This document shows positions 1 through 64,000 of a DNA stretch of 64,000 bases, piece by piece. The stretch lies in assembly GCF_000021805.1 (NCBI RefSeq), contig NC_011726.1:2510097-2574096 (forward strand). Reading direction: 5' to 3'. This DNA is from Rippkaea orientalis PCC 8801. Lineage in GTDB: Bacteria > Cyanobacteriota > Cyanobacteriia > Cyanobacteriales > Microcystaceae. Every line of letters starts with the position of its first letter. Within the stretch, counting starts at the first letter, position 1. The position numbers and the translations under genes are program-made. The notes beneath the pieces are model-generated. The model worked only from the letters and a program-made list of their open reading frames with translations, had not been told where the DNA came from and searched no databases.

Positions 1-323
1 ATACCGACACTAATACCTTGACTGTAAGCTTTTAATAGAGGAATCCTTTGGAAGATCGCCGTTAATCGTTCAGCTAGGGTTGCTCCGGCTATTGCACCAC
101 TGAGAATCCCAATCAGGGTAATCCCAATTTGTACGGTAGAGAGGAAGTTATTCGGGGCATTGATGAGATTTAGTACCGTTCTTGCCTGACGATTGCCTCG
201 ACTAGCCAGTTGTTCTAAACGGACTTTACGAGAGGAGACGATAGCCATCTCTGAACCAGAAAAGATCCCATTGGCGATAATCAGCAGAAGAATAAAAATA
301 ATTTCGGTGGCGATCGCAGACAT
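1..323 (-). CDS. Hemolysin/CNNM-family (DUF21-CBS-CorC type) membrane protein, N-terminal part; the C-terminus lies beyond the window start
   Basis: Reverse-strand ATG at 323-321. Translation MSAIATEIIFILLLIIANGIFSGSEMAIVSSRKVRLEQLASRGNRQ... has no stop codon before the window edge. This is a typical DUF21 N-terminus. The ORF is absent from the ORF track because it is truncated. Confidence 0.6.
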   Translation of the reverse strand, partial: MSAIATEIIFILLLIIANGIFSGSEMAIVSSRKVRLEQLASRGNRQARTVLNLINAPNNFLSTVQIGITLIGILSGAIAGATLAERLTAIFQRIPLLKAYSQGISVG

Positions 324-1584
324 TCTTGCTTTGTCAGAATTAACAATAATAGGCCTTATGCTAACTTGAACAGAAATATTTCGGGAAGTCCCCACCTAAA
401 ACTCTGATTTAGATGGGGCTTCCTGAAAAGTTCGGGTCTACAAGACTTATTATGCTAAATTCTTCTTTTAGTTCCTGCATAACTTGAAGGGATGTTCAGT
501 TAGGCTTATTTGATTTGGATGGTTTCTGTTGTTGCAACAGGAGAGTTGGAAAGGGTTTGAGTGGGATTAGTCAAAGTTTGTACTGCTCCGACAAAAAGAC
601 GTACCCAAACAGTAACGGTAGCAACAATAATTAACAGTCTGAGAGATTGATAATTCATAACAATACCCAACTCCCTGAAGAATAATCAACTTATCTCTAT
701 TCAAACAAGGAGTAAGCGTTTCTACCCTCACCACAATAGATGAAGATGCTTTCATCCCTTTGGGTGAAGGCTCGTTGTATAAATTAGGTCAGAAGAAAAT
801 CGATATTAGATCAATTTATAAGTTTTTTTTATATTACTTAGATTATTATTATTTATCATCCTCTCTCTTGTCATCTTGAATTTCAAATTTTATAATGAAA
901 GTAGCAAAACGATTGCTAAATTGCTCTTGGTTAAAAACCAATTGTATTAACCAAGTAGAATCAAGTTTTGCAACCACAAAGAAATGCTATTATTTTCAAA
1001 AAGTTATCGATGATAGCCATACTAGCTATTGGTAAGACTGACTTGATTTTGTCTTATTATAACTTGTTGTGCCTTGTTTGTTATCAATAAACGGGTACTG
1101 ATAACTTTTGACTAATCGATCCTATTGATCAAGATAATAGCGGCAAAAACCTGGTTTTTCAAAGCGATAAGTTTTTGAAGTGAGGCATAAATCCTCATAA
1201 GAAAAAGAAATTCTGTACGGGCTTAATATTATTAAGCCCCTACTAACTTGGTGATTTCTGACTTCATTAATTTCGTTTCACTCCTAGACACTCACTTTAA
1301 CCAAAATGATCATCACTCACTTATTTCTAATTAAATTATCTCTTAAAAAGAGTTATCATTTCCTTTTGAATTATCTTAGTTATTTTTTTATTATCTCTCA
1401 TTATCTTCAGAGGTGATCCTCACTCTGTTGCTTAATCTATCGTGATCAATCCTAGGGGCGATCGCTTATCTGCTTCCCTAACTTACAGATTATATCATGA
1501 GACACAAAAGATACCTTAAATTCAGGACAAATTTGAAGGACTGCTATACAATATATTATCGAACAAAAAAAAAGGAATCATATT

Positions 1585-3711
1585 TTGTTAGCAGCCCTTC
1601 ATCTGTTACCTTACCCCAAGCCATTAAATCGGTTTATTAGCTTAGTCTTGAGTAGCCTGATTGTTATCATTTTATTGACTTTTACCATGTCGAGTGTTGG
1701 TGCCAATCAAACCGAAATTTTATGGGATACTTGGGGCGTTCCTCATCTTTATGCTCAGGATACAAAAAGTTTATTTAAAGCCTTTGGATGGGCACAAACT
1801 AAGAGTCATGGTAATTTAATTTTAAAACTCTATGGTCAAGCTAGGGGGAAAGCTGCTGAATACTGGGGCATTAATTATTTAGAATCCGATCAATATGTTA
1901 AAACAATGGGTATTCCTGCTAGGGCGCAAGAATGGTATCAACAACAAAGTCCCGAAATGCGGGAATATTTAGATTATTTTGCCACAGGAATTAATGATTA
2001 TGTCGCTCAACATCCCGATGAAATTGACGACTCAGTTAAATTAGTTTTACCGATTACTCCTACTGATATTTTAGCCCATCTACAAAGGGTAATTCACTTC
2101 CATTTTGTCACCAATCCTCAATCCGTTTCTTCCTTACAAACTATAGCCCCCCAAGGGGGATCAAACGGGTGGGTCATTGCCCCGGAAAAATCGGCTAGTA
2201 ATCACTCTATTTTATTAGCCAATCCCCATTTACCTTGGTCAGATTTTTATCTCTGGTATGAAGCCCACTTAAACGCTCCTGGGGTTAATAGTTATGGTGC
2301 AGCTTTAGTAGGAATGCCTGTCTTAGCCATTGCTTTTAATGATCACTTAGGTTGGACTGTTACCCTTAATCCAATTGATGGCGCAGATATGTATCAACTA
2401 ACCCTAAAAGATCAAGGATATCTTTGGGATGGAGAGGTCAAAAACTTTGAAACAAAAACTGAAACGGTCAAAATTCGTCAAGCAAATGGGAGTTATACAG
2501 AACTACAATTCGGGGTTAAACGCTCCATTCATGGGATAATTATTGCCCAAGAAAAAAACAAAGCTTTTGCCTTAAGAGTCGTCGGTTTAGATCATCCCCA
2601 CGGATTAAAACAATTGTGGGAAATGGCAAAATCTACTAACTTAGAACAATTTGAAAAGGGGTTAAAACAGTTACAAATTCCTTTGTTTAATTTTCTTTAT
2701 GCTGACCAAAAAGGACAGATTTTTTATCTATTTAATGGCTTGATTCCTAAACGCCCTCAAGGAAACTGGAATGACTGGCAAAAAATTATCCCTGGAGATA
2801 CCTCAAAAACCCTTTGGACTGAGTATCATAACTATGAAACGTTACCTCGTTTAGTTAATCCGAAAACGGGATGGTTACAAAATACCAATGATCCCCCCTG
2901 GACGAGTACTTATCCCCCCATTCTAGAAGCCAAAGATTATCCCCCTTATCTCGCCCCACCCTCCTTAAGCTATGCACCCAATATTTTGCGATCGCAGCGT
3001 TCTATTACCCTCCTAAAAGATTCAAAAAAACTCAGTTTTGAAGACGTAATTAATCATAAATTCTCGTCTAGATTATTAATGGCTGATCGTCTTTTAGAGA
3101 TTCTTATTCCCACAGCCAAAGCATTAGCTAACCCTATTGGCATAGAAGCAGTTAAAGTCCTAGAAAAATGGGATCGACAAACCAATATAGACAGTCGTGG
3201 AGCAGTACTTTTTACTCTTTGGGCGTTAACCTTAGAATCAAAGGGCATTTTTTCCCGTCCTTGGAACCCCGAAAACCCCTTAGAAACCCCCGCCGGGTTA
3301 GCCGATATTAATACAGCTTTAGCGGTTTTAGAAGGGGTAGCAGCGCAAGTTGAACTACTTTATGGTTCGTTAGATATCCCTTGGGGAGAAGTGGTTAAAA
3401 TGCGCTTTGGGGATAAGAGTATTCCAGCGAGTGGGGGACCTGGAAAATTAGGAAGTTTTCGCGTTTTAAATATTCAAGCAACGGCAGATGAAAAGTTTCA
3501 AGTTGTCTTTGGAGATAGTTTTATTGCTGTTGTCGAATTTTCTGATCCAATTCGGGCTAACGTATTAAATGTGTATGGTAATTCTAATCAGCCTAATTCA
3601 CCCCATCGGGGCGATCAATTATCCTTATATGCTGAGGGAAAAATGCGTCCAGTTTGGCGAAGTAAAGAAGAGGTTAAGAATCATTTAATTTTGGAGGAAT
3701 TGATTAGATAA
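1585..3711 (+). CDS. Penicillin-amidase-family Ntn hydrolase, an acyl-homoserine-lactone acylase-like protein of the PvdQ/AiiC/QuiP type
   Basis: 708-aa ORF. The N-terminus is hydrophobic and signal-like. The TTG at 1585 is the track start; ATG 1687 is an alternative start. The beta-subunit nucleophile motif GGSNGWVIAPEKSASNHSILLANPHLPW matches the SN...LLANPHxPW signature of AHL acylases. Confidence 0.85.
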   Translation: MLAALHLLPYPKPLNRFISLVLSSLIVIILLTFTMSSVGANQTEILWDTWGVPHLYAQDTKSLFKAFGWAQTKSHGNLILKLYGQARGKAAEYWGINYLESDQYVKTMGIPARAQEWYQQQSPEMREYLDYFATGINDYVAQHPDEIDDSVKLVLPITPTDILAHLQRVIHFHFVTNPQSVSSLQTIAPQGGSNGWVIAPEKSASNHSILLANPHLPWSDFYLWYEAHLNAPGVNSYGAALVGMPVLAIAFNDHLGWTVTLNPIDGADMYQLTLKDQGYLWDGEVKNFETKTETVKIRQANGSYTELQFGVKRSIHGIIIAQEKNKAFALRVVGLDHPHGLKQLWEMAKSTNLEQFEKGLKQLQIPLFNFLYADQKGQIFYLFNGLIPKRPQGNWNDWQKIIPGDTSKTLWTEYHNYETLPRLVNPKTGWLQNTNDPPWTSTYPPILEAKDYPPYLAPPSLSYAPNILRSQRSITLLKDSKKLSFEDVINHKFSSRLLMADRLLEILIPTAKALANPIGIEAVKVLEKWDRQTNIDSRGAVLFTLWALTLESKGIFSRPWNPENPLETPAGLADINTALAVLEGVAAQVELLYGSLDIPWGEVVKMRFGDKSIPASGGPGKLGSFRVLNIQATADEKFQVVFGDSFIAVVEFSDPIRANVLNVYGNSNQPNSPHRGDQLSLYAEGKMRPVWRSKEEVKNHLILEELIR

Positions 3712-3884
3712 GCAACAATTATATTAATTCTCAAAATTGTATCAAAACGCTGCAACCTTTCTGCTGCCTATTCTCCAGTTTTCCTCGCTTATATCTCTTA
3801 AGATTCGTAACAATCGTGAACTACAGTCCAAGTTTGCACGGTATGATGGTTAAAAATTTTTAGGTAGCGGAGTCCTAGCTGGCT

Positions 3885-4898
3885 ATGAAACGCCTAGTTG
3901 TTTGCTGTGACGGCACTTGGCAAGACCTCGAAAGTTCCTATCCTAGCAATGTGGTAAAATTAACTGAAGCGATCAAACCGATTGCTAGTGATGGAACACC
4001 ACAAATTGTCTTTTACGATGCGGGTATTGGAACAGAAAGTCAAAAGATTTCAGGAGGGGCTGCCGGAGTAGGCATCGACAGAAATATTCAAGATGGCTAT
4101 CGTTTCCTATGTCTGAACTACGTTGAAGGCGATGAAATCTATCTGTTTGGCTTTAGTCGTGGTGCCTATACCGTTAGGAGTTTAGCGGGAATGATCCACT
4201 GTTCAGGACTGCTCAAACGTTCCTACATAACCGATGCAGCAGAAGCCTACGAACTGTACCGAAACCGAGATATTAAACCCTCCGATCCCGAAGCGGTTAA
4301 GTACCGTAAAGTTCACGGTGATCGCGTCCCGATTACCCTGGTGGGGTGTTTTGATACGGTTGGAGCTTTAGGCCTCCCAGTCGTGCCACTGTTTCGGATG
4401 TTTAAGCCTTGGGTACACCGTCGCTATCAATTCTATGATACCACATTAAATCCAGATGTGCAGAATGCCCTGCACGCTGTGGCGATCGATGAGATTCGCG
4501 AAGTGTTTGATGTCACCCCCATGACTCCAAACCCCAAAGCTGAGAATCAACGGTTAATTCAAAAGTGGTTTCCAGGGGATCATGGGTGCGTTGGGGGAGG
4601 AACAGAAGCCTATCGCGGGCTGTCGGACGCGGCTTTAACATGGATGATTGATTCGATTGGTGACTTAGGATTAGGACTAGACTTTGATCTTAGTGCCATT
4701 CGCACGGGAATTAAGCTCGATTGTGAGTGTAACTTTAGCAATAAACCAGGGTTCTATCGATTAGCCGGAATCAAACTGCGTGAAGTAGGAGAAGCCCTTG
4801 AAGATCTTCATGACACAACCATTGAACGGTTGAAAAATCGTCCCGACTATCGACCCCCCAATCTAGAGAAAGTCATCCCCAAAATCGTGCAAAAGTAA
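3885..4898 (+). CDS. DUF2235 alpha/beta-hydrolase protein (Tle1 phospholipase-like fold)
   Basis: Hallmark N-terminal CCDGTW motif and the nucleophile-elbow-like GFSRGA motif. 337 aa. Confidence 0.8.
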   Translation: MKRLVVCCDGTWQDLESSYPSNVVKLTEAIKPIASDGTPQIVFYDAGIGTESQKISGGAAGVGIDRNIQDGYRFLCLNYVEGDEIYLFGFSRGAYTVRSLAGMIHCSGLLKRSYITDAAEAYELYRNRDIKPSDPEAVKYRKVHGDRVPITLVGCFDTVGALGLPVVPLFRMFKPWVHRRYQFYDTTLNPDVQNALHAVAIDEIREVFDVTPMTPNPKAENQRLIQKWFPGDHGCVGGGTEAYRGLSDAALTWMIDSIGDLGLGLDFDLSAIRTGIKLDCECNFSNKPGFYRLAGIKLREVGEALEDLHDTTIERLKNRPDYRPPNLEKVIPKIVQK

Positions 4899-4933
4899 GG
4901 TTTCTTAGTCCACGCTTTCTTCAAAAAAAGGAA

Positions 4934-6673
4934 TTGACTCCAATGTTCAAAGGCCTAAAAATAGCCTTACAGGCTGACACGGGCAGATGGTTTACTCGTT
5001 GTAATAACTGTCAACAAACCATAGGCAACAATCCTGATACCGTCACTGTTCATGTTGAAGGTTCTGTCTCGGAGCATCCCTACGCCCAATTTGAAGTCGT
5101 TGACGTAGGGAATGGGAAAATTGCTCTCAAAGCAGACACAGGGAAGTATGTAGGACGGTGTAATGGTTGCATCGTTGGGGGAGCCTATCCCGACTTTTTA
5201 ACCATTCATGTTGATGATCCTTCGATGCCATGGGCACAATTTACCCCCGAACGCTTAGCCAATGGCAAATATGCCTTTAAAGCCGATACGGGTAAGTATT
5301 TTGGTCGCTGTAACGGCTGTTCCCCCACCTCTGCCTATCCTGATACCGTCGCGGTTCACGTTGACAACCCTCATAATTCCCCGTGGGCTCAGTGGACAGT
5401 GAGTTATGTCCCGTTTTCCTATTTGGAGAGATACGACGCTATTCCGGCGGATAATGTTGCCGAAAAAGCGAAATTAGTCGGACGAGCCATGGCCACTGAC
5501 TCGCGTAACTTCTTTAAGGAATTACGCGCGAATCGTCCCATTTTTATCACCCCTAAATTCGTTCTGGTAACGTTATTTCCTGACGTACAAGAAGTTTTCT
5601 CCCGTCCCGAAGTGTTCTCCGTGAGATTGTATGCCCCGAAAATGGACCCCAATCATGGTCCGGCAATGCTCTCTAGAGATAATACAGTCTATAACTGGCG
5701 AGAAAAATCCATCATGAAAACCATGTTGGACTGGGAAGACTTACCAAGAATCAAACAAGCGGCCGGAGAAGTAGCCAAAGCTGCGTTAGATAAGTTTGCT
5801 CCCACCAAAAAAATCGAAACCGTCAATGAGTTGGCTAAATGGGTTTTAGTCAGGATGAGTGGGGATTATTATGGCTTTCCCGGTCCTGACCGAGAAACGA
5901 TGTATCGCTGGTCAAGTGCTACCCAAAGTGGGATGTTGAGAAATTTGGCCAATGATCCCCAAATCCATGAAGCCTCCGTGCAAGCCGGGAAAGAAATGCG
6001 GGATTATCTGACCCAACTGTTGCAACAGAAAAAAGCCAATAATACCCCATCTACTGCCCCTAAAGACATTTTCACCCGATTAGTTCAAGCAAATTTGACT
6101 AGCGACATTCCCTTTGACGAGAGCCGAATCCTCACCAATATGGCACTGTTGCTCATTTCTACCCTAGATACCACGGCTCAAGCGATTGTTCAGTCTCTAG
6201 AACAACTGTTGCGTCGTCCCGATATTCTGCCTAAAGCGGTAGCAGCAGCTAAGGCCAATGATGATGTAACCTTCGCTAAGTATGTTTGGGAAGCCTTGCG
6301 CTTTAACCCTGTCAGTCCCGCACTGCCTCGCTTTTGTGAGTCAGACTATACTGTGGCTGCTGGAACCTCCAGAGCGACCCGTATCCCTGCGAATAGCTTG
6401 GTTTTAGTCAGTCTCGGTTCGGCGATGATGGATGGCGCGATCGTTCAAAATCCTGAGCAATTTTCCATCGAACGGCCAAAACACAACTATATGCACTATG
6501 GTTATGGCGATCATACCTGTTTGGGTGAACATATTGGCAATGTGGTTGTTTCTGAAGTCATTAAACAAGTTTTACTTCGTCCAGGGGTAAGGTTGATTCC
6601 TGGGGATGAAGGAAAACTACAAGCTCAACCGAATGCCATTCTTAAAAGTTTTGTCATTGCCTATGACGGATAA
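4934..6673 (+). CDS. Fusion protein: N-terminal triple-repeat beta-trefoil (fascin-like) domain plus C-terminal cytochrome P450 domain
   Basis: Three repeats of about 48 aa (KADTGKY.GRCNGC...PDT..VHVD.P...WAQF). The C-terminal 410 aa carry P450 motifs: I-helix STLDTTAQ, K-helix EALR (ExxR), meander PEQFSIER, and heme loop YGYGDHTCLGEHIG (FGxGxHxCxG). Confidence 0.8.
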   Translation: MTPMFKGLKIALQADTGRWFTRCNNCQQTIGNNPDTVTVHVEGSVSEHPYAQFEVVDVGNGKIALKADTGKYVGRCNGCIVGGAYPDFLTIHVDDPSMPWAQFTPERLANGKYAFKADTGKYFGRCNGCSPTSAYPDTVAVHVDNPHNSPWAQWTVSYVPFSYLERYDAIPADNVAEKAKLVGRAMATDSRNFFKELRANRPIFITPKFVLVTLFPDVQEVFSRPEVFSVRLYAPKMDPNHGPAMLSRDNTVYNWREKSIMKTMLDWEDLPRIKQAAGEVAKAALDKFAPTKKIETVNELAKWVLVRMSGDYYGFPGPDRETMYRWSSATQSGMLRNLANDPQIHEASVQAGKEMRDYLTQLLQQKKANNTPSTAPKDIFTRLVQANLTSDIPFDESRILTNMALLLISTLDTTAQAIVQSLEQLLRRPDILPKAVAAAKANDDVTFAKYVWEALRFNPVSPALPRFCESDYTVAAGTSRATRIPANSLVLVSLGSAMMDGAIVQNPEQFSIERPKHNYMHYGYGDHTCLGEHIGNVVVSEVIKQVLLRPGVRLIPGDEGKLQAQPNAILKSFVIAYDG

Positions 6674-6848
6674 ATGAAGTCACAAAGGGTAGGGGTTTAA
6701 TATTATTGAACTCCTACGACTGCTGACGCTTACTCATGCGTAGCAAACCTAAACGCGATTTCTTATTAGATTTTAGGGTTGAATTTTTTAACCCTTGTCT
6801 AAACAATCAGTCAAAGTATCAAGATCAATTCAGGAGGATTGATTCATT

Positions 6849-8855
6849 ATGTCTACCAAAACAAAGACAATTTTCGATGAAATAAAAGCTGCTTTGGTAT
6901 TGAAAGTCATCGATAGCCCTTTGGGACGGAAATTAATCGAAGAAAAAGCGGAGAAACAAGTCTCTAAAACCCAAGAGGCTATCACCAAACCCATCGAACA
7001 GTTGAATAAAGCAACGGGTCAATTACTCTTTAGTGATACCAATAAGCCTTTACATAACATCGAATTAGAGGTGTGGGACAGAGATGTCGGGACACCAAGT
7101 GATTATTTAGGGAAGGGAGTAACGGATCAAAATGGTCGCTTTGAAATTTACTACGATCCTGAAAAAGCCGGGTTTAAAGATGCGCCGGATTTAGAATTAA
7201 GGGTCATCGATAATCGTGTTACCTTTGATAGCGACAATCAACCTGTTTATACTAATCGCATCGCCTATATTATCAAAGGTGGGGACAATGTAACCCAAAA
7301 AACCTATGATTTCGGGACGTTAACGGTTCCTTACTGGCCTTACGATCCTAACAGTCCCTTTGCGCGGATCTTCATGCCAAATCCTGAAGAAACCCCCGAT
7401 GATTACTCCGTAGGACGCAAATTTCAAGCCTATGCCTCGGCTAATGTTCTCACCCCCATTAAAGCCAAGCATACTATCGCTAATACCCTAAACCCGAAAG
7501 AACCTAGTTTGACCCAAATTCAAGCAGATTATCCCCCCAATTTAACCATCAATTTAGATCGGGAAAAACCCGGATATACCCGCAGTGATGAGTATTTTGT
7601 TTTGCGGGTTCTCAATGGCATGAATCCTTGTTTGCTCAAACGCAGTAAAAGCGATCCCAATCAGTTTAAGATGAGTTTTATTTGGGATAACTACGAAAAA
7701 GATACGGAACACGATCTTCATAATGTAGAGGCCTATTTTGTCTTAAAAGATGGCAAACTTTTCCCGACAATGATCACCATTCAAAGTCGCTATCCAGATT
7801 CTTTGGCTCCCCATTCTCCTCTGAAAGATCGGGAAGTGTATACTCCCAATGATGGGGAAAAATGGTTACAAGCTAAACGGATTTTCCGGACGGCTGCTTT
7901 ATTTGACGGAGAAGCGATCGAGCATTATGCTAAGGCTCATGTGCAGATGGAACAGTATGCGGTAGCTTGTTTCCGTAATCTACGCAAAAACCCCATCCGT
8001 TTGATGTTAACTCCCCATTTAAAGAGCATTATTAATATTAATCGCCGTGGGGATGATTTACTGGTAGAACCGAACCTTGGCTTATTTGTGACTAACGGTC
8101 CGTTAACCTATCCAGGGTTCTTGCAAATGTGTACGGAAGTAGTGGCAACCTACGACTGGAAAGACTGGCAACCCCGTCAACCTATCTGCGACGATCATAA
8201 GTACGCTAAGGCAGCGAATCTCTACTGGCAGATTTTAACCGAATATGTTGACGCATTTTTTGCGAAGCATCAACAAGCGATCGCGGATGAATGGGTAGAA
8301 ATTCGCCGTTTTTCTGAGGATTTAGTCGAACATAGTATGCCCTATCAACCCATTGAGGGCATTATGGCGAATACCGATAGTGATTACGAATGGTATGATA
8401 CAGGGGAATTGGATAAGCCTGATCTTCCCAGAGCGACGTTTAATGGCAAGACTAAGGTAATTCGACCGATTACTAACTCTAATCAACCAAGTGCCACGGA
8501 TATCGACAATTTAAAACAATGTTGCCGTCATATCATCTTCCATACGACTTTGTGGCACACTTGGGTTAACGATTCTCAGTCCGATGAGGGGGGAGAATTG
8601 GCTTATAATTCCCTAGCGTTACGCAATGGTAGTTTTGGTAGTGAAACTGATCCTAACATCGCCCCTGATCCCATAGAAGCAACCAATCAGGTTTATATCT
8701 TCAGTGTCTTAAATGGCATTAAGTACGGCTTATTGGTGAAAAATGAGGATGATGATGTGCCTGAAGAGTTAAGAACGGCTTTGCTCAATCGCAAGGATCA
8801 ATTTGCTGAATTAGGCATCGATATTGGCAATATTCGCACTTTAATTAATATTTAG
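6849..8855 (+). CDS. Iron lipoxygenase (prokaryotic LOX without a PLAT domain)
   Basis: 668 aa. Contains HYAKAH (His-x4-His) and HTWVND (His-x3-Asn) iron-ligand motifs with LOX spacing. The protein ends in a C-terminal Ile (..TLINI), the expected fifth iron ligand. Confidence 0.85.
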   Translation: MSTKTKTIFDEIKAALVLKVIDSPLGRKLIEEKAEKQVSKTQEAITKPIEQLNKATGQLLFSDTNKPLHNIELEVWDRDVGTPSDYLGKGVTDQNGRFEIYYDPEKAGFKDAPDLELRVIDNRVTFDSDNQPVYTNRIAYIIKGGDNVTQKTYDFGTLTVPYWPYDPNSPFARIFMPNPEETPDDYSVGRKFQAYASANVLTPIKAKHTIANTLNPKEPSLTQIQADYPPNLTINLDREKPGYTRSDEYFVLRVLNGMNPCLLKRSKSDPNQFKMSFIWDNYEKDTEHDLHNVEAYFVLKDGKLFPTMITIQSRYPDSLAPHSPLKDREVYTPNDGEKWLQAKRIFRTAALFDGEAIEHYAKAHVQMEQYAVACFRNLRKNPIRLMLTPHLKSIININRRGDDLLVEPNLGLFVTNGPLTYPGFLQMCTEVVATYDWKDWQPRQPICDDHKYAKAANLYWQILTEYVDAFFAKHQQAIADEWVEIRRFSEDLVEHSMPYQPIEGIMANTDSDYEWYDTGELDKPDLPRATFNGKTKVIRPITNSNQPSATDIDNLKQCCRHIIFHTTLWHTWVNDSQSDEGGELAYNSLALRNGSFGSETDPNIAPDPIEATNQVYIFSVLNGIKYGLLVKNEDDDVPEELRTALLNRKDQFAELGIDIGNIRTLINI

Positions 8856-8865
8856 TGCATCAGTG

Positions 8866-8890
8866 GGGTGGGGCGTTCCCACCCTATTTT
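8866..8890 (+). terminator. Rho-independent terminator candidate after the lipoxygenase gene
   Basis: Stem gggtggg/cccaccc (7 bp) with loop gcgtt, followed by tatttt. Confidence 0.5.
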
Positions 8891-8950
8891 AATATCTCAC
8901 ACAACTAATTTTGCGTGATACTGGTTAGCTAGATAGAAAATTTCGATAAT

Positions 8951-9217
8951 ATGGAGATAGAATGGAACAACGATAAAGCTGCCTCAAATGTGATCAAACA
9001 TAACATTGATTTTGAGGATGCGAAAAACATTTTTTTAGCTCCAAACCGCCTTGAAAGAGAAGATAAACGTAATTATAATGAAACTAGAATACAAGTTATT
9101 GGTATAGTGAATCAAGTAGTTTTATTTGTTGTCTATCCCAAAAGAGAAAACAGATATCGTATTATTTCAGCACGAAGAGCCAATAAAAATGAACGACAAC
9201 AATATTACCAGAGTTAA
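8951..9217 (+). CDS. brnT: BrnT-family (DUF497) toxin
   Basis: 88 aa. Motifs EWNNDKAASNVIKHNIDFEDA... and VVYPKRENRYRIISARRANKNER match the BrnT consensus. Confidence 0.7.
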   Translation: MEIEWNNDKAASNVIKHNIDFEDAKNIFLAPNRLEREDKRNYNETRIQVIGIVNQVVLFVVYPKRENRYRIISARRANKNERQQYYQS

Positions 9218-9380
9218 ACTCGATCCTAAAAATCCTACTCAGGGTAAGACAAATTGGGTTAAAGTTAAAGCAATGACTGAAGAAGAAATTGAACAAGCAG
9301 CCAAAAACGATTCAGATTGTTTACCCTTGTCTCAAAAAGAATTAAATGAATTTCGCCGTATAATGGAGAAGTCAGATTAG
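9189..9380 (+). CDS. brnA: BrnA-type antitoxin (BrnA_antitoxin/DUF4415-like)
   Basis: ATG 9189 overlaps the end of brnT. Sequence ..TNWVKVKAMTEEEIEQAAKNDSDCLPLSQKELNEFRR matches the BrnA antitoxin family. The track ORF 9126 is an upstream extension in the same frame. Confidence 0.65.
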   Translation: MNDNNITRVKLDPKNPTQGKTNWVKVKAMTEEEIEQAAKNDSDCLPLSQKELNEFRRIMEKSD

Positions 9381-9386
9381 TCAGAG

Positions 9387-11879
9387 ATGATTGCTTCTAA
9401 TTTTATTGTTACTGAACTGTTTCATCAAAGTGGAGAAGCAGGAGAAAGGGTTGTTTGGGAAGCGATACAAAGGGTATTTTATGGGCGAGAATGTCTGGCT
9501 TATTGGCGTTATCCTCTGTTTTTAGGAAAGGGAAAATTTCGCAAAGAACCTGATATTTTAATCGCCGATAGGGAACTGGGTTTAATTATTATTGAAGTTA
9601 AGTCTATTAAAATTAATCAGATTATTAGTATTCAAGGACATCGTTGGCAATATAAAAATTTTTATACTAAATTTGGCAATCCCTATCAACAAGCAGAAAA
9701 TCAGTTATTTGCTTTGTTAGATTATGCTAAAACCGAACCAAGTTTAGATAATCAAGTAACAGGTAGGGTAATGGTTGCTTTACCTTTAATTACTCAACAA
9801 CAATGGCAAGAAAAAGAGTTTGATAAACTTCCTAGTAATCCTCCAATTTTATTTAAAAATTCTCTAGACTCATCGGCTTTATTGTTTGAATTGATTGAAA
9901 AAACAACGCCTGTTCTTAAAAGAGAAAAATTGAGCAATCAACAATGGGAATTACTCACTTCTATTCTATCAGGAACACCTGTTTTAAGTCAACCCATTCA
10001 TCGGGTATTGAGTGGTTCTCAAAGTCGTGGCAAGGTTTTACAAGAATTGCGATCGCAGGTAAGTCAATTGGATTTACAACAGGAAAAAATTGCCAAACAA
10101 ATACCACCAGGGTGTCAAAGAATTAGGGGAATAGCGGGGTCAGGAAAAACGGTTTTACTGTGTCAAAAAGTGGCAATTATGCACCTTAAATATCCGCAGT
10201 GGAAAATTGCCTTTGTCTTTTTTTCGCGTAGTCTTTATGAGGAAATTACCACCCACATTGATCGCTGGATTCGCTATTTTAGTCATAATCAACAAGGCTA
10301 TGATCCCAATAATCGTAACTTACGGGTTTTTCATGCTTGGGGTTCAGAGAAAAAGTTGGGGTTTTATCGATTTGTTTCTCAAGTCTGTGGAAAAACGCCT
10401 TTAAGTGTTAATCAAACAACTCGACAAAAACCTAATGAAGCATTAGGAGAAGTTTGTTATGATTTATTGAATAAAACAGGCATTCCTCAGATTTTTGATG
10501 CTATTTTGATTGATGAAGGACAAGACTTAATGGTTGATCATTGGCACTATCAAGGTAAACAACCTTTTTATTGGTTAGCCTATCAATCTTTACGTCCAGT
10601 TAATTCTATCTATCCTGAACAAAAACGGTTAATTTGGGCTTATGATGAAGTCCAAAGTTTAGACAGTTTAAAAATGCCAACAGCTAGGGAAATGTTTGGA
10701 GAAGAATTAGGTCATTTAGTCACCGGAAAGCATTTTAATGGGATTAATAAAACTGAGGTAATGTGCCGTTGTTATCGAACGCCTCATCCGATTATTATTG
10801 CTGCTCACGCGATGGTAATGGGATGGTTACGTCCTGAAGGAATGTTAACGGGAATGAGGCATAAAGAAGAATGGCAAGCATTAGGCTATGAAGTTACGGG
10901 AGAGTTGATTTCAGGCAATAATATTATTATCAAAAGACCGAAAGAAAATTCTCCTAACCCTTTGCCTTATTTATGGAAAGATGATTTAATTAAGTTTGAG
11001 ATTTATTCATCAAGACAACAGGAAATGAGTGCTTTATATCGCCATCTTAAACACAATTTACGCCAGGATGGTTTACGTCCGAGTAAAGAGATTTTAGTGA
11101 TTGTTTTAGGAGAATTTTTTGAGGCAGCAAATTTACAAAAAAATATTGCTAATTTTTTAATCAGACAAGGAATTGATATTTTTATTCCTGGGACAAAAGA
11201 TTGTAATATTCTAACTCATGAAAGTGAGGAAAATTGTGATCAATTTTGGTGTGCTGGTGGGGTAACAATTTCGCGTATTTATCAAGCGAAGGGACAGGAA
11301 GCTGATCAAGTTTATATTATTGGATTAGATCACATTGCGGAAGAGGAAAGTAATTTATCGTTACGCAATCAATTATTTATTGCTTTGACGCGATCGCGGG
11401 GGTGGGTTAATATTAGTGGTATTGGCAATTACCCTCTTTATCAAGAATTACAAAATGTCTTAAACAATGGCGATACTTTTTCCGTTACGTTTGCTGAACC
11501 TCAACAACGAGAAATTATCGGAACCGATGAAGGAGAATTATTAAAAAGCTATAGTTTAGGGAGAAGAAATTTTGAACAAGCAGCGTTACAAAATGCACAA
11601 TTAAATAGAGTTAATTTAAGCGATATTAATCTCATTGGAGCAAATTTATCGGGAGCAAGATTTAACTATACTAATCTTAATCGTGCTAAATTAATAGCAG
11701 CGAATTTACAAGGGGCTGATTTAACAGGAGCCAGTTTAATTAAAGCTAAATTGATGGGGGCTAATTTAAAAGGAGCAAATTTACAAGAGGCTGATTTAAC
11801 ACAAGCAGATTTAAGTAATGTAGACTTAACAGGGGCATTAGTCGAACCAGAACAATTAGAAAAGGCTATTTTTGAATAA
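9387..11879 (+). CDS. NERD domain + SF1 (UvrD-like) helicase + C-terminal pentapeptide-repeat fusion protein
   Basis: N-terminal NERD signature EPDILIADRELGLIIIEVKS. Walker A GIAGSGKT and Walker B LIDEGQD. The C-terminal approximately 130 aa are A(N/D)LxGA pentapeptide repeats. Confidence 0.8.
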   Translation: MIASNFIVTELFHQSGEAGERVVWEAIQRVFYGRECLAYWRYPLFLGKGKFRKEPDILIADRELGLIIIEVKSIKINQIISIQGHRWQYKNFYTKFGNPYQQAENQLFALLDYAKTEPSLDNQVTGRVMVALPLITQQQWQEKEFDKLPSNPPILFKNSLDSSALLFELIEKTTPVLKREKLSNQQWELLTSILSGTPVLSQPIHRVLSGSQSRGKVLQELRSQVSQLDLQQEKIAKQIPPGCQRIRGIAGSGKTVLLCQKVAIMHLKYPQWKIAFVFFSRSLYEEITTHIDRWIRYFSHNQQGYDPNNRNLRVFHAWGSEKKLGFYRFVSQVCGKTPLSVNQTTRQKPNEALGEVCYDLLNKTGIPQIFDAILIDEGQDLMVDHWHYQGKQPFYWLAYQSLRPVNSIYPEQKRLIWAYDEVQSLDSLKMPTAREMFGEELGHLVTGKHFNGINKTEVMCRCYRTPHPIIIAAHAMVMGWLRPEGMLTGMRHKEEWQALGYEVTGELISGNNIIIKRPKENSPNPLPYLWKDDLIKFEIYSSRQQEMSALYRHLKHNLRQDGLRPSKEILVIVLGEFFEAANLQKNIANFLIRQGIDIFIPGTKDCNILTHESEENCDQFWCAGGVTISRIYQAKGQEADQVYIIGLDHIAEEESNLSLRNQLFIALTRSRGWVNISGIGNYPLYQELQNVLNNGDTFSVTFAEPQQREIIGTDEGELLKSYSLGRRNFEQAALQNAQLNRVNLSDINLIGANLSGARFNYTNLNRAKLIAANLQGADLTGASLIKAKLMGANLKGANLQEADLTQADLSNVDLTGALVEPEQLEKAIFE

Positions 11880-11901
11880 TGAACCATTAACCAGTCAAAA
11901 A

Positions 11902-13101
11902 TTAGAAAAAATCTGGCATCCAAGGAGTAGAACCTGAGAAAATAATTGTAGCAGCTTCAATAGCGTCTGGTGTTGCGTCAAGATCACCTAATAACTGAAG
12001 TTGAATTGGGGTAAATAAACCTGTATAAAGGGAAGCTAAACCCCGTATATTGAGGCGAAAATTGCATTTTCCTCCAGGGGTTACTTCCCCACATCCTTGG
12101 GAAACTCGCAAGCAAAATTTACCATTATTGGCAACAATTAGATCATCAGTTATTTCTAAGTGTAATTCTGTTTCTATGCCTTGAGGATAGCCTCGTTTTG
12201 ATAAGGCTAAAGGCACATTAACAACTCTTAACATCCAACGTTTTTGATACTTGATTTTAGCTGTTTGTTCAGGTAATAATAACAAAGTTGAATCCATCGG
12301 TGAACTTCGCCACTGTACTTGACTAGCCAAAGAACGATGAGCAGCCATAAAAGACCAGAAATGTTTAACTGAATCAGACGTTAATAACACCCAATCTTTG
12401 AGGATTAAATTTAATCCATTAGTTCCTTTTTCTTGAGTAAAAATAACATAACCTTCGGGTTGATTTTTCTCTCCAATAAGATAAGCATAGCTCTCTTGTT
12501 TACCTTGCACTTCTAGGGTTTTTTGCCAAATAGCAAAATTGCGATCTAAATTACCATTATTTTTTCTAGCTTGTTGTTGATAAATTGCTTCAAATTGTTC
12601 ATAATTAATAGGAGAAATAGACGTAATAGGGAGATTCTTCTCTGAAATTTGAATTGTATCAGTAGGTAACTCCCAAAGACAATAACTTCCCCCTTGTTCA
12701 TATCCAACTTTCCGATAAAGAACTTGAGTCGCTGGATAGAGGACAGAAATGGGATATCCTGAGTGATAAAGTTCCTCTAAGGTATGACTCAAAAGTTGGA
12801 ATGCAACTCCTTTTCCACGATGTTCTGGTGCAACTCCTACGGCAGCAATACCAGCCATTGGGATAAGATTTTCTCCATACCATTGTCCCATAAAATAAAT
12901 AGCTAAACCCGCAATTACTTGATCATTGTGATGAAGAATACGAAAATTTTGGCTACCAATACGATTAAAATAAGTTTCTGATTCTGTCAGAAATTCCGCA
13001 AAACATTGACTGATTAGTTTTTTAATTTGTTGTTCGTCTTCAGGATGACGCAGAGAACTGTAGTTAAGGGAGAATGTCATACCTTTCCAATCGTTACACA
13101 A
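11902..13101 (-). CDS. GNAT acetyltransferase, Eis-like two-domain architecture
   Basis: 399 aa. Acetyl-CoA binding-like motif VAPEHRGKGVAFQLL in the N-terminal half. Confidence 0.6.
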   Translation of the reverse strand: MCNDWKGMTFSLNYSSLRHPEDEQQIKKLISQCFAEFLTESETYFNRIGSQNFRILHHNDQVIAGLAIYFMGQWYGENLIPMAGIAAVGVAPEHRGKGVAFQLLSHTLEELYHSGYPISVLYPATQVLYRKVGYEQGGSYCLWELPTDTIQISEKNLPITSISPINYEQFEAIYQQQARKNNGNLDRNFAIWQKTLEVQGKQESYAYLIGEKNQPEGYVIFTQEKGTNGLNLILKDWVLLTSDSVKHFWSFMAAHRSLASQVQWRSSPMDSTLLLLPEQTAKIKYQKRWMLRVVNVPLALSKRGYPQGIETELHLEITDDLIVANNGKFCLRVSQGCGEVTPGGKCNFRLNIRGLASLYTGLFTPIQLQLLGDLDATPDAIEAATIIFSGSTPWMPDFF

Positions 13102-13108
13102 GATATTA

Positions 13109-14749
13109 TTAATTCGTAATTTTAGCTTGCTTGAGATTAATTGTCCAGAGCCAAGGATTACTTTCTCCTTGGTATGCTGGTTCTAGATTATATTTTTGAC
13201 TCAGTTTTTGTTGTACTTCTTCTTGGGGTTTAAATAAGAGCAAATCATTAGAGTCTTCTAATAATTGGTCTAAGTTACTATTTTCATTAAGATAGACAAA
13301 ACGAACGTTAGGATTGAGTTTATAGCTCCATCCTAATAAAACATGAGTGTTCCAATTTCCATTAACATCTTGATAATCATTCCACACAATAATCGGATTT
13401 TTAGCTGCATTTACAGTCTGAACAACTTGGGGTGCTTGAATGATGGAACTAGGCAAATTAACCCACCAAATTTGAGCTTGAGAACTGATGCTACAGGAAA
13501 TAATTCCTAAGCCAATTAATGTCATAAATATCATGGCAAAAACATTGTTCTTTTGGTTTATTTTCTGAGCCAAAAGATAGGCAATAGATATCTGAATACC
13601 TAGATAAACTGGGATATAATATCGAGCTTCCATTTGATTAGGAATTAAACGCACTATTCCGCCTAATAATAGACCTGTTACTGCTATTAATGATAAAACA
13701 AAAAGCCATTGTTCTCGATCAGATTTTTGAATCAAATATAAGAGAGAATAGATAATGAGAACTAACAAAAGTGCTACTAATAACAGTTGACTAATAGTCG
13801 TGAGTAAACTATTAGATTCAAAACGCACAATACCTCCAAGATTATGGGTATCCACAAACACCTTACTAACTCGAAATAAGTGCATTTTAATCACTTGAGA
13901 TAATTTCCAAAACCTAAAGTTTCCGATTGAGCCACTTTTAGTATTATATGAAATAGCTGTGGATAGCCATAGTAAACCAGCCGTAGATGTTACCAAAGTA
14001 GATACAATAAAAGATAAAAATACTCTAGTTAACTTGAATCTTTCTAAGAATAAGACATAAATAAAGTGACTAACTATGACTAAACTCATAAAAATATGTG
14101 TATAGAAACCAAACAAGCAAGCTAATGTGTATAAAATCCAATTGAAAAGTGTCTTTTTTTTCAGCACTTTTAATAGCAAAAAACTAGATAATAAAACCAT
14201 TACGGTAAATAAACTATACGGTCTAGCATACTGACCATATAACACATGAAATGGAGAAATAGCCATTAAAGCAACAGCGATTAAAGCAGCTTTTTTTGAA
14301 TTAAATAATTCTTGGCAGAGTAGATACATTAAAAATAAAGCTAAGACACTTAAAAAAGCTGAAAAGGCTCGGGTTGCTGCCACATTATTTAAAGTATGGT
14401 TAAAAAATTGTACCCAGAATCGAGCTAAAATAAAATAAATGGGAGCTTGATGAGGATCTTCTTTAGATAAACCAGAAATAATTTGTGAGGTTCCCTTATC
14501 TGAATTGGGATGTTGATATTTCTGAAAATCTACTAGATCAAAAGCTGCATTTTTACTAGCAAGTTCACTGAACATTTCACTAGCAGCATAGCCTGAAACC
14601 CTTAATGAAGTATGAGTTTCATCGTAAGAATAAAATTTCTTATCTAAATGATAAAATCGAAAGAATATCCCTAAAACTAAGGATAAACAGATAAGGAAAA
14701 TGATTAAAAAATCAAAACTTAATTTAATGGATAATCGGGAAATCTTCAT
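13109..14749 (-). CDS. GT-C superfamily glycosyltransferase (ArnT/PMT-like, GT39/83 type) membrane protein
   Basis: 546 aa, polytopic. Early loop carries a YDETH (DE-type) motif. Hydrophobic helices throughout. Confidence 0.6.
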   Translation of the reverse strand: MKISRLSIKLSFDFLIIFLICLSLVLGIFFRFYHLDKKFYSYDETHTSLRVSGYAASEMFSELASKNAAFDLVDFQKYQHPNSDKGTSQIISGLSKEDPHQAPIYFILARFWVQFFNHTLNNVAATRAFSAFLSVLALFLMYLLCQELFNSKKAALIAVALMAISPFHVLYGQYARPYSLFTVMVLLSSFLLLKVLKKKTLFNWILYTLACLFGFYTHIFMSLVIVSHFIYVLFLERFKLTRVFLSFIVSTLVTSTAGLLWLSTAISYNTKSGSIGNFRFWKLSQVIKMHLFRVSKVFVDTHNLGGIVRFESNSLLTTISQLLLVALLLVLIIYSLLYLIQKSDREQWLFVLSLIAVTGLLLGGIVRLIPNQMEARYYIPVYLGIQISIAYLLAQKINQKNNVFAMIFMTLIGLGIISCSISSQAQIWWVNLPSSIIQAPQVVQTVNAAKNPIIVWNDYQDVNGNWNTHVLLGWSYKLNPNVRFVYLNENSNLDQLLEDSNDLLLFKPQEEVQQKLSQKYNLEPAYQGESNPWLWTINLKQAKITN

Positions 14750-14755
14750 AATAAT

Positions 14756-16210
14756 TTAATCCAAATTTGGCGAAATATGTAATGTCTTTTTGTAATTTTT
14801 ACAAACCTGTAGCCAGAGATAAAAAAGAAAACCTAAAAGTAAAAAATGAATACCTCCTAAAAATTCATGTTTTTGCAATAAAATAAGAAATTTTGGCAAA
14901 TTCCCAATTCTTGAATAAACAAAGCATCCATAGGCAAAAGCTGCTAAGAAACATAATAACGTTGAATGCCATGAGAATACTATCTTATTAGTGTAAAACC
15001 AAATCACTGCCATTAGCAAAGACGGATATCCTAAATATAGGTAACGTTCATGGGTTCCACTTAACAAAACATTAAACCCAAGATGGCAAAGACCGTGAAA
15101 GAACAATAATATAGCTATAAGATAATCATTTAATTGATATAGATTTTTGTTCATAATATTTTGTTGCAAAACCCGTAAAACATTTCGGTAAAATGTAAAC
15201 AATAGAAAAATTATAAACATTGAATATAAAAACAATCCTGTTTTAAAAGGAGTTAGAGAACTTTTCCAATTGCCAATATTAAAAGTCAAAAATGGAACGA
15301 GAGAAGAACTTCCTCTAGGTCGTCCAAGAAAGATCCAAATATTAAATCCATTACCAGCAATTTTTTTGATCAAGTTGCTAGCTGGGCCTGTCCAAATCAA
15401 CCAATAGCTTGAATGATGAAATTCCCTGACTACTAGGAAAAAACTATCCAAATAAAGGAAAGACAATGTCAATAAAATTAAGGCTGAAAGCACCCAAAAA
15501 ATACATCGATAACCAAAATTAGTCCAGAATTGTACTACTGTTACCACAAAAACTAGCAAAAAGAAAGGTAATGAAAAAATATTCCACTGCTTTGTTAAAA
15601 TAAAGATTGATAAGAGTGGAGTTCCTAAAAGTAACCAAACTCCGCTTTTCCAAGCTTTTTTATTGTGGCTATTAGTTTGTTTTTTTGTCCATGATTTTAG
15701 AAAAAATATAGTAGAAGCTAAGCAAAAAAATAAGGAAATACCCTCAATTTGACCCCACACAGAACTGCCTGCCCAACTAGATGGTATAATAAGGACTATG
15801 AAGGCAAAAACAATTGCTAAGCGAAGATGGATCATTTTGGCAAGATAAATCCATAACAGAAAATTTAAACTATCAAAAAAAGCAAGAAAATAGCGAAAAA
15901 CTGATGCTACAGTATGCCGATCATTAATTGACAAAAGAGATTTGATTCCCTGGATGACTCCCGCACTAAATATTAGTGCACCAGAGGGATAAACTAACGT
16001 AGTAGGACATTCTAAATAAATTTCCTGACCCCAACAACTTGCCCAATCTTCAAAGACTCCTACATCATAACGACTATATGAATCTAAAAATGTTACTAAA
16101 ATAAACGGTAAAATGATTCCTAAAATAATTAAAAGAATATCAAAATTTTTTGGGTTCCATTGTTCTTGATTAATGGGTAAACGATTTAATACCATCTTAA
16201 TATTTTGCAT
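14756..16210 (-). CDS. Polytopic integral membrane protein of unknown function, possibly glycosyltransferase-related
   Basis: 484-aa ORF with more than 10 hydrophobic segments. Co-oriented and tightly spaced with flanking genes. No recognisable catalytic motif. Confidence 0.55.
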   Translation of the reverse strand: MQNIKMVLNRLPINQEQWNPKNFDILLIILGIILPFILVTFLDSYSRYDVGVFEDWASCWGQEIYLECPTTLVYPSGALIFSAGVIQGIKSLLSINDRHTVASVFRYFLAFFDSLNFLLWIYLAKMIHLRLAIVFAFIVLIIPSSWAGSSVWGQIEGISLFFCLASTIFFLKSWTKKQTNSHNKKAWKSGVWLLLGTPLLSIFILTKQWNIFSLPFFLLVFVVTVVQFWTNFGYRCIFWVLSALILLTLSFLYLDSFFLVVREFHHSSYWLIWTGPASNLIKKIAGNGFNIWIFLGRPRGSSSLVPFLTFNIGNWKSSLTPFKTGLFLYSMFIIFLLFTFYRNVLRVLQQNIMNKNLYQLNDYLIAILLFFHGLCHLGFNVLLSGTHERYLYLGYPSLLMAVIWFYTNKIVFSWHSTLLCFLAAFAYGCFVYSRIGNLPKFLILLQKHEFLGGIHFLLLGFLFYLWLQVCKNYKKTLHISPNLD

Positions 16211-16232
16211 TTAAAAATAGGTTTCAAATCAA

Positions 16233-19200
16233 TTACTTAATTATTGTACCTTGAAAGCTGACAATTTTCCAGGGGTCAACTTGGGAAAATTCAGCAAGAG
16301 GTTCTTCTAAAAGGTTGACTGAGTCAGTTAGCTGTAAGTTTAGGTTATTTTCTAGGCACATTTGAGCAATTTTCCCCTCAGATTCATAACAGCGTAAGAT
16401 CCAGTAGCTAGCGTTATCTTCACTCGGTTTAAAAGCGGATAAAATTAAATTATCTGACTTGAACTTTAAGAAGTAATTAATTGAGGGTAATTTATGACTA
16501 GATTTTGTCGAAACTTGTGGCAAATAAACGAGATCTAACGGGATGTTTAATTCGTATCCTTGTTGGACTGTTTTCGCTTCTTTCCAATTGCCTTGATGGG
16601 GGTAAATAGCATAGGTAAAATGATGTAACCCGCGATCGCATTCAGGATCAGGCCATCGAGGACTTCTTAATAGGGTGAGTCTCAGGCGATCGCATTGACT
16701 GTCATAGCCATATTTACAGTCATTTAATAAACTTACACCATAATCTTGAGATGGGTCACTAATATCTGCCCATCTTAAAGCAGGAACTTCCCATTTAGCC
16801 TTTTCTTCTGGGGTTTCGGGGTTATTATTTCGTTCAATAGCAGCAAAAGGAATTTCATAGGTTGTATTGTTATTGGCTATGGTTAAGGGAAAGGATGCTT
16901 TAATTAATACATGGGTTTCTTGCCAATTAACTTGGGTTTTAATTTTGAAAAGTTTTGAATGAATTTGTAAAATATAATCTTGACAAAATTCTGATTTTCT
17001 GAATTGTCGAATTACCCTTATTTTCCATTGAATCGGACCTACTTCTAAATATTCAATTGATTTTAATTGAGTTCCCTCTAAAGGATAATTATTATAATTC
17101 GGATCGATATTCCAAGCATCCCAATATTGTCCTTGATCTTGAAATATTTGAAGTTGGTTAGCTTTTCCTTTAATAACTTCTTTTTGATTTACTTTGTCAA
17201 AAATACTGTCTATATCTCCTGTTTTACTGTTAATAATAACTTTTAAATATTGGTTTTCTAAAATATAGTCTTGAGGATAAGATAGAACAACATTGTTAAC
17301 TAAATTTTTCCCAGGACATAACCAAAAGACTCGATAACCAATTGAGGGAATATTTTCAGCTAAAAATAGTAGGTTATTTTCTGAGGATAACTGAGAAGTT
17401 AATAGATGTCCTTCTAGATTATAAACTTGGCAATTTTCGGCTGCTTTAGAACATTCTACAACTTGCGATCGCTGCCAATTTAGAGAGTTAAAAACCACTA
17501 AAGGGATAGCGTTAGCTTGAGGGGGTTGTGGTAGACTAATTTGAGACGCGATCGCTTCTAAAGACTCATTTAAGATATTTTGACCTATCGCTTGAACTTG
17601 TTGCCAATCTTCATTCGCTTGAACAAAGACTTCTGTAATAGAAGTTCCTGGTAAGATATCATGAAATTGATTAAACAAAACTTTTTTCCAAGCTTCTTCT
17701 AATAATTTTTTACTTGCACAATTATTAGTTTTTTCTAAAACAATTGTTGTAATCGATGACCATAATTCTGCTTTATATAATAAGTCTTCGCTACGACGAT
17801 TAAACCATTTTTGATCAGCATGAGTTGTATAACACCCTCGATGAAAATCGAGATAAAGTTCATCTTTCCAAATAGGTATCTCTTCTGTTACATGGCTGAT
17901 TTTGTTTAAATAATCTATCGCTTTACTAAACTGTGATTGAGGAAAAAATGGGGATTTTTGCCACTGCTTTTGTACCGCTAACATATCACGAGTAGGACCT
18001 CCTCCATGATCGCCAACTCCAGGCAACCAAAAAGCTTCTTTTAAACCCGTTTGTTGTGCCCAATCAATGGCATAATTGGTCATGATAATAGGGTTGGTAT
18101 CCATTACTCCAGCTACATTAGGAGGGGAAACTAAGGTTAATAATTGAGTTCCGTCAGGAGATTCCCATTTAAAAAATCCGTGAGAAAATTTAACCGTTGC
18201 ATTCCAATGAAGTTTCCCCGTAACAAAATATTTAATCCCACTTTGTTGTAAAATCTGAGGTAATTGCCAACAAAAACCAAAGCTATCAGGAAGCCAAGCA
18301 ACTTGACTAATTTCTCCGAATTTATTGTTAAAATATCTCTGTCCATAAAGGAGTTGTCTAACTAAAGACTCACCGGAAACTAAATTCACATCGGGTTCAA
18401 CCCACATCCCTCCTAAAAGTTCCCATTTCCCTGCTTTAAAAGCTTGTATAATCTTATCAAAAAGGTCAGGACGATAGTTTTCTATCCATTCATAAAGAAC
18501 AGGACTTGTATGGCCAAATATTAGGATAGGAAAGTCTTTTTGTAAGTTAATAACTGAGGTAAATGTCCGTTGTGCAGCATCCCAAGTTTCATTAACTGGC
18601 CACAACCAAGCCATATCTAAATGGGCATGACCTAGTAAATTTAGAGAGCTTTGTTTGATATAATTAGCTAAGGGGAGAATCTTTTCACGCAGATCAAGTA
18701 AACATCGATCAAACTTACTTGCGTCAGATACTAATTTCCAATTAATTTGATTAATAACTTGATTAAGTATTTGCAGTTTTTCAGGCTCAAAAGCACTTAA
18801 ATAATTATATAAAATCGTTAATTCATCTGCGACAAAACCCGGATCAATAACTAACGTATTAAAATCATCATCAACAGTTAAGTTACTCTCTCTCTCATAA
18901 ATCAATCTAGACTTCATTAATCCCCCAATATCATGACCAGGACTAACTAAGCGTAAAAGAACTAAAATCTCTTCTCCTGGTTGTACTGATGAGGTTAATA
19001 AAATTCTTGAGGAAGAATCAAATAAATCTCCCTCTTGAACTAACTGATTATTCACAAAAATTTTAGCATCTTCAGCCCACCAAGTTAAGGCTAATCTTAA
19101 AGTCAGTCCCGCTAAAGGATACCCCTTTAAATGGTCAGGGATAATGAATTTTTGACCTAACCATTTAACTTGTTTTCCTGCTGGCCAAATAATGTATCCT

Positions 19201-19337
19201 TTCTCATTAAGCTCTCCTTTTTCCCAAGCATCAAGATTGATTGAATTAAAATCAATTTCGTCCCCAGTATGAACCCAACCTATTTGGACATCTGTTTGAG
19301 TTAGTTGTCTTAATTGATCAATTGTTTCAAGAATCAT
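16233..19337 (-). CDS. Glycoside hydrolase family 38 alpha-mannosidase
   Basis: 1034 aa. GH38 N-terminal motif GHAHLDMAWLW. Overall size is typical of GH38. Confidence 0.85.
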   Translation of the reverse strand: MILETIDQLRQLTQTDVQIGWVHTGDEIDFNSINLDAWEKGELNEKGYIIWPAGKQVKWLGQKFIIPDHLKGYPLAGLTLRLALTWWAEDAKIFVNNQLVQEGDLFDSSSRILLTSSVQPGEEILVLLRLVSPGHDIGGLMKSRLIYERESNLTVDDDFNTLVIDPGFVADELTILYNYLSAFEPEKLQILNQVINQINWKLVSDASKFDRCLLDLREKILPLANYIKQSSLNLLGHAHLDMAWLWPVNETWDAAQRTFTSVINLQKDFPILIFGHTSPVLYEWIENYRPDLFDKIIQAFKAGKWELLGGMWVEPDVNLVSGESLVRQLLYGQRYFNNKFGEISQVAWLPDSFGFCWQLPQILQQSGIKYFVTGKLHWNATVKFSHGFFKWESPDGTQLLTLVSPPNVAGVMDTNPIIMTNYAIDWAQQTGLKEAFWLPGVGDHGGGPTRDMLAVQKQWQKSPFFPQSQFSKAIDYLNKISHVTEEIPIWKDELYLDFHRGCYTTHADQKWFNRRSEDLLYKAELWSSITTIVLEKTNNCASKKLLEEAWKKVLFNQFHDILPGTSITEVFVQANEDWQQVQAIGQNILNESLEAIASQISLPQPPQANAIPLVVFNSLNWQRSQVVECSKAAENCQVYNLEGHLLTSQLSSENNLLFLAENIPSIGYRVFWLCPGKNLVNNVVLSYPQDYILENQYLKVIINSKTGDIDSIFDKVNQKEVIKGKANQLQIFQDQGQYWDAWNIDPNYNNYPLEGTQLKSIEYLEVGPIQWKIRVIRQFRKSEFCQDYILQIHSKLFKIKTQVNWQETHVLIKASFPLTIANNNTTYEIPFAAIERNNNPETPEEKAKWEVPALRWADISDPSQDYGVSLLNDCKYGYDSQCDRLRLTLLRSPRWPDPECDRGLHHFTYAIYPHQGNWKEAKTVQQGYELNIPLDLVYLPQVSTKSSHKLPSINYFLKFKSDNLILSAFKPSEDNASYWILRCYESEGKIAQMCLENNLNLQLTDSVNLLEEPLAEFSQVDPWKIVSFQGTIIK

Positions 19338-19458
19338 GATTTTAAGTTGGTTTCAGAAATGTTAATTGAGTTAAAATTCCTTGACAAAATTCCCATTATC
19401 TTAAATTTATCTTATAATAAAAATGTTATTGAACATCAGAAAATTAAGAGATAACTAT

Positions 19459-20232
19459 ATGGAAATTAAACGACTTCCTGCGCTATCGGATAACTATATC
19501 TTTTTGCTTTATGATGCAGATACCCAGACAGCGGCCGTTGTTGATCCGGCTGAACCTACCCCCGTTTTAGAGTGTTTAAATAAGCTAGGGGCACAATTGG
19601 TGGCTATTTTTAATACCCATCACCATTATGATCATGTTGGGGCAAATAATCAACTACAGCAATATTTTCCTAACCTGTGTATCTATGGGGGGAGTGAAGA
19701 TCGTGGTAGAATTCCTGGTCAACAGGTATTTTTAAAAGAAGGCGATCGCGTTGAATTTGGTCAGCGAGTCGGTGAAGTCCTCTTTGTTCCAGGCCACACT
19801 CGTGCCCATATAGCCTATTATTTTCCCCCAAAATTGTCCCAAGAAACAGGTGAATTATTCTGTGGTGATACTTTATTTGGGGGAGGGTGTGGTCGTTTAT
19901 TTGAAGGGACTCCAACCCAGATGGTAAATTCATTAACGAAACTGCGAAATTTACCGGATAATACTCGTGTTTGGTGTGCCCATGAATACACCTTAAAAAA
20001 TCTTCAATTTGCCTTAACCGTTGATCCTGATAATTTAGTCTTAAAAAATCGTTATCATCAAGTCAAAGAATTTCGTCATCAAGGACAAGCAACCGTTCCC
20101 TCAATACTAGGAGAAGAAAAACTAACTAATCCTTTTTTAAGATGGGATAATTCAGCAATACAATTAACCATCGGGATGACCGATCCAGCGCGAGTTTTTG
20201 GTAAACTTAGAGGGATGAAAGATACATTTTAG
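19459..20232 (+). CDS. gloB: Hydroxyacylglutathione hydrolase (glyoxalase II)
   Basis: Metallo-beta-lactamase motif THHHYDHVGAN. 257 aa from ATG 19459. The track ORF begins at 19423 in the same frame. Confidence 0.85.
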   Translation: MEIKRLPALSDNYIFLLYDADTQTAAVVDPAEPTPVLECLNKLGAQLVAIFNTHHHYDHVGANNQLQQYFPNLCIYGGSEDRGRIPGQQVFLKEGDRVEFGQRVGEVLFVPGHTRAHIAYYFPPKLSQETGELFCGDTLFGGGCGRLFEGTPTQMVNSLTKLRNLPDNTRVWCAHEYTLKNLQFALTVDPDNLVLKNRYHQVKEFRHQGQATVPSILGEEKLTNPFLRWDNSAIQLTIGMTDPARVFGKLRGMKDTF

Positions 20233-20237
20233 AAGCG

Positions 20238-21047
20238 ATGGTAGATCAACCCATAACACTCAAGAAAAAACTGAGTCATTATTTAGACGACTTTGACAGC
20301 CTTACAGGAATTATTATTAATTTAATAATTCTAGGGCTTATTTTACTATCTTTTCTAATCTTTGTTGTTGAAACTTATCCTATTTCAGAATCTTTATTAA
20401 TTCGCTTAAAACAACTAGACAAGATCATTCTTTTAGTTTTTACCTTAGAATATATTATTCGTTTTTGGTGTTCTGATAATAAATTAAGATTTTTATTTAG
20501 TTTTTTTTCTTGGATTGATTTACTCGCCATTGTTCCTCTATTTGTTGGATTTCTAGATATTCGTTACATTCTCATTATCCGTTGGTTCAGAATACTGAGA
20601 TTAATTCGATTAATTGAATTGGCTACTTTTTTATTAAAAATTAAAACTGAAGACGGCGTAATTTTAACTCGAATATTTTTGAGTTTATTATCGCTAGTTT
20701 TCATTTACTCTGGTGCTATTTATCAAATTGAACATCAAACTAATCCGCAGATTTTTGAAAACTTTTTTGATGCGTTATATTTTTCAATTGTTACCATGAC
20801 AACCGTTGGTTTTGGGGATGTTACTCCCCTTTCAGAAACAGGAAAATTTATCACCTTAATGATGATTATTTCAGGAATCATTTTAATTCCTTGGCAAATT
20901 AGTATCCTAACTCAACAACTTCTCAAAATTACCAATAAATCTACTAAACTCTGTTTTCATTGTGGACTAACTGTCCATGAACATGATGCTAATTTTTGTA
21001 AAATTTGTGGTGCAAAGCTAGAAAAGAAGCAGGAGATTATTAGTTAA
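20238..21047 (+). CDS. Voltage-gated-type K+ channel with C-terminal zinc-ribbon
   Basis: S4-like segment IRWFRILRLIRLIEL. Pore selectivity filter TTVGFGD. C-terminal CFHCG...CKICG zinc-ribbon. Confidence 0.8.
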   Translation: MVDQPITLKKKLSHYLDDFDSLTGIIINLIILGLILLSFLIFVVETYPISESLLIRLKQLDKIILLVFTLEYIIRFWCSDNKLRFLFSFFSWIDLLAIVPLFVGFLDIRYILIIRWFRILRLIRLIELATFLLKIKTEDGVILTRIFLSLLSLVFIYSGAIYQIEHQTNPQIFENFFDALYFSIVTMTTVGFGDVTPLSETGKFITLMMIISGIILIPWQISILTQQLLKITNKSTKLCFHCGLTVHEHDANFCKICGAKLEKKQEIIS

Positions 21048-21121
21048 AGATAGTATAATAAGTTAGGACACAAAATCCCCAATCAATAAATAACCGAATA
21101 ATTATTAGTAGGATTAGGATT

Positions 21122-21889
21122 ATGGAAACTGTCTTCCCCTATCTTGAAATTCCCGCAGAAAATCTTATTTATGATGATGGAGAACCCTTGGAAAGTAATC
21201 GTCACCGTATCGCAATGAACGTCTTAATTAGTTCAATTTATCAAAGCTTTGCTGATCGTCAAGATTTTTTCGCGGGTGGCAATATGTTCGTTTATTATAG
21301 TGCAACACAAAGAATGAATCGAGATTTTCGCGGTCCGGATTTTTTTGTTACCCTAAATGTGGATGGAAATCAAAGCCGAAAAGCTTGGGTTGTTTGGAAT
21401 GAAAATGGTCGCTATCCTGATGTTATTGTCGAGTTAATGTCGCCTTCAACAGCCGTGATAGATAAAACTATTAAAAAAGATCTGTATGAACAAATATTTA
21501 AAACCAAAGAATATTATATTTTTGATCCCTTTGAGTCTAATTCTTTACAAGGGTGGCGACTCGATGATCATCAACACTATCAAGAAATTATTCGGGATCA
21601 ACGCGGATGGTTATCATCAGAAACCCTAGAATTATATTTAGGAACATGGTACGGAACAATTCATCACGAAAGCGCAAGTTGGTTAAGATTTTATAATCAA
21701 GAAGGTCATTTGATTCTTTTACCAGAAGAAGCAGCACAACAACAAGCTGAAATAGCACAGCAACAAGCTGAAATGGCAAAACAACAGGCTAAAATGGCTG
21801 AAGAACGTGCAGAAACGGCTGAACAAAAGGCACAAAGGTTAGCTAACCGTTTACGAGAATTGGGAATTAATCCTGATGAAATTGAGTAA
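21122..21889 (+). CDS. Uma2-family (DUF820) putative endonuclease with C-terminal QQQAE coiled-coil repeats
   Basis: The Uma2 core resembles the other two paralogs in this window. C-terminal repeats QQQAEIAQQQAEMAKQQAKMAE. Confidence 0.7.
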   Translation: METVFPYLEIPAENLIYDDGEPLESNRHRIAMNVLISSIYQSFADRQDFFAGGNMFVYYSATQRMNRDFRGPDFFVTLNVDGNQSRKAWVVWNENGRYPDVIVELMSPSTAVIDKTIKKDLYEQIFKTKEYYIFDPFESNSLQGWRLDDHQHYQEIIRDQRGWLSSETLELYLGTWYGTIHHESASWLRFYNQEGHLILLPEEAAQQQAEIAQQQAEMAKQQAKMAEERAETAEQKAQRLANRLRELGINPDEIE

Positions 21890-21940
21890 GATCAACCCTT
21901 TTATTGGTAAAATAATGATTCAATTATCTCCCTAATTTTT

Positions 21941-22972
21941 ATGCACAAAATTCCCGTTACAGTGATTACTGGATTTCTAGGCGCAGGTAAAACAACCCTA
22001 GTTCGTCATCTCTTACAAAATAATCAAAAACGCCGTATTGCTGTCTTAGTTAATGAATTTGGAGAAGTAGGAATTGATGGGGAATTGCTCCGAGATTGTC
22101 AAATTTGTGATGAAGACGAAACCCCGAATAATAACATCATTGAATTGACAAATGGCTGTCTTTGTTGTACTGTTCAAGAGGAATTTTTTCCCACAATGCA
22201 GCAACTCTTAGAAAGACGAGAGAACCTAGATTGTATGTTAATTGAAACCTCTGGATTAGCCTTACCAAAACCCTTGCTTCAAGCCTTTCGTTGGCCAGAA
22301 ATTCGCAATGGTGCTACTGTTGATGGAGTGGTCACGGTGGTTGATACTCAGGCTTTAGCTGCGGGTACGTTAGTAGGAGATTTAACCGCTTTAGAAGCGC
22401 AAAGAAAAGCTGATCCTAACCTAGAACATGAAACCCCTATCGAAGAATTATTTGAAGATCAATTAGCTTGTGCTGACTTAGTTTTATTAACCAAAACTGA
22501 GTTAATTGAACCCTCCCAACTGACTAAAATTCAAGACTGGTTAAAACAAGAATTACGACCCGGAGTAAAAGTCATTCCTTGCCATAATGGTGTTATTAAT
22601 CCCGATATTTTATTAGGGTTTAATGCTGCCGTTGAAGATAATTTAGAGAGCCGTCCAAGCCATCATGATGAAGAAGAAGAACACGATCACGACGATGATA
22701 TTAACTCCGTTCAAGTGATTCTTGACCAACAATTTGAGCCACAAGCATTAATTGAAAAACTCAAAACCTTAGTTGAAACAACAGAGATTTATCGCATAAA
22801 AGGCTTTGTTAATGTTGCCAATAAACCCATGAGGTTAGTCTTACAAGGAGTTGGCGATCGCTTTGATACCTATTATGATCGTTTGTGGAAACCCGATGAA
22901 CTCCGTCAAACCCGTTTAGTGTTTATTGGTCGTCAGTTAATGTTAGACAACATTAAAGCTAAACTTGATTAG
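21941..22972 (+). CDS. COG0523 (CobW/ZigA/YeiR-like) GTPase metallochaperone
   Basis: P-loop GFLGAGKTT. GCLCCT motif. His/Asp/Glu-rich stretch HHDEEEEHDHDDD. Confidence 0.85.
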   Translation: MHKIPVTVITGFLGAGKTTLVRHLLQNNQKRRIAVLVNEFGEVGIDGELLRDCQICDEDETPNNNIIELTNGCLCCTVQEEFFPTMQQLLERRENLDCMLIETSGLALPKPLLQAFRWPEIRNGATVDGVVTVVDTQALAAGTLVGDLTALEAQRKADPNLEHETPIEELFEDQLACADLVLLTKTELIEPSQLTKIQDWLKQELRPGVKVIPCHNGVINPDILLGFNAAVEDNLESRPSHHDEEEEHDHDDDINSVQVILDQQFEPQALIEKLKTLVETTEIYRIKGFVNVANKPMRLVLQGVGDRFDTYYDRLWKPDELRQTRLVFIGRQLMLDNIKAKLD

Positions 22973-22982
22973 GGACAAGACT

Positions 22983-23443
22983 ATGATGAAACAAACCTTA
23001 TCATCAGGACAAAAATTATACGATCAAGACTACCAGCTATGACTAGAAACTACCTTAGACAACTTCGTCAAGGTCAATATTCTGGCGTAGATTGGGAGAC
23101 TTTATTAGAGGAAATTGAGGGGATGACGAGAAGTGATAAACGCGCTTTAAAAAGTCTCTTAACCGTCTATTTGAGCATTTTTTAAAATTAGCGTATTGGG
23201 AGTCAGAAAGACACTACAATCAAGGAGGATGGGAAAGAGAGATTCGTAACTTTCGCATTCAGATTAAACGATTATTAAAAGATAGTCCTAGCTTAAAGCC
23301 TTATTGAGCAGAAATTATAGACGAATATTATCAAGACTCTATCAATCTTACGAGCGATAATATGAGAGTTTCACCTAAAATATTTCCTACATATCCGATC
23401 GCTACCTTAGAACAAATTTTAGACGAAAATTGGCTGCCTTAGA
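22983..23443 (+). pseudogene. Degraded DUF29-family gene with multiple frameshifts and nonsense codons
   Basis: Three reading frames each carry consecutive pieces of one DUF29-like protein: MMKQTLSSGQKLYDQDYQL*, then ..LRQLRQGQYSGVDWETLLEEIEGMTRSDKRALKSLLTVYLS.., then FEHFLKLAYWESERHYNQGGWEREIRNFRIQIKRLLKDSPSLKPY*AEIIDEYYQDS...EQILDENWLP. At least 2 frame changes and 2 internal stops are needed to join them. Confidence 0.6.
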
Positions 23444-23492
23444 ATACTGCTGAACGTTAAGGTGGGCTGTGCCCACCCTACCGAAAGCTCCT

Positions 23493-24044
23493 TTAGTTTC
23501 CGTTGCCAACAAAGGCTAAGGTTAAGCTGTCGCTGACTAAGAAATGATCTAGGTGATACGCCCGTTCTTCCGTTTTCAGCAAAATCTGCTCATAAAGGTA
23601 ACGAGTGGCTCTATCCCCTAAGCTTTCAGCTTGGGCAGCTTGTTTGCGTAAAAGCTTGATAATCGCTTGTTCACCTGCTAAATCGTGTTCTACCATGGTG
23701 CGGCAATCATAAGCTCCATCCATTTCCGGCTCAAAGCAGCACAATTCAGCTAATTTGCTGAAACTCGCTACCGGAATGCCGCCTAAACCATTCAAGCGTT
23801 CCGCGAGATCGTGAACGTGGCCGCGAACCTCATCGTAGCTTTCATTGAAAAATTCGTGCAAGGAGTAAAATTCCGACCCTTCCACGACAAAATGGTGTTT
23901 TTCGTATTGGAGGTATAGCCCTTGAAAACTGGCTATTACCATGTTTAATCCTTCACAGACGGGGACAGTAACGCTCTTATCGAGTAAAACAGCGTTGTCT
24001 CCCACTTCTCCAAAAGCACGCACTAAACCTTGGACGGTTGCCAT
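23493..24044 (-). CDS. dps: Dps-family ferritin-like DNA-binding protein
   Basis: 183 aa with ferritin-like ferroxidase-centre residues (HE..., DE... spacing). Typical Dps length. Confidence 0.75.
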
Positions 24045-24395
24045 GTTGGTTTCCCCTTCGTTAATTCATACCGTATAGTTCATAAAAACTAAGTCAACGC
24101 TGACTAGCTTTTAGTTTTGTCGATCCTATCCGAACTGGGTGAACAACAACACCCTTAATCTCAATAGTGAGAAACAGTTAGGACTGCTTATTTAATAAAG
24201 TAACGCATTTTAGCAACAATTTATCGAGACCCCCCTTAATGTTCTACAAAACTTTATCTTTGGTTTGTCCAGCACGATCAAGGCTTCTTGACCCTTCCTA
24301 CTGAGAATCTTTTTTGATATACTTGAGAATAATTAGCAGTTAGAGGGTATACTAAGTAAGGAAACCATGACAATCTCACTCAACTCCTAAAGCCA

Positions 24396-24647
24396 ATGAA
24401 TTCCGCGAACCTCCCCCTAAAATCCAGTCAAATCGTGCAAGTTCCTTGGAACGATCGCTGGACTGTTTATCACCGCCTTCAAGAATTAGGGATTTCCTGT
24501 TATTGCTCAAGCAATCAACCCCTAGAAGTTCAGCTTTCAAGTCCTACTGCTGTGATTCAGCTTTGGAGTGTAGTCAAACACTGTTCGTCCTCCCGTCAAG
24601 AGTTGATCCAATGGCTACAAACTTGTTGGGACTTAAAGAAGACTTAA
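24396..24647 (+). CDS. Small conserved cyanobacterial hypothetical protein
   Basis: 83-aa ORF. The motif VQVPWNDRWTVYHRLQELGI...IQLWSVV...RQELIQWL resembles a small protein family widespread in cyanobacteria. An alternative-frame ORF at 24446 is considered less likely. Confidence 0.45.
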   Translation: MNSANLPLKSSQIVQVPWNDRWTVYHRLQELGISCYCSSNQPLEVQLSSPTAVIQLWSVVKHCSSSRQELIQWLQTCWDLKKT

Positions 24648-24693
24648 TTTATCAACTATAGAATCAAACCAACTCGCTCACTAACTAAAAATT

Positions 24694-25242
24694 ATGTCAA
24701 ATTCTACTGCGATCGCTCCTTTCCGTCTCGTCGGACAGCTAGAAAGCTTTGTCATGAAAGATGGCGACAAGGTTAAATATTTACGGGTTAGCGTTACCCC
24801 ACGAGAGTTTTGGGTGAAAATCCCTAAACAACTACGTCAAGCTCTGTCTCCTCATCTCACCCCCGGTGTTTGGGTGGAAGTTCAGGGAACGCGAGAAACA
24901 AAGGGTAAAATGGGGGAGTTTAAACTCAAAGCCAACAGAATCCAGCAATTAACCCAACCTGAATCTCCTTATGTCATTATTTTGCCCGAAAATACCGATA
25001 AAAAACGAATTTTAGTTTGTCAAAAATCCAGTTGTTGGAAACGAGGAGGAGAAACCCTTTGTCAGCAATTAGAGACTAAATTATGCGATCGCGGGTTAGG
25101 CGATCAGGTTGAGATTAAGTTAACGGGATGTCTTAAACAATGCAAGAATGGACCTAATGTTGTTGTTTTACCCGATAAAGCGCGTTATAGTCAAGTTCAT
25201 CCTCGACAAGTAGATAAATTATTAGAAAAGCATTTTAAATAA
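24694..25242 (+). CDS. Protein with C-terminal thioredoxin-like [2Fe-2S] ferredoxin domain
   Basis: Four Cys in the pattern CQKSSCW ... GCLKQCKNGPNVVVLP, typical of NuoE/thioredoxin-like ferredoxins. Confidence 0.6.
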   Translation: MSNSTAIAPFRLVGQLESFVMKDGDKVKYLRVSVTPREFWVKIPKQLRQALSPHLTPGVWVEVQGTRETKGKMGEFKLKANRIQQLTQPESPYVIILPENTDKKRILVCQKSSCWKRGGETLCQQLETKLCDRGLGDQVEIKLTGCLKQCKNGPNVVVLPDKARYSQVHPRQVDKLLEKHFK

Positions 25243-25298
25243 GAATAAATAATCGAGATATCAACAATGGACAATCATTCATTGTCCATTGTTTATTG

Positions 25299-25862
25299 TT
25301 AATGGATAATTAGCCCTTCAACTAAAATCTTAGTCCCAATACCTATTAACGTTATTCCGCCCAAAATCTCTAATTTTTGATTGAAAATACTCCCAAATTT
25401 ATGCCCAATAAAAACCCCAATAAACGACAGAGAAAAGGTAATTGAGGCAATTAAAGTACAAGCCAGCAAAATAGAAACTCGTAAGACAGAGAGTCCTAAA
25501 CCTGCTGCCAAAGCATCAATACTCGTAGCAATAGCAAGGGCAAACAAGGTATAATTATCTAAGGGATTAAACTTTTTATTTTCCTCTTCATCTTGACAAG
25601 CTTCATAGATCATTTTTCCACCAATAGCTGCTAATAATATAAAGGCAATCCAATGATCAAAATTAGCTAAAGCATCTCTAAAAGTTAATCCTGTTAGCCA
25701 ACCAATCAACGGCATGACTCCTTGAAAAATACCAAAAAATAGAGCGATTTTGAGAGCTTTATTAAATTTAATATGTTTAATAATAAAACCACTACTTAAA
25801 GAAACAGCAAAAGCATCAATTGCTAAGCCGATAGAAAGGAAAGTCGTGTTTAACAAATCCAT
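25299..25862 (-). CDS. mntP: Manganese efflux pump MntP (DUF204)
   Basis: 187 aa. N-terminal LSIGLAIDAFAVSL repeated as a second DUF204 half (LAIATSIDALAAGL). Confidence 0.85.
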   Translation of the reverse strand: MDLLNTTFLSIGLAIDAFAVSLSSGFIIKHIKFNKALKIALFFGIFQGVMPLIGWLTGLTFRDALANFDHWIAFILLAAIGGKMIYEACQDEEENKKFNPLDNYTLFALAIATSIDALAAGLGLSVLRVSILLACTLIASITFSLSFIGVFIGHKFGSIFNQKLEILGGITLIGIGTKILVEGLIIH

Positions 25863-26130
25863 TGAGCGATTAATTTATTGATTTTTAGTCATTTTACTTC
25901 TGTTATCATAACTGATTTTCTTGAATAATATTTTCATTTTTGTTTCATTTTTGCTTCATCTTTTTCTCAAAATTAATTAAGAAAAATTGATGGTTGATAA
26001 ATTCAAAGAGTCTAGTGTAAGGATGATTGATACCCACTTACTTAATAAATTGTTAGATTTAAGGAGCGAACATTAGCAGTATGCTGGTAATAGACAGAGC
26101 TAATGGTCGTTAATAATCGAGTTTCAATCA

Positions 26131-26982
26131 ATGCTAGACAAAATTTTATACGCGGATTCAGGAACGGGACACACTCAGGAAATGCTCAAAGTCTTGATGG
26201 ATCTCCCTGCCATCAAAAAAGCTCAGTTAAACATCCTCCATGTTGTCCCCCCCCAGATTACCACCGAGGCGATCGCGGCTAAATGGGAAGAAGGAGGTAA
26301 AGTGATCGCGGGTATCCTAGATAATCTTTCCCTTAACCCTAGTCAAGTCTCCACCATGTTACGTCAAGGTGAACCTAAAGATACCGTCTGTCAAGTCGCA
26401 GACGAAATCAACGCCGATTTAATCATCATGGGGTCACGGGGACTCAAACGTCTCGAAGCGATTTTAGAAAATTCCGTTAGTCAATACGTCTTCCAACTAA
26501 CTAACCACGCGATGTTATTGGTTAAAGATGATATTTACGTCAAAAAAATCAAACGGATCATGGTTGCGCTCGATAAATCATCAGCAGCCGAATACGCCCT
26601 TGATTTAGCCTTGTATTTGCTGCGAGACTATCCTGAAGGCGAATTAATTCTAGCACGAGTTAACCCCGATTTAAAACCGGAATTACTTCCGCTTCCTAAA
26701 GCTGAAATGGAAAATAATCCCGTTTTAGTCCCTGCCATTGCTAAAGCTAAGCGGATGGGAGTTCGTTATCGCTGTGCGGTTACGGGAGGTAAACCTGGAG
26801 AACAAATTTGTCAGTTAGCGGATGAATATAACGTAGATTTGTTGATGCTAGGATCGCCCGATCGCCGTCCTTCTGTTGCTAAGGGATTACCCGATCTTGA
26901 TCGCCTTTTGGGAACATCTTTGTCCGATTACGTCAGGGTTAATGCTAATTGTCCTGTCTTATTAAGCCGTAAAGAAGTCTAA
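26131..26982 (+). CDS. Universal stress protein with tandem UspA domains
   Basis: Two UspA-like halves, each ending in the ...GS(R/P)...G motif (MGSRGLKRLE; LGSPDRR). Confidence 0.8.
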   Translation: MLDKILYADSGTGHTQEMLKVLMDLPAIKKAQLNILHVVPPQITTEAIAAKWEEGGKVIAGILDNLSLNPSQVSTMLRQGEPKDTVCQVADEINADLIIMGSRGLKRLEAILENSVSQYVFQLTNHAMLLVKDDIYVKKIKRIMVALDKSSAAEYALDLALYLLRDYPEGELILARVNPDLKPELLPLPKAEMENNPVLVPAIAKAKRMGVRYRCAVTGGKPGEQICQLADEYNVDLLMLGSPDRRPSVAKGLPDLDRLLGTSLSDYVRVNANCPVLLSRKEV

Positions 26983-27128
26983 GATAACTTATCAGTAAAA
27001 AGACGCTAGGGTGGCAAATCAGAGATTGATCTGGACTACTCGTAAAGTAGAAAACTTTGCCACCCTAAAAAACTGGTTTTTAATGTTCCTTTAACAAACA
27101 GTCTCTAGGATAACTTATCAGTAAAAAG
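26977..27128. repeat. Small structured element: 20-bp direct repeats flanking an 11-bp-stem hairpin
   Basis: The sequence gataacttatcagtaaaaag occurs at 26983-27002 and at 27109-27128. Between the copies, agggtggcaaa (27008-27018) pairs perfectly with tttgccaccct (27056-27066). A nested ctact/agtag hairpin is also present. Confidence 0.45.
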
Positions 27129-27174
27129 TAAGGGTCAACGGCCGTTGATCCACACTATAGCTGTTATAGATTGA

Positions 27175-29157
27175 TTAATTGTTGTTCTCAGTTAGTCTAA
27201 TTTTTAGTTTATAATTAACGGGTTGATTCGCCTTAGAAACCACTGTCAACTCATAATAACCCGTCTCAGGAAGTGTTCCCGACCATTGATGTTGTGTCGA
27301 ATCTTCGAGTAAATTATTATTTCCTGTTGGAGAATAAATTGACAGCAATAGGTCTTGATTTCCTGATAGTTCAACCTCTAAAGATTGCTCAGCATTCATT
27401 TCCACAACATAGGCTTTTCCTTCTCCTGGTTGTAGGGTTGCTTCGCGGTCTATTGTATTCCCTTCCCCTGTCATAAAAATCAGCTTTTCATAATTAGAAC
27501 CGGATTGTAAAGCGGTTAAAGTATCTGCAACAATTCCATTCCAAAGTTGACCAAGAGGTTCCCCCATAAAAGATTGATTTTCCCATTCAGGAAAAACGGT
27601 AAAAAAGCGAGCATCAACTAAATCATAAAGAGCCCTACTACTTAAATTTAAGTTATTAACTTTTTGCTTCCAAATCTCTAGCTGATCTTCGCTATAACTT
27701 CCCATCTGTTCAACGGCTTCTCGACTTAAAGATTCTAAAAAATTAAGCAAATTAGTAGCAATTTCATCCCATTTTTCTCGCCAAGGTTGATCCTCAGACG
27801 TACTACTCAAAGAACGACCTTTTTGTTCAGGATATTTATTCCAAAAAAGCTCATCAACCAAACTAACAAAAAAAGAATAATCTAGACCTAAATCTTGACG
27901 GCGACGACGCAATTCATTTTTACGGTCTAACTCTGCATCACTGATTTGAGAAGGATTATTCTGAGTTGGCTGATCAGTAAAAACCTGAGAATTACTACCT
28001 TCATTATTTTGTAAAACCTGCGTTATCCAGGCTTTTCCTGCCAACCATCCTACTATCCCTGACCCTAAAATTAAGAGAGAAATAAAAATTAGTTTACCTA
28101 AACATCCGCTAAGAGAATTTTTACGAGAACTGGTCGTTAATGCCATATTGGTATCAGGATCAGATAAAGGGAGAGTAATCATTGCTTCATCATAAGAAGC
28201 CGGGGAAATGTTAGGGTTTTTACTACCAGAAACAACCTTTATGGTTGGTTGAGTAGCAACCGTTTCAGCAACTTGAACAGAAGAAGATTGAACAGGAGAA
28301 AGCGTCAGAGCTTCGAGAACATCTTGGGCGCAATTGTAACGCTCTTGGGGGTTTTTTGCCAACATTTTCCTGAGAATATCAGTTAAGGCTAAACTGACAG
28401 AAATTTGCTCAGGCCAATTCCAATTTGAAGTGTGAGGATCAATCAAGGAGAAGGGTTCTTGACCTGTTAGTAAAACTAAAGCGGTGGCTGCTAACCCATA
28501 CAAATCACTATGGGCACTGACGAGTCCCATCGTAATCTGTTCCTGGGGAGCATAACCAATTTGGCCAATTTGAGTGATTTGACCAGAAAACGGTTGAGAT
28601 TGCTTAAAAAAGTTATTAGCAATGACAGACAGTTGTTTAACACTGCCAAAATCAATTAATACTGGCAGCCCATCGGAACTGCGATAGATAATATTATCTG
28701 GTGTAATATCCCGATGAATAATGTTTTGATCGTGAAGATATTGGAGAACAGGTAATAACTGTAACAGGAATTGAATAACTTCTGCTTCACTAAAGCAAGA
28801 CCCTCGACTTAAACGATGATTTAATAGCTCTCGGTAAGAGGTTCCAGTGATATAATCTTGAACTAAAAATAATCCTCTTGTGTGATTTTCCTCAACCATA
28901 AACAATTCATGAAATCGAGGAATTTGCGGATGATTAAGGGTATAAAGAACCTTCGCTTTGCGTTGAAACAATTCTTCGGTTTTCTTCAAAGCACCCGGAT
29001 CATTAACTTGAGGAGCAAATTCTTGTAGTAGACAAAGTTCATCAAAACGATGGCTATCTTTCGCTAAATAGGTACGTCCTAATTTTCCCTGTCCGAGAGA
29101 ACGTAGGATACGATAGCGATGGTTAATGGTGTCTCTAGGTTTGAGCCAAGAATCCAT
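27175..29157 (-). CDS. Ser/Thr protein kinase with C-terminal extracytoplasmic domain
   Basis: Kinase subdomains are recognisable: GQGKLGRTY, HRDITPDNII, DFG. A TM segment lies at mid-protein. Confidence 0.85.
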   Translation of the reverse strand: MDSWLKPRDTINHRYRILRSLGQGKLGRTYLAKDSHRFDELCLLQEFAPQVNDPGALKKTEELFQRKAKVLYTLNHPQIPRFHELFMVEENHTRGLFLVQDYITGTSYRELLNHRLSRGSCFSEAEVIQFLLQLLPVLQYLHDQNIIHRDITPDNIIYRSSDGLPVLIDFGSVKQLSVIANNFFKQSQPFSGQITQIGQIGYAPQEQITMGLVSAHSDLYGLAATALVLLTGQEPFSLIDPHTSNWNWPEQISVSLALTDILRKMLAKNPQERYNCAQDVLEALTLSPVQSSSVQVAETVATQPTIKVVSGSKNPNISPASYDEAMITLPLSDPDTNMALTTSSRKNSLSGCLGKLIFISLLILGSGIVGWLAGKAWITQVLQNNEGSNSQVFTDQPTQNNPSQISDAELDRKNELRRRRQDLGLDYSFFVSLVDELFWNKYPEQKGRSLSSTSEDQPWREKWDEIATNLLNFLESLSREAVEQMGSYSEDQLEIWKQKVNNLNLSSRALYDLVDARFFTVFPEWENQSFMGEPLGQLWNGIVADTLTALQSGSNYEKLIFMTGEGNTIDREATLQPGEGKAYVVEMNAEQSLEVELSGNQDLLLSIYSPTGNNNLLEDSTQHQWSGTLPETGYYELTVVSKANQPVNYKLKIRLTENNN

Positions 29158-29268
29158 GAAAGGGTTGTCGTCAATTGATCAATTGGGATTAACCCTTCAT
29201 TGTAATCTAATTGGCTCACGGGATAGGAAACCTGTTAAAGTGTAGGGTATTGATAGAAAATTTTAAAA

Positions 29269-29643
29269 ATGACAGATCCTAAAAATGTCCTAGGGACAGC
29301 ATTAACCCTATGTTGTACTTCTCCCCTAACGGGATATTATCGTGATGGCTATTGTCGCACGGGAGGACAAGATTATGGCGCGCACGTCGTCTGTGCTCAA
29401 GTTACCTCGGAATTTCTTGAGTTTACGCGATCGCGGGGTAATGATTTGACTACCCCTATGCCTCAGTTTAATTTTCCAGGGTTAAAACCAGGCGATCGCT
29501 GGTGTTTATGTGCGGCTCGTTGGCAAGAAGCACTTGATGCAGGGGTTGCTCCTCCTGTAATCCTAGAATCAACCCATGCGCGAGCTCTCGAAGTTGTCAA
29601 CTTTGAACAACTCAAAGAATATGCTTTGAAAATAGGGGATTAG
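29269..29643 (+). CDS. DUF2237 family protein
   Basis: 124 aa. Cys-rich conserved pattern LCCTSPLTGYYRDGYCRTG...WCLCAARW. Confidence 0.65.
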   Translation: MTDPKNVLGTALTLCCTSPLTGYYRDGYCRTGGQDYGAHVVCAQVTSEFLEFTRSRGNDLTTPMPQFNFPGLKPGDRWCLCAARWQEALDAGVAPPVILESTHARALEVVNFEQLKEYALKIGD

Positions 29644-29753
29644 TCTAGGGTGCGTTAGACTGCTAGAATCTTGACTTTGACTAGGATTTAACAATCCATC
29701 GTAACGCACCTGAACCTATGAATATTAGCGCGTTACGGCATGATAAACAGTTT

Positions 29754-30272
29754 CTAAAGCTTAGCTTCAAGGGATTTGAGATATTCGGTATTGACTCTCG
29801 ATTCGCGGACTAGGGCAATTTTTCCCGTACGAGCCACCTCTCGAATGCCAAACTTATTTAACATTTGAACAATGGCTACCATTTTACCCGGATCACCGAC
29901 GACTTCGACAGTAACCGTTTCTTCAGAAATATCAACAATTCTTGCTCGGAAAACCTGAACTAATTCGATGACTTCAGCACGGTTGGCGGCTGACGCATTG
30001 ACTTTGATTAGCATCAATTCCCGTTCTACACAAGGCGTTTGAGTAATATCATTTACCTTAAGCACATTGATTAGTTTGTAGAGTTGTTTGGTCAACTGTT
30101 CAATCGTATCATCATCCCCCGGAACCACCATGGTAATGCGAGAGACTCCCACTGTCTCAGCCGGGCCTACGGCTAAACTTTCAATATTAAAACCACGACG
30201 GGCAAATAATCCGGCAATTCGGGTTAAAACTCCGGCTTCATCTTCAACTAAAACAGAGAGTGTATGCTTCAT
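29754..30272 (-). CDS. ilvH: Acetolactate synthase small (regulatory) subunit
   Basis: 172 aa. ACT domain N-terminus [33 protein letters not shown]. Confidence 0.85.
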
Positions 30273-30388
30273 TCCGAGTAATCGTCTATTCCTGGAAACC
30301 TTTAGCCTGATTACGGCTTTTTCTTGTTATTGTTACTTCCAAACTTTCATTATATCATAGCGATCGCCTATTTTAAAAAAATTTTGGT

Positions 30389-31042
30389 TTAACTATCTTT
30401 AGTCAGTGAAAGACGAAGTTCGCGCAGCATTTGACTTGTTCCTTGCTCAAAGGCTTGTTCTACGAGTTTCGGGATGATTTCCACGACGTTGATATCAGGA
30501 AAAATGAGGCTGTTTGTTGTTTCCCCATAGCCTTCTTGTTGTAAAAGATAAATTTTCAGGCGATTATTGTCATAAATCCAAACCTCTGGGACTCCAATCA
30601 CTTCGTATGCGTCCATCGTCGTCTTTGAGGTAACATCAGATTCTATCGCTAAATCGGGTGGTGGATTGATTTTCATATCCATCCGAAGAAGGCTACGAAC
30701 TTGTCGTGCATTCTCAATATAAAAACAGGTATCGGGTTCTAGTCCTGCTTTTTTGGGTTTCTTAAAGGTGGTTGACCCAAAATCCTCCCAATCCCTATTT
30801 TGGGCATCTAAAATCGCTGTCACAATATAGGCGATGATACGATGGGGACGTTCATGGGCAGGTAAAGGGGACATGAGTTCTAGGGTTCCCTGACAGTAAT
30901 TAACACGAGGAATACGACGATCTTCTCCCAATTCCTCTAGCAACGCTTCATAGTGGTCCCAGCTAACCTGTTCAATCAGTATATGACTGCCAGGCGATAA
31001 ATTGAGGGTTCTGATGGGGAATGTGACAGGAGAAGCAACCAT
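30389..31042 (-). CDS. Uma2-family (DUF820) putative endonuclease
   Basis: 217 aa. Uma2-like core with conserved acidic residues. A paralog of the ORFs at 21122 and 39988. Confidence 0.7.
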   Translation of the reverse strand: MVASPVTFPIRTLNLSPGSHILIEQVSWDHYEALLEELGEDRRIPRVNYCQGTLELMSPLPAHERPHRIIAYIVTAILDAQNRDWEDFGSTTFKKPKKAGLEPDTCFYIENARQVRSLLRMDMKINPPPDLAIESDVTSKTTMDAYEVIGVPEVWIYDNNRLKIYLLQQEGYGETTNSLIFPDINVVEIIPKLVEQAFEQGTSQMLRELRLSLTKDS

Positions 31043-31097
31043 ATTAGTGAGATAGAATTAGTATTATCAATATTCTAAGCAAAAATTTTAATTGGGT

Positions 31098-32903
31098 TTA
31101 CTCTGCTTTAGAATTGGTTAATTGATGTAGAATTTCCGGGTTGTCTTGCAAAAATTTGATCACTCCATTTTGATCTAAAGGGGCTTCTGAATCTAAGCCT
31201 TTCATCAACTGTTGACCCCAATTCATCACGGCAGGATTTTGTAAGATTTTAGTTAAGATTGTTAGTCCACTGGTGGCTAATAAAAGTTTAGTGGGATCAC
31301 CGTTCTCTCCGTCTTGAGTTCCGGCTAAAATAATCGGATTATTCCCTAATATTCCGGGTTGCGGAGCAAGGGCAGCCATAATTTGGGGTAAGACGATAAT
31401 CAATTTTTCGAGATGTTCCTCGGCTAATTGTACCGTTAAGGCTTTAATTGATAGGGTATTTTGAGCCGAAATTTTTGCTTTTTCTCCTTCGGCTTCTTTG
31501 AGGGATTTATCCAATTCGGCGGCGGCTTTAATTTTAATAGCTTCAGCTAATTGTAAAGCCATAACTTTTTCGTTTTCGGCTTTCAATTTTTGTTGTTCTA
31601 ATTCCCCTTTTTGAGCAATTAAAGCTGTGTCTTTGTTTTGTTCTGCTTTAATACGAGCAATGGCTTTTTGTCGTTCTTCTTCGGCGGTTTTAATGGCTGT
31701 TTCTTTATCAGTAGCAGCGAGAGCAACTTCTTTTTGCGATTCAATTAGATGCTTTTCAGCATTGGCTAATTCTTGATTTTTTTGATTAATGGCAATTCCT
31801 TTAGCAATTTCTGCTGACTCCAAAGCTTCTTTTTGTTGAATTTGTCGCTCTTGTAATTCCTGTTCAGAGATGATCATTCCCTCTTGAATTTCCTGTTCTT
31901 TTCTCACTTTAATTAATTCTTGCGTTGCTCTTTCTGTCTCTCGAACTTCTAAGACTTGCCGTTCATTAGCGGCGGTCATTTGTTCAATTTGTAGGGTATT
32001 TTCTAACTGTTTTTGCCTTAATTCCCGTTCGGCTGCTAATTGTTTTTGGGTTTCTTGTAATTTGAGTAAAGCAATTTCAGTTTTAGTTTCTTCTTGGACT
32101 TTTTCGAGTTCTTTTTTGTTCTGTTGAACAATGGATTCTCGCGTTACCACCGCCTGAATATCAAGATAGTTATCAGGGTTGTAGTGATTTAATTCATCAA
32201 TATTGGTAATGGCAATATTCAGTAATTGTAGACCGTAACGGGCTAAATCTGGTTCGACTTTTGATTTTAGATGATTGGTAACAGTTTCAACACTCCCTTG
32301 TAATTCTCCTAAATTCGCTTGGGAAGCAGCATCTCGCAAATGTCCTTCAAGAATATCATTCACTCGCTTTTTGATTTCTTCTTCCCCGACTAAGATTTCT
32401 TTTTCTCCTTTTTTGCCAGTTCCTAATAGCATAGCTGCATTACGAATACTGTCTTGATCTGGGTTAACTCGTACTTGTAAACTACCATTAAAAACAGCTT
32501 TTAAAAAGTCTTTTGTCCGTAGAGGTTTTTCCACAGTATGACCCCTGACAACGGAAACCGTCACCTGATTGAGTGAAACAATGGTAATGGTTTCAAATCC
32601 TGGGAAAAATAGGGTAGAACGGGTAATAACTTGTTTATCGCGGGTTGGTCCAGAAATGACAAAGGCTTCGTTGGTGTTACAAACGCGATAAAATTTCGCA
32701 AACATCAAGTAAGTGACGATAACCACTGTTATGATACTACCGCTAATGATTCCGGCCGGTATGAGCCATCCAAAGTTACTATTTGCTGGAATTTGCGCTA
32801 AATAGGGGGTTTGAACTTCAGTCGAAGCAACTTCAAGATAAGTGGTTTGGGGTTGTTTAAGCGAGAATTTTCGGATTAAATTGAGTTCTAATTGAGGATT
32901 CAT
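31098..32903 (-). CDS. Flotillin-like SPFH/band-7 protein with long coiled-coil
   Basis: 601 aa. N-terminal TM segment, SPFH domain, extended EA/KQ-rich coiled coil. Confidence 0.85.
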   Translation of the reverse strand: MNPQLELNLIRKFSLKQPQTTYLEVASTEVQTPYLAQIPANSNFGWLIPAGIISGSIITVVIVTYLMFAKFYRVCNTNEAFVISGPTRDKQVITRSTLFFPGFETITIVSLNQVTVSVVRGHTVEKPLRTKDFLKAVFNGSLQVRVNPDQDSIRNAAMLLGTGKKGEKEILVGEEEIKKRVNDILEGHLRDAASQANLGELQGSVETVTNHLKSKVEPDLARYGLQLLNIAITNIDELNHYNPDNYLDIQAVVTRESIVQQNKKELEKVQEETKTEIALLKLQETQKQLAAERELRQKQLENTLQIEQMTAANERQVLEVRETERATQELIKVRKEQEIQEGMIISEQELQERQIQQKEALESAEIAKGIAINQKNQELANAEKHLIESQKEVALAATDKETAIKTAEEERQKAIARIKAEQNKDTALIAQKGELEQQKLKAENEKVMALQLAEAIKIKAAAELDKSLKEAEGEKAKISAQNTLSIKALTVQLAEEHLEKLIIVLPQIMAALAPQPGILGNNPIILAGTQDGENGDPTKLLLATSGLTILTKILQNPAVMNWGQQLMKGLDSEAPLDQNGVIKFLQDNPEILHQLTNSKAE

Positions 32904-32910
32904 AGGATTC

Positions 32911-32952
32911 AGTAATCAGTTATCAGTTATCAGTAATCAGTAATCAGTTATC
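32911..32952. repeat. Heptanucleotide tandem repeat (STRR-like): six units of agtaatc/agttatc
   Basis: Direct reading gives agtaatc agttatc agttatc agtaatc agtaatc agttatc. The repeat sits 8 nt upstream of the flotillin start codon at 32903. Confidence 0.8.
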
Positions 32953-33002
32953 AGCAAACAATAATCCATCGTTTATATTTTCTTCTAGTCTCCTCTTCTC
33001 TC

Positions 33003-33707
33003 CTAAATGCGGCGATAAGCGGTAATTACTTCTAATTCATCGTTACTATCGGCTTTAACGAAGGTGTAACGTCGAGGGGCGATTAAATCGACAATATAGA
33101 CGTTATCCCCTACTTTAAAATCAAGATCAGTGGCATTTTCCCAAGCAAAGCCGTAAATTTGCACATAAAATCGCCCAAAATTGTCATAAACATTAACCTC
33201 TATCAGTCCCTTCCCTAAAACGGAGAGAATCGTTCCCCGCGAACCAATTAACCGTTCAGGGATTAATTGTTCGGCAATGGTATGGGTTTTTAAGAGGGGT
33301 TTAAAGTGGCCGACAACGGCGATGAAAAGTCGGGCTAAAATGACCCCTGCTGCTTTAATTATCCAAGATTCGGGCGGTAAAGTTGGATAAACCCCGTTTT
33401 GCCAATACCACCAAAGATTGCCACTCCAGCCCACCATCCCTATCATAAAGGGATAAATGCCCAAAAGGAATAAAAGGGGGACTGAGCCAACGCCAATTAG
33501 GGCTAATAATAGGCCAACCAGGGGTATTCTTAATAGGGGAGGACGTTGAGCCGAGTCAGCTTTAATCAGATCAGGTGCAGCGACAGTCAATGCAGCCAAA
33601 ACAATGAGGAGAAACCCCACGATGGCCATAATAATAAATCCCTGATTCACGGGTTCAAAGATAGAAGGCACTTTAACAGTCATGATTAACATTAAGACTG
33701 CTCCCAT
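33003..33707 (-). CDS. NfeD-family membrane protein, the flotillin partner
   Basis: 234 aa. N-terminal TM helices plus C-terminal OB-fold-like region. Lies immediately upstream of the flotillin gene on the same strand. Confidence 0.7.
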   Translation of the reverse strand: MGAVLMLIMTVKVPSIFEPVNQGFIIMAIVGFLLIVLAALTVAAPDLIKADSAQRPPLLRIPLVGLLLALIGVGSVPLLFLLGIYPFMIGMVGWSGNLWWYWQNGVYPTLPPESWIIKAAGVILARLFIAVVGHFKPLLKTHTIAEQLIPERLIGSRGTILSVLGKGLIEVNVYDNFGRFYVQIYGFAWENATDLDFKVGDNVYIVDLIAPRRYTFVKADSNDELEVITAYRRI

Positions 33708-33802
33708 GGAAGAATAAGGGAATCAATTTTCATTTTAGCAATTATCATAGGTAGATGGGCAATGAATCGTTGATCATTGCTAATTGTTGACAATTTTTTA
33801 GT

Positions 33803-36520
33803 ATGTTTTTTCGTTACCTACGTTTTGTCTCAATCTCTTTAATTAGCTTGGTTTTAAGTCTATTTTTAACGACCTATCCCTGGTTGTCAGTGATTGCGTC
33901 TAGTCCTCCTCTTAACTCAATTAATCAAAGTCAACGACTAGAACAAGCAAAACAATGGTATCAACAGGGTCAACTCAACTTAGCCATTGAAACTTGGCGA
34001 GAAATAGCGATTTATTATGAAGAACAAGAAGATCAACTCAACCAAGCGCATATATTAACCTATTTAGCGTTAGCTTATTCTCAATTAGGAGCCTGGACAG
34101 AGGCTGAAGAATCGATTAATGATAGTTTAACTTTATTACAAGAAACGATTAAAACTAAGACAGAAGTTTGTTTACCAATTTTAGCAGAAGCCTTAAATGT
34201 CCAAGGAACATTATTTTTAGCTAAAGGGGATGCTTTATCAGCTTTATCAAGTTGGGAAAAAGCGACAAATACCTATGAGCAAGTCAGAGATGAATCAGGA
34301 ATTTTTCGTACTAAAATTAATCAAAGTATGGCATTAAAAGCATTAGGAAGCTATTCGAGAGCTTGCGAAAAGTTAGTAGAAGTTTTTAGCAATAATTCAT
34401 TAACTTGTAAACCTCTTAATCTTAAAAAAATAAATGATTTATTCTCAAGTTCTCTAGAGTCTTTATCGAGTATTAAAATAGCTGGTTGGAGTAGTTTAGG
34501 AGAAGTGTTAAAAGAAATGGCTGAACTGGACAGTTCTCAATTCATTTTTGAAACACTCTTGGAAAAGTCACCAGCAACAGAACAGCAAGCCAGCTTATTA
34601 GTTAATTTAGCAAAAACCCTACAATTACAGGGAAATATTGAAGAAGCTCAAGAAAAATTAATAAGAGCGATCGCACTTTCTAAAAATTCTCAAACCCAAG
34701 TCAAAGCGCAACTGATACAACTTCAATTATTGATCAATCAAAAACAATGGAATCAAATTGAAGCTTTGGTTAGCAATTTAGTCAATCAAATCTCTCAATT
34801 ACCCCTCAATCAAACTAAAATTGATGCTCAACTAACGTTAGCGCAACGCTTAATGGAAATTAAATCACCATCGTGGCAAGAAATTGACCAATTATTGCTT
34901 GAAGCTCAGAAAAATTCGGAAACTATTGGATATATCAGAGGACAAGCCTTTAGTCTCGGTAATCAAGGAGAACTTTATGAACAATTAGCACTTAGTAAAG
35001 TGTGCTATCTTAACAACAACAATCTTAGTCGCTACAGACAACAAACCCCCCTAAATTGTCATCAAGTTTATCAATTTACAGATATCAAACAGTTAGAAGC
35101 GATACCAAGTCAACTGTGGAAAAAAGCGTCTCAATTTACCGAACAAGCCCTCAAACATTCTCAAGCCCTACAAGCCCCAGAAATGACCTATTTATGGCAA
35201 TGGCAACTGGGGAGAATTTTAGCTGAATCGGGGCAAACAGGGGCAATAGAAGCCTATTTAGCAGCTATTGAGACCCTTGAAACAATTACCAATCAGTTAG
35301 GAACCAATCGGGAATTTCAATTTTCCTTTCAAGAAAAAGTAGAACCCTTGTATCGTCAATTGTTGAGTCTTTTGTTACCCCGCAATAATCAAGACTCGGT
35401 TCCTCAAGAACAATTAGTAGAAGCGCGTCAGCAAATTGAGGCCTTACAAGCAGCAGAATTGAATAATTTCTTTAGGGATGTTTGTGTGCAAAGTGAACCT
35501 GTGGCGATTGAAGACATTGATCCCCAAGCGGCTGTGATTTATCCCTTAATTTTACGCGATCGCTTAGTGGTTCTTCTGAGTCTTCCCAAACAACCCCTAC
35601 AAGCGTATGTGGTTCCGATAGAACAAGAAGAGTTAGAAAAAATCCTTCGGGACTTTCGCTACAATATCGTCATTCGCAGCCAACGGGAGTTTTTTATCAA
35701 TGCAGAACAACTCTATGATTGGCTTATCCGTCCTTTTAACCAACGATTACAGCAATCTAGCATTAAAACTCTGATTTTTGTTGCTGATGGCGTTTTTAGA
35801 AATGTTCCTCTAGCAGCTTTATACGATGGTCAACAATATCTCATCGAAAACTATGGCGTATCTTTAACCCCTGGATTAACTTTATTGTCTCCTGAATCCT
35901 TACAACAAAAGGGGTTAAATACTCTGTTTGCTGGATTAACGGCTGAAACGCCCAAAGACGGCTTTATTCCCCTATTTTACGTTCAACAAGAGTTACAGGC
36001 TGTTAAGTCCCAAGTCCCTAGTCTGTCTTTACTTAATGAGCAATTTACCTTAAGCAATTTACAAGATAATCTCCAGGATAATTTCTTTCCGATTCTTCAT
36101 TTTGCCACCCATGGTCAGTTTAGTTCGCAATTTGAAGAGACGTTTCTACTAGCCTGGAACAGTCGCATTAATATTTTACAATTGGAACGACTATTAAAAG
36201 AAAGCGCACCCACTCAAAGAGCAGCCATTGAATTATTAATTCTGAGTGCTTGTGAAACCGCTACAGGCGATCGCCGTGCTGCTTTAGGATTAGCCGGGTT
36301 TGCGGTTCGTGCTGGTGCCAGGAGTACTTTAGCGACGCTTTGGTCTGTTAATGACCAAGGGACAGCACTATTAATGGAACAGCTTTATAATCAATTAGCT
36401 CAACAAAAAATCTCTAAAGCTGAAGCTCTACGACAAGCACAATTAGTCTTATTAAAAGACCGTTGGTATCGACATCCTTTTTACTGGTCGCCTTATATTT
36501 TAGTGGGAAATTGGCTTTAA
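33803..36520 (+). CDS. TPR-repeat + CHAT-domain (caspase-like) protein
   Basis: 905 aa. C-terminal CHAT signature HFATHGQF ... LLILSACETATGD ... ATLWSVND (His/Cys dyad). N-terminal TPR-like repeats. Confidence 0.85.
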   Translation: MFFRYLRFVSISLISLVLSLFLTTYPWLSVIASSPPLNSINQSQRLEQAKQWYQQGQLNLAIETWREIAIYYEEQEDQLNQAHILTYLALAYSQLGAWTEAEESINDSLTLLQETIKTKTEVCLPILAEALNVQGTLFLAKGDALSALSSWEKATNTYEQVRDESGIFRTKINQSMALKALGSYSRACEKLVEVFSNNSLTCKPLNLKKINDLFSSSLESLSSIKIAGWSSLGEVLKEMAELDSSQFIFETLLEKSPATEQQASLLVNLAKTLQLQGNIEEAQEKLIRAIALSKNSQTQVKAQLIQLQLLINQKQWNQIEALVSNLVNQISQLPLNQTKIDAQLTLAQRLMEIKSPSWQEIDQLLLEAQKNSETIGYIRGQAFSLGNQGELYEQLALSKVCYLNNNNLSRYRQQTPLNCHQVYQFTDIKQLEAIPSQLWKKASQFTEQALKHSQALQAPEMTYLWQWQLGRILAESGQTGAIEAYLAAIETLETITNQLGTNREFQFSFQEKVEPLYRQLLSLLLPRNNQDSVPQEQLVEARQQIEALQAAELNNFFRDVCVQSEPVAIEDIDPQAAVIYPLILRDRLVVLLSLPKQPLQAYVVPIEQEELEKILRDFRYNIVIRSQREFFINAEQLYDWLIRPFNQRLQQSSIKTLIFVADGVFRNVPLAALYDGQQYLIENYGVSLTPGLTLLSPESLQQKGLNTLFAGLTAETPKDGFIPLFYVQQELQAVKSQVPSLSLLNEQFTLSNLQDNLQDNFFPILHFATHGQFSSQFEETFLLAWNSRINILQLERLLKESAPTQRAAIELLILSACETATGDRRAALGLAGFAVRAGARSTLATLWSVNDQGTALLMEQLYNQLAQQKISKAEALRQAQLVLLKDRWYRHPFYWSPYILVGNWL

Positions 36521-37002
36521 TATAGCAGTTCCCATACTGGTGAAATACAGAGTTTTCTACTTTTTGGGAACGGGGAACAAAGAATAAATTAAGTTGTAAT
36601 TCATGAGTTCAGGAAACGCTATATACCCTTCTTAAGCTGTTCATCATCTAATTGGGTCGTTGAGAGTGAGGGGGGGAGGAGGGGAGGGATTCGCAATTTT
36701 TACTGATTTCCACCATACCCAGTTTAAAGACACAAGAGTTTATCCCTATTAAAAATTTTTTCTGTATAAAAAACTACAGTTTGTCAAAAATAATTGTAAT
36801 TTTGGTTACAGTTTGTATAATGAAGTTAGGGAAATTTGACCGACTGTGGATAAGAGGCAGGTGAGTATGAATACCCATGATGTCCGAACCCATTACACCT
36901 ACGTTCTAACCAATGACGGAAGGCTACACAAAGAAAAAGAGCATCCAATGGCAATGGTACTCCTAATCTTCTTTGGTTCTTTAGTTATCGGGGCTATTCC
37001 CC

Positions 37003-39243
37003 TTATTTACGGGTCAATGCTTGATTTCTCTTCAAGTCAAGTTCCGACGGTTCCCCATGAAGCGACCCTGTGGGAATAGTCACCTTTTCGAGTTGTACCG
37101 CACAGGCTTTCAATTCGGGTTGTAAGGAACTCGGACAAGCAATAGGATGAGTTAGGGCATTAGCTTCTGCATCATCCGCCCAAAGTGCGCCCCAGTGCAT
37201 CGGGACAAAAACCGTTCCGGGGGCGATCGCTTCTGTTATCATCGCTGGAAACCGCGCTACTCCTCGACGCGATCGCACTTCTACTAAACTATTCTCCTCA
37301 ATCTTGAATCTAGCTGCATCGCGGGGGTGAATTTCAATAAACGGGGTAGGGTGCATCTTACGAATTTTCGGGATGTGTCCGGTGCGTGTTTGGGTATGCC
37401 AATGGCCATACAACCTCCCCGTGGTTAAGATAAAAGGATAATCGGTATCAGGGGGTTCTGCCAGTCCTTTAGAATGATAAGCGGCAAATCTTGCTCGTCC
37501 ATCGGGGGTATTAAACCGTAAATCGGTGTAAAGTCGTTTATTAGTGCGATTTTGTTCTTTTTCTTCTTCCCCTTCTGGAGATGGCCATTGATAGGGATAA
37601 GGCCATTGCAACGGACCTTGCTGACGCAGGCGATCATGGCTTAACCCCGAATAATCACAGGGGCGGCCTTCGGTACATTGGACAAATTCGGCAAACACCT
37701 CGGCGGAACTATTAAAGCGAAAGGCCTCAACAAAGCCTAACCGTCGTCCTACTTCCGCTAAAACTGCCCAATCTGGCCTAGCTTCTCCTGGGGGATCTCG
37801 AAATTCAGGACACAACGTAACAACGCGCTCAGAATTGGTCATTACCCCAGTTTTTTCGCTCCATTGCGCTGCTGGAAGCAGAATATGGGCATATTCGGAG
37901 GTTTCTGTGGGATAGTAGGCATCCTGATAAACCGTAAAGGGCGATCGCCTTAATGCCTCCTGCGTACGCTTAACATCGGGCATACTGACGGCAGGATTGG
38001 TCGCAGCAATCCATAAAAAGCCAATATCGCCCGTTTCTAACGCCCGCATCATCTCTACCCCCGTTAAACCTCGTTGGGGTCGAATACTGCCGGGGGGTCG
38101 TCCCCAAAATTGCTCCATTTCGGCGCAGTGTTGGGGGTTGGTAATCACCCGATATCCGGGGAGAATATTGGCTAATCCCCCGGCTTCTCGTCCTCCCATA
38201 GCGTTAGGTTGTCCCGTTAAGGAAAACGGACCCGCCCCAGGTTTGCCGATATTGCGGGTCATCAAATGGAGGTTAATTAGAGTGCGTACCTTGGCGGTTC
38301 CTTCTGAGGATTGATTCATTCCCATGGACCACAAAGAAAGTACCCGTTCAGACTTAGCCCAATATTTAGCGGCTGTTTCCAAGTCATCGAGACGAATTTC
38401 GCAGTTACGGGCAACCAATTCGGGGGGATAATGACTAATCACCTCCGCGTAGGCCGGGAAGTTTTGCGTACACTCATCAATAAAGTAGGTATCAATTGTC
38501 CCCCATCGCATTAAGAGATGGGCAATTCCATTGAATAAGTCAATGTCGGTTCCTGGTTTAATGGCCAAGTGTAGGTCAGCCACTTCGGCAGTTTTAGTAC
38601 GACGGGGATCAACGACTACCATTTTAACCTTGCGGTTCTGTTTGTGGTGTTGCCGCAAACGGTTAAAGACAATGGGGTGACATTCGGCGGTGTTGGTTCC
38701 GATGAGAAAAGCGCAATCGGTTAATTCTAAATCTTCATAGCAACATGGGGGGCCATCGCTGCCGAAACTTTGGGTATAACCCGCCACTGCTGAGGACATA
38801 CACAGACGGGAATTAGCGTCAAAATTATTGGTTCCAAGGAACCCTTTAAAGAGTTTTTGCGCGATATAGTAATCTTCGGTTTGAAATTGCCCAGAGCCGT
38901 ACATAGACAGACCATCTGGACCTTGGGTCTGGAGTACGGTTTGAATACGATGGACAATGGCTTCTAAGGCTTCATCCCAACTGACACGACGGAAAGATTC
39001 ATCAAGGGAATCGCGCATCATTGGGTATTTTAGACGGTTTTTGTCCAAGGATTCGCTAACGGTTGCCCCTTTAACACAGACCTTACCCTGACTAGACGGA
39101 TGACTGCGATCGCCTCTGACTTGCCAGATGGGGGTTCCCTGACTATCTCGGTTGGTGGGTTTACCTGGTTGGGCTGGAGGTAACACTTCCAGTCCGCAAC
39201 CGACACCACAATAGGGACAGAGAGTTTTGGCAGAGTTAGTCAT
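37003..39243 (-). CDS. narB: Assimilatory ferredoxin-nitrate reductase (molybdopterin oxidoreductase)
   Basis: N-terminal 4Fe-4S motif CPYCGVGCG. 746 aa. Lies in the nirA-nrtP context. Confidence 0.9.
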
Positions 39244-39379
39244 AGGTCATTTATGAGTTGAATACAATACTGTTGGGTCAGAGGGGACAAAGGAAATGCT
39301 AATAATTTTACATTTTAGAAATTGAGAGGAGACGCTTTGTATCAATAGATTGAAAAATTCTCAATAAAGGAGTCAAGGG

Positions 39380-39913
39380 ATGAGAAAAGTGGCTGTATTT
39401 GGTAATACAGGTGGGGGAAAATCAACCCTTAGCCAGCAATTATCGGACATTACGGACTTACCCCTTTACGTTCTTGATAAGATTCAATATCAGCCAGGGG
39501 GGGCGCAGGTTCCTTATGAAGAATATAAGCGTATTCATGAGCAAATTATAGCAACAGATGGATGGATTATCGATGGATTTGGTTGTTTAGAGACGGTTTG
39601 GCTACGTTTGGCCAAAGCAGACACTTTAATTTACGTTGATCTTCCCCTATCTTTACATTTTTGGTTTGTTAGTAAACGATTGATTATGGGGTTTTTCTCT
39701 CCCCCTCAAGGTTGGCCTGAAAATAGTCCTCTTTTGAAAAGTTCAATCACCAGTTATCGTACCCTTTGGTTATGTCATAAACGTTTAACTCCGAAATACC
39801 GTGATTATGTCATAAAAGCCAGAAGTACTAAGACAGTTTATCATCTTCAATCCCTTAGACAGATATCAGAATTTTTGGAGTTTATGTTAACTCAAACAAA
39901 CGGCTATCTCTGA
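39380..39913 (+). CDS. P-loop NTPase (adenylate-kinase/FlaR-like small AAA protein)
   Basis: Walker A GNTGGGKST. 177 aa. Confidence 0.55.
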   Translation: MRKVAVFGNTGGGKSTLSQQLSDITDLPLYVLDKIQYQPGGAQVPYEEYKRIHEQIIATDGWIIDGFGCLETVWLRLAKADTLIYVDLPLSLHFWFVSKRLIMGFFSPPQGWPENSPLLKSSITSYRTLWLCHKRLTPKYRDYVIKARSTKTVYHLQSLRQISEFLEFMLTQTNGYL

Positions 39914-39987
39914 AGTCCTAATCATCAACCTTACTTACTGATCGACTAAAATTAAATCTAGGGTAATTTCTCAGGCAAAATTGAGCA

Positions 39988-40560
39988 ATGACAGCAGTAA
40001 TCTTAAACTTAGATACCGTTAACCTCAGTGACGAACAATTTTACCGTCTTTGTCAAGTTAACCAAGATTGGAAACTAGAACGAACCGCAAAAGGAGAATT
40101 AATTGTTATGCCACCCGTTGGGGGAATTAGTGGTAATAGGGAAGCAGATTTCATCATTGATTTAGGACTCTGGAACCGTCAAACTGGACTCGGAAAAGTG
40201 TTTAGTTCTTCGACGATTTTCCGTTTACCCAATGGAGGCGATCGTTCTCCTGATGCTGCTTGGATTAGTTTACCCCGTTGGCAAGCACTTAGTCGAGAAG
40301 AACAAGAAAAATTTCCGCCGATTTGTCCTGATTTTGTCATTGAATTGCGTTCTCGTACTGATTTAGTGGAAGATATTCAAGGGAAAATACAAGAATATCT
40401 TAATAGTGGTTTACAGTTAGGTTGGTTGATTAATCCTCAACAACAACAGGTAGAAATTTATCGACTATTACAACCCGTAGAAATTAAGGAATTACCGACA
40501 GAGTTAAGTGGAGAAGAAGTGTTACCGGGGTTTAGTTTATCTTTGTCCCGTTTTGATTAA
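39988..40560 (+). CDS. Uma2-family (DUF820) putative endonuclease
   Basis: 190 aa. Third Uma2 paralog in the window. Confidence 0.7.
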   Translation: MTAVILNLDTVNLSDEQFYRLCQVNQDWKLERTAKGELIVMPPVGGISGNREADFIIDLGLWNRQTGLGKVFSSSTIFRLPNGGDRSPDAAWISLPRWQALSREEQEKFPPICPDFVIELRSRTDLVEDIQGKIQEYLNSGLQLGWLINPQQQQVEIYRLLQPVEIKELPTELSGEEVLPGFSLSLSRFD

Positions 40561-40733
40561 AAGGGAGAAAAAGATAAAAGCGATCGCTTACTTCTCACTA
40601 TGTTGTATTTTCCTCACTTGTTCAATTTCTAACTTTAATGCTTCTGCTACTTGTTCAATTGAATTAGTTGACGAGTATTCTCAATGGTTTTGGGGTCAGA
40701 TAAGGTAATTAAAGTGAATTAAGCTTGACTAAT

Positions 40734-40940
40734 TCATCTAAATAAACACGGGTAATTCTTTGGGAGTTTAACACTTCTTGATAGCGTTTTCTGTTCTACG
40801 TTTCTATTTAAGGATAATTGTTTTACTTCTACTGAGTCAAAGCGATAGGTATCTGCTTGAGTAATAGAAAGTTGGATTAATTCAAAGAAGATACTAGGAA
40901 AGCATTGAAAGAGACGATCAAAGATAGGATCTGTTTTCAT
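40734..40940 (-). pseudogene. N-terminal fragment of an Rpn/DUF2887-type putative transposase/nuclease
   Basis: The 68-aa ORF begins MKTDPIFDRLFQCFPSIFFELI, the typical start of cyanobacterial DUF2887/Rpn-family proteins of about 250-300 aa. The remainder is missing. Confidence 0.4.
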
Positions 40941-41081
40941 TCCTTTATTTTAACAATATTAATGTCTCAGTTAACCTTGAACAAGTTCCCGAATTTTTAA
41001 AGATTTTAGTCAATGAAACTACTGTTATTTTTCAGTCAACCTTTGTGAGGGCTTAATAACATTAATCCCTCACTAATTTAT

Positions 41082-42683
41082 TTAACTTCTGGGAATAGAA
41101 TCAACAGACTCCATGGGAGGATCAGCTTGTAAGATAGAGTCATGATGAAAGGCTTCCGGTTCTTCTTCTCCTTCGTGGTGTTCAGCAAAAGAACCCTTGG
41201 GTTCTTTGAGGAAAAACCAACACAAGAAAGCGACAACAACCGCAGCAATTCCCATCAGTTGAAAAAAGGCTGTATTGGCTTGTCCAATAATTTCTGGAGT
41301 GGGTTTCGCCCCTCCCCCTAACCATTCAGGTAATAGGCTAAAAATCGTTAAATAAGCCACTGCACCGACATTTCCGTAAGCTCCTACATTGCCAGCAATT
41401 TGACCTGTAATACGGCGTTTAATGAGAGGAACAATGGCAAAAGTTGAGCCTTCTCCTGCTTGAACAAAGAAAGAGCAACCCATAGTTAAAATAACGGCTA
41501 AAGGAAGCCAAGAATTATTATTCATACTTCCCATAAAAAGATAGCCAATACCCATGCCTAACGTTAATACTCCCATAGTATTTTTACGGCTACCCAATTT
41601 ATCAGAAATTAAGCCTCCTCCTGGACGGGACATTAAGTTCATAAAAGCATAAGTAGAGGCAATCATTCCCGCTTGGGCAGGACTGAGGGTAAAGGTTCCT
41701 TCAAAAAAAGCAGGAAGCATGGAAACTACTGCTAATTCGGAGCCAAAATTGACAAAATAGGTTAACTCTAAGATGGCGACTTGGGAGAAATTATAGCGAT
41801 CATCGGCGGGATAGCGTTTTTTACCGGTCATTAAATCTTTATTAGCTACCCAACAATTGTAAGCTTGAAATAGATATAAACCGACTAAAAATGTCCACAC
41901 AATATACAAGGTATTGACATCATATAAGCCAAGCTTTTTTAACCGCCAAGCTAATACCATAAGGATGCCCGATAAGGGAATGTTCATTAGTAATAAAAAC
42001 CAAAAATCTTTAGGGGTAGTGACTTCAATTCCTCTAGCATTTTTGGGTTTACGGTAAACTTTTCCAGGGGGATGATCTTGAACATTAAAGAAGTAGAAAA
42101 TCCCGTAAAGGGCTGCAATAATTCCCGTTCCGGCGATACAAACACGCCAATTTAATAACGCTTCTCCGGTTTGAGGATTAATTGCCCCAAAGGCTAACCA
42201 ACCCGCGATCGCAGGTAAGGTAAAGGCAGCCGCCGCCGAACCAAAATTGCCCCAACCGCCATAAATTCCTTCAGCTAAGCCAATTTCTTTGGGGGGAAAC
42301 CATTCTGCAACCATGCGAATACCAATGACAAACCCTGCCCCGACAATACCCAAAGCTAACCGACTAATCAGTAATTGATTAAAATTTTGGGCAGTGGCGA
42401 AAATGATACAGGGAATGGCTGCATACATTAGCAATAGGGTATAAGTTATCCTCGGTCCATACTTATCCAAGAGCATTCCGATGATGATACGAGCCGGAAC
42501 AGTTAAAGCGACGTTACAGATAGCTAGGGTTCTAATTTGCCCCACTTCTAAGCCAAAATCAGCCTGTACCTGTGTCGCTAAGGGAGCTAAATTAAACCAA
42601 ACCACAAAGGTCAGAAAAAAAGCAAACCAAGTCAGGTGGAGGATTTTATACCGTCCACGCAACGTCCACATTTCACCAAGCAT
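41082..42683 (-). CDS. nrtP: MFS nitrate/nitrite transporter (NarK/NrtP type)
   Basis: 533 aa, 12-TM MFS. Located between nirA and narB. Confidence 0.85.
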   Translation of the reverse strand: MLGEMWTLRGRYKILHLTWFAFFLTFVVWFNLAPLATQVQADFGLEVGQIRTLAICNVALTVPARIIIGMLLDKYGPRITYTLLLMYAAIPCIIFATAQNFNQLLISRLALGIVGAGFVIGIRMVAEWFPPKEIGLAEGIYGGWGNFGSAAAAFTLPAIAGWLAFGAINPQTGEALLNWRVCIAGTGIIAALYGIFYFFNVQDHPPGKVYRKPKNARGIEVTTPKDFWFLLLMNIPLSGILMVLAWRLKKLGLYDVNTLYIVWTFLVGLYLFQAYNCWVANKDLMTGKKRYPADDRYNFSQVAILELTYFVNFGSELAVVSMLPAFFEGTFTLSPAQAGMIASTYAFMNLMSRPGGGLISDKLGSRKNTMGVLTLGMGIGYLFMGSMNNNSWLPLAVILTMGCSFFVQAGEGSTFAIVPLIKRRITGQIAGNVGAYGNVGAVAYLTIFSLLPEWLGGGAKPTPEIIGQANTAFFQLMGIAAVVVAFLCWFFLKEPKGSFAEHHEGEEEPEAFHHDSILQADPPMESVDSIPRS

Positions 42684-42767
42684 TCGTTATTGTCCTCAAA
42701 TATTTAGGGTGTGGGGTATAGGGTGTAGGGGTCAAATTTTCTCCCCCTCCCCGACTCTCCCCCTCAT

Positions 42768-44309
42768 TTATTTCAGCTTTGCGCCGAAATTATCGATCAA
42801 AAGTTGTTGCAAAACGGGCAATAAATCTTCGCAAGCAATGCCTTTTTGCACACAGGTTCCCAGTTGGGCATCTTTACCGACTTTTCCACCCAGATAGAGA
42901 TCCACGCCTTCGACGGTTTTGCCGTTTTTGCGGACTTTTGTACCCATTAAGCCAATATCAGCTACTTGGGGCTGTCCGCAGGAGTTGGGGCATCCCGTCC
43001 AATGAATACGAACGGGTTGCGGAATATCTAGGACTTTATCGAGTTCTCTCGATAAGGCCAAAGCGCGGTTTTTGGTTTCCACTAGGGCAAAATTACAAAA
43101 TTGCGCTCCCGTACAGGAAACTAGCGATCGCTCTAAGGATGGGGGATTGATGCTAAATTTCTGTAATAGGGGTTCAGCGAAGAAGGGATTGAGATTTTCA
43201 TCGGGAATATTGGGAATAATGACGTTTTGTTCTACAGTTAGGCGTATTTCACCACCGCCATAGACTTCAGCCAATCTGGCGAGATCGATCATATCTTCCG
43301 CATAAAGCCGACCTACGGGAATGTGTAACCCCACATAATTAAGTCCGGGCTGTTTTTGAGCAAAGACTCCGATATGATCGCGTTTTTCCCAGTCAATCTC
43401 GTCTTTTTCCGCAGCAGTCGCCAACGGACGACCAAATTCTGCCGCTACTTTAGCGCGAAATTCTTCTATTCCCCATTCATCAATTAACCACATTAGACGG
43501 GACTTTTGACGGTTAGCCCTAGGACCATGGTTACGATAAACGGTTAAAATAGCTCGACATAACTCAACAACATCATCATTCGGAGGAACCCAGACATCCA
43601 GTTCAATCGCTGCCTCACAGCGTTTAGCCGAAAAGAAACCGCCAACAAGAACGTTAAAGCCAAGTTGACCGTCTTTGTAAGCCGGAACAAAGGCAATATC
43701 GTTAATTTCAGCATGAACTGAGTTATCCCGTCCCCCTTCAATGGCAATATTGAATTTACGGGGAAGATTAGTAAACTGATAGTTGCCTTCTCCGTGGTTG
43801 GTAATCATGTCTTGGACTTTTTGCACCAAGTCACGGGTATCAATTAATTCGTTGCCATCGAGTCCAGCCATCGGAGAACCCGTGATATTGCGAACGTTAT
43901 CCATTCCTGACTGCATAGAAGTCATCGAAACGGCTTTGAGACGACGAAAGATGTCAGGAATATCTTCTAAGCGAATACCCCTTAATTGCAAGTTTTGACG
44001 AGTGGTGATATCTGCATTGCCATCATCGCCATAACGCTGGATGATTTGTCCTAAAACCTTTAATTGCTCACTGGTTAAAATACCATTGGGAGTTCGCATC
44101 CGTAGCATAAACTTGCCAGGGGTCACGGGGCGGTAGAATATCCCTAACCACTTGAGGCGATGTTCGAGATCGGTTTTGTCCATGGCTTCCCAACCGATTT
44201 GGGCAAAATGATCTAGTTGATCTTTGACAGCTAGTCCATCTTTTTCAGCTTTGAATTTTTCAAATTTATTGAGGGATACGGGTTGATTAATTTCGGTGGC
44301 TTGGACCAC
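42768..44309 (-). CDS. nirA: Ferredoxin-nitrite reductase
   Basis: 513 aa. Sirohaem/4Fe-4S Cys cluster (..TGCPNSCGQ..). GTG start preceded by GGAGGAG. Confidence 0.9.
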   Translation of the reverse strand: MVQATEINQPVSLNKFEKFKAEKDGLAVKDQLDHFAQIGWEAMDKTDLEHRLKWLGIFYRPVTPGKFMLRMRTPNGILTSEQLKVLGQIIQRYGDDGNADITTRQNLQLRGIRLEDIPDIFRRLKAVSMTSMQSGMDNVRNITGSPMAGLDGNELIDTRDLVQKVQDMITNHGEGNYQFTNLPRKFNIAIEGGRDNSVHAEINDIAFVPAYKDGQLGFNVLVGGFFSAKRCEAAIELDVWVPPNDDVVELCRAILTVYRNHGPRANRQKSRLMWLIDEWGIEEFRAKVAAEFGRPLATAAEKDEIDWEKRDHIGVFAQKQPGLNYVGLHIPVGRLYAEDMIDLARLAEVYGGGEIRLTVEQNVIIPNIPDENLNPFFAEPLLQKFSINPPSLERSLVSCTGAQFCNFALVETKNRALALSRELDKVLDIPQPVRIHWTGCPNSCGQPQVADIGLMGTKVRKNGKTVEGVDLYLGGKVGKDAQLGTCVQKGIACEDLLPVLQQLLIDNFGAKLK

Positions 44310-44369
44310 GGATGACTCCTCCTTCAGGTCGCTTTGTTCTCATTTAATGGTTTGTTTTGGATAATTTTT

Positions 44370-44383
44370 GTATTAATTGTAAC
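44370..44383 (-). promoter_or_regulatory. Candidate NtcA-type site (GTA-N8-AAC) in the nirA upstream region
   Basis: gtattaattgtaac is a variant of GTAN8TAC. An imperfect -10-like TTAAAT lies about 22 nt downstream on the nirA strand. This is the only candidate in the 44310-44885 spacer. Confidence 0.3.
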
Positions 44384-44462
44384 AAAAATAAGGATTTTAT
44401 GTAAAAAGCGGATTTTAAAGATGATTATTTTGCATAACAACTATTTTATCTTTCACTTTGAC

Positions 44463-44654
44463 TCAGAAAATATTAATCTTTTGAAAGATAATCACTTGTT
44501 TTGTATCATCTTTAAGTTTAGTCAGAAATTGACTTCTAATTTCCCTACTCTCTGAAAATAAAATATCTGCAAAATTTTTGGCTTTTTTAAATGCTTTATC
44601 TGGCAAAGAATCAGCAATAAGAATACTACTAACTAAAACGTTAGTGTCAATCAC
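44463..44654 (-). pseudogene. Truncated PIN-domain (VapC-like) remnant
   Basis: The 63-aa ORF starts MIDTNVLVSSIL (PIN N-terminal Asp motif) but stops long before the C-terminal acidic residues. The upstream frame has a short antitoxin-like tail (..NWVNQEILDDILKNR*) and no start codon. Confidence 0.35.
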
Positions 44655-44885
44655 TAATCTAATTTTAGCGATTTTTTAGAATATCGTCTAATATTTCTTG
44701 GTTAACCCAATTATTAAACCCCTACAGAAATTTCCTAGCTTGATTTATCTTAATACAAGAAATACATAGTATTGATTCTTTATTTACATAGAGTGTGCTG
44801 AAAAAACTTTATCATTAGCGGAAATCTCGGTAAGCTAGGTGATGAACAAGATTTTGTTGTTGACCTCAGCACAGACTTATCTACT

Positions 44886-46091
44886 ATGACGAATAACTTG
44901 AAAATGGAAGCCGCTAGAATTGACGCGGCGAAAGAAACACGGGTCAACCAAGACTTAAAGAAACTGGTTTTAAAGACACAAGATCTTCCAGGGAAAGCTT
45001 TGGGGACAACTGAAACAGACCACATTCTCAACCTTGCTTTAGCAGTTCTTCACGAAGGGGATTTTCAACAACGGTGGGAAGTGGCTAAAATTTGGCCGAA
45101 ACTAGGAAAAAAATCGATCGCTCCCTTATTAACGATTCTCGCTGATGAAGAGGCTGATGTAGAAATTCGTTGGTTTGTCGGGCGGATTTTGGGGGAATTT
45201 GATGATCCCCAAGTCATTATGGCTTTAACCAACCTCCTTCAAGTCACGGAAGAAGAAGAATTGTCTATGATGGCAGCTTCAACCCTAGCTAAAATTGGAG
45301 AGGGTGCCATTGAAAGCTTAAGCAAGTTATTGCTCGAGCCGTCGTTAAGAATGACAGCAGTGCATTCTTTAGCCCAAATTCGTCATTCTCAAACGATTTT
45401 ACCCCTATTAACAGTGATCGATGATCCGAATCCTCAAGTCCGTGCTACGGTAATAGAAGCTTTAGGCAGCTTTCATGATGAGCATCTCGTCACTTTTTTG
45501 CTAAAAGGGTTGAAAGATCCCACTGCTAGGGTTCGTAAAGAAGCGGTCATTGCCTTGGGAATGCAACATCAATTCAAGAAAAAATTTGGGTTGGTGGAGT
45601 ACCTTAAACCATTACTTTACGATCACGATCCTCAAGTTTGTCAACAGGCAATTATTGCTTTAGGACGTATGGCAGATAATTCAGCAGCAGAGGCATTATT
45701 TATCTTGCTTAAGTCCCCTGCTACCCCTAATATGATGAAAAAAGAGGTGATACGAGCTTTAAGTTGGATAGAAACCCCTCAAGCGTTGGTGTATTTGCAA
45801 GAAGGACTGCGTTGGGGAAATCTGAAAGTTTGCGAAGAAATTATCAGTGCCTTGGGACGAGAGCAAAGACCTCAATTAAAAACTCAGGCTACCCAAATTT
45901 TGCTCAACTTTATTGATTCTGAGCAAGAAGCAACAAGAGAACCCCAGATTAAACAAAGTGTTGCTATGGCTCTCGGAGAATTACGCGATCCTATCTCTGT
46001 TGAGGTTTTAGAGAATCTAACAACTGATCCCGATCAAGGAGTCCGTCTTCATGCGATCGCAGCGTTACGCAAATTTTCGGACGTGAATTAG
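44886..46091 (+). CDS. HEAT-repeat (PBS-lyase-type) protein
   Basis: Repeated VRxxAIxALG motifs across 401 aa. Confidence 0.75.
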   Translation: MTNNLKMEAARIDAAKETRVNQDLKKLVLKTQDLPGKALGTTETDHILNLALAVLHEGDFQQRWEVAKIWPKLGKKSIAPLLTILADEEADVEIRWFVGRILGEFDDPQVIMALTNLLQVTEEEELSMMAASTLAKIGEGAIESLSKLLLEPSLRMTAVHSLAQIRHSQTILPLLTVIDDPNPQVRATVIEALGSFHDEHLVTFLLKGLKDPTARVRKEAVIALGMQHQFKKKFGLVEYLKPLLYDHDPQVCQQAIIALGRMADNSAAEALFILLKSPATPNMMKKEVIRALSWIETPQALVYLQEGLRWGNLKVCEEIISALGREQRPQLKTQATQILLNFIDSEQEATREPQIKQSVAMALGELRDPISVEVLENLTTDPDQGVRLHAIAALRKFSDVN

Positions 46092-46180
46092 AAACTACTT
46101 TGGGGTGAAACAATGGCCTTTTCTGGAGCATCTATAATTGAGTTCAAGGGAGCACGATAGGAAATCAAGCTAAGAAAACG

Positions 46181-47236
46181 ATGAGTAATACGTTTAGGGA
46201 ATATCTCAAAAAAATCGGTAGCGGAACCCATACAGGCAAGGATTTAACCCGTACTGAAGCAGCCGATGCTGCTAAATTAATGTTATTAGGAGAAGCAACT
46301 CCGGCGCAAATTGGCGCGTTTTTGATTGCTCACCGCATTAAACGACCCACGGCCGCTGAATTAGCCGGAATTTTGGATACATACGATGAAGTCGGACCGA
46401 AAATCCCGACTAATGACGTTAGCTTTGATTATCCTGTAACGGTGTTAGGGACTCCCTATGATGGGCGATCGCGCACGGTTCCTGTTACTCCGATTACTGC
46501 CTTAATTTTAGCGACTGCGGGGGTTCCTGTGGTGATGCACGGGGGCGATCGCATGGGGACTAAATATGGCTTACCCATGGTAGAAATTTGGCAAGGATTG
46601 GGGATCGATTTTACTCAATTTTCGTTAACTCAAGTGACGGAACTTTTAGCCAAAACTGGTCTTACATTTGTTTATGTCCCTCGTCATTTTCCTTTAATTA
46701 ATCCCGTTATTTCCTATCGCAATGAAATTGGTAAACGTCCTCCTTTAGCCAGTATTGAATTAATTTGGTCTCCTTGTTCGGGGGATGTTCATACTATGGT
46801 AGGGTTTGTTCATCCTCCTACAGAAATGTTTTTTAAAGAAACTTTTGAACTAAGGGGAGTTAAGCAGTTTACAACAATTAAAGGATTAGAAGGAAGTTGT
46901 GATTTACCCCTGAGTCGAACAGCCATTATTGGACTTGCAGAACCAGATCTTAAGCTTCCTTGGGAACGTCTTTTACTTCATCCAAAAGATTATGGTTTTG
47001 GCAATAAAGATATTGCTTTAGACTCAGAAACCAAAGTTATTGAACAGCTACAAGGAATAATCAACGGCGAGTCAAATGAGTTAATCTCTTCAGTTATTTA
47101 TAACGGTGGATTTTATCTTTGGCGTTGTGGTGTTTGTGCTGATTTAAAAACGGGATTTGAACAAGCAGAAACCCTTCTGAATGATCAAAAAGTTTCTCTT
47201 AAACTCCAAGAAATTATTAATTTCACAAATTCTTAG
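46181..47236 (+). CDS. Anthranilate phosphoribosyltransferase-family (TrpD2-like) protein
   Basis: 351 aa. Glycosyl-transferase-family-3 N-terminal helical domain. HGGDRMGTKYG motif. Confidence 0.6.
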   Translation: MSNTFREYLKKIGSGTHTGKDLTRTEAADAAKLMLLGEATPAQIGAFLIAHRIKRPTAAELAGILDTYDEVGPKIPTNDVSFDYPVTVLGTPYDGRSRTVPVTPITALILATAGVPVVMHGGDRMGTKYGLPMVEIWQGLGIDFTQFSLTQVTELLAKTGLTFVYVPRHFPLINPVISYRNEIGKRPPLASIELIWSPCSGDVHTMVGFVHPPTEMFFKETFELRGVKQFTTIKGLEGSCDLPLSRTAIIGLAEPDLKLPWERLLLHPKDYGFGNKDIALDSETKVIEQLQGIINGESNELISSVIYNGGFYLWRCGVCADLKTGFEQAETLLNDQKVSLKLQEIINFTNS

Positions 47237-47267
47237 GAGCGGGTTTTTCTTAATAATGATGAAGCGT

Positions 47268-47861
47268 TTATTGAGGTTCATCAGACAATTCTGAAAAAGA
47301 CTCTAAATTGACTTGATTATTATTAGAAGAAACGGGTAACGCAGTGATATTATGTTCTGCATAGGTTGAAAGGGGAAACTGTTGCTGAATTTGTCCCATT
47401 AAACTGGCCATTTCCAAGGCATTTAACGCATAATTCCAGCCTAAATTACTCTTAATTCCAGCGCGTTCTAACGCTTGTTGCATGGTATCGGTGGTTAAAA
47501 TTCCCAAAATTACCGGAACCCCTGTTTGAAAACTAACGGCAGCAATACCTTTAGTCACTTCTGCACACACATAATCAAAATGGGGAGTTTGTCCGCGAAT
47601 TACCGCACCTAAGCAGATAATGGCATTATAACGCCCTGAGAGGGCTAATTGACGGGCGACTAAGGGAACCTCAAAACTCCCTGGAACCCAAGCATAATCG
47701 ACTTGAGTACCATTTGGGTCAATATTAATCCCATGACGTTTTAAACAGTCTTGACAACCTGATAGCAGTTTTCCGGTCACTAAGTCGTTAAAACGACCAA
47801 TAACGATCGCAAAACGCAATAAGGATGGGTCTTGAGTAAAGGTTCCCTCAAAAGTTGCCAT
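47268..47861 (-). CDS. ribH: 6,7-dimethyl-8-ribityllumazine synthase
   Basis: N-terminus [15 protein letters not shown]. Lumazine synthase fold. 197 aa with a C-terminal extension. Confidence 0.9.
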
Positions 47862-47967
47862 GATGTTTGATTAACTCGATTTCAAGGATTGATTAGGTCA
47901 GCTTGTAGGGATCAACGTCTGTTAACCCCTACCCAAGTCTATTTTAAGCACTGTTTAGATAAATGGC

Positions 47968-48156
47968 TTAAATGACAAAGAAATTTAAAATGGCCACAAT
48001 AACCACTAGAATAGCCCAGATCGCCGATCCTAAATACAGTAGGGGTTTAGACTGATTCCAGTTTTGGGGAGAAGCATAGGCCACGGGAACACCAATGACC
48101 ATGACAAAGGAAAAAAGAACTAAAGCGATTAAAGCAAGTTGGAAGATAATTGACAT
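47968..48156 (-). CDS. psbZ: Photosystem II protein PsbZ
   Basis: 62 aa, two TM helices. Sequence [22 protein letters not shown]... Confidence 0.9.
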
Positions 48157-48397
48157 TGTAAGATTCTCCTAAAGTTTTTGTAACTGGGTTAGGCTGATAG
48201 TGGGTAGTCAAGCTAGACTATCATCAACTATCAGGGGCTAAAAGCTTCCGATTATTAGTAAGCTATCAAAAATTCAGACCCATTATACCCCTATGGGGAA
48301 GGCCAAAAGCAAGGAAATCCCTTGCACCAGATAACCCCTAACGATAGGATCTAGGGTAATGTCCCCGAATTGACACTGCTTCAACGGCTCTAGACCT

Positions 48398-49057
48398 ATG
48401 TTAAAACTTTACCATTTGCCCATTTCTTTTAATTCTCGCCGTGTTTGGGTTGCTTTATTGGAAAAAGGACTAGAGTTTGAATTAATCCCCCTCAAACTCG
48501 ATGGAGATCAATTTACTCCCGAATTTTTGGCACTTAATCCATTCCATCATATTCCTGTTCTGGTTGATGGGGAATTTAGCGTCTTTGAATCTTTGGCTAT
48601 TCTGGATTATCTTGAAGCTAAGTATCCTAACCCTTCTTTTTTACCCAGTGATCCCCAAGGGTTAGCACGAGTCCGTATGATAGAGTTTGTGACGGTTAAT
48701 GAATTGATCCCGGCAATGACTCCTTTATTAAGGAATATGCTAGGAATTATGGAAATTACCCCGGAAAAGCAAGAAGAAGCCTTAGGAAAAATTAAACCTG
48801 TTCTTGACTTGTTTGAAGACTGGTTAGGCGATCGCGTCTATTTAGTGGGGGATACTCTCAGTTTAGCAGATATCGTCGCTGGAACCATTGTTCCGATGTT
48901 ACCGATGTTTGGCGTGAAATTGACTGGTTATACTGGTTTAACCGCTTGGGTAAAACGGTTAATGTCCCGTGACAGTTGGTCTTCTACTCAAGCAACTCCT
49001 CAACAAATTGATACATTTAAACAGACAATGCAAAAGATGATGTCTCAAAGGGGTTAA
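48398..49057 (+). CDS. Glutathione S-transferase
   Basis: N-terminal thioredoxin-like GST domain (LYHLPIS.NSRRV...) plus C-terminal helical domain. 219 aa. Confidence 0.85.
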   Translation: MLKLYHLPISFNSRRVWVALLEKGLEFELIPLKLDGDQFTPEFLALNPFHHIPVLVDGEFSVFESLAILDYLEAKYPNPSFLPSDPQGLARVRMIEFVTVNELIPAMTPLLRNMLGIMEITPEKQEEALGKIKPVLDLFEDWLGDRVYLVGDTLSLADIVAGTIVPMLPMFGVKLTGYTGLTAWVKRLMSRDSWSSTQATPQQIDTFKQTMQKMMSQRG

Positions 49058-49237
49058 ACATTAAGTGTTTTAGCTGTGTCAAGGCAATACTCGATTGACG
49101 CAGCTACACTATGGCAAGAGAAATGGTTTGAGTTATTGCCTAATTACACCTTGTATTCTAACCCAGACAATTAAGGGTTTTGCGTTATAGTGCGTAGGAA
49201 GATTGGTTCAACTAAAGCGAATTAACAAGAATTATTT

Positions 49238-50035
49238 ATGGAATACTTTTGCCAAGAGATAAACCAACCTGATGACCAAATCAACTTAGCAAAAGCTGCT
49301 TTATATTTTGCTCAAGAAGAATATCCTACTCTAGACGTAGAAGACTATCTTAATGCTTTAGATACAATGGCAGAAGAAGTTAAGGAACGTTTGCCAGAAA
49401 CCTTATATCCTCTCAAGATTATTAAGACGATTAATGAATATTTGTTTAAGGATTTGAAGTTTAGAGGAAATACCAGTGATTATTATGATCCTGATAATAG
49501 CTATCTCAATCAAGTGATTGACAGACGAACAGGGATTCCTATTACATTAGCTATTATTTATTTAGAAATTGCTAAACGGCTTAATTTTTCGATGGTAGGA
49601 ATTGGAATGCCAGGACATTTTATCATTCGTCCTGATTTTGAAGAGGTGGGAATTTTTGTTGATGTTTTTAACCAAGGGGAAATTTTATTTGAACAAGACT
49701 GTATCCAAAAACTCAGCGAAGTTTACCAACAACCGATGAAATTAGAACCTCATTTTCTTGAACCGGTTAGTAATCGGCAAATTTTAGCCAGAATGCTCAC
49801 AAATTTAAAATATATTTATATTAATGCTGAAAAATATCCCAAGGTTCTGAGAATTATTGAACTGCTTCTTATCATCTTTCCTAATCATCCCTTAGAACTG
49901 CGCGATCGCGGTTTATTATATTATCATCTGGGACAATGGCAACAAGCCACCAAGGATCTCAATTTATACTTAGCGATGTTACCCACGGCTCAAGATGCTC
50001 ATGCCATCCGTGAACTTTTGCAAAAAATTCGTTAA
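49238..50035 (+). CDS. SirB1/transglutaminase-like N-terminal domain + TPR protein (UPF0162)
   Basis: 265 aa. IGMPGHF motif typical of the family. Confidence 0.65.
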   Translation: MEYFCQEINQPDDQINLAKAALYFAQEEYPTLDVEDYLNALDTMAEEVKERLPETLYPLKIIKTINEYLFKDLKFRGNTSDYYDPDNSYLNQVIDRRTGIPITLAIIYLEIAKRLNFSMVGIGMPGHFIIRPDFEEVGIFVDVFNQGEILFEQDCIQKLSEVYQQPMKLEPHFLEPVSNRQILARMLTNLKYIYINAEKYPKVLRIIELLLIIFPNHPLELRDRGLLYYHLGQWQQATKDLNLYLAMLPTAQDAHAIRELLQKIR

Positions 50036-50076
50036 ACTATTAATGATTCCCTATTGTCTATCCCTTTAAAAAAGCT

Positions 50077-51009
50077 GTGTTTTTTAGTGTCGTCATCCCT
50101 ACCTATAACCGTAAACCGATTTTAGAAAAATGTTTACGAGCCTTAGAAAAGCAACAGTTAAGCGATCATAAAGTCACTGACTATGAAGTGGTTTTAGTTG
50201 ATGATGGATCAACCGATGGAACCCTAGAATGGTTAACAGAACATAGCGCAGAATTTCCCCATGTCCGTCCTTTTGTCCAAAACCATCTTGGTCCCGCAGC
50301 AGCTAGAAATTTAGGGGTAGAAAAAGCTCAAGGGGATACGATTATTTTTATTGATAGTGATCTGGTAGTAACAGAACAATTCTTACAGTCCCATGCTGAT
50401 GCTTTAGTTGACGGAAAAGAAAAATTAGGGGATGATCGACTATTTACCTATGGTGCAGTGATTAATACTTGTAACTTTGATAACCCGACTTCAGAACCTT
50501 ACAAAATCACGGATTTTTCAGCAGCCTATTTTGCAACCGGGAATGTCGCAATTGATCGGAAATGGTTAGAAAAAGTGGGACTATTTGATACAGGGTTTCA
50601 ACTCTATGGGTGGGAAGATTTAGAGTTAGGCGTTCGTCTCAAAAAATTAGGTTTAAAGTTAATTAAATGTCCTGAAGCGGTAGGTTATCATTGGCATCCT
50701 CCCTTTAGTTTAGCTGACATTCCTAACCTGATTGACAAGGAAATTCAACGGGGAAGAATGGGGGTATTATTCTATCAAAAACATCCCACATTTGAAGTCA
50801 GATTAATGATTCAAATGACGTTATTACATCGCGTTTTATGGGGAATTTTGTCGTTAGGAGGAATGTTAAATGAACGGACGCTTGCACCGTTTTTACAGTG
50901 GTTAATTGATCAAGGTAAACCTCAATTAGCCTTAGAAGTGGCTCGAATTTTTCTCAATTGGTATAACGTTAAAGGGGTTTATTCTGCCTATCGAGAATTA
51001 CAAACCTAG
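50077..51009 (+). CDS. Family-2 glycosyltransferase
   Basis: GTG start. N-terminus VVIPTYN. DxD (FIDSD). 310 aa. Confidence 0.75.
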   Translation: MFFSVVIPTYNRKPILEKCLRALEKQQLSDHKVTDYEVVLVDDGSTDGTLEWLTEHSAEFPHVRPFVQNHLGPAAARNLGVEKAQGDTIIFIDSDLVVTEQFLQSHADALVDGKEKLGDDRLFTYGAVINTCNFDNPTSEPYKITDFSAAYFATGNVAIDRKWLEKVGLFDTGFQLYGWEDLELGVRLKKLGLKLIKCPEAVGYHWHPPFSLADIPNLIDKEIQRGRMGVLFYQKHPTFEVRLMIQMTLLHRVLWGILSLGGMLNERTLAPFLQWLIDQGKPQLALEVARIFLNWYNVKGVYSAYRELQT

Positions 51010-51030
51010 CGTTTAAAAGATACTCCCAAT

Positions 51031-51258
51031 CTAAGCAAAACTAGCTACTTCTACAGGACGTTCAACCGCCAAAATTTGGCGATTTCGCTTAATTTCTTGT
51101 ATTTTATGTAGGGTTTGAGCACTTAGATAACTTTCACCACAATGGGGACAACTGACAAGCGGAATATTTTCTACGATCAGTAGATCTTTTCCTTTACCAT
51201 AAGCCCTAGAAATTAGGCGAATTTTTACACCATCGATTCCACAAATATCACAAATCAT
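51031..51258 (-). CDS. YgiT/MqsA-type zinc-ribbon antitoxin-like protein
   Basis: 75 aa. CDICG ... CPHCG zinc ribbon. Confidence 0.6.
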   Translation of the reverse strand: MICDICGIDGVKIRLISRAYGKGKDLLIVENIPLVSCPHCGESYLSAQTLHKIQEIKRNRQILAVERPVEVASFA

Positions 51259-51278
51259 GTTTTTTCTTTGAGCTTCTA

Positions 51279-51392
51279 TACAGTATACACTGTAATAATA
51301 ACAACTTTTCCAGTTGGACTTAGTTTAACTATAATTTCAACTTCTTCACCATCAAGAGTTCTTCCTCGAAAATGATGGGTTACTTTGATGAC
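51279..51392 (-). pseudogene. N-terminally truncated DUF4258-type toxin remnant
   Basis: The frame directly after the RelE-like gene stop reads VIKVTHHFRGRTLDGEEVEIIVKLSPTGKVVIITVYTV*. This is DUF4258-like, with no start codon. It ends 17 nt before the zinc-finger antitoxin start. Confidence 0.4.
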
Positions 51393-51647
51393 TTATTCTC
51401 CATAATGCGTCTTTGCACGGTGAATATAAACTAGCTTTTGTGTCTCGTCAATGGTATAAATAATTCTATCTTGATAAGATAAACGAAGGGAAAAGAAACC
51501 AACAAGATCTCCGACAAGCTTTTTACCGCTATAAGGGTTAATACTCAGGGTATCTTCAATAATTTTTTTGAGTTTTTGTTTTAATTTTGGAGTAAGTTTA
51601 GCAATATCTTTTTTAGCTTCCTTGGTAAAACGGACTTCGTAAACCAT
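51393..51647 (-). CDS. RelE/ParE (YoeB/Txe-like) family toxin
   Basis: 84 aa. C-terminal region ...RIIYTIDE..VYIHRAKTHYGE. Its start overlaps the antitoxin stop by 1 nt. Confidence 0.75.
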   Translation of the reverse strand: MVYEVRFTKEAKKDIAKLTPKLKQKLKKIIEDTLSINPYSGKKLVGDLVGFFSLRLSYQDRIIYTIDETQKLVYIHRAKTHYGE

Positions 51648-51907
51648 TAATCAATGTCTCCTAATACTTCCTCTAGGGAATAGGTTTCATTATTGGTGAT
51701 TTGTTTTAGAGATCTTTGTAAGCTTTCTCTTAACCCAGGAATTGACAATAATTCAATGGTTTCTTGTAAACTTTCATAGCTTTTTTGTGAGATTAAAATA
51801 GCCGAACCATCAGTCATCTCTATTTCATAACTTTGGTTTTCTTGGGTGACTGATTTAACTAGGTTTATTAAGTTTTCTTGAGCATCACTAATGGTGAGTT
51901 TTTCCAT
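51647..51907 (-). CDS. yefM: Phd/YefM-family antitoxin
   Basis: 86 aa. MEKLTISDAQENL...SYESLQETIELL matches the YefM family. Confidence 0.75.
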   Translation of the reverse strand: MEKLTISDAQENLINLVKSVTQENQSYEIEMTDGSAILISQKSYESLQETIELLSIPGLRESLQRSLKQITNNETYSLEEVLGDID

Positions 51908-52183
51908 ATTTTTTAGATCTCTTATTTATTATCAGTTTACTACACAATTTAAAGTATAGTAAGTTCCCTGCTCGTGAGGTACAACGTAGGGGCGTGGTTT
52001 CCACGCCCGTAAACCATCTAGGGGTTAAGTGTACTTCCATTGTAGTCTTTTAGTGCGTATTGCTACAGGCTTGATCTTATTAATAAATATTTTTGTACTA
52101 ATTATAATTAATTAACAAAATCGATCCGCCTAACGGCGGAAAAACAGGAAGAATAGAGGGCAAAAGAACAAAAGAACAAAGGG

Positions 52184-53938
52184 CTAAAAAGTCCTGGGGG
52201 GCGCACAAACAACTCGCACACCGACATTAGAGAGGTAGTCGCGAGGGAGGCCGTAGAGGTTGCGGAAGGCGCAACGGCAAGCATTAGGAATGTAGTTGCA
52301 AGAACCGCCGCGTAGTATCTTTGTAGTATCATTGTCACTAGAAGTCCAAGCACTACCATCTCTGGGTGCACCTTGATAGTTTGCATGATAATCATCCAGA
52401 CACCATTGCCAGACATTACCGTGCATATCGTATAAACCAAAAGCATTAGGGGAAAATTGACCGACAGGTGTCGTTTCTTGCCTATATTGCCCCTTGGGTT
52501 CGTCAGCATAAACATAGTTGCCATCATAATTAGCTAAATCTGTGGTTATCGTCTCTCCACGGTAAAACGGTAGGTTATATTTCTGATTCCATTCTTCTAT
52601 TGCTAACTCTTCACTGATAACTGATAACTGATAACTGTTAACTGACCTACAAGCATACTCCCATTGTGCCTCTGAGGGTAGTTGATAGTCCTTTCCTGTC
52701 TCCCTAGACAGTCGCTGACAAAACTCCACTGCTTCATACCAATTAACGCATTCTACGGGTCTATTATCCCCTGTAAAATGGGAAGGGTTCGGGTTAAGAT
52801 CGATATTAACTTTATCTAAAACCGCGATCGCTTGCCATTGCTTTTGAGTAATGGGATATTTCCCCATAAAAAAGAGCGAAACAGTCACTTGATGTTGGGG
52901 TTTTTCATTTCTAAACCAGTCAGTATCATATTGTTTACAGAGTCTTTCTATTTCGGGATTATCCGTTCCCATCCAAAAACTCCCCCCAGGAATAGAAACC
53001 ATCTCTAAAATAAAATTATTACCTAAAGTTTCTTTAAAATACTCTGCTGTACCCGTAGTTCGACTAATTTCCTCACCGCGACTATTAACGGTAATAATAT
53101 CAAAGAAAAATCGATTTTCCGACTGTTGCTGTTCAAATTCAATAACAATCTTTTCCAAGTCAGACGGTTGTAATTTGTAATAAGTTTCTAGTTGTTTTAA
53201 ATCATCGATCGCTGCTTGAGTTAAAGGATATTGTTGTGCTGCGTAGTGGGTAAAGGCTTTTTTATACTTATCAAGATTTTTTTGATAGTCCTGATAGGGT
53301 TTTAATACGGCTGTTTCAATGGTTTCAACTTCTATATCGCTTAACCCTACTTCTGTTTGTAAATCCTTGAGAATGAGTTGAGCCGCAAAAGAAATCTGAC
53401 CATTAATAACTAATTCTTGAACTTTTTGATGATATTGATTTAAGGAGGCTTTTTTCTTTGCTTCTTGTTCTTTTTGTTGACGTTTTGTCATTAAATCTGT
53501 AGCAGAACGTTGAATACCTTGACTAACATTCAAAAATGCCTCATCTTGATTCTTCCAAGAAGTAATAGGGGCAGCATCTTTCGGTAAAAATTGCAACTTA
53601 CCAAAGGGGGCATTTTTCCAATTCACGGGACGTAAAATAACAGGAATAACCACGACTTCCCCTGCATTGTGCCGTTCCATTGCTACTTTAATTTCGATAT
53701 CCCAACAATATTCAGAAGCAATAAAATCAGCACTAATTAGCAAGAGAATAATATCTGCTTTTCTGAGATTATCATCAATTTGATGATCCCATTCCTCTCC
53801 CAGCAAAATCTTGTGATCGTGCCAATTGCTAATAATTTTTTCCCGTTCTAGTATTTTGAGATGTTTTTCCAATTCATCCCGTAGCGGTTCATCTTTGTGG
53901 GAATAGGAAAAAAAGAGGGTTAATGCAGGTTGTCCCAT
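52184..53938 (-). CDS. TIR domain + coiled-coil linker + FGE-sulfatase (SUMF1/C-type-lectin-fold) domain fusion protein
   Basis: N-terminal TIR region FFSYSHKDE...ILLLISADFIASEYCWDIE. C-terminal FGE-domain region GGSFWMGT..., RGGSW, ...YDMHGNVWQW. Confidence 0.8.
   Translation of the reverse strand: MGQPALTLFFSYSHKDEPLRDELEKHLKILEREKIISNWHDHKILLGEEWDHQIDDNLRKADIILLLISADFIASEYCWDIEIKVAMERHNAGEVVVIPVILRPVNWKNAPFGKLQFLPKDAAPITSWKNQDEAFLNVSQGIQRSATDLMTKRQQKEQEAKKKASLNQYHQKVQELVINGQISFAAQLILKDLQTEVGLSDIEVETIETAVLKPYQDYQKNLDKYKKAFTHYAAQQYPLTQAAIDDLKQLETYYKLQPSDLEKIVIEFEQQQSENRFFFDIITVNSRGEEISRTTGTAEYFKETLGNNFILEMVSIPGGSFWMGTDNPEIERLCKQYDTDWFRNEKPQHQVTVSLFFMGKYPITQKQWQAIAVLDKVNIDLNPNPSHFTGDNRPVECVNWYEAVEFCQRLSRETGKDYQLPSEAQWEYACRSVNSYQLSVISEELAIEEWNQKYNLPFYRGETITTDLANYDGNYVYADEPKGQYRQETTPVGQFSPNAFGLYDMHGNVWQWCLDDYHANYQGAPRDGSAWTSSDNDTTKILRGGSCNYIPNACRCAFRNLYGLPRDYLSNVGVRVVCAPPRTF
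52614..52641. repeat. Heptanucleotide repeat (ctgataa x3, ctgttaa) embedded in-frame in the TIR-FGE CDS
   Basis: The same 7-mer family, in reverse complement, as at 32911. It encodes SYQLSVIS. Confidence 0.7.
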
Positions 53939-54034
53939 ATTCTAGTGGATTGAGGGCGATCGCTTGGACAATACGACTATTATAATAGCATTTTAGACTT
54001 GGTATATGAGGGTTTATCCTAAAATAACACAGAA

Positions 54035-55555
54035 CTATTTAAGCAACTTTTGTAACCAATTCCAGCATTTAACCACCCATTCTTCTACCCATAATATAAT
54101 GCGATCAAGCCATTCTAAAATATGAACTAAGGGATGTTTAACATAACCCGTTGATTTAGCTTTAGTTTCGATCCAATCAGGTAATATATCTGGAGAATTA
54201 TCCTGATGTTCAAGTTTATTTAATGAAGTCGAAGACAGGGAAACGTTACTAACTGATCTTTCTATTTTTTCCTCTGTTACTATTTCGTGATGGACAGTTT
54301 GACGCTTTTTAATTGCTTTAGGCTCATTTTGACGTTTAAGTTGACGCTTTAAGCGTTTTTTTTCGGATTTTCGAGGTTTAGGTGGTAAATTAGACGATTG
54401 AAGTAACGCAGGAGGAGAGAGAGAAACAGAGGGATGGGGAGATTTTGCCGAAAGTTCTTGATATAAATCATCCCAAGATAACCAAGGATCATCTAGAGGT
54501 TTATAGGCTAATTTTTGTGATGGTAAACTATAATTAGATGAAGAACTTTGTTGTAATTTTGTATTAACAGAAGTTTGACCAAAAAAGTAATCAATTGCAG
54601 CAAAAATCAACATCTTTATAGCAAAAGGATTTCCCGTTTGATCCTGCAAAGATTCCTTGGCTTGTTTCTCTAATTTATCTCCCCATTCTTTTACGGGTTT
54701 CACTAAAGATTCAAGGGGAATTTGATCAACTAATTCCCTTAAATTAACCGAATAGGGAAGCACTTGTAAGGCTGATTCTTGAGAAGTTAAAGCTTTTTTA
54801 GTTTCGGTTTTATCTAAGTCATTAATAGTTTGTTGAATCAACATTTTTATGTCTTGTAAAGATGACTCAAAATCAACATTAATCATCTCTATTTCTTGAG
54901 GACTAACCCCTAGGGAAGATTCCTCAAATAGATTAAGTTTAATCGCAACTGGACTGGTTTGAACCCACCGCATTGTTTGCCAAAATAATCGAATAGGTGG
55001 TAACACATTGTTAGAAGCATTAGAAAAGCTAGAAATTAAACCAGGAGTTATTCGAGTCTGATGGTATTTTAAGCGATTTTCATAGTAATAATTAGCCGTT
55101 TCTAATCGAATATGATTTTCCAGGGTTTTTTGCTGACTAAAGGACAAAAGATCAAGGGTTTGATTATCTTTACTGACTAAAACCAGATGACGATTTTCTA
55201 AGAGATTAGCAATTCCTTGAAAGGTTAACTTAGGAGTAATTTGATGATCATTTTCCTCTTCCGTTGTCAGCAATAAAGGGTCAATTTCTTGTAAAATGCG
55301 ATTAATCGGGCGATCGCTCTCTAAAAAAACGGTAGAATTATCCGCTATAGTTGTTGCTTGTCCCAGTCGTTTGCGTGCTGTCCGTCCAGCTTGTACGACA
55401 ACATACACTGGATACAAGACGAGTTGTATACCCCAGGTTGCAGCTAATTTAAGGTGTCGCGTAGTACGATGAAGGCGATCGCGTAACTGCAAGGATTGAC
55501 GGTTTAGAAAGTTAAACAGTCTACTTTTATAGGGACTACTGCTAGAAGAGGACAT
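54035..55555 (-). CDS. Hypothetical protein (Ser-rich N-terminus, one TM segment, basic K/R-rich region)
   Basis: 506-aa ORF with no recognisable domain. Confidence 0.55.
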   Translation of the reverse strand: MSSSSSSPYKSRLFNFLNRQSLQLRDRLHRTTRHLKLAATWGIQLVLYPVYVVVQAGRTARKRLGQATTIADNSTVFLESDRPINRILQEIDPLLLTTEEENDHQITPKLTFQGIANLLENRHLVLVSKDNQTLDLLSFSQQKTLENHIRLETANYYYENRLKYHQTRITPGLISSFSNASNNVLPPIRLFWQTMRWVQTSPVAIKLNLFEESSLGVSPQEIEMINVDFESSLQDIKMLIQQTINDLDKTETKKALTSQESALQVLPYSVNLRELVDQIPLESLVKPVKEWGDKLEKQAKESLQDQTGNPFAIKMLIFAAIDYFFGQTSVNTKLQQSSSSNYSLPSQKLAYKPLDDPWLSWDDLYQELSAKSPHPSVSLSPPALLQSSNLPPKPRKSEKKRLKRQLKRQNEPKAIKKRQTVHHEIVTEEKIERSVSNVSLSSTSLNKLEHQDNSPDILPDWIETKAKSTGYVKHPLVHILEWLDRIILWVEEWVVKCWNWLQKLLK

Positions 55556-55670
55556 GATTAAATCGCTAACCTAAGTTGCTTTTTATTATGCCTGAAATCT
55601 GTCCTTTTTGCCTAGGTGAGTTTTAAGACTGTTTTCTCTTAATCTTAAGGTAAAGAATAATAAACAATTT

Positions 55671-56759
55671 TTAACTGATAGGAACTCCTTTTTTGGTTAA
55701 TAATTCTCGAACATCAAGAAGAACAGGAAAGACTTCTTGATTCCAGTCCCCTCCTTGAAGATTATAAGCAGTTTGTTCCGCTTCAACAATCATTTTATCT
55801 TCCGCAAAAATAACCCCAGTAAAATAACGCATTAATGGCCACAAAAGATGAATTAATCCAGGGATTTTAGGTTGACGAATCATCAGCATTCCAAAACTAT
55901 GATTTCTTTTTTGTTCTCGATCAATTGGAATATACGAAACCCAAAGATCAAGAAAGGGAAGATCAGAACCTGAAGGACAAACCCGTAAAATTTGATAGGG
56001 ATATTCTGTCCGAATAGTCATAATATCAAAATCAGAAGTTGCTAATTCTGAGGTTTCTTTGCGTCCCGGAGCTAAGACTAAATTTGCGCTAAGATGAGGT
56101 TCTCCACTAAACTTGTATTTAGCTTCTACCCAATTATCTCCTTTAGAATTTTCTACTAAAGTAGGTTTAACTTTCCCCATAAATCTCCGATGTAAAAATT
56201 GATGATTCATATCCATTAAATTCTCTTTTAGAAATGAATAATGACAATTAACTTGACGAGAAAAATACATTGTTTTATAATTGGAATTAGACCAATTTTG
56301 TATCTCAGGAAATGCCACAGTTTCGGCTAATTCTGGGATGCCAGGAAAAACAAAAATATGGCCATAAGCTTCTTGACAAGGATAACTTTTAACCCCCTTC
56401 GGTAAAGAACATCCTTGCGGTAAATAGGGAACTTTTGTTACTTTTCCTGTTTGATTATATTGCCAAGCATGGTAAGTACATTGAATCGTATTACCACAAA
56501 CTATCCCCATACTTAAAGGAACTTGTCGATGAGCACAACGATTTTCAAGGGCAAAAAGTTGATTAGATTTTGTCCGAATTAAAACGATAGGATTACCCGC
56601 AAAACTTACTGCATAAGGTTTCTCAATTTTAACATCTTTTGCTTGTGCTAAAGGATACCAAAAATTAGGATTTAAACCAACTTTGCGTAAATCAGTAGGA
56701 ACTTTTAAAGAATAAATATTATCTGATAAATGGGTAGCTTTTTCATTAGTTTGTACCAT
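55671..56759 (-). CDS. Rieske [2Fe-2S] non-haem iron oxygenase (PaO/Tic55-like size)
   Basis: Rieske motif CAHRQ...17 aa...CTYHAWQY. 362 aa. Confidence 0.75.
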   Translation of the reverse strand: MVQTNEKATHLSDNIYSLKVPTDLRKVGLNPNFWYPLAQAKDVKIEKPYAVSFAGNPIVLIRTKSNQLFALENRCAHRQVPLSMGIVCGNTIQCTYHAWQYNQTGKVTKVPYLPQGCSLPKGVKSYPCQEAYGHIFVFPGIPELAETVAFPEIQNWSNSNYKTMYFSRQVNCHYSFLKENLMDMNHQFLHRRFMGKVKPTLVENSKGDNWVEAKYKFSGEPHLSANLVLAPGRKETSELATSDFDIMTIRTEYPYQILRVCPSGSDLPFLDLWVSYIPIDREQKRNHSFGMLMIRQPKIPGLIHLLWPLMRYFTGVIFAEDKMIVEAEQTAYNLQGGDWNQEVFPVLLDVRELLTKKGVPIS

Positions 56760-57031
56760 ACTTAATTTCCACTCCTATTAATTTTTTACACCACAAGACC
56801 TTGCTTTCATGCCAAATCTGCTTTTAAATAATAAAATTATTAAATGAACAAAATCCGATAGAGACGTTGCCGAGAACGTCGCTACTGTAATAAGCAAATT
56901 GGGTATCACACTTGATTAGAAAGCAATATTGTGAGAATTATAAAACCTTTCTCAAAAAAAGGGATAGCTGATGGCTAAAATGTCTACAAATCTAGATATT
57001 GTAAACTTTCAATAATTCAGACAAAGCCTAT

Positions 57032-58009
57032 CTACTGTCCTCCTAAAGCCTCTACAATTGTCTTAGTATTAGCTCGCAGCATCTTAACATAACTATCTCC
57101 CTCGCTTTCAGGTGCTCCAATGGAATCTGCATAAAGGGGGTTAGGGGCAAGTTTAACCCCTGCTTCTTGGGCAACTGTGGTGATTAAAGCAGGATTAATC
57201 GTTGTTTCGGCAAAAATTGACGTAACCTTGCTTTTTTTAATCTCTTCTGTTAAATTTTTAACCGTTTGAGCACTCGGCTGTTCTTCCGTACTAATGCCAA
57301 TTAATGTCCCAATTACCTGTAACCCATAGGCTTTAGCATAATATTGAAAAGCATCATGGGTAGTTACTAACTTACGTTGTGCTTCAGGAATGGTTTTAAT
57401 TTGTTCAATAATCCAGCTATCAAGACGTTCTAACTCGGTAATTAATATCGCTGCATTTTGTTTAAAAATCGACGCATCTTCTGGCGATAATTCGATTAAT
57501 TTATCCCGAATTACTTCCACCATTTTAATGACATTTTTGGCATCTCCCCAAACATGAGGATCGGGTTCTTTTTGTCCCTTATAGACATAATCTAATGGCG
57601 TAACAACCTCAGCAACAGCAACTTTTTTTGCTTTAATTCCTGAAGCTTTCATCAATTTAATTAACCCAGGTTCAAGATTATAACCGTTATACAAAATGAG
57701 ATCCGCTTCTTCAAAAGCCACACTATCAGTCGGTACAGGTTCATAAACATGAGGATCAGCCCCTGGTTCTAAGATACCTTGATGATCCACCTCGTCTTTG
57801 GCAATTTCTTCCGTTAAATTGGCAATAATAGTACTGGTAGAGACAACTTTGGGTTTATCGCTATCTCCCGTCGAAGTATTGGGGGACTGACACCCAGTCA
57901 TCCCCACCCCGACAATTATCCCTAAAACCAGTAATTTAGATAAAAACCGAGATATTCCTCCTCTATTGCTTCTTTTGTCCATCATCAATGCCCTCAAAAT
58001 TATTTTCAT
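57032..58009 (-). CDS. Metal (Mn/Zn) ABC transporter substrate-binding lipoprotein, TroA/ZnuA/MntC family
   Basis: Lipobox LTGC. Cluster A-I SBP fold. 325 aa. Confidence 0.8.
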   Translation of the reverse strand: MKIILRALMMDKRSNRGGISRFLSKLLVLGIIVGVGMTGCQSPNTSTGDSDKPKVVSTSTIIANLTEEIAKDEVDHQGILEPGADPHVYEPVPTDSVAFEEADLILYNGYNLEPGLIKLMKASGIKAKKVAVAEVVTPLDYVYKGQKEPDPHVWGDAKNVIKMVEVIRDKLIELSPEDASIFKQNAAILITELERLDSWIIEQIKTIPEAQRKLVTTHDAFQYYAKAYGLQVIGTLIGISTEEQPSAQTVKNLTEEIKKSKVTSIFAETTINPALITTVAQEAGVKLAPNPLYADSIGAPESEGDSYVKMLRANTKTIVEALGGQ

Positions 58010-58099
58010 AATTATCTCATAATGATTTTCATAATTGTTTCATTTTTCGAGTATCCTAGTAAAGAAAGGCTTAAACATATCAGGTCGGGGGAGAAAATT

Positions 58100-58840
58100 A
58101 TGGGCGATCGCAGCATTACCATCAACCATCTAGGGGCATCCTACCGTAGCGTAGAAGCGTTACGCGATATTACCCTAAAAGTGCAACCAGGACGGTTAAC
58201 AGGCATTATTGGACCAAATGGGGCAGGAAAAAGCACCTTAATGAAGGCGATGTTAGGCTTAATTCCTGTCACGCAGGGAGAGATTTATTATCAGGGTCAA
58301 CCCTTGCATCAACAATTAAACCAAGTAGCCTACGTTCCACAGCGATCGCAGATTGATTGGACCTATCCGGCCACGGTCTGGGATGTCGTGATGATGGGTC
58401 GTGTACGTCAGACGGGATGGTTGCGTCGCTTTTCGGCCGCGAGTCGTCGTCAAGGGTTAGAAGCCTTAGAACGGGTAGATATGGCAGCCTATCGTCAGCG
58501 TCCCATTGGGGCACTCTCAGGAGGACAACAACAACGGGTATTTTTAGCGCGATCGCTGGCACAAAATGGCTCAATTTATCTATTTGATGAGCCCTTTGTG
58601 GGGGTGGATCAAAAAACTGAAAATATCTTATTTAGTATCTTTCGAGAATTAGCTGCTATGGGAAAAATTGTCTTAGTGGTTAATCACGATCTTGGAGAAT
58701 CTATCACTAATTTTGATGACTTAATTTTATTGAATCGAGAATTAATTGCCACAGGAAAACGACAATTTGTCCTAAAGGAAAATTATCTCGATCAAGCCTA
58801 TGGGGGAAAAGTTTTGTTTTTCAATGCTCAAGCAGCTTAA
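58100..58840 (+). CDS. Metal ABC transporter ATP-binding protein
   Basis: Walker A GPNGAGKST. Signature LSGGQQQRV. Walker B YLFDEP. The track ORF starts at 58022 in the same frame. Confidence 0.85.
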   Translation: MGDRSITINHLGASYRSVEALRDITLKVQPGRLTGIIGPNGAGKSTLMKAMLGLIPVTQGEIYYQGQPLHQQLNQVAYVPQRSQIDWTYPATVWDVVMMGRVRQTGWLRRFSAASRRQGLEALERVDMAAYRQRPIGALSGGQQQRVFLARSLAQNGSIYLFDEPFVGVDQKTENILFSIFRELAAMGKIVLVVNHDLGESITNFDDLILLNRELIATGKRQFVLKENYLDQAYGGKVLFFNAQAA

Positions 58841-58841
58841 A

Positions 58842-59567
58842 TCAGTCTGATTTTTCTAGGATACTCAGATCCAAGTTCAGTCCGGCTGATTGAAGAAACT
58901 CAGTTGAAATCGTTGTCAGGGCGGGATTATTGGGTTGAGATTGTTTGACTTTCAGTAAATCTGTTAAGGCATCATACCAAATGCCCTGTTCTCCATAAAA
59001 GGCTGCCGCTTCCAACGCTGAACCCGATGGAATCGGTTTAGGATCAGCAACACGACGTACCCAGGAGGCCACACCGGGATCATCGGGACTCAGGTTGTCC
59101 CCACAGACTAACACGGCTGACCACTGATAGGTTTTTCCCACTTCGAGGGGACGGGAGTCGGGACTCGGTTGAAGCTTAATGATACCCGACTGTCCTGCCA
59201 AAGGGATAGAGGTTCGGGAGTGATAGGTTTTATCCTCTTCTGCCAAGCTTAATACGACTTGTTTAGCGGAATTTTCTGGGACATAGACCCATAAACTGGG
59301 ACGTTCTGCGGTTGTTAAGCCGAAATTAGACGAAGGAACAAGGGCGACTAAAGACAGATTCCCATTGTCTAGACATTTTCCCCGCGACCCTGCTGCGCGG
59401 CTTTGAGAGGGTTTCTTGTCTTCTAAGGGAGGTTTAAATACGACTCTAGTGACTTTTCCTTCTCGCCTCGGTGGTGGGTTGGTGTTAGATTGGCTAGTGG
59501 CGGGAACAGTCCCTAGAAGCAAGAGTCCTAGGGTGATTAGATTGAACAAAACTCGATGATTTAGCAT
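58842..59567 (-). CDS. DUF928 domain secreted protein
   Basis: Signal peptide followed by a DUF928-like region. 241 aa. Confidence 0.6.
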   Translation of the reverse strand: MLNHRVLFNLITLGLLLLGTVPATSQSNTNPPPRREGKVTRVVFKPPLEDKKPSQSRAAGSRGKCLDNGNLSLVALVPSSNFGLTTAERPSLWVYVPENSAKQVVLSLAEEDKTYHSRTSIPLAGQSGIIKLQPSPDSRPLEVGKTYQWSAVLVCGDNLSPDDPGVASWVRRVADPKPIPSGSALEAAAFYGEQGIWYDALTDLLKVKQSQPNNPALTTISTEFLQSAGLNLDLSILEKSD

Positions 59568-59727
59568 AGTAATAATTTTTCTCTCTCAGAAAAGAAGGAA
59601 GTTAATCAATTTAGGGGGTATTCTCCACTAAAAGGCTCAAACAATTAGTAATAAATTATTGTTGGCTAGGGGTCGGTTAGGTTAAATGATAAGTAAGTAT
59701 ACAAAATTAGCTACACAGTTGGCAGAG

Positions 59728-59748
59728 GGAACAGGGAACAGGGAACAG
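59728..59748. repeat. Heptanucleotide tandem repeat gggaaca x3
   Basis: Sequence gggaacagggaacagggaaca lies in the intergenic spacer between the divergent DUF928 and hicA genes. Confidence 0.75.
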
Positions 59749-59898
59749 ATAAGAGATACAGCTATTGTAACTTCTGATTAAAGTGTGCAATTAATTTTGT
59801 TCAGTTATTTACTTGCTTATTCGATTCTATCTAATCAATCAATTCCTAAGTCCTGATTTCCGAAAAACCTGAAAAAGAATAACACAAGAATAACACGA

Positions 59899-60090
59899 AT
59901 GAAAGTTAAAGACGTGCTAAAGCGACTCAAAGCAGATGGATGGTATCAAGTTAGGATGAGGGGTAGTCATCGAATTTTAGCGCATCCTACCAAGTCAGGA
60001 ATTGTTGTCGTTCCAGGAAAATTGAGTAATGATATTCCTATTGGAACTTTATCAGCTATTTGGAAACAAGCACAATTAGGAGATGAATAA
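59899..60090 (+). CDS. hicA: HicA-family toxin
   Basis: 63 aa. LKADGWYQVRMRGSHRIL matches the HicA family. Confidence 0.8.
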   Translation: MKVKDVLKRLKADGWYQVRMRGSHRILAHPTKSGIVVVPGKLSNDIPIGTLSAIWKQAQLGDE

Positions 60091-60305
60091 TGAAGCAGTA
60101 TGCTGTCATTTATGAAAAGGGTCAGACAAATTGGGGGGCAATTGTTCCTGATTTGCCAGGTTGTGTTAGCATTGGTGATTCATTCGAGGAAGTGCAGGAA
60201 AATGTCAAAGAAGCGATCGCACTTTATTTAGAGGTTTTAGAAGAAAGAGGTGAAAAGATTCCTGAACCTTTAACTAAGGTAGGATTAGTTGATATATTCG
60301 CATAA
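60090..60305 (+). CDS. hicB: HicB-family antitoxin
   Basis: 71 aa. MKQYAVIYEKGQTNWGAIVPDLPGC (UPF0150/HicB). Its start overlaps the hicA stop. Confidence 0.8.
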   Translation: MKQYAVIYEKGQTNWGAIVPDLPGCVSIGDSFEEVQENVKEAIALYLEVLEERGEKIPEPLTKVGLVDIFA

Positions 60306-60339
60306 GCGGATCTCTCGGAGATCCCACTAAAAAGAAGGT

Positions 60340-63192
60340 TTATAACCAATTGCCTACTAAAACAAAGGGAGCCCAATAGAAAGCATGGTGATATTCCCCA
60401 GAGTGCAATAAAGACAGTTGTGCTTGACGTAGTGCCTCAGCTTTAGTGATTCCGGGTTGATTTAAGATCTTATAGAACTCGGCCATCAAATTCGCCGTAG
60501 ACTGGTCTTGGACTGACCAAAGAGTGGCGATGGTACTGCGGGCTCCTGAACGCACTGCGACCCCGGCTAATCCTAATACGGCTCGTTTGTCGCCAGTAGC
60601 AGTCTGACAAGCACTTAAAATCAACATTTCGATCGGAGTTTGCTGTTTTTCTTCCCGTTCGCGTAACAATTGATCTAAGTTTTTCACATTAATCCGTTCA
60701 TCCCATGTCAGCAAAAACGTCTCTTCAACTTGGGAAGAAAACTGACCATGGGTTGCCAGATGAACAATGGGAAAGGACGTGGACTCAATTTTTGTTTGTA
60801 GACGCGGGCGAGTAAATTCTTGATTTAAGAGGATTTCTGCGGGGAGAATTTCAGAGATGTCTTTAACTTCTTGGGTGACTCCAGGCAACGCGGAGAAACC
60901 CTGACGAGCTTCTGCTAAGCCACCGGCCAGGATTTTTAACTTTTCTTGAGACAGCGATCGCGGACTTAATAATTGTAACCCCGGAGTCAGGGCAATACGG
61001 TATTTTTCAATTAAATACTCCTTCCCATCGTGTAGGGCAGCCATGGGTACACCTCGTAACAGTCCATCGAGAACAAAAACTAAAGTTTTAATGTTATTTT
61101 CTTTTAATTCTGTTTCTAAGGGACGAATGAGCCAATTATAAAATTGTTGATGGGGACGAAGGGGGTCGGGACTAGGAATAAAGGGGTTTAAGTTGGCAAA
61201 CATCTCATCAAAAACTTCTTCTATTTCCCTCGATGAAGTCTGATTGAATTGCTTATTGAGGGTTGTTTCGTGGTAGCTTAAGGGCTGGTTCGGAACCGAT
61301 AAAATTACCGCCAGACGTTCGGGTAAAACAATGGAATAGATAACGGCTGCGTGGGGATCAATTTGCTCAATTTGTTGTGGTTGCGCCTCAATACAGGCTT
61401 CCCGAAAGAAGTTATTGAGTTCAGCTAATTGTAGTGATTCTATAAGGTCGCGGGCTTTTTTTAGGTTTTCCTGACTAATTTTTTCTGGGTTTTCCGGTTG
61501 ATTAGAAGACGGTTGCAAGAGTTGAGCCACCAGTTCCCGATAGACGGGTTCTACGCTATCACGGAAGTCAAATTGAAGGTCTGTATTCGTCACCACTAAG
61601 TCCTGTCGTAGCGACTCAAGGATATCCACGGTTAACCTATAGGCTGCGATCGCTTTGGTATTTTCTCCTTGGAGTTGGTACAATCTCCCTAGTTGCCATT
61701 GCCACAAGTAGGCGATTTCAGGATAATTAAAGCCAGAAACCTTTTGCAAGGCAAGTTCGGTTAACTCTTGTGCTTTTGTTAAATTTCCCATTAGTTGATA
61801 GCTGGCACCTAAATACCCTAAAACATTCGCTTGAGAGGGGTTATGCTCGATGTTTTTTGCTTGGTTAAGGGTTGTTTCTAGAAGGTTTTGGATGGTTAAC
61901 CAAGAGGTTATCTGTTCTTGGGTCAGATAACTTTTAAAACCTGGTTTGACGATGGAACAAGATTGTAAAATTGGTGGGGTTAGTTGATTGAAACTAGCCT
62001 GAAAAGAATTTTGAAGACACATTAATTGTTGTACAAATTTTAGTTTGATTAAAATCGTTTTTTGACTGGATGGTAATACCGTTAGCCTGTCTTCAATTTG
62101 ATTGATTAAAAGAGGAATTTCTTTTCCTTGCTGTTGTTGGATTAATAAACTTAATAAATTTAGCTGTGCTTGTATTTTAGTTAGCGAGCTACTTCCTATT
62201 TGAGCTTGACGATAGCAAGCGATCGCTTGTTGATAAAATTGTTCACGGGTTTGATAGGTTGACGAGGGAATACAACTGATTTCACTGCGTAACTCTATTG
62301 TTCTTGGTTGGGGATTTCTCGCAGGGGTTTGGTTGCCTAAAATTTGAGCAGTATTCCCTAAACTCAGGGCAAGAGTGGCTAAGATTTCAGGATCTTTTTG
62401 AGGTTGGGCTAATTGGAAACTTTTTAATAAAACCTTTTGAGATTGTTTAGTTTGTCCCGTTACTCGTAAGACATTCCCTAGACTCCGCAATCCCAATATT
62501 TGTAAAGAAATTGCTGTATTTTCTTGGGGAATAAGTTGTAGTTTTTCTTCGGATATTTGACAGTCTTGACTATTGATGTTTAAAGCGTCTAATAAGGTCT
62601 GACAAGCTCTTGGATAAAATCCTAACTGTTGCATCGCTTGAGCTTGATTAATTTGACTTTGAATAACTTGGGTTTGATGACTATTTTTTTGATAAATACT
62701 AGCAGCTTTCTGCCAAGTTTCAAGGGCATTTTGGGGTTGTCCTAATGCTAATTTTAACTGTCCGTCAATGTCTAAACTGGCTGCCAAAATTCCCTGCTGT
62801 ACTGTCGTCTTTTCTTGATTATCTAGGAGGGATAAACTTTGAGCGATCGCGGTTTTTGCTTCCTCCCATTCTCCTAACTGTTGATAACTTAAGGATACAT
62901 TACTCAAAGACATACTTTGGTTTAATACATCCCCTTGTTCACGAAAAAGATCGGCTGCTTGTTGCCAAATTTTTACTGCTTCTGAGAATTGTTGTGATTG
63001 ATATAATTGTTGTCCTTTTTGTATTAATTCAAGTGGATTGCTTGAATAGGAAAGGGCAGCTTGCGTTATTACAATAGGGGCTATTAAAGAGATAAAAAAA
63101 AGCAAAATCAATACAAGCAAGGCTCTTATATTGTAGAATTTTTTGCTCAAATATCTAAATATTTGTTTGAGCTTAGGGTATTTTTTCTGCAT
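60340..63192 (-). CDS. TPR-repeat + CHAT-domain protein, a paralog of the ORF at 33803
   Basis: 950 aa. C-terminal VHLATHGQF...LILSACQTATGD...ATLWSVQD is nearly identical in motif layout to the other CHAT protein. Confidence 0.85.
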   Translation of the reverse strand: MQKKYPKLKQIFRYLSKKFYNIRALLVLILLFFISLIAPIVITQAALSYSSNPLELIQKGQQLYQSQQFSEAVKIWQQAADLFREQGDVLNQSMSLSNVSLSYQQLGEWEEAKTAIAQSLSLLDNQEKTTVQQGILAASLDIDGQLKLALGQPQNALETWQKAASIYQKNSHQTQVIQSQINQAQAMQQLGFYPRACQTLLDALNINSQDCQISEEKLQLIPQENTAISLQILGLRSLGNVLRVTGQTKQSQKVLLKSFQLAQPQKDPEILATLALSLGNTAQILGNQTPARNPQPRTIELRSEISCIPSSTYQTREQFYQQAIACYRQAQIGSSSLTKIQAQLNLLSLLIQQQQGKEIPLLINQIEDRLTVLPSSQKTILIKLKFVQQLMCLQNSFQASFNQLTPPILQSCSIVKPGFKSYLTQEQITSWLTIQNLLETTLNQAKNIEHNPSQANVLGYLGASYQLMGNLTKAQELTELALQKVSGFNYPEIAYLWQWQLGRLYQLQGENTKAIAAYRLTVDILESLRQDLVVTNTDLQFDFRDSVEPVYRELVAQLLQPSSNQPENPEKISQENLKKARDLIESLQLAELNNFFREACIEAQPQQIEQIDPHAAVIYSIVLPERLAVILSVPNQPLSYHETTLNKQFNQTSSREIEEVFDEMFANLNPFIPSPDPLRPHQQFYNWLIRPLETELKENNIKTLVFVLDGLLRGVPMAALHDGKEYLIEKYRIALTPGLQLLSPRSLSQEKLKILAGGLAEARQGFSALPGVTQEVKDISEILPAEILLNQEFTRPRLQTKIESTSFPIVHLATHGQFSSQVEETFLLTWDERINVKNLDQLLREREEKQQTPIEMLILSACQTATGDKRAVLGLAGVAVRSGARSTIATLWSVQDQSTANLMAEFYKILNQPGITKAEALRQAQLSLLHSGEYHHAFYWAPFVLVGNWL

Positions 63193-63236
63193 TTTCTATT
63201 TTGGACAAAATTGATAGAGGGTTAGGAAGTATTAAC

Positions 63237-63257
63237 TTCTGACTTCTGACTTCTGAC
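63237..63257. repeat. Heptanucleotide tandem repeat cttctga x3
   Basis: Three consecutive units cttctga cttctga cttctga, about 45 nt upstream of the CHAT gene start codon at 63192. Confidence 0.75.
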
Positions 63258-63266
63258 TTCGTTAAT

Positions 63267-64000
63267 TCATGCTTCACCTCCTACCATAACCTCTTTAATG
63301 CGTAAACTTGGCCCCCCGCACCCAACAGCTAACCCACTTTGTCCTCCTTTACCACAACCTCCGGATTCATCCCAATAAAAATCATTTCCGATCGCTTCAA
63401 TATTTCCAAGGGTTTTAAACACATTGCCCGACAAAGTAACATCCCTGACGGGTTCACAAATTTGCCCATTGCGGATCATCCAAGCTTCTCCAGCACTAAA
63501 GGTAAACATCTCTCCATTTGTCATTCCTCCTAGCCAATTTTTCGCATAAACTCCTTCTTTAATATCGCTAAACAAGTCTTCTACGGGAGTCTTTCCCCGT
63601 TCGATCCAAGTATTAGTCATTCGCACTAAAGGAGGATAATGATAATTCAAACAACGGGCATTTCCCGTCGGCGTTTCATTTAATTTTCCCGCCGTTTCTC
63701 TTGAATGTAATCGTCCCACTAACATCCCATCATGAATTAATTGGGTAGTGGTTGCGGGGACTCCTTCATCATCATAAAAATAACTCCCTCGGTGTCCTTC
63801 AGGAGCAGCCCCATCAAAAATTTGTAGCATCTCAGGTCCAAATTGTCGCCCCAAACTCATCACTTCCAATAGATCGGGATTTTCGTATAACATATCGGCT
63901 TCTGAGAGGTGGCCAAATGCCTCATGAACGAACAAACCCGTCAAAATGGGGTCAATCACTACTGTATAGTTATTGCCCTTTACAGGGGGCAAAACTAGGG
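63267..64000 (-). CDS. TldD/PmbA-family metalloprotease, C-terminal part; the N-terminus lies beyond the window end
   Basis: HEAFGH motif and C-terminal GCGG..IKEVMVGG. The frame stays open to the window edge. Confidence 0.8.
   Translation of the reverse strand, partial: LVLPPVKGNNYTVVIDPILTGLFVHEAFGHLSEADMLYENPDLLEVMSLGRQFGPEMLQIFDGAAPEGHRGSYFYDDEGVPATTTQLIHDGMLVGRLHSRETAGKLNETPTGNARCLNYHYPPLVRMTNTWIERGKTPVEDLFSDIKEGVYAKNWLGGMTNGEMFTFSAGEAWMIRNGQICEPVRDVTLSGNVFKTLGNIEAIGNDFYWDESGGCGKGGQSGLAVGCGGPSLRIKEVMVGGEA

Follow-up and report, generated by a model that had tools for sequence, protein, structure and literature searches.

The locus analysed here lies on the chromosome of Rippkaea orientalis (Cyanothece) PCC 8801, in a stretch of 64 kb that we analysed as a whole and call the window. 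It comprises four ORFs, all on the + strand, which encode an Ntn-hydrolase acylase (positions 1585-3711), a DUF2235/Tle1-like alpha/beta hydrolase (3885-4898), a cytochrome P450 fused to an N-terminal beta-trefoil domain (4934-6673) and an iron lipoxygenase (LOX; 6849-8855). The original prediction, which had described four co-directional genes, gave the same coordinates and the same intergenic gaps (173, 35 and 175 nt), and the domains that it assigned are all recovered with Pfam (Penicil_amidase, 5e-135; T6SS_Tle1-like_cat/DUF2235, 6.5e-80; P450, 3.7e-20; Lipoxygenase, E 1e-7). The hydrolase, P450 and LOX genes have a GC3 of 0.41-0.45, a modest excess of about 1.3-1.7 sd over the window mean, whereas that of the acylase gene is 0.30; the genes located downstream have a GC3 of 0.22-0.24. 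Just 3' of the cluster, there are genes for a BrnT toxin and for a NERD/helicase protein.

The acylase gene is preceded by an AT-rich stretch of 1.19 kb (396-1584), noted earlier as a 'long leader', which contains no ORF longer than 62 aa; an Rfam scan of positions 1-10000 at E <= 1, this stretch included, gave zero matches. The terminator that had been announced 3' of LOX is indeed present as a terminator-like hairpin at 8863-8882, which when folded extends over 8862-8888 on the + strand (-18.5 kcal/mol, z -3.6), is followed by UAUUUU and delimits the module on its right side. Another palindromic hairpin, with a 13-bp stem (6689-6717, + strand; -20.2 kcal/mol, z -4.5), begins 16 nt past the P450 stop codon. 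It has a sibling at 1215-1243, the two forming a two-copy repeat family for which 0.01 chance matches are expected, and it could be a transcript boundary or a processing/stabilising element. Since this strong hairpin and a promoter-like match both occupy the 175-nt P450-LOX spacer, LOX may be separately transcribed. Co-transcription of the three genes from the hydrolase to LOX is nevertheless assumed in the model proposed below.

The LOX of this cluster is an enzyme already known and crystallised. Few bacterial lipoxygenases have a crystal structure, and CspLOX1 of Cyanothece PCC 8801 is among them; the protein encoded at 6849-8855 (+ strand, PF00305), downstream of an AGGAGG ribosome-binding site (6833-6838), is identical to PDB 5EK8 (CspLOX1) over 668/668 residues (100%). 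The iron lipoxygenase called earlier is therefore CspLOX1, and the iron ligands are all found in its translation: H-x4-H (EHYAKAH), H-x3-N (HTWVN) and the C-terminal Ile (...LINI). Among 20 homologues, no variation is seen at H359, H364, H570 and N667, and almost none at N574. The activity of this linoleate 9R-LOX is quoted as 9R-LOX in PMC5437038, and its alpha-helical extension, according to a review, contributes to substrate uptake from membranes. Its phylogenetic distribution is patchy, and distant homologues are fused to catalase domains (P0073, P0076). In the open-access literature, we found no discussion of the genomic context, the partner enzymes or the final products of CspLOX1.

The hydrolase (337 aa, + strand) lacks a signal peptide, and its match to PF09994 (E 6.5e-80) spans all but the last of the 287 profile positions (1-286). 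Its GFSRG motif (GxSxG) with Ser91 and its His233 are invariant among 17 orthologues, and Asp157 is nearly invariant. A sequence search yielded no solved structure for it. DUF2235 is a family with more than 5,700 matches at E <= 1e-20, and for cyanobacteria the open-access literature gave only a general toxin survey. The protein does not have the features of a type VI secretion Tle1 effector: it consists of the catalytic domain only, its neighbours encode a P450, a LOX and an acylase, and its orthologues are found in dioxygenase operons. It is probably a lipase, and its gene is the one that opens the conserved module.

The P450 is 100% identical to a database entry, 'cytochrome P450 [Rippkaea orientalis PCC 8801]' (P0121, 576 aa). 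Its ORF may start at TTG 4934 or at ATG 4943, the latter being more likely; with this start, which is that of P0121, the hydrolase-P450 gap is 44 nt instead of 35. The beta-trefoil fusion that had been claimed is borne out by an AlphaFold model, in which the N-terminal 162 aa form a 12-strand beta-trefoil (pLDDT 92.9). This FRG1/fascin-like domain (4943-5428, + strand) has three repeats of about 50 aa, each with an invariant CxxC, and the three-fold repeat is detectable at the DNA level too (family D1). The top Foldseek matches of the model are FRG1, CBM92, Symfoil and fascin (probability 1.00 each), and Tpp80Aa1 was also found. The fusion is limited to some genomes (L014, L022, L069, L070), and elsewhere the domain is fused to multicopper oxidases.

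The catalytic domain follows in the same ORF (5429-6673, + strand; PF00067), and its closest solved relatives are CYP143 and CYP142, two class I bacterial P450s. The analogy with CYP74 that had been drawn for this P450 fails at the sequence level. Its Cys loop, YGYGDHTCLGEHIG, has the ordinary bacterial length (F/YGxGxHxCxG), as in all 30 family members compared, none of which carries the nine-residue insertion of CYP74 in the haem-binding Cys loop. Moreover, the acid-alcohol (D/E-T) pair of the I-helix, lost in CYP74-type enzymes, is kept here (L-D-T-T) and in most of the family (E-T-T/A), E-G-T being found in one cyanobacterial subclade only. We therefore rejected a CYP74-like identity on these motifs, and the protein resembles a standard class I P450 that activates O2. 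Neither a ferredoxin nor a reductase gene adjoins it at this locus. Given this normal Cys loop, these class I relatives and this lack of an adjacent redox gene, the hydroperoxide-converting role that we propose for it is drawn from its genomic context.

The first ORF encodes a 708-aa acylase (+ strand) that matches PF01804 over its full length (E 5e-135). Its autoprocessing site, G|SNGW, is at residue 193, where beta-chain alignments begin (GGSNGW). The original prediction was right on the superfamily but not on the PvdQ type: glutaryl-7-ACA (cephalosporin) acylases match with an E-value of 1e-178 versus 1e-55 for PvdQ, and the protein scores 228 bits with the NCBIfam PvdQ equivalog NF051460, the cut-off of which is 950. 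It has a signal-like N-terminus, which implies a periplasmic location, whereas the hydrolase, the P450 and LOX have no signal sequence.

Comparison with other genomes separates the acylase from the three other genes. In the 31 other loci compared, whose LOX is at least 55% identical, the region directly upstream encodes the Tle1-like hydrolase in 16/31, this P450 family in 12/31 and the acylase in 0/31. The haem gene that adjoins LOX belongs to this P450 family in 12 loci, to another P450 in two and to the catalase-related family in two. Nine of the 31 loci, mostly from Coleofasciculus, lack any partner gene, although in one of these (L001) the upstream DNA is too short to judge. The flanks differ: any further gene family is common to at most 6 loci, and the genes 5' of Tle1 change from genome to genome. 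In several loci, the same slot is occupied by another gene. For instance, Floridaenema carries Tle1 / catalase-related / LOX (L021), two other loci carry catalase-related / LOX (L020) and Tle1 / another P450 / LOX (L032), and in Aphanothece a Lipase_3 gene stands where Tle1 would. Furthermore, orthologous clusters have IS605-type transposase genes next to or within them (L009, L014, L069). The module is mosaic and probably horizontally mobile.

The two other genes lead to the same picture. All seven P450 homologues sampled (7/7) have a dioxygenase-type gene as neighbour or fusion partner, these partners being LOX, An_peroxidase, in one case as a P450::An_peroxidase fusion, and RoxA-like proteins. 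The An_peroxidase neighbour is 48% identical to the cyanobacterial DOX; RoxA-like proteins are not known to act as fatty-acid dioxygenases. Likewise, the four orthologues of the hydrolase that were sampled (4/4; 68-73% identity) head operons with a fatty-acid dioxygenase, either Tle1 / An_peroxidase / catalase-related (L075-L077, 68-71% identity) or Tle1 / P450 / DUF1304 / LOX. Since LOX-, P450- and hydrolase-side synteny agree, a lipase / dioxygenase / haem-partner oxylipin module is well supported by gene order. The four-gene cluster first put forward thus holds for the hydrolase, P450 and LOX, which are co-localised as a recurrent co-directional module in many cyanobacterial genera, but not for the acylase, which accompanies them in none of the other loci compared. 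This arrangement had been claimed to be undescribed and, within the open-access literature, our search yielded no description of it.

It is therefore likely, in our opinion, that genes 2 to 4 (DUF2235/Tle1-like hydrolase, beta-trefoil::P450 and CspLOX1) constitute a three-gene oxylipin module and that the acylase is an unrelated periplasmic enzyme. This module probably makes oxidised fatty acids. The cytoplasmic DUF2235 hydrolase would act as a (phospho/galacto)lipase that cleaves linoleate or alpha-linolenate off membrane lipids or, alternatively, would release acyl chains already oxidised. CspLOX1 would then form the 9R-hydroperoxide, an activity that others have shown experimentally. Finally, the P450 might convert the hydro(pero)xy fatty acid into an epoxy alcohol, a diol, an allene oxide or a chain-cleavage product, unless it hydroxylates or epoxidises it. 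The catalase-related family includes described hydroperoxide-converting partners of cyanobacterial dioxygenases; in the PCC 8801 cluster, the P450 would take the role that catalase-related haem proteins have in sister cyanobacterial clusters. From this genomic context, we infer that the haem partner converts the hydroperoxide produced by the dioxygenase.

Other explanations can be considered. The acylase could belong to a four-gene pathway, for example by freeing fatty acids from N-acyl compounds for LOX. PvdQ and AHL acylases, which belong to its superfamily, release fatty acids from N-acyl substrates, and the gene is co-directional with the hydrolase gene, at a distance of 173 nt and with no terminator-like site predicted in the gap. 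However, an acylase gene is found within 10 kb of LOX neither in the 31 orthologous loci nor in any further locus of the synteny comparison, unrelated genes lie 5' of Tle1 in other genomes, and the protein is nearest to glutaryl-7-ACA acylases and not to long-chain acyl acylases. We consider such a pathway highly improbable: because of this absence, of its different GC3 and of its signal-like N-terminus, the acylase is to be dropped from the cluster. It is a chance neighbour, by its sequence a periplasmic glutaryl-7-ACA-acylase-like protein, and is unrelated to the module. The genes could also be functionally independent and be together only through a shared variable, mobile genomic region, as the island-like features, with the BrnT toxin and NERD/helicase genes downstream, the transposase genes of orthologous clusters, the atypical composition and the patchy distribution of LOX might suggest. 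This is very unlikely, given that gene order and orientation are kept across distant genera despite changing flanks and that non-orthologous replacements (catalase-related for P450, Lipase_3 for Tle1) occur in the same slot. Moreover, the P450 and hydrolase families each also pair with a second, unrelated fatty-acid dioxygenase, and domain fusions occur.

The same enzymes might instead serve as a membrane-peroxidation or defence device triggered by damage or attack, rather than in the biosynthesis of signalling oxylipins: a Tle1-like phospholipase toxin would act with a membrane-binding LOX, by analogy with the wound-activated lipase/LOX cascades of diatoms. Tle1 is described in Pfam as an antibacterial phospholipase toxin family, CspLOX1 is reported, in the review mentioned above, to draw its substrate from membranes, and toxin-antitoxin and NERD-helicase genes are nearby. 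We nevertheless regard this possibility as unlikely. The hydrolase of 337 aa is a bare catalytic domain, and the window contains no features of type VI secretion, of immunity or of secretion signals. In addition, the conservation of a tailoring haem enzyme and the frequent presence of an NTF2-like protein suggest a defined product. This alternative bears on the physiological purpose of the module, and the same biochemical pathway would fit it.

The three-gene oxylipin module can be compared with several known systems. Nostoc punctiforme reportedly has a gene pair encoding a linoleate 10S-dioxygenase and a catalase-related 10S-hydroperoxide lyase (Brash et al. 2014). In this cyanobacterial operon, as we propose for the PCC 8801 genes, a fatty-acid dioxygenase is paired with a distinct, hydroperoxide-converting haem enzyme. 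Three operons that start with an orthologue of the PCC 8801 hydrolase (L075-L077) resemble it at the level of gene content, and L026 holds both types of systems in one co-directional run (P450 / DUF1304 / LOX / DOX / catalase-related). PCC 8801 differs in having a non-haem iron LOX and a P450, and in that the haem partner is encoded upstream of the dioxygenase and not downstream. The Nostoc punctiforme pair of dioxygenase and catalase-related protein is also cited in PMC13049297.

In catalase-related::LOX fusions (AOS-LOX of coral; Nostoc PCC 7120 and Acaryochloris), LOX is physically joined to a hydroperoxide-transforming haem enzyme, and a separate catalase-related gene occupies the P450 slot in two loci of CspLOX1 orthologues (L020, L021). 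In PCC 8801, in contrast, LOX and its haem partner are encoded by distinct genes, and this partner does not have the catalase fold but is a P450 with a thiolate ligand. Fungal DOX-P450 fusions (linoleate diol synthases/Ppo, DOX-AOS and DOX-EAS) and plant LOX/CYP74 systems also team a dioxygenase with a P450, and the P450 family of PCC 8801 adjoins or fuses with the bacterial cyclooxygenase-like An_peroxidase. Unlike these eukaryotic systems, the PCC 8801 P450 keeps the I-helix acid-alcohol pair, a standard Cys loop and its class I likeness, and in the one bacterial fusion the P450 precedes DOX, contrary to the fungal order. Tle1 of Pseudomonas aeruginosa, a type VI secretion effector with phospholipase activity, and the PCC 8801 hydrolase have in common the DUF2235 catalytic domain and a GxSxG nucleophile motif, but the latter protein is approximately the catalytic domain alone and is encoded without type VI secretion or immunity genes.

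These comparisons lead us to a broader reading, which we put forward only tentatively and as a whole. The P450 would represent an undescribed bacterial family, the dedicated companion of three oxygenase types that are unrelated to each other, namely LOX, a cyclooxygenase-like haem dioxygenase and RoxA-like dihaem enzymes. With the scaffold of an ordinary class I enzyme, it would be the prokaryotic counterpart of the hydroperoxide-transforming P450s of plants (CYP74) and fungi (DOX-CYP), and the lipase still missing from cyanobacterial oxylipin pathways, which supplies them with substrate, would be the small DUF2235 protein of the cytoplasm. If this is true, such a novel P450 family with fatty-acid hydroperoxides as substrates would be relevant to biocatalysis. 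Furthermore, two formerly separate cyanobacterial oxylipin systems, one based on LOX and the other on COX-like DOX, are linked here by a common first gene and interchangeable haem partners, and the DUF2235 family, which is very large in cyanobacteria, gains a probable role from synteny.

The conserved neighbours of CspLOX1 provide candidates for a lipase that supplies or releases the substrate, for a hydroperoxide-tailoring P450 and for accessory NTF2-like and DUF1304 proteins. Optional genes of other clusters encode NTF2-like DUF6841, the membrane protein DUF1304, a second P450, a 442-aa secreted protein or Lipase_3; within the 64-kb window, no NTF2-like, DUF1304, 442-aa protein, DOX, catalase-related or Lipase_3 gene is encoded. 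NTF2-like or SnoaL domains are also fused to members of the same P450 family (P0158, P0206), as Rosetta-stone fusions. The 442-aa secreted protein, encoded 3' of LOX in four loci (L002, L006, L012, L032), gave zero matches in Pfam, NCBIfam and PDB, and its assignment to the catalase-related family was not established (BLASTP E 0.27, hhalign probability 4%). Its sequence includes a segment, 'RLTHRHGVF', that resembles the distal Thr-His motif of catalase-related enzymes.

The hydrolase, P450 and lipoxygenase (LOX) genes probably constitute a three-gene oxylipin module. ORF positions, Pfam matches and RNA folding confirmed the layout described in the original prediction, i.e. four co-directional ORFs (+ strand) separated by 173, 35 and 175 nt and followed by a hairpin terminator. 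They encode a Penicil_amidase acylase (1585-3711; Pfam E 5e-135), a T6SS_Tle1-like_cat (DUF2235) hydrolase (3885-4898; E 6.5e-80), a cytochrome P450 (4934-6673; E 3.7e-20) with roughly 160 extra N-terminal aa that match FRG1 weakly, and a lipoxygenase (6849-8855; E 1e-7). The terminator-like hairpin 3' of the LOX gene (8862-8888; -18.5 kcal/mol, z -3.6) is followed by UAUUUU, and the AT-rich region upstream of the acylase gene (396-1584) contains only ORFs of 62 aa or less and has no Rfam match. The P450 stop codon is followed 16 nt later by another hairpin, with a 13-bp stem (6689-6717; -20.2 kcal/mol, z -4.5). This 29-nt palindromic element (GTAGGGGYTTAATATTATTRA...), which forms a strong hairpin, has a second copy at 1215-1243, about 370 nt 5' of the acylase gene; no further copy was found in the 64-kb window (0.01 matches expected by chance). 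Furthermore, the LOX gene has a ribosome-binding site of its own (AGGAGG). The LOX gene may be transcribed separately from the hydrolase and P450 genes.

One of the four genes encodes an already well-studied enzyme: the LOX is identical at 668/668 residues to PDB 5EK8, which is CspLOX1 from Cyanothece sp. PCC 8801, a linoleate 9R-lipoxygenase (PMC5437038). Its alpha-helical extension contributes to direct substrate uptake from membranes (review, PMC6164985). The CspLOX1 literature examined does not mention the genomic context of the gene. Fusion to cyclic-nucleotide-binding domains (PF00027) is seen in remote CspLOX1 homologues of about 990 aa (about 40% identity; P0075, P0082, P0085 and others), an architecture that suggests cNMP-regulated lipoxygenases.

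LOX homologues were collected, 68 genomic loci were fetched, loci sampled from the P450 and hydrolase sides were added and partner proteins were mapped by tblastn. Counts refer to 31 loci, the window excluded, in which LOX and CspLOX1 share at least 55% identity. A co-directional DUF2235 gene directly precedes the LOX gene in 16 of them and a P450 of the window type lies upstream of it in 12. The full hydrolase-P450-LOX order is found in two species of Crocosphaera, Cyanothece BG0011, Okeania, Dolichospermum and three Nostoc genomes (CHAB 5844, UHCC 0702 and N. punctiforme FACHB-252). According to all-against-all ORF clustering, no other gene family around LOX is common to more than six loci and the flanks are unrelated; for instance, the 5' neighbor of the hydrolase gene is, depending on the genome, a transposase, PsaF, HtrA, sigma factor, PspA, CtaA/CtaB or UbiD gene. 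Five of the 31 loci (L003, L004, L005, L013 and L070) have NTF2-like (DUF6841) genes between hydrolase and P450 or between P450 and LOX, and such domains are also fused to members of the window-type P450 family (P0158 and P0206). Additional LOX genes occur in tandem with the CspLOX1 orthologue (L007, 8774-15332; L013, 12910-14721; L016, 12134-13918): one locus carries three LOX genes in a row, the others a classical LOX of about 600 aa downstream. IS605 OrfB/TnpB-type genes are located inside the cluster (between P450 and LOX in Okeania) or beside orthologous clusters (L009, 4337-5311; L014, 5343-6860; L069, 1865-3055), which fits cluster mobility.

Of the partner genes named in the original prediction, the hydrolase and the P450 are conserved beside LOX across cyanobacteria and the acylase is not: tblastn detected it near LOX in none of the 31 loci. 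The acylase is also not of the PvdQ type proposed initially: it scores far under the NCBIfam PvdQ cut-off and, among solved structures, glutaryl-7-ACA acylases are closest to it (E 1e-178, versus 1e-55 for PvdQ). Its N-terminus is signal-like, and its GC3 is 0.30, compared with 0.41-0.45 for the hydrolase, P450 and LOX genes and 0.22-0.24 for the downstream genes (window mean 0.32, sd 0.07). From these data we conclude that the conserved unit consists of three genes instead of four, with the acylase as a strain-specific neighbor.

Sampling from the other two genes led back to dioxygenases. On the P450 side, a dioxygenase-type neighbor is present in all seven contexts on record, being a LOX, an An_peroxidase (cyclooxygenase-like haem dioxygenase, DOX) or, in two unrelated lineages, a RoxA-like dihaem protein. 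In Actinocorallia, an An_peroxidase gene lies 17 nt 3' of the P450 gene, an adjacency repeated in another assembly, and its product is 48% identical to the cyanobacterial An_peroxidase. A single 3.9-kb MAG contig (L074, 447-3386) carries one 979-aa ORF joining an N-terminal window-type P450 to a C-terminal An_peroxidase dioxygenase-like domain; fungal DOX-P450 fusions have the opposite domain order. The RoxA-like dihaem cytochrome c genes (PF21419; relatives of rubber oxygenase) adjoin the P450 in a Pyrinomonadaceae contig (L072, 5131-8395) and an Azospirillum MAG (L079, 1-2986). On the hydrolase side, all four cases correspond to fatty-acid dioxygenase operons: Nostoc PCC 7107, Cylindrospermum stagnale and Microcoleus vaginatus have the order DUF2235 / An_peroxidase / catalase-related, and Nostoc punctiforme FACHB-252 has DUF2235 / P450 / DUF1304 / LOX. 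All four combinations of LOX or haem dioxygenase with P450 or catalase-related protein therefore exist, and one DUF2235 family heads both LOX-based and DOX-based clusters, a pattern difficult to account for unless the genes act in one pathway.

Partners are also exchanged within LOX loci. The Floridaenema evergladense locus, whose LOX shares 80% identity with CspLOX1, has no P450 between hydrolase and LOX; the slot is occupied by a 344-aa catalase-related protein that matches its counterpart in the dioxygenase operon of Nostoc PCC 7107 (E 1e-47) and, weakly, true catalases around the distal histidine. A catalase-related gene followed by LOX is also found in L020. A different P450 occupies this slot in Anabaena 4-3, and the two P450s occur together in Cyanothece BG0011. 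Aphanothece sacrum lacks the DUF2235 gene and has a class 3 lipase gene abutting LOX; in Pseudanabaena, LOX is followed by Lipase_3. A Coleofasciculaceae MAG (L026, 8142-15469) carries a co-directional run of P450 / DUF1304 / LOX / An_peroxidase dioxygenase / catalase-related genes that joins both kinds of cyanobacterial oxylipin system. Some loci devoid of the window-type P450 encode, directly 3' of LOX, a secreted conserved protein of about 442 aa (L002, 12144-13472; L006, 12038-13369; L012, 4329-5705; L032, 12124-13392) with no match in Pfam, NCBIfam or PDB. Its RLTHRHGVF motif resembles the distal Thr-His found in catalase-related hydroperoxide enzymes, though the profile comparison gave no significant match.

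The hydrolase has no signal peptide and carries an invariant GFSRG motif, with Ser91 and His233 invariant and Asp157 nearly invariant; plausibly, it cleaves acyl esters of membrane lipids, either ahead of oxygenation or following it. CspLOX1 supplies 9R-hydroperoxides, and the genomic context favors the LOX product as substrate of the P450. The analogy initially drawn with CYP74 and epoxyalcohol synthases does not stand at sequence level: the Cys loop (YGYGDHTCLG) has no CYP74-type insertion, the acid-alcohol pair is kept in the I-helix (L-D-T-T, versus E-T-T/A-S-Q-A-I-V-Q in most of the wider family and E-G-T in only one cyanobacterial subclade) and the solved structures nearest to it belong to ordinary bacterial P450s that depend on ferredoxin, for example CYP143 and CYP142. 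Given this canonical Cys loop and I-helix and these relatives, the enzyme may act as a classical monooxygenase, drawing on the ferredoxin of the cell to hydroxylate or epoxidise the LOX product, or it may take its oxygen from the hydroperoxide itself.

The P450 is 100% identical to P0121 ('cytochrome P450 [Rippkaea orientalis PCC 8801]'), whose length of 576 aa places the start at ATG 4943. Its N-terminal 162 aa (4943-5428) are confidently modeled as a 12-stranded beta-trefoil (pLDDT 92.9) with an invariant CxxC in each of the three lobes; top Foldseek matches are FRG1, the Tpp80 lectin domain, CBM92, Symfoil designs and fascin. Among the trefoil proteins P0224-P0231 and P0176-P0211, this domain recurs at 60-72% identity on multicopper oxidases of other cyanobacteria; it is also present in tandem-trefoil proteins of myxobacteria and oomycetes. 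Judging from these architectures, it looks like a mobile module joined to oxidative enzymes.

Among described systems, the closest are the cyanobacterial 10S-DOX / catalase-related lyase pair, catalase::LOX fusion proteins (a class that includes distant CspLOX1 homologues), fungal DOX-P450 fusions and plant LOX/CYP74 pathways, all similar in outline to the window module. The published N. punctiforme pair reportedly associates a 10S-dioxygenase gene with a catalase-related hydroperoxide lyase gene; the DUF2235 / An_peroxidase / catalase-related operons match it in gene content. This pair is cited in PMC13049297. The window module differs from known systems by its class I-type P450 with a beta-trefoil and its conserved DUF2235 first gene. 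No open-access text linking DUF2235 or the window-type P450 family to lipoxygenases was found. The central enzyme is already known; what seems new, and readily lends itself to testing, is the cluster, the systematic partnership of the P450 family with dioxygenases and the role proposed for DUF2235.

Directly past the LOX terminator lies a BrnT ribonuclease toxin gene (8951-9217, +; PF04365, E 1.4e-26), overlapped by a 63-aa ORF in antitoxin position (9189-9380, +) with no significant Pfam match. The next gene (9387-11879, +) encodes an 830-aa protein combining a NERD nuclease-related domain, a UvrD-like helicase C-terminal domain and C-terminal pentapeptide repeats, a defence-like architecture beside the toxin gene.

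Follow-up and report, generated by a model that had tools for sequence, protein, structure and literature searches.

Does a cyanobacterial cytochrome P450 that is fused to a beta-trefoil and keeps a canonical I-helix act as a monooxygenase, or does it process a lipid hydroperoxide made by a neighbouring enzyme? The question is raised by an open reading frame on the + strand, spanning 4934–6673 of a 64,000-nucleotide stretch of genomic DNA (hereafter the window), whose product is 100% identical to the 576-residue NCBI protein ACK66447.1 (UniProt B7K2Q4) of Rippkaea orientalis / Cyanothece PCC 8801. The reading frame given by the first-pass annotation was correct, but its start was not: the ATG at 4943 is likelier than the TTG at 4934, because an AGGA precedes the former by 10 nt and the homologues begin there, with MLKGLKIALQ. 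The features on which our analysis rests are as follows.

3885–4898, + strand: Tle1-like (DUF2235) alpha/beta-hydrolase lipase/phospholipase, ACK66446.1 (Pfam PF09994, E = 6.5e-80)
4929–4932, + strand: Shine-Dalgarno-like AGGA, 10 nt 5′ of ATG 4943 (read from the sequence)
4943–5410, + strand: beta-trefoil domain, residues 1–156 (repeat statistics, AF2, Foldseek, Pfam FRG1)
5411–6673, + strand: cytochrome P450 domain, residues 157–576, and the stop codon (Pfam p450, AF2, Foldseek)
6143–6190, + strand: I-helix segment ALLLISTLDTTAQAIV, residues 401–416, with the acid-alcohol pair D409-T410 (translation)
6491–6529, + strand: haem-thiolate loop MHYGYGDHTCLGE, residues 517–529, with C526 as the proposed haem ligand (translation)
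6849–8855, + strand: CspLOX1 lipoxygenase, ACK66448.1 (identical to PDB 5EK8_A over 668/668 residues)
8863–8882, + strand: terminator-like GC-rich hairpin, 8 nt past the LOX stop codon, a candidate transcription-unit end (consensus scan)

Analysis of the N-terminal region revealed the three internal repeats that had been proposed for it. Each is about 50 residues long and contains ADTGK[YW], RCN[GN]C, and [YW]AQ[FW], and their pairwise identities are 47%, 48%, and 60% (z of 11–19 against shuffled sequences). Structure prediction had been suggested as a check of the trefoil, and an AF2 model of residues 1–156 gave 12 strands, four per repeat, with a pLDDT of 94.8 and a pTM of 0.89. The top PDB matches of this model upon Foldseek search were all beta-trefoils (FRG1, CBM92, Symfoil, and fascin), with E-values of about 1e-7, TMq of 0.6–0.7, and identities of 13–24%, and the near folds also include the Tpp80Aa1 toxin. 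In the full-length AF2 model, the P450 part was mostly above a pLDDT of 90 while the trefoil part fell below 50, because only seven aligned sequences cover it. The isolated trefoil scored 26.8 bits against Pfam FRG1 (cut-off 27), and homologues such as P0072 score over the Pfam cut-offs of both FRG1 and Fascin. Its six cysteines (C20/C23, C73/C76, and C123/C126) are invariant among 29 trefoil homologues. The repeats, the 12 predicted strands, and the Pfam p450 match confirm that a beta-trefoil and a cytochrome P450 are joined in one protein. The combination is unusual, as had been claimed, with the trefoil present in only 7 of the 120 homologues listed.

Assignment of the trefoil to the ricin-type (QxW)3 lectins, or CBM13, was rejected, as the repeats end in AQF, AQF, and AQW, with the aromatic residue directly after Q. 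A Pfam search with the window trefoil returned no RicinB match, and one oomycete homologue scored 25.7 bits against RicinB_lectin_2, whose cut-off is 25.6.

The P450 domain follows the trefoil practically without a linker, and homologues consisting of the P450 alone begin with MSYLEQYD, which corresponds to residues 158–165 of the fusion. The domain matches Pfam p450 (PF00067) with an E-value of 3.7e-20 and 72.6 bits against a cut-off of 22.8. The description of a complete P450 held up: the I-helix, ExxR (E450/R453), PEQF...R (P504...R511), and the Cys loop were all found. Among 63 family members, G520, G522, H524, and C526 of the Cys loop are invariant, as are E450, R453, and R511, and P504/F507 are kept in at least 90%. 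The Cys loop is of canonical length and has no CYP74-type insertion. In the I-helix, S406-T407-L408-D409-T410-T411 aligns to the AGLDT of CYP143 (LLILAGLDTV), so the Thr pair is retained here, unlike in CYP74, as the first-pass annotation had stated. The acid residue of this helix is invariant over the family and the alcohol position is often Thr or Ser; no Asn replacing the Thr was seen in the family variation examined at this site. However, the alcohol position is Gly in five of the nine relatives linked to a lipoxygenase (LOX) only, and judging from these sequences the closest, LOX-linked clade can do without the canonical alcohol of this helix.

The best Foldseek matches of the P450 were CYP134A1, CYP142, and P450BioI, with a TMt of about 0.85 (range 0.80–0.87) and identities of 18–20%, and the nearest PDB sequences listed were bacterial class-I P450s (E of about 1e-20). 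Membership in CYP74 or CYP8A was rejected: the motifs speak against it, and neither family appears in the top PDB sequence matches or the 50 best Foldseek matches listed. The best NCBIfam match was a cyclodipeptide-synthase-associated P450 subfamily, at 73 bits against a cut-off of 500. One homologue has been automatically annotated as 'pulcherriminic acid synthase'.

Two neighbouring genes had escaped the first-pass annotation. The Tle1-like lipase gene, whose product contains a GFSRG serine motif, stops 44 bp 5′ of the start of the trefoil-P450, and CspLOX1 follows after a gap of 175 bp, all three genes being on the same strand. CspLOX1 is a linoleate 9R-lipoxygenase whose product is 9R-HPODE (PMC5437038). 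The consensus scan found no terminator-like site in either the Tle1-P450 or the P450-LOX gap; the hairpin after the LOX is only suggestive, such sites being no more numerous hereabouts than chance would give. A PvdQ-like acylase further upstream (1585–3711) was considered as a fourth member and rejected, its homologue being found in none of 87 related loci. The window, searched for them, holds no DUF6841/NTF2-like gene, second LOX, or COX-like gene. On balance, we take the Tle1-like lipase, the trefoil-P450, and CspLOX1 to be a candidate three-gene oxylipin cassette, in which the lipase is the first gene and the presumed supplier of free fatty acid, and CspLOX1 the last gene.

No reductase or ferredoxin gene had been noticed nearby, and our search bore this out. 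The neighbouring ORFs of at least 100 residues to a distance of 20 kb belong to unrelated families, except for one that lacks a Pfam match. When the window was translated in all six frames and scanned for Cys motifs, no ORF resembling a ferredoxin turned up near the cluster. Nor is a ferredoxin, reductase, or flavodoxin conserved in the actinobacterial loci that were screened as representatives. A conservation screen of all ORFs at three actinobacterial loci returned a desaturase and one unknown gene, and no ferredoxin. In Actinocorallia an FMN_red-like gene immediately precedes the P450 homologue; it was rejected as a conserved redox partner, being confined to that species. A general ferredoxin and FNR are abundant in cyanobacteria, so a missing neighbouring redox gene is weak evidence by itself.

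The family to which this P450 belongs was more informative. A scan of the genomes of 185,579 species with one conserved peptide pattern yielded 443 confirmed related loci. The P450 has a dioxygenase-type neighbour in 74 of the 80 related loci surveyed. In 66 of them this is a COX-like haem dioxygenase, always encoded on the P450 strand and lying a median of 54 bp downstream; six have a LOX, which in one locus accompanies a COX-like gene, and three have a di-haem cytochrome c. These loci are spread over cyanobacteria, actinobacteria, planctomycetes, acidobacteria, and proteobacteria. The scanned genes of the six loci without a dioxygenase neighbour match no oxygenase or peroxidase family, several having no Pfam match. 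The one COX-like partner examined, that of Actinocorallia, matched COX-2 with an E-value of 7e-70 and keeps the Tyr385/His388 motif EFNLLYRWH. The cassette is also found in Nostoc, Aphanothece, Crocosphaera, Dolichospermum, Okeania, and Cyanothece BG0011, and a Tle1-like lipase homologue is upstream of the P450 in five of the six LOX-linked loci of the genome scan, as well as in two further loci (L001 and L004). A fatty-acid desaturase gene lies divergently upstream elsewhere in the family; the Streptosporangium example has the Pfam FA_desaturase domain, and its sequence was found again in 56 loci. The LOX-linked P450s fall into a single clade, which is nested within cyanobacterial members whose partners are COX-like or di-haem. 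Identity to those members is still 55–59%, and the partner was therefore swapped without remodelling of the P450.

Fusions point in the same direction. Of the best 150 cluster representatives, roughly one in four is a multi-domain fusion. Three proteins (P0066, P0133, and P0155) join an N-terminal P450 to a C-terminal COX-like dioxygenase, at least seven clusters fuse a DyP peroxidase to the P450, and others carry GST, NTF2-like, or SnoaL domains. No reductase or ferredoxin domain was fused to the family P450s among those sampled. A Lipase_3 gene adjoins one of the DyP-P450 fusions. The family is thus nearly always beside, or fused with, a fatty-acid dioxygenase, and here the gene is adjacent to a LOX. 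We are therefore confident that this P450 belongs to a fatty-acid dioxygenase pathway, and its likely role is to process the lipid hydroperoxide of the LOX.

An unrelated role, such as tailoring of a secondary metabolite beside a LOX that is there by chance, would fit the NCBIfam match, the 'pulcherriminic acid synthase' annotation, and the 6 of 80 loci with no recognisable dioxygenase neighbour. However, the other 74 loci come from several phyla and mostly have the neighbour some 50 bp away or less, on the P450 strand; such enzymes are also found covalently fused, and the loci read for gene content contain no cyclodipeptide synthase gene. Given the census, chance adjacency is close to refuted, and we give it hardly any credence. 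A more serious rival keeps the P450 in the same oxylipin pathway but as a class-I monooxygenase, which would take electrons from the general ferredoxin/FNR and add hydroxyl or epoxide groups to the free fatty acid or to the reduced LOX product, 9-HODE, giving di- or tri-oxygenated fatty acids. The canonical D409-T410-T411 with its CYP143 alignment, the invariant acid with Thr or Ser common beside it, the canonical Cys loop, ExxR, and PERF motifs, the ferredoxin-dependent monooxygenases as nearest sequences and folds, and the FMN_red-like gene of the Actinocorallia relative are all consistent with it. Yet a redox-partner gene is conserved in none of the loci screened, FMN_red being found in one species, and most of the closest LOX-linked relatives have Gly instead of the alcohol residue. 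Moreover, the fusions sampled are repeatedly to haem enzymes that form hydroperoxides or use peroxides, and none is to a reductase or ferredoxin. To our knowledge, and in line with PMC13049297, all known dedicated dioxygenase-companion P450s (CYP74, CYP5A1, CYP8A1, and the fungal LDS/AOS/EAS) use the hydroperoxide directly. We consider the monooxygenase reading unlikely, and lean slightly towards a P450 that would take the hydroperoxide as its direct substrate, free of a redox partner.

The trefoil has also to be weighed as a metal-binding or redox module, for instance a rubredoxin-like knuckle, that feeds or regulates the P450 and, likewise, multicopper oxidases. The invariance of its six CxxC cysteines in 29 homologues would suit such a module, as would weak Pfam zinc-ribbon and rubredoxin-knuckle matches at the CxxC motifs and the fact that both enzyme fusion partners found for it, P450 and multicopper oxidase, are redox enzymes. 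But those matches are far under threshold and cover about 10 residues, and three CxxC motifs misfit a standard Cys4 site; the Pfam zinc-finger, zinc-ribbon, and YwqJ matches on trefoil homologues, local to the CxxC motif, were judged spurious. In myxobacteria the module stands alone in tandem copies, preceded by N-termini that resemble signal peptides, and it is found too in oomycete proteins, one carrying a hydrophobic segment at its C-terminus. For proteins of these kinds, disulfides together with a binding function are the commoner reading. The multicopper-oxidase fusions of the module bear TAT signals. A redox role is very improbable. It is plausible that the trefoil binds carbohydrate or lipid, the nearest folds including the lectin-type CBM92 and the Tpp80Aa1 toxin. 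That it is a rare accessory targeting module is possible, and we suggest this tentatively.

In the pathway that we propose, the lipase would release linoleate or alpha-linolenate from membrane glycerolipids. CspLOX1 would convert the fatty acid to the 9R-hydroperoxide, a reaction shown experimentally by others for the isolated enzyme. The hydroperoxide might then be bound at the ferric haem of the P450 and rearranged or dehydrated, with no need for O2, NADPH, or a redox partner, in the manner of CYP74, CYP5A/8A, and the fungal DOX-CYPs. The outcome could be an epoxy alcohol, an allene-oxide or LTA-type epoxide, a diol, or cleavage products; an epoxide type is weakly favoured, given that NTF2-like and GST domains are repeatedly found beside or fused to the P450s. 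A PDB sequence search with the NTF2-like neighbour gave no match. The trefoil may be a late and rare addition, a binding or targeting module that could, for example, keep the P450 at the surface of a membrane or glycolipid, with its substrate entrance on that side. The full O2-activating D409-T410-T411 of the trefoil-P450, read from its sequence, counts against hydroperoxide processing, as does its resemblance in sequence and predicted fold to ferredoxin-dependent class-I P450s and not to CYP74/CYP8A. Adjacency of genes leaves the order and chemistry of the reactions undefined, and a simple dioxygenase-then-P450 scheme gives no account of the DyP-peroxidase fusions. The context, that is, the lipase and CspLOX1 and the pairing and fusions of the family, shifts the balance towards hydroperoxide processing without proving it.

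More broadly, there may exist a hitherto unrecognised and widespread bacterial clan of self-sufficient dioxygenase-companion P450s, independent in origin of CYP74, CYP5A/8A, and the fungal DOX-CYPs. With a canonical I-helix, its members would work downstream of LOX, COX-like haem dioxygenases, di-haem cytochrome c, and perhaps DyP, three or four sources of hydroperoxide that are unrelated to one another, and a small cyanobacterial subclade would have gained a trivalent, lectin-like trefoil that docks to thylakoid galactolipid membranes, where the substrate is generated. We regard this full picture as conjectural and, taken as a whole, somewhat doubtful. The data point to a bacterial counterpart, from another P450 lineage, of plant LOX to CYP74, animal COX to CYP5A/8A, and fungal DOX-CYP. 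The system is present in dozens of the actinomycete genomes examined (Nonomuraea, Streptosporangium, and relatives), with a COX homologue and a dedicated desaturase. If hydroperoxide chemistry does proceed with the acid-alcohol pair kept, the common assumption that the pair is lost in such P450s would be called into question, and new bacterial oxylipins and biocatalysts would come within reach.

For CspLOX1, a crystallised enzyme that has served as a model bacterial lipoxygenase, the neighbouring P450 and lipase offer a concrete, testable pathway. The papers on CspLOX1 that were read assign no physiological pathway to it, and the literature searches returned no paper on the trefoil-P450 or its P450 family. 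No described precedent was found for the trefoil-P450 architecture, which may show how soluble bacterial P450s reach membrane-derived substrates.

The proposed system resembles that of plant CYP74 (AOS, HPL, and divinyl ether synthase) in that a P450 would act after a LOX, in the order lipase, LOX, P450, with no dedicated redox partner. The CYP74 clan has lost the I-helix Thr, has an Asn-containing 'hydroperoxide-binding' I-helix, and carries an extra insertion in the Cys-ligand loop. In contrast, the trefoil-P450 keeps the acid-alcohol pair, has no Cys-loop insertion, and is of another lineage and fold neighbourhood, with no CYP74 among the 50 best Foldseek matches listed. The LOX beside it, a 9R enzyme, belongs to a divergent bacterial type, and any CYP74-like activity of the P450 is putative.

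The fungal DOX-P450 fusions (LDS/PpoA, 8R/9S-DOX-AOS, and EAS) and animal COX with CYP5A1/CYP8A1 likewise pair a fatty-acid dioxygenase, haem or non-haem, with a companion P450, and most relatives of the trefoil-P450 are beside or fused to a COX homologue. In the fungal enzymes the dioxygenase is N-terminal and the P450 C-terminal, whereas in the bacterial fusions the P450 comes first. The trefoil-P450 itself differs from the fungal enzymes in its N-terminal trefoil, in being unfused to a dioxygenase, and in having a LOX as partner, and from both the fungal and animal systems in having no Asn for Thr in the I-helix. The class-I P450s CYP143, CYP142, CYP134A1/CypX, and CYP107H1/BioI are its closest solved relatives and share all canonical motifs, but their Foldseek identity is 18–20% and none has a trefoil; we know of none reported as a dioxygenase companion. 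As for the trefoil, it has the 12 strands and three repeats of FRG1, fascin, and CBM92, but differs from them in its own signature of ADTGK[YW], RCNGC, and [YW]AQ[FW] in each repeat and in the six invariant cysteines. Nothing suggests an actin-binding role, as in fascin, or a spliceosomal one, as in FRG1.

A 2026 review of the known dioxygenase-companion systems (PMC13049297) describes for bacteria a catalase-related partner only and no companion P450; it is an enzyme of this catalase-related kind that is known to convert the hydroperoxide of the Nostoc 10S-DOX. Such converters (Nostoc punctiforme 10S-DOX and lyase, Acaryochloris catalase-LOX, and that of coral) differ from the P450 in the fold of the haem protein and in tyrosinate instead of thiolate ligation, but they too are encoded beside or fused to the dioxygenase. 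Both arrangements stand side by side at one locus, L009, where a LOX paired with a family P450 is accompanied by a COX-like gene, and the protein encoded after the latter matches catalase weakly, at a score under the threshold.

The plus-strand open reading frame spans 4934-6673 in the window. The ATG at 4943, which has AGGA 10 nt 5′ of it, is almost certainly the true start of the trefoil-P450 gene, and the product matches at 100% identity a 576-aa database protein (ACK66447.1 / WP_012595714.1 / UniProt B7K2Q4) of Rippkaea orientalis (formerly Cyanothece sp.) PCC 8801. Two neighbours absent from the first-pass annotation, a Tle1-like lipase gene and the lipoxygenase (LOX) gene CspLOX1, form a cassette with it:

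3885-4898, plus strand: Tle1-like/DUF2235 lipase gene (Pfam E 6.5e-80)
4943-6673, plus strand: trefoil-P450 gene
6849-8855, plus strand: lipoxygenase gene CspLOX1, named by identity to PDB 5EK8

There are 44 bp between the end of the lipase gene and the P450 gene, and the LOX gene starts 175 bp 3′ of the latter. The window lipoxygenase is identical to PDB 5EK8 (CspLOX1) across all 668 residues, and CspLOX1 is a linoleate 9R-lipoxygenase whose product is 9R-HPODE (PMC5437038). A terminator-like hairpin was found 3′ of the LOX stop codon and none in the lipase-P450 or P450-LOX gap, but this evidence is weak, since the region has no more hairpins of this kind than chance would give.

Our analysis upheld the complete P450 claimed in the first-pass annotation. 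Residues 157–576 match Pfam with an E of 3.7e-20 and contain the I-helix ALLLISTLDTTAQAIV, aligned with LLILAGLDTV of CYP143, as well as ExxR, a PERF-type motif and the Cys loop MHYGYGDHTCLGE. The AlphaFold2 pLDDT of this domain is mostly >90. Its closest folds are CYP134A1, CYP142, P450BioI and CalO2 (TMt about 0.85), and neither CYP74 nor CYP8A is among the 50 best fold matches listed.

The N-terminal trefoil proposed in the same annotation was also confirmed, by repeat statistics, an AlphaFold2 model and Foldseek matches; the Pfam FRG1 score, 26.8 bits, falls just short of the cut-off of 27. Residues 1–156 form three repeats, each with ADTGK[YW], RCN[GN]C and [YW]AQ[FW], whose pairwise identity is 47-60% (z = 11-19 against shuffles). 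The model, built with 29 homologues, has a pLDDT of 94.8, a pTM of 0.89 and 12 strands, four per repeat. Foldseek against the PDB returned beta-trefoils only, the best being FRG1 (8i0w chain 2, 2yug), the Tpp80Aa1 toxin, CBM92, designed Symfoils and fascin (E 1e-7 to 1e-5, TMq 0.6-0.7). P450-only homologues start with MSYLEQYD, which aligns with residues 158-165, so the trefoil is joined to the P450 with essentially no linker. Across the trefoil homologues, six cysteines in total and an Asp in every repeat show little or no variation:

4943-5410, within the trefoil-P450 gene: three CxxC motifs, one in each repeat where strand 2 ends (Cys aa 20, 23, 73, 76, 123, 126)

These cysteines may form disulfides or be purely structural, and a metal or redox role for them seems unlikely to us. 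With a conserved putative site in each of its repeats, the trefoil would match a multivalent binder of the lectin type.

The trefoil-P450 fusion is rare (7 of the 120 listed homologues); L001, L002 and L008 have it too and fall into two sub-branches within the LOX-linked clade (L numbers denote genomic loci of P450 relatives, P numbers homologous proteins or cluster representatives). Beyond it, the trefoil was found at 50-72% identity in three further settings: at the C-terminus of cyanobacterial multicopper oxidases with TAT signals (P0104-P0111; Pfam match to the signal in the one protein checked), in tandem in myxobacterial proteins with signal-peptide-like N-termini (P0056/P0067/P0072/P0089), and in oomycete proteins (P0094/P0103/P0105), one with a hydrophobic C-terminal segment. 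This spread suggests that the trefoil is a portable binding module. Several trefoil-only proteins carry a wrong 'cytochrome P450' annotation.

Gene-context look-up recovered the cassette in three further forms:

Nostoc UHCC 0702: Tle1, trefoil-P450, DUF1304, LOX
Aphanothece sacrum: trefoil-P450, DUF6841, LOX, Lipase_3
Nostoc CHAB 5844: Tle1, DUF6841, trefoil-less P450, LOX

A scan with one conserved peptide pattern over one genome per species (185,579 species) gave 443 confirmed related loci, the best 80 of which entered a tblastn partner census. A downstream LOX was found in six of the 80, all cyanobacterial, five of them with an upstream Tle1 lipase. A COX-like An_peroxidase was present in 66, always on the same strand and a median of 54 bp downstream, in hosts including cyanobacteria, Singulisphaera and dozens of Nonomuraea, Streptosporangium and Actinomadura genomes; one locus had both LOX and COX-like genes. 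Three loci carry a di-haem cytochrome c that contains a RoxA-like domain, and context look-up added two more; the remaining six of the 80 had no LOX, COX-like or di-haem neighbour. The COX-like partner of Actinocorallia, the single one checked, matches COX-2 (E 7e-70) and keeps EFNLLYRWH, the motif holding the catalytic Tyr385 and the proximal His388, and is therefore of the dioxygenase type rather than a plain peroxidase. The di-haem partner scored 532 bits against NCBIfam 'di-heme cytochrome c peroxidase', and the oleate 10S-dioxygenase and diol synthase of Pseudomonas are proteins of this type (PMC4496055). The di-haem-linked P450s, from Pyrinomonadaceae, Azospirillum, a Prochloraceae MAG and Allosphingosinicella, and other loci are as follows:

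L005 5131-6822, L007 1-1482, L020 and L035: di-haem-linked P450 loci
L041 (actinomycete cassette): desaturase 8501-9670, minus strand; P450 10001-11248; COX-like gene 11302-12849
L009 10001-17328: P450, DUF1304, LOX, COX-like gene, then a weak sub-threshold catalase match
L013 8439-17601: Tle1, DUF6841, P450, a second unrelated P450, LOX, a small ORF without Pfam match, a second LOX

L009 and L013 are larger cyanobacterial oxylipin clusters. In the actinomycete cassette (L021-L087), carried by dozens of Nonomuraea, Streptosporangium, Actinomadura and Sphaerisporangium genomes, a divergent desaturase precedes the P450, after which come a homologue of COX-2 and an unknown gene conserved in ~55 loci. 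The membrane fatty-acid desaturase gene, divergently upstream of the P450, was found by sequence in 56 loci, mostly actinobacterial, with a Pfam FA_desaturase match for the Streptosporangium example. This cassette looks like an undescribed oxylipin pathway.

In a neighbour-joining tree without support values, the LOX-linked P450s form one clade, nested among cyanobacterial P450s with COX-like or di-haem partners, to which they are 55-59% identical. This indicates that the dioxygenase partner was exchanged without much change in the P450. In this tree, the nearest neighbours of the window P450 come from Crocosphaera XPORK-15E (L008) and a Coleofasciculaceae MAG (L009).

To find fusions of the P450, 1.84 billion cluster representatives were searched with a profile; 1,169 matched at E ≤ 1e-30, and 35 of the best 150 of these exceed 550 aa. 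An N-terminal P450 followed by a COX-like domain was identified by Pfam in P0066, P0133 and P0155, DyP peroxidase then P450 in at least seven clusters of ~825-955 aa (P0168, P0190, P0208, P0235, P0239, P0249, P0257), and GST then P450 in P0180, P0198 and P0240. At one DyP-P450 locus (L088 6001-8868), a Lipase_3 gene lies 650 bp downstream. NTF2-like, SnoaL or DUF6841 domains are joined at either end (for example P0162, P0038, P0128, P0086), and DUF6841 also occurs as free-standing neighbours:

L004 7243-7641: free-standing DUF6841
L002 9790-10191: free-standing DUF6841

Domain architecture, LOX identity, conserved gene neighbourhood and fusions were observed directly. In the proposed pathway the lipase would release polyunsaturated fatty acid in free form; the P450 would act on the LOX hydroperoxide, isomerising or dehydrating it without external electrons. 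We lean towards such a hydroperoxide transformation by the window P450. No ferredoxin, reductase or flavodoxin is conserved in the related loci screened, and no P450 fused to reductase or ferredoxin was found among the sampled family members. That the P450 is instead a ferredoxin-dependent monooxygenase in the same pathway we consider less likely. The retained D409-T410-T411 of the window P450 and the acid invariant across the family do weigh against our preferred reading. The alcohol position is Thr or Ser in most members, although it is Asn in a few and Gly in five of the nine LOX-only-linked P450s. Thromboxane synthase keeps the acid and has lost the Thr relative to CYP3A, which is a lead and not a test. 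Minor alternatives share the remaining probability.

As for the fate of the hydroperoxide, the fact that NTF2-like and GST domains keep recurring as partners is a hint that the P450 product is of the epoxide type and that another step handles epoxide or peroxide. Enzymes with an NTF2-like fold include epoxide hydrolases, cyclases and isomerases; the opening of epoxides and the reduction of hydroperoxides are known GST reactions. The window itself has no GST or NTF2-like gene.

In arrangement, the window cassette is functionally like plant LOX with CYP74, animal COX with CYP5A1/CYP8A1, and the fungal DOX-CYP fusions, and the P450 arrangement resembles the catalase-related partners of cyanobacterial LOX and 10S-DOX (PMC13049297, PMC11719350). 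The window P450 lacks the defining motifs of and relatedness to CYP74 and thus lies outside it, and the protein falls outside the fungal fusion family since its architecture differs. A 2026 minireview on dioxygenases and P450 companions gives a catalase-related lyase as the only bacterial partner (PMC13049297), and, outside the CspLOX1 structure paper, our literature search, which included accession numbers, found no published account of the window P450. We rate the window protein as a putative dioxygenase-companion P450 of a different lineage with an unprecedented trefoil fusion.

Two flanking genes are not conserved with the cassette in related loci:

1585-3711, plus strand, just upstream: PvdQ-like acylase, an Ntn-hydrolase (penicillin amidase family, acyl-homoserine-lactone acylase type) with a hydrophobic N-terminus
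9387-11879, downstream: 830-aa protein with NERD nuclease-related and UvrD-like helicase C-terminal domains and C-terminal pentapeptide repeats, an unusual combination

A weak Pfam transthyretin-like (TTR-52) match, not PLAT, lies at CspLOX1 aa 65-102 (window 6849-7150) and is also recorded for the orthologue of Nostoc CHAB 5844. The cassette region may be a mobile island. Its G+C (4001-8000) is 0.47 and 0.43 per 2 kb against 0.36-0.40 in the flanks, and the cassettes of Okeania (L012) and Nostoc (L001) contain or adjoin IS605-type transposase genes.

Follow-up and report, generated by a model that had tools for sequence, protein, structure and literature searches.

A 64,000-nt stretch of Rippkaea orientalis PCC 8801 (the window) was analysed, and all three ORFs that an earlier sequence-only reading had listed were present at the coordinates it gave (Table 1). 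They encode a BrnT-family toxin, a short protein and a large protein in which a nuclease-related domain, a helicase core and a pentapeptide-repeat tail are joined. The short ORF has 63 aa when counted from its ATG, while the mechanical ORF opens at a TTG at 9126. It overlaps the BrnT gene by 29 nt, and its stop is separated from the helicase ATG by 6 nt (9381-9386), not by 7 nt as first reported. Judging from the terminator-like hairpin that follows the upstream lipoxygenase-like gene, BrnT, its partner and the helicase may be transcribed as a new unit in PCC 8801, and the three genes are probably cotranscribed in R. orientalis.

Table 1. Features of the BrnT/helicase locus, in positions of the window
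Feature	Position	Strand	Basis
Terminator-like hairpin, 3' of lipoxygenase-like gene	8863..8882	+	6-pair stem followed by T-rich tail; consensus match only
BrnT-family toxin gene, 88 aa	8951..9217	+	Pfam PF04365 match
BrnT-coupled short ORF PCC8801_2439, 63 aa, putative non-canonical antitoxin	9189..9380	+	Conserved BrnT partner
NERD/SF1 helicase/pentapeptide-repeat protein, 830 aa, PCC8801_2440 (tag by position)	9387..11879	+	Pfam, PADLOC, AF2
NERD PD-(D/E)xK nuclease domain, residues 15-114	9429..9728	+	Pfam NERD
NERD catalytic residues D56; E70; K72	9552-9554; 9594-9596; 9600-9602	+	Invariant in homologues
SF1 helicase core, residues ~225-700	10059..11486	+	Motifs, PADLOC, hhalign, Foldseek
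Helicase motifs Walker A; Walker B (DEGQD); motif VI	10125-10151; 10503-10526; 11376-11405	+	
Capping helix between helicase and repeats, residues 714-723	11526..11555	+	AF2 secondary structure; conserved residues
Pentapeptide-repeat beta-helix, 19 repeats, residues 726-820	11562..11846	+	Pfam, repeat register, AF2

The sequence-only reading had described the large protein as a NERD domain joined to a UvrD-like helicase core, and profile searches bear this out. The Pfam NERD model is matched at 2.3e-7 (31.8 bits, cutoff 22.1), and UvrD_C_2 is matched at residues 626-676. The D...E-x-K motif of the nuclease (D56/E70/K72) is invariant in 32 aligned homologues and in all 38 of the tailed loci compared (38/38). 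The key helicase motifs, which the reading had wanted checked by alignment, are complete: motifs I, Ia, II, III, IV, V and VI are all present and conserved in the 32 homologues, with invariant residues G248/A250/G251/G253/K254, D376/E377/Q379/D380, D420/E421/Q423/S424, Y463/R464/P466, T627/K635/G636/E638 and T668/R669. Across 86 sequences, seven of these (K254, D376, E377, Q379, R464, G636 and R669) never vary, although one sequence has an alignment gap at R669. The top Foldseek matches were SLFN11/14, Upf1, RecD, Dna2 and PcrA/UvrD, a fold that fits SF1 helicases. As far as conserved residues can show, the protein is a stand-alone nuclease-helicase with intact catalytic residues. A literature search on the locus tags, or on any NERD-helicase-pentapeptide protein, returned nothing.

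The tail does consist of pentapeptide repeats, as had been proposed. Nineteen consecutive in-register pentapeptides, about 4.75 coils, are matched by Pfam Pentapeptide at 8.5e-30 (residues ~717-828), which exceeds the at least eight contiguous repeats used as a test for a quadrilateral beta-helix, and AF2 models them as a beta-helix with a pLDDT of 85-95. The capping region before them has conserved E717/L718/L719, the repeat entry G725-x-x-N728-F729 is invariant, and the register is conserved over the first ~14 repeats. In the A(D/N)LxX repeat and the predicted right-handed quadrilateral beta-helix the tail resembles Rfr-type proteins (Alr5209, HetL) as well as Qnr/MfpA, but in the window protein the repeats are a short addition at the C-terminus of an enzyme. 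The best repeat-family matches are to the cyanobacterial Alr5209 and HetL types, and every NCBIfam repeat-family score lies below its cutoff.

The sequence-only reading also raised DNA mimicry for this tail. Under such an explanation, a Qnr/MfpA-type tail would recruit the enzyme to gyrase, or to some other enzyme that binds DNA, or would auto-inhibit the helicase at its own DNA channel. Pentapeptide-repeat proteins of the Qnr/MfpA type are regarded as DNA mimics that bind gyrase (PMC3089455, PMC8145042), and the conserved register of the first ~14 repeats speaks for the proposal. However, residues 725-822 carry a net charge of 0, whereas an anionic surface would be expected of a DNA mimic, and classical DNA mimicry is therefore unsupported. 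The small number of coils and Qnr/MfpA scores of 20-29 bits against cutoffs of 240-500 weaken the proposal further, and we consider it decidedly unlikely.

Of the proposed BrnT/BrnA pair, the toxin and the existence of a conserved partner were upheld, but the name BrnA was not. BrnT matches the full length of Pfam BrnT_toxin PF04365 (1.4e-26, 93 bits, cutoff 34.5, profile positions 1-77 of 77). As in the BrnT/BrnA type II toxin-antitoxin (TA) system of the Brucella abortus type, whose toxin is an RNase counteracted by the antitoxin, the gene for the toxin precedes that of its partner and the two overlap. Among 29 homologues of the partner ORF, all but two are 62-86 aa long and none has a Pfam domain. 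At two further loci (L011 and L012), BrnT precedes the partner with the same 29-nt overlap as in the window; at another (L013), the toxin position is held by an ORF that lacks a Pfam match and was not matched by the BrnT search. The partner ORF is, on this comparative evidence, a real, conserved partner of BrnT. Unlike the antitoxin of the Brucella system, the 63-aa partner has no match to BrnA PF14384: no Pfam match was found for its family even at E<=10 (17 members searched), a PDB profile search gave no match, and BLAST against canonical BrnA gave nothing. It also lacks the C-terminal DNA-binding segment, which in the canonical BrnA of plasmid pSSA3_1 reads …SIRLDADVLAWFKAQGKGYQTRMNEILR…, and its assignment as BrnA was rejected. 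Its AF2 model is helical with low confidence (pLDDT 57.7). Probably, the partner ORF is a non-canonical antitoxin.

Is the toxin cassette linked to the helicase? The tight spacing of the three genes had been read as a small defence or abortive-infection islet in which BrnT, BrnA and the helicase act as one functional unit. This reading draws on the 6-nt gap, the probable cotranscription in R. orientalis and the retention of the adjacency in a 98.6%-identical strain, and an Acinetobacter plasmid carries a canonical BrnT/BrnA pair adjoining Helicase+DUF2290, although by coincidence; the window BrnT has 35% identity to the BrnT of an Acinetobacter plasmid. The comparative data already contradict it. 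The adjacency was found only in R. orientalis, and BrnT stands beside the helicase in 0 of ~87 other helicase loci. Upstream of the gene in the closest relative (78% identity) there is no TA cassette, and the flanking genes there also differ from those in the window. Strain SU2 carries no such cassette. Conversely, Aphanothece sacrum and Crocosphaera XPORK-15E carry the same BrnT/partner cassette at other loci, without the helicase. These arrangements show a cassette that, judged by gene order, is independent of the helicase. BrnT and its partner are a small mobile cassette that lies by chance beside a long-resident helicase gene, so the locus is not a three-gene defence islet, and we give that model hardly any credence. 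In practical terms, tight spacing with a TA cassette is no evidence of a functional unit.

The helicase gene itself has a different history. A wider set of loci was gathered by a metagenome scan built from the homologue alignment. The tailed proteins form one monophyletic clade (both exceptions are cut by contig ends), and its members are cyanobacterial wherever they are named, which shows a single acquisition of the tail in a cyanobacterial clade. The tail, called unusual by the sequence-only reading, does stand out in the wider family of NERD-helicases; within this large clade it is the rule. Tailed genes lie among housekeeping genes, with synteny that differs by sub-clade. Recurrent neighbours are SelO, DedA/VTT, ChlM, CofD, AdoHcy hydrolase, GlgC and arginase, and the VTT/DedA, ChlM and SelO/CofD synteny holds down to 59-62% helicase identity. 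For the tailed clade, the neighbourhood survey returned housekeeping contexts, which the reading had itself named as evidence against its proposal. In Cyanobacterium aponinum, more than seven strains fall in one cluster at >=90% identity. The tailed gene is fixed within species, and its distribution shows a chromosomal gene with vertical inheritance. There is no conserved operon partner in the clustering of the four neighbours on either side, where the top family occurs in at most 8 of 42 tailed loci. Some tailed loci adjoin defence-like genes (GmrSD_N, or AAA_15 paired with DUF4276 or DUF3226). A phage or provirus origin was rejected, as no match was found in 50,697 phage records or IMG/VR. 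A candidate synteny of PMT_2 genes close to the helicase in PCC 8801 and ATCC 51142 was dropped because the proteins share 30% identity over 109 residues and are not orthologues.

The likeness to defence helicase-nucleases that had been noted from the sequence was confirmed by a relative that belongs to a validated system. The 830-aa protein matches PDLC03002, the PADLOC model for the Helicase+DUF2290 helicase, at 5.5e-87 (291 bits, profile positions 139-649 of 707), and an hhalign comparison pairs its residues 22-709 with a DUF2290-linked helicase at 100% probability (E 8.9e-62, 31% identity). Both have the order of N-terminal NERD-like domain, SF1 core and C-terminal beta-hairpin segment, and all ATPase/helicase motifs are common to both. 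By these alignments, the 830-aa helicase shares its lineage with the helicase subunit of Helicase+DUF2290, an anti-T7 system. The Escherichia coli system (Rst_HelicaseDUF2290; Rousset et al. 2022) blocks T7 (PMC9122126).

The two nevertheless differ in several respects. The PADLOC match of the 830-aa protein is to the core only, although hhalign carries the homology into the N-terminal domain, whereas true DUF2290-adjacent helicases score 559 and 1141 bits over the full length. No DUF2290 gene adjoins the 830-aa protein or any NERD-helicase locus examined; phmmer with two DUF2290 queries gave no match, either in the window or at ~87 helicase loci. The pentapeptide tail is an addition of the 830-aa protein. 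In the Acinetobacter member of Helicase+DUF2290, the column of the catalytic Lys holds Thr (profile alignment) or Glu (MAFFT), while the window protein has Lys. Helicase+DUF2290 is satellite-, prophage- or plasmid-borne, in contrast to the chromosomal, vertically inherited gene of the window.

Tail-less relatives, annotated as "nuclease-related domain-containing DEAD/DEAH box helicase", come from cyanobacterial, Deinococcus and haloarchaeal plasmids. They share NERD and SF1 with the window protein at 33-47% identity over ~99% of residues 1-715 (42-47% for the Deinococcus, Leptolyngbya and Nostoc members), but lack pentapeptide repeats: they stop soon after the helicase, in many cases in a short acidic tail. 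Their plasmid surroundings include hsdR/type I restriction, Cas3/WYL and CRISPR genes, IS elements and nucleases. In a metagenomic tail-less sister group, the catalytic Lys is kept in only 23 of 45 members. Nhi, C3a187, the DRT NERD-helicase and Gabija GajB likewise have a PD-(D/E)xK or NERD nuclease fused to or paired with an SF1 helicase. PADLOC matches to these are partial and weak (C3a187 1e-14, GajB 1.2e-7, Nhi 4.7e-4) and place the 830-aa protein outside those families; the Nhi match, at 16.9 bits, covers only the C-terminal 58 helicase residues.

The best explanation of the locus as a whole is a mobile TA cassette beside a resident nuclease-helicase with a core DNA-surveillance role, to which we assign a probability of about 55%. 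For the 830-aa protein, we infer what the substrate is, how motor and nuclease are coupled and what the tail does, as follows. The SF1 motor would translocate on DNA, or unwind it, driven by ATP, and would pass the DNA to the NERD nuclease of the same protein chain, in the manner of Dna2, AddAB or Nhi. The nuclease-helicase would then degrade DNA ends or intermediates containing ssDNA. The uncharged tail may offer a rigid surface for docking or regulation, used by a partner protein or in self-association, and would not be an anionic DNA mimic. Larger cyanobacterial genomes often lack RecBCD (PMC5101192), so that a further end-processing enzyme could have a place there. On balance, we lean towards core-genome DNA surveillance (maintaining the genome, destroying linear foreign DNA, or both) over a mobile phage-defence module.

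A dedicated immune role is quite possible but less likely, because defence is where both the closest validated relative and the tail-less proteins point. The protein would then be a single-gene anti-phage or anti-plasmid nuclease-helicase in which an active NERD replaces the DUF2290 effector and the tail serves to sense or trap a protein of the phage. Homology over residues 22-709 to the helicase of a T7-restricting system, the weak matches to the C3a187 NERD+UvrD, GajB, DRT NERD-helicase and Nhi models, the plasmid setting of the tail-less proteins and the defence-like genes near some tailed loci all fit this role. The position of the tailed clade amid housekeeping genes, with sub-clade synteny and fixation within species, argues against it, as does the window, where PADLOC found no defence genes within ~8 kb upstream or ~9 kb downstream. 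Moreover, in one test a lactococcal Helicase+DUF2290 failed to protect (PMC11381338). A more specific version makes the tailed protein an innate-immune nuclease-helicase that is fixed in cyanobacteria as a whole. Its beta-helix would serve as a decoy or sensor, for instance by engaging an anti-restriction or DNA-binding protein of a phage or by acting as a gate on the enzyme's DNA channel, and release of the beta-helix would license NERD cleavage. We regard this version as unlikely. Were it true, the protein would be a single-polypeptide replacement for the two-gene Helicase+DUF2290 and would provide the first enzymatic role for a cyanobacterial pentapeptide-repeat domain.

An enzyme acting on RNA instead of DNA, such as an Upf1- or Schlafen-like nuclease-helicase, would account for SLFN11, SLFN14 and Upf1 being the best Foldseek matches and for a weak Pfam SLFN-g3_helicase match in one member of the clade. 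The TM-scores of those matches are low, however (0.24-0.36), and the DNA helicases RecD, Dna2, PcrA and UvrD are similar. The related defence system targets a DNA phage, and NERD and PD-(D/E)xK nucleases are mostly DNases. We consider action on RNA very unlikely.

To our knowledge, cyanobacteria have dozens of pentapeptide-repeat proteins, nearly all of unknown function. The tailed clade couples such a domain to an enzyme with predicted activities that can be assayed (ATPase, helicase and nuclease). It also links the validated but mechanistically obscure Helicase+DUF2290 system to a stand-alone relative whose nuclease is predicted to be intact, and this comparison may help explain what DUF2290 contributes.

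The data point to two separate elements in R. orientalis: the BrnT cassette is mobile, and the nuclease-helicase stands alone and is inherited vertically. All three ORFs of the sequence-only reading were found, and their closeness held, with a counted gap of six bases (9381-9386, between the partner TAG and the helicase ATG) instead of 7 nt. A protein annotated "pentapeptide repeat protein" in R. orientalis PCC 8801 matches the 830-aa product at 100% identity. An 85-aa antisense ORF over the repeat tail (11666-11923, minus strand) mirrors the repeats that encode the pentapeptides and is an artefact, not a gene.

Features of the window and Pfam domains of the large protein
Feature	Position	Strand	Remarks
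Penicillin-amidase family protein	1585-3711		same-strand run 1585-8855
Tle1-like phospholipase	3885-4898		same-strand run
Cytochrome P450	4934-6673		same-strand run; three similar repeats in N-terminal third
Lipoxygenase-like protein	6849-8855		same-strand run
BrnT ORF	8951-9217	+	88 aa
Partner ORF	9189 (ATG)-9380 (TAG)	+	63 aa; overlaps BrnT by 29 nt
Large-protein ORF	9387-11879	+	830 aa
Uma2-family putative restriction endonuclease	21122-21889
NERD	residues 15-114
UvrD_C_2	residues 626-676
Pentapeptide repeats	residues 717-828

Among the 8 genomic and 80 metagenomic loci collected, BrnT lies beside the helicase in the window only, and the proposed defence or abortive-infection islet of toxin-antitoxin (TA) pair and helicase is not borne out, since no BrnT occurs at the other collected helicase loci. 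In 3/3 independent assemblies of a 98.6%-identical strain (L097, L098, L099) the partner ORF immediately precedes the helicase, which shows conservation of the adjacency within the species. All three contigs break inside the BrnT/partner cassette (first 190-250 nt), a hint that the genome carries further copies of it or that it is polymorphic; the 64-kb window itself contains no second copy. The gene upstream of the cassette is followed by a terminator-like hairpin, so the cassette promoter probably now drives helicase transcription. GC content is 0.40-0.47 over 2-9 kb versus 0.33-0.37 in the TA and helicase region. The genes of the same-strand run upstream possibly form a cluster for modifying lipids or oxylipins.

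BrnT was supported by a full-length Pfam match (1.4e-26). Its partner matched nothing in Pfam, translated from either TTG or ATG, and none of 29 homologues from a database search (Aphanothece, Crocosphaera, Cyanothece; 27 of them 62-86 aa) has a Pfam domain. Because of these homologues, and because two other cassette loci (L011 and L012) show an 88-aa BrnT gene followed by the partner with the identical 29-nt overlap, the partner ORF is a real gene. Its identification as BrnA was dropped: the family gave no BrnA signal (17 members against Pfam at E<=10; profile search of PDB), and the C-terminal segment (…SIRLDADVLAWFKAQGKGYQTRMNEILR…) of a canonical BrnA from an Acinetobacter plasmid is missing from the 63-aa protein. 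Given also its conserved BrnT linkage, we therefore name it a BrnT-coupled short ORF, a putative non-canonical antitoxin. Its AF2 model is helical with low confidence (pLDDT 57.7).

Pfam confirmed the NERD, UvrD-like helicase and pentapeptide-tail architecture. The helicase core does not lack key motifs, a possibility raised in the sequence-only reading. In an alignment of 32 homologues (56-77% identity), the NERD catalytic residues D56, E70 and K72 are invariant, as are Walker A (G248, A250, G251, G253, K254), Walker B (D376, E377, Q379, D380), D420/E421/Q423/S424, Y463/R464/P466, T627/K635/G636/E638 and T668/R669. The AF2 model (mean pLDDT 82.5) matched the SF1 helicases SLFN11/14, Upf1, RecD, Dna2, PcrA and UvrD in a Foldseek search of PDB. 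The tail, 19 pentapeptides in register with net charge 0, is modelled as a regular beta-helix (pLDDT 85-95), with a capping helix (714-723) ahead of it. The helicase would translocate with ATP and pass the DNA on to the NERD site of its own chain, and the uncharged tail could provide a docking or regulatory surface.

The best PADLOC match of the large protein was PDLC03002 "Helicase" (5.5e-87, core only). Tblastn found relatives on Lactococcus and Acinetobacter plasmids, each with a DUF2290 gene annotated directly downstream; the Lactococcus neighbour, the one scanned of the two, matches DUF2290 models. On PDLC03002 these DUF2290-adjacent helicases reach 559 and 1141 bits, and the model therefore represents the Helicase+DUF2290 helicase. 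That system blocks T7 (Rousset et al., PMC9122126); a lactococcal homologue gave no protection in a separate study (PMC11381338). By profile-profile alignment, the homology reaches over residues 22-709 and takes in the N-terminal domain, where the Acinetobacter protein retains Asp and Glu but has Thr at the K72 position. DUF2290 is absent from the window and from every NERD-helicase locus collected. We regard the large protein as a Helicase+DUF2290-type helicase that lacks the DUF2290 partner, carries a fused, predicted active nuclease and ends in a pentapeptide tail specific to its clade. No paper on it or its architecture was found.

On the 11.4-kb Acinetobacter nosocomialis plasmid pSSA3_1 (L010, 2314-5774), a bona fide Helicase+DUF2290 pair adjoins a canonical BrnT/BrnA pair, a setting like that of the window. 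This likeness is probably coincidence, the TA there being a plasmid-addiction module.

Contexts of the tailed helicase and its fixation within lineages favour a constitutive role. Clustering of ±4 genes at 42 tailed loci placed the top neighbour family at no more than 8 loci; the recurrent neighbours (SelO, DedA/VTT, ChlM, CofD, AdoHcy hydrolase) are each limited to one sub-clade, yet kept down to 59-62% helicase identity. In strain SU2, GlgC precedes and CheR-PAS follows the 78%-identical relative, and more than seven C. aponinum strains fall in one cluster at >=90% identity. PADLOC matched none of the ten large ORFs flanking the helicase (~8 kb upstream, ~9 kb downstream), and window ORFs scanned to ~25 kb encode metabolic or membrane proteins, save the Uma2-family protein. 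No homologues occurred in phage records or IMG/VR. The suspected defence-island context gave way to mostly housekeeping neighbours in the tailed clade, against which the defence-like neighbours at L003 and L007 stand. Ancestry, in contrast to these contexts, favours an immune role; the enzyme may target either damaged self DNA or foreign DNA. Larger cyanobacterial genomes often lack RecBCD (PMC5101192), which would make a role in DNA end-processing plausible.

In these two distant genomes, AAA_15/AAA_21 ATPase genes paired with DUF3226 or DUF4276 genes (L003 2548-4344, L007 11390-14520), and in L007 also a GmrSD_N gene, lie 1-5 kb from the tailed helicase. Uma2 genes also occur near the Gloeothece helicase (L005) and near the BrnT cassettes of L011 and L013.

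Residues 1-715, searched against 1.84 billion representative proteins, retrieved 434 clusters at E<=1e-30. Only 7 of the best 150 have repeat tails (P0055, P0121, P0122, P0124 and three fragments); most of the others measure 700-750 aa where full length, and those nearest the query stop just past the helicase and frequently have a short acidic tail. The tail is thus unusual, as first remarked, but the rule in one clade: an NJ tree built on 86 core sequences groups all 41 tailed proteins together, and contig ends truncate the only two "untailed" members there. Named members are all cyanobacterial (among them Rippkaea, Crocosphaera, Aphanothece, Gloeothece, Hydrococcus and other Pleurocapsales, Spirulina, Lusitaniella, Prochloraceae, Cyanobacterium aponinum).

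The NERD catalytic Lys is present in 38/38 tailed loci versus 23/45 of the tail-less group. In the other 22 of these metagenomic relatives (L046-L093) it is replaced, mostly by hydrophobic Leu, Met, Ile or Ala, and the downstream PYQQAENQL motif is degraded while all helicase motifs are intact; these are probably nuclease-dead helicases. The contexts of tail-less relatives differ from those of the tailed clade: they lie on megaplasmids among IS elements and nucleases in Leptolyngbya, and in Deinococcus beside hsdR, a DUF790/helicase pair, Cas3 and WYL genes.

At eight tail-less loci (L054, L058, L059, L061, L070, L072, L083, L089) a neighbour 1-3 genes away, mostly on the opposite strand, encodes a giant protein (~2064 aa) that combines an AAA_11/AAA_12 (Upf1-like) helicase with four S1 RNA-binding domains. 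The tail-less 733-aa protein of AP018319.1 (L094 6968-9169) is labelled 'pentapeptide repeat protein' in GenBank despite having no repeats, a name that apparently came over from tailed relatives; AP018205.1 and AP018291.1 are labelled similarly, and the equivalent RefSeq protein (746 aa) of a sister Leptolyngbya plasmid (L095) is also repeat-free.

Follow-up and report, generated by a model that had tools for sequence, protein, structure and literature searches.

A TIR–C-type-lectin protein of the DGR variable-protein family with a probably frozen variable region in Rippkaea orientalis PCC 8801

TIR-CLec proteins, in which a TIR domain is combined with a CLec domain of the C-type-lectin fold, are part of a large cyanobacterial class of multidomain proteins with a DGR-rewritten ligand-binding tip, a class known from sequence alone. 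DGR targets of this kind and their paralogs have already been catalogued (Vallota-Eastman 2020; Kaur 2020; Doré 2024); no biochemical or genetic data on TIR-CLec proteins were found in the searched literature. A 'Toll receptor TIR, CLec' protein of Nostoc CENA543 is listed as a DGR target by Vallota-Eastman (2020), who counts 76 of 121 DGR-linked cyanobacterial targets as remote and considers regulation or signalling a likelier role for such targets than immunity. In the 'antigen sensors' of Doré et al. (PNAS 2024) a CLec sensor is joined to a death or immune effector (TIR, CHAT, peptidase), the proposed logic being hypervariable sensing coupled to cell-death effectors. The class has been proposed to supply either antigen sensors of abortive-infection-like systems or regulatory sensors. 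The VMAP/iSTAND ternary systems require MoxR and vWA partners (Kaur et al. 2020). For the 3' flank of such genes, the relevant precedent is the hairpin required for DGR homing in BPP-1, for which a parallel was drawn with the targeting of terminators by group IIC introns (Guo 2011, PMC3240598).

The window analysed here is a 64-kb stretch of DNA from R. orientalis PCC 8801. The product of a 584-aa ORF in this window was a 100% match to the PCC 8801 protein ACK66489.1 (sequence search). The first-pass annotation had described a TIR::FGE-sulfatase fusion, and both domains were recovered by Pfam (TIR_2 at aa 9–117, 5e-14; TIR at aa 13–159; FGE-sulfatase at aa 312–577, 3e-49). The coiled-coil linker that it had placed between them corresponds to a long predicted helical segment with no Pfam match of its own. 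The TIR domain and linker together are 56% identical to those of a Nostoc TIR-linker-GUN4 protein. Coordinates are collected in Table 1.

Table 1. Features of the TIR-CLec locus, in positions of the 64-kb window
Feature	Position	Strand	Basis
TIR-linker-CLec (FGE-fold) gene, 584 aa, PCC8801_2480 / ACK66489.1	52184..53938	-	ORF list and domain search
TIR domain, aa 1-130	53549..53938	-	Pfam TIR_2 5e-14; PADLOC ThsB 6e-62; pLDDT ~90
Candidate catalytic Glu E82, codon	53693-53695	-	Homolog alignment and profile alignments
All-helical linker, aa 131-274 (46-residue helix, then helical bundle)	53117..53548	-	AF2, pLDDT >90
Beta extension, aa 275-311, and FGE-sulfatase/C-type-lectin-fold domain, aa 312-584	52187..53116	-	Pfam PF03781 3e-49
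20-aa insertion within lectin domain, aa 434-453	52580..52639	-	Homolog alignment
Variable-region (VR) equivalent, aa 540-583	52190..52321	-	Homology to VRs with cognate TR
Pyrimidine-rich tract, 88% C+T, stop codon to hairpin	52141..52183	-	Composition
GC hairpin TCCGCC-GTTA-GGCGGA	52125..52140	-	6-bp stem, 4-nt loop; starts +44 nt from stop codon
TCGATTTTGTTAA tail 3' of hairpin	52112..52124	-	Family consensus TCGA(A)TTTTTT, 22-instance alignment
506-aa protein gene	54035..55555	-	ORF list
Phd/YefM + ParE-like pair, directly downstream of TIR-CLec gene	51393-51907		
HicA + HicB-like ORF	59899-~60305		

The Nostoc CENA543 protein AUT00751.1 (P0009, locus L001) has the same TIR domain, helical linker, beta extension and CLec domain (49% identical, with 100% of the length aligned), and its gene shares the VR scaffold, the CAGGACT boundary, the CT tract and a downstream TCCGCC/GGCGGA hairpin. 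In CENA543 this gene is directly followed by bAvd, an RT (RVT_1) and a TR, and 14 of 15 TR–VR mismatches fall at TR adenines, whereas the PCC 8801 gene is followed by the Phd/ParE pair, with no DGR parts in the 64 kb. The PCC 8801 copy also differs by W547C, S556C, F574V and the 20-aa insertion. The Doré 2024 proteins are mostly STAND- or MoxR-associated and come from multicellular bacteria with active DGRs; the PCC 8801 protein, in contrast, comes from a unicellular cyanobacterium, consists of one chain that lacks an NTPase, and has no DGR linked to its gene. No MoxR or vWA gene was found by Pfam among the scanned window ORFs or in six homolog neighbourhoods.

The fold of the TIR domain (AF2 model, Foldseek) matches plant TIRs, Cat1 and SPARTA, and Cat1 is its best solved sequence match (7.5e-11). 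An NAD+-consuming TIR effector had been suggested in the first-pass annotation, with a conserved catalytic Glu as the feature to look for. E82 is the candidate for this residue: it is invariant in the alignment (70/70 homologs) and was placed by profile alignments, via a one-residue insertion, on the conserved Glu of Cat1, plant TIR (AtTIR) and TLR TIRs. The insertion, by which this domain differs from Cat1, SPARTA, TNL and TIR-STAND proteins, sets E82 one residue farther from the conserved aromatic (Y-C-W-D-I-E versus the canonical W-C-x-D-E). With Cat1 (CARF-TIR), SPARTA (TIR-APAZ), plant TNLs and TIR-STAND/Avs-like proteins it shares the TIR fold and the conserved Glu, and it would also share their logic, in which sensor-driven oligomerisation activates the TIR domain. 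Unlike them, it would sense through a DGR-type lectin domain attached by a helical linker and has neither an NTPase switch nor a nucleotide-binding sensor. The same TIR clade, a modular effector head, is found in TIR-NB-ARC-TPR, STAND-WD40-TIR, TIR-TPR and TIR-GUN4 proteins. NLR-like STAND architectures are typical of immunity, and GUN4 is a tetrapyrrole-binding regulatory domain.

The FGE domain is very probably a non-catalytic C-type-lectin-fold variable domain of the kind found in cyanobacterial DGR targets. Profile alignment to wild-type hFGE placed C341 on C554, which is kept in the family, and C336 on position 549, a hypervariable codon that encodes Tyr in the PCC 8801 protein; the bis-cysteine Cu(I) site of FGE (human C336 + C341) is incomplete in the PCC 8801 domain. 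Absence of this copper site argues for a binding module. The domain is C-terminal, as FGS domains always are in multidomain proteins (Kaur, Burroughs, Iyer & Aravind 2020). TvpA (PDB 2Y3C), a solved relative, is a secreted lipoprotein without a TIR domain.

It is very likely that the last ~40 codons are a DGR-derived variable region and that the gene belongs to the DGR variable-protein family, because the family scaffold, an adenine-depleted NNC/NNT footprint and a VR-type 3' boundary are all kept. The scaffold, RGGS-x4-P-x2-CR-x-A-x-R-x13-G-x-RVV, ends with the VR-type boundary CAGGACT, and in three loci of relatives (L001, L008 and L009) the homologous segment is a VR that has its cognate TR. 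In these and further relatives TR–VR mismatches lie mostly at TR adenines (L008, 17/19; L009, 14/15; L032, 15/16; L036, 19/20). Third-position C occurs in 15 of the 22 variable codons as against 69/543 (13%) elsewhere in the gene (Fisher p=9e-9), none of the 22 ends in A, and the adenine content is 13% in the VR versus 34% elsewhere in the gene. The footprint of NNC/NNT-type variable codons and adenine depletion is confined to the VR. The earlier suggestion that the FGE domain serves as a sensor module fits this architecture; its DGR-type variable lectin nature and the VR footprint had been missed.

No TR was found in the 64-kb window (blastn, word size 7), where a degenerate VR pattern matched the VR alone; no RT or Avd was found there with the L001 RT and Avd as queries (tblastn), and no RVT domain in the 28 window ORFs (Pfam). 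PCC 8801 does not appear in two DGR censuses (2012, 2020) that include Cyanothece CCY0110. From the missing TR, RT and Avd and from these censuses we infer that the VR, once written by a DGR, is now most likely frozen, and the gene an orphan or relic target. In a near-identical sister strain the TIR half of the gene is deleted, and the allele has neither the hairpin nor the 20-aa insertion. The sister allele is decayed; the gene is dispensable and variable between strains. Strain-level presence and absence is typical of defence genes. The insertion is unique to the PCC 8801 protein (1/70 homologs) and is modelled with pLDDT <50. Together with the departures from three family-invariant scaffold residues (W547C, S556C and F574V) and the decayed sister allele, it could reflect relaxed selection.

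The neighbourhood is mostly housekeeping (ZnuABC, Rieske oxygenase, GT2, GST) and is no defence island; the claim of a toxin–antitoxin-rich stretch holds modestly, for the Phd/YefM + ParE-like and HicA + HicB-like genes. The 506-aa neighbour has no recognisable domain, as had been stated, with no match in Pfam, PADLOC or NCBIfam. Its proposed role as a partner was rejected: none of 80 loci of TIR-FGE relatives carries a homolog, and there is no shared synteny. Many unicellular cyanobacteria, reduced diatom endosymbionts among them, have a homolog, but its neighbours differ from case to case and never include a TIR-FGE gene. The TIR-CLec gene has no conserved partner.

The hairpin reported 3' of the gene is real, although its sequence and position had been given slightly incorrectly (Table 1). 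As DNA it folds at −7.3 kcal/mol (z = −4.1). It is part of a conserved 3' element of DGR-type targets and no accident of sequence, which the first-pass annotation had missed. In 21 other loci an identical or compensatory stem lies at +31 to +68 nt, 17 other loci have C+T tracts (74–97%) ahead of the hairpin, and the PCC 8801 tract gives nucleotide matches of 81–100% to other genera. The element of CT tract, hairpin and TCGA-T tail occurs at 17 of 76 3' ends of related genes versus 1.3% background, tract and tail not having been selection criteria. All FGE genes of L030, L031 and L036, the three loci with RT, Avd and target, have it at their 3' ends, and so do those of L001 and L008. Compared with the phage consensus (Guo 2011, PMC3240598), the PCC 8801 hairpin has a shorter stem (6 versus 7–10 bp), a GTTA rather than GRNA loop and a larger distance from the VR (44 versus 4–34 nt). 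It is probably a DGR target-recognition hairpin and/or a terminator.

As a whole explanation, frozen VR and mechanism included, a single-chain sensor-effector of the cyanobacterial DGR variable-protein family is the probable reading. The variable lectin face would bind a specific ligand, plausibly from phage or another foreign molecule; binding would lead to oligomerisation via the helical linker, and the juxtaposed TIR domains would use E82 to cleave NAD+ or to make an ADPR-derived signal, leading to growth arrest or abortive infection. This ligand-triggered NADase/immune mechanism, taken by itself, is advanced tentatively. The architecture, the kept E82 and the copper-site loss agree with the effector-plus-sensor view of the first-pass annotation, and the same view has been proposed for the TIR-CLec class from comparative genomics (PMC7159879, PMC10907252).

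Going by the NCBI name 'SUMF1/EgtB/PvdO family nonheme iron enzyme', the C-terminal domain would be catalytic, whether as formylglycine-generating enzyme or as an oxidase of the PvdO/EgtB type. The Pfam FGE-sulfatase match and sub-threshold NCBIfam matches to PvdO and EgtB point the same way, as does PvdO as the top PDB match; the best solved relatives also include human FGE and TvpA, a DGR variable protein of T. denticola. A catalytic role is hardly credible, since none of the NCBIfam equivalogs PvdO, EgtB, SenA and GldK comes near its curated cut-off (the best, PvdO, gives 126 versus 500 bits), a hypervariable codon stands where hFGE has C336, no sulfatase, pyoverdine or ergothioneine genes lie near the gene and the relatives are DGR-diversified. 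To our knowledge, DGR diversification is known for binding domains only. We also consider it very unlikely that the protein is a Thoeris-type ThsB whose TIR domain detects infection and signals to a separate ThsA effector through a cyclic ADPR isomer. The very strong PADLOC match to ThsB1 (PDLC00420, 6e-62) covers aa 7–166 against profile positions 3–160 of 319, that is, the TIR half of the model; no ThsA-like (SIR2/Macro/SLOG) gene was found within 10 kb, among the scanned window ORFs or in six homolog neighbourhoods; and this TIR carries its own fused sensor domain and belongs to a clade that heads NLR-like proteins. As database labels for this protein, 'SUMF1/EgtB/PvdO family nonheme iron enzyme', 'DUF323' and ThsB are misleading. 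Less improbable, yet still a minority view, is that the protein signals or regulates outside immunity, in response to stress or an environmental ligand, or that it is a functionless relic decaying in PCC 8801. Housekeeping surroundings, the pseudogenised sister allele, the scaffold deviations with the unique insertion and the fusion of the same TIR-linker to GUN4 are in its favour; against it stand an ORF intact across 584 codons, TIR motifs (E82 among them) that are all kept, the place of the TIR clade in NLR-like STAND proteins and the defence-like presence/absence between strains.

The preferred reading of a frozen VR has to be set against a live remote target, in which a TR with Avd/RT elsewhere on the PCC 8801 chromosome rewrites the VR. 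The gene keeps every cis feature that a recipient VR has, remote targets are common in cyanobacteria and there is a precedent in L009, where a TR is present without an RT within 3.6 kb. The absence of TR, RT and Avd from the window, the silence of both censuses and the loss of both hairpin and TIR in the sister strain make this alternative unlikely, and the scaffold codon changes (TGG->TGC, TTT->GTG) are not adenine-based, which suggests drift. Homing in such a live target would use the kept CAGGACT boundary and the hairpin. That the hairpin is an intrinsic transcription terminator alone, with no DGR connection, is a somewhat doubtful alternative. A consensus scan flags it as terminator-like, a T-run trails it in most family copies and its RNA fold is −12.5 kcal/mol, but the stem is just 5–6 bp and terminator-like matches in the region are not in excess (3 versus 3.6 in shuffles). 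Moreover, the stem, GTYA loop, CT tract and TCGA motif are conserved across genera at the nucleotide level, and the element is enriched at DGR-type genes (7/17 versus 10/59, p=0.049). The terminator and DGR roles are mutually compatible.

The PCC 8801 copy adds no new principle. Such receptors probably persist with a frozen VR in a unicellular strain without a linked DGR, and here a near-identical strain supplies a naturally TIR-deleted counterpart. More speculatively, and with odds against it, the lectin tip was affinity-matured by a DGR that later disappeared; what is left would be a single-chain pattern-recognition receptor, fixed in the germline of a culturable unicellular cyanobacterium, that triggers NAD+ depletion on meeting one specific phage or foreign ligand, with the CT-tract/hairpin/TCGA element as the signal for DGR homing in cyanobacteria. 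In that case PCC 8801, with the intact allele, and its TIR-deleted sister would form a natural isogenic pair for receptor function. The PCC 8801 3' flank helped to define the element of CT tract, hairpin and TCGA-T run that follows cyanobacterial DGR-type genes, a 3' element on which the main survey of cyanobacterial DGRs had merely speculated.

The 584-residue product of the gene at window positions 52184..53938 (minus strand) was 100% identical to ACK66489.1/WP_012595756.1, named in the databases 'DUF323', 'TIR domain-containing protein' and 'SUMF1/EgtB/PvdO family nonheme iron enzyme'. The TIR::FGE fusion proposed in the first-pass annotation was confirmed by Pfam matches to TIR_2, TIR and FGE-sulfatase on this ORF. 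An AlphaFold2 model was obtained from an input of 70 homologs. The TIR domain (aa 1-130) and an all-helical linker (aa 131-274) were both modelled confidently; next come a beta extension and an FGE-fold domain, the latter modelled with less confidence. Feature coordinates are collected in the table below.

Features of the TIR-FGE gene, its surroundings and related loci (window positions unless a locus or protein is named; L numbers denote loci with relatives of the TIR-FGE protein)
Feature	Position	Strand	Remarks
TIR_2	aa 9-117 of 584-aa protein		Pfam 5e-14
TIR	aa 13-159 of 584-aa protein		Pfam
FGE-sulfatase	aa 312-577 of 584-aa protein		Pfam 3e-49
VR equivalent	aa 540-583, 52190-52321	-	aligned to VRs of TR-bearing relatives
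20-aa insertion	aa 434-453, 52580-52639	-	lectin domain
139-aa ORF	52108-52527	-	
Phd/YefM	51647-51907	-	
ParE/YoeB-like	51393-51647	-	
75-aa Zn-ribbon ORF	51031-51258	-	after Phd/ParE pair
Toxin-antitoxin module HicA, then HicB-like ORF	HicA 59899-60090, module 59899-~60305	+	
TPR-CHAT proteins	33803-36520	+	
	60340-63192	-	
830-aa protein	9387-11879	+	
TIR-clade fusions to other sensors	L015 3951-5558; L078 4771-7224; L088 6629-10450; L090 9980-11485		
L001			TR-VR mismatches at TR adenines 14/15
L008			TR-VR mismatches at TR adenines 17/19
L009			TR-VR mismatches at TR adenines 14/15
L032			TR-VR mismatches at TR adenines 15/16
L036			TR-VR mismatches at TR adenines 19/20
Decayed allele	L091 6165-7149 (also L092, L093)		syntenic with 51953-54034

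The C-terminus of the TIR-FGE homologs (n = 120) has a rigid scaffold, RGGSW-xxx-P-xx-CRSA-x-R-x(6-13)-GFRVV, in which the x positions are mainly N, Y, D, S, F, R and G. Variable regions (VRs) that diversity-generating retroelements (DGRs) have written from a template repeat (TR) are recognised by such a fixed scaffold with variable x positions. In the VR equivalent of the PCC 8801 gene, 15 of the 22 variable-position codons end in C, compared with 13% in the rest of the gene (Fisher p = 9e-9); 21/22 end in C or T, compared with 52% (Fisher p = 3e-5), and A-ending codons are absent. The adenine content is 13% (34% elsewhere in the gene) and the GC content 57% (38% elsewhere). The gene carries a DGR footprint in that these codon and composition marks are those expected from adenine mutagenesis of a putative AAC/AAT-rich template. 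The 3' boundary reads CAGGACT, which is VR-type; the TRs of relatives have CAGCACT or GAGTACT. Another frame holds a 139-residue ORF overlapping the gene's 3' end; this ORF was set aside as a gene, being most likely a frame artefact of the adenine-poor, stop-codon-poor VR.

Relatives with DGR cassettes were found. The protein P0009 of Nostoc sp. CENA543 (locus L001) is 49% identical to the TIR-FGE protein over its full length, and its gene is directly followed by the accessory gene bAvd, an RVT_1 reverse transcriptase (RT) and a 129-nt TR. L008 also has bAvd and a TR; its RT is truncated at aa 159. At L009 the TR (12205-12330) lies 260 nt past the target gene, and an RT was not found within the 3.6 kb of contig present. 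The locus L007 (3148-5800) is syntenic with the CENA543 locus (L001 10001-14400) yet is devoid of bAvd, RT, TR and hairpin, so loss of the DGR with the target gene kept does happen.

A DGR is absent from the surroundings of the PCC 8801 gene. A search of the 64 kb window for a TR by low-stringency blastn and with a degenerate scaffold pattern returned only the VR itself. No RT or Avd homolog was found in the window, and an RT domain was detected in 0/28 window ORFs scanned with Pfam. Downstream of the 3' hairpin a Phd/YefM-ParE toxin-antitoxin pair lies where relatives have bAvd (and RT). Two DGR censuses include Cyanothece CCY0110 and omit PCC 8801, a 2020 list of CLec (C-type lectin) homologs includes three PCC 8801 proteins, and a literature search returned no paper naming both PCC 8801 and DGRs. 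In the PCC 8801 copy, scaffold codons that are adenine-free and invariant in the family are altered (W547C, S556C and F574V), and the insertion in the lectin domain, NSYQLSVISEELAIEEWNQK, is present in 1/70 homologs and was modelled with pLDDT <50. Given the lack of DGR parts in 64 kb, the censuses without PCC 8801, the scaffold deviations and the insertion, we favour an orphan or relic DGR target with a frozen VR. That the gene is instead a live target of a remote DGR, with TR and RT elsewhere in the PCC 8801 chromosome, was judged improbable. The Logan contig L002 (SRR9434861) shares 8,068 nt with the window at 100% identity and represents the same strain, so the identical VR there is not independent evidence of VR stability.

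A decayed allele was found in the sister-strain Logan contigs L091-L093. Their flanks match the window at 97-100% identity, one running from DUF928 up to and including the 506-aa gene and the other starting at Phd/ParE. The TIR ORF (MGQPALTL...EKIISN, then stop) is truncated after aa 38, and a deletion of ~730 nt takes out aa 39-284. What remains is an FGE-only ORF of 261 aa, which has the canonical scaffold and lacks the 20-aa insertion; the CT tract and hairpin were also lost by deletion. Within the species, whose strains here are near-identical, the gene is thus strain-variable and dispensable. The alleles are 95% identical in nucleotides where the lectin domain begins and about 50% identical over aa 513-584, with synonymous differences in the scaffold codons; their 3' ends thus come from separate VR lineages rather than a single template.

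The best solved relatives of the FGE-fold domain were PvdO, human and bacterial FGE, and the Treponema denticola DGR variable protein TvpA. In profile alignment the family-invariant C554 corresponds to C341 of wild-type human FGE, and C336 of human FGE, the second Cu(I) ligand, falls on hypervariable position 549 (Tyr in the PCC 8801 protein); the VR thus sits where FGE has its active-site loop. All scores with NCBIfam enzyme models were far under cut-off. Membership of the true FGEs was rejected because of the missing copper site and these sub-cut-off scores, and the lectin domain is predicted not to be an enzyme. Membership of the VMAP ternary systems was also rejected, as MoxR or vWA domains were found neither in the neighbouring ORFs scanned nor in six homolog neighbourhoods. 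Earlier publications already cover the TIR-CLec architecture and its link to DGRs. The domain was named FGS, TvpA-like, DGR-linked, always C-terminal and joined to at least ten N-terminal domains in cyanobacteria (Kaur et al., 2020). TIR-like N-termini were reported among cyanobacterial DGR variable proteins and paralogs, with a 'Toll receptor TIR, CLec' DGR target named in Nostoc sp. CENA543 (Vallota-Eastman et al., 2020), and such CLec domains have been read as hypermutated antigen sensors of conflict systems (Doré et al., 2024). Our literature search found no experimental study of the TIR-CLec class. The additions made by the PCC 8801 case are small: probable orphan status in a unicellular strain, an allele from which the TIR is naturally deleted, and a definition of the 3' element described below.

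In the TIR domain E82 is kept in 70/70 TIR-FGE proteins, and a family-profile alignment places it on the conserved Glu of Cat1 (the best PDB match to the profile, 7.5e-11), of one plant TIR and of TLR TIRs; the domain therefore does not lack a candidate catalytic Glu, the defect that the first-pass annotation had set against an effector role. Every such alignment has a one-residue insertion before E82 (Y-C-W-D-I-E vs W-C-x-D-E), which is retained as the candidate catalytic Glu. Despite a strong match to the PADLOC ThsB1 model (6e-62), membership of Thoeris was rejected, as a ThsA-like gene was not found among the window ORFs scanned. The same TIR clade (54-58% identity) heads TIR-NB-ARC-TPR, STAND-WD40-TIR (Sorangium), TIR-TPR and TIR-linker-GUN4 proteins. 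A TIR-helical linker-GUN4 protein in Nostoc has its linker in common with the TIR-FGE protein (56% identity over aa 1-274). Being common to several sensor architectures, the TIR fits a modular effector head that may be placed on interchangeable sensors. We infer a chain in which a ligand would bind the variable face of the lectin domain, the protein would oligomerise through the helical linker, and the TIR would catalyse NAD+ cleavage or signal production, with growth arrest or abortive infection as the outcome.

The short hairpin previously noted after the gene was recovered as TCCGCC-GTTA-GGCGGA (window 52125-52140, coding strand minus), 44 nt past the stop codon, with a folding energy as DNA of -7.3 kcal/mol (z = -4.1). 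It belongs to an element common to the gene and its relatives past the stop codon, in which a pyrimidine-rich tract (88% C+T in PCC 8801) is followed by a GC hairpin and then by a TCGA(A)-T-run tail. The stem TCCGCC/GGCGGA is found in PCC 8801, L001, L006, L008, L018 and L019, and CGCGC/GCGCG, GGCGC/GCGCC or CCCGCC/GGCGGG at other loci; the loop is either GTYA or 3 nt long. At 17/76 related 3' ends there was an all-GC stem of 5 bp with a loop of 3-4 nt at +25..+75 nt, compared with 1.3% in random windows of the same loci; such stems were commoner in loci with DGR evidence (7/17 vs 10/59, p = 0.049). Instances were picked for perfect stems, so that the pairing itself is ascertained and a covariation count on them would be circular; the independent signals are the enrichment, the position and the flanking motifs outside the selection criteria. 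The CT-tract/hairpin segment is 81-100% identical in nucleotides to other genera. At the nucleotide level CT tract, hairpin and TCGA form a conserved 3' element. At L001 and L008 the hairpin is placed between VR and bAvd, and it is not present past the L001 TR. Retrohoming of the phage BPP-1 DGR depends on a hairpin that lies downstream of the VR, is rich in GC and has a loop of 4 nt (stems of 7-10 bp, GRNA loops, 4-34 bp from the VR; Guo et al., 2011, PMC3240598); the cyanobacterial element is shorter and farther from the VR. The hairpin is also terminator-like, and a terminator role and a DGR role are compatible. An Rfam scan of window 49000-58000 gave no match.

A second perfect hairpin, GGGCGTGG-TTT-CCACGCCC (8-bp stem, window 51990-52008, plus strand), lies in the intergenic segment of ~230 nt at 51954-52183, which is missing from the sister-strain contigs; L002 ends at window 52005, within its 3' arm. 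The HIP1 palindrome GCGATCGC (window 53956-53963) precedes the TIR-FGE start codon by 18 nt and is kept in the sister-strain contigs.

The neighbouring 506-aa protein (window 54035..55555, minus strand) had been described as domainless and as a possible partner. The former description held (no match in Pfam, PADLOC or NCBIfam) and the latter did not: the pairing was found at 0/80 loci encoding TIR-FGE relatives and in 0/6 annotated homolog neighbourhoods. Homologs with 30-50% identity occur widely among unicellular cyanobacteria and in some filamentous ones; the endosymbionts of the diatoms Epithemia and Rhopalodia, which have reduced genomes, also encode one. The homologs of Crocosphaera subtropica ATCC 51142, the Epithemia turgida endosymbiont and Pleurocapsa PCC 7327 each lie among different genes, none of them a TIR-FGE gene. 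The AlphaFold2 model was poor (pLDDT 59, pTM 0.26). The protein begins with a long helix and has a strongly conserved helix at its C-terminus (aa 475-505); the part between them is mostly disordered. This is a conserved cyanobacterial protein, adjacent by chance; the TIR-FGE gene has no conserved partner.

TPR-CHAT (caspase-like protease) proteins are another sensor-effector 'conflict' class typical of cyanobacteria. Two large ones are encoded in the window, one gene lying ~6.4 kb from the TIR-FGE gene. An 830-aa protein combines a NERD nuclease-related domain with the C-terminal domain of a UvrD-like helicase and ends in pentapeptide repeats, an unusual architecture that may be defence-related.
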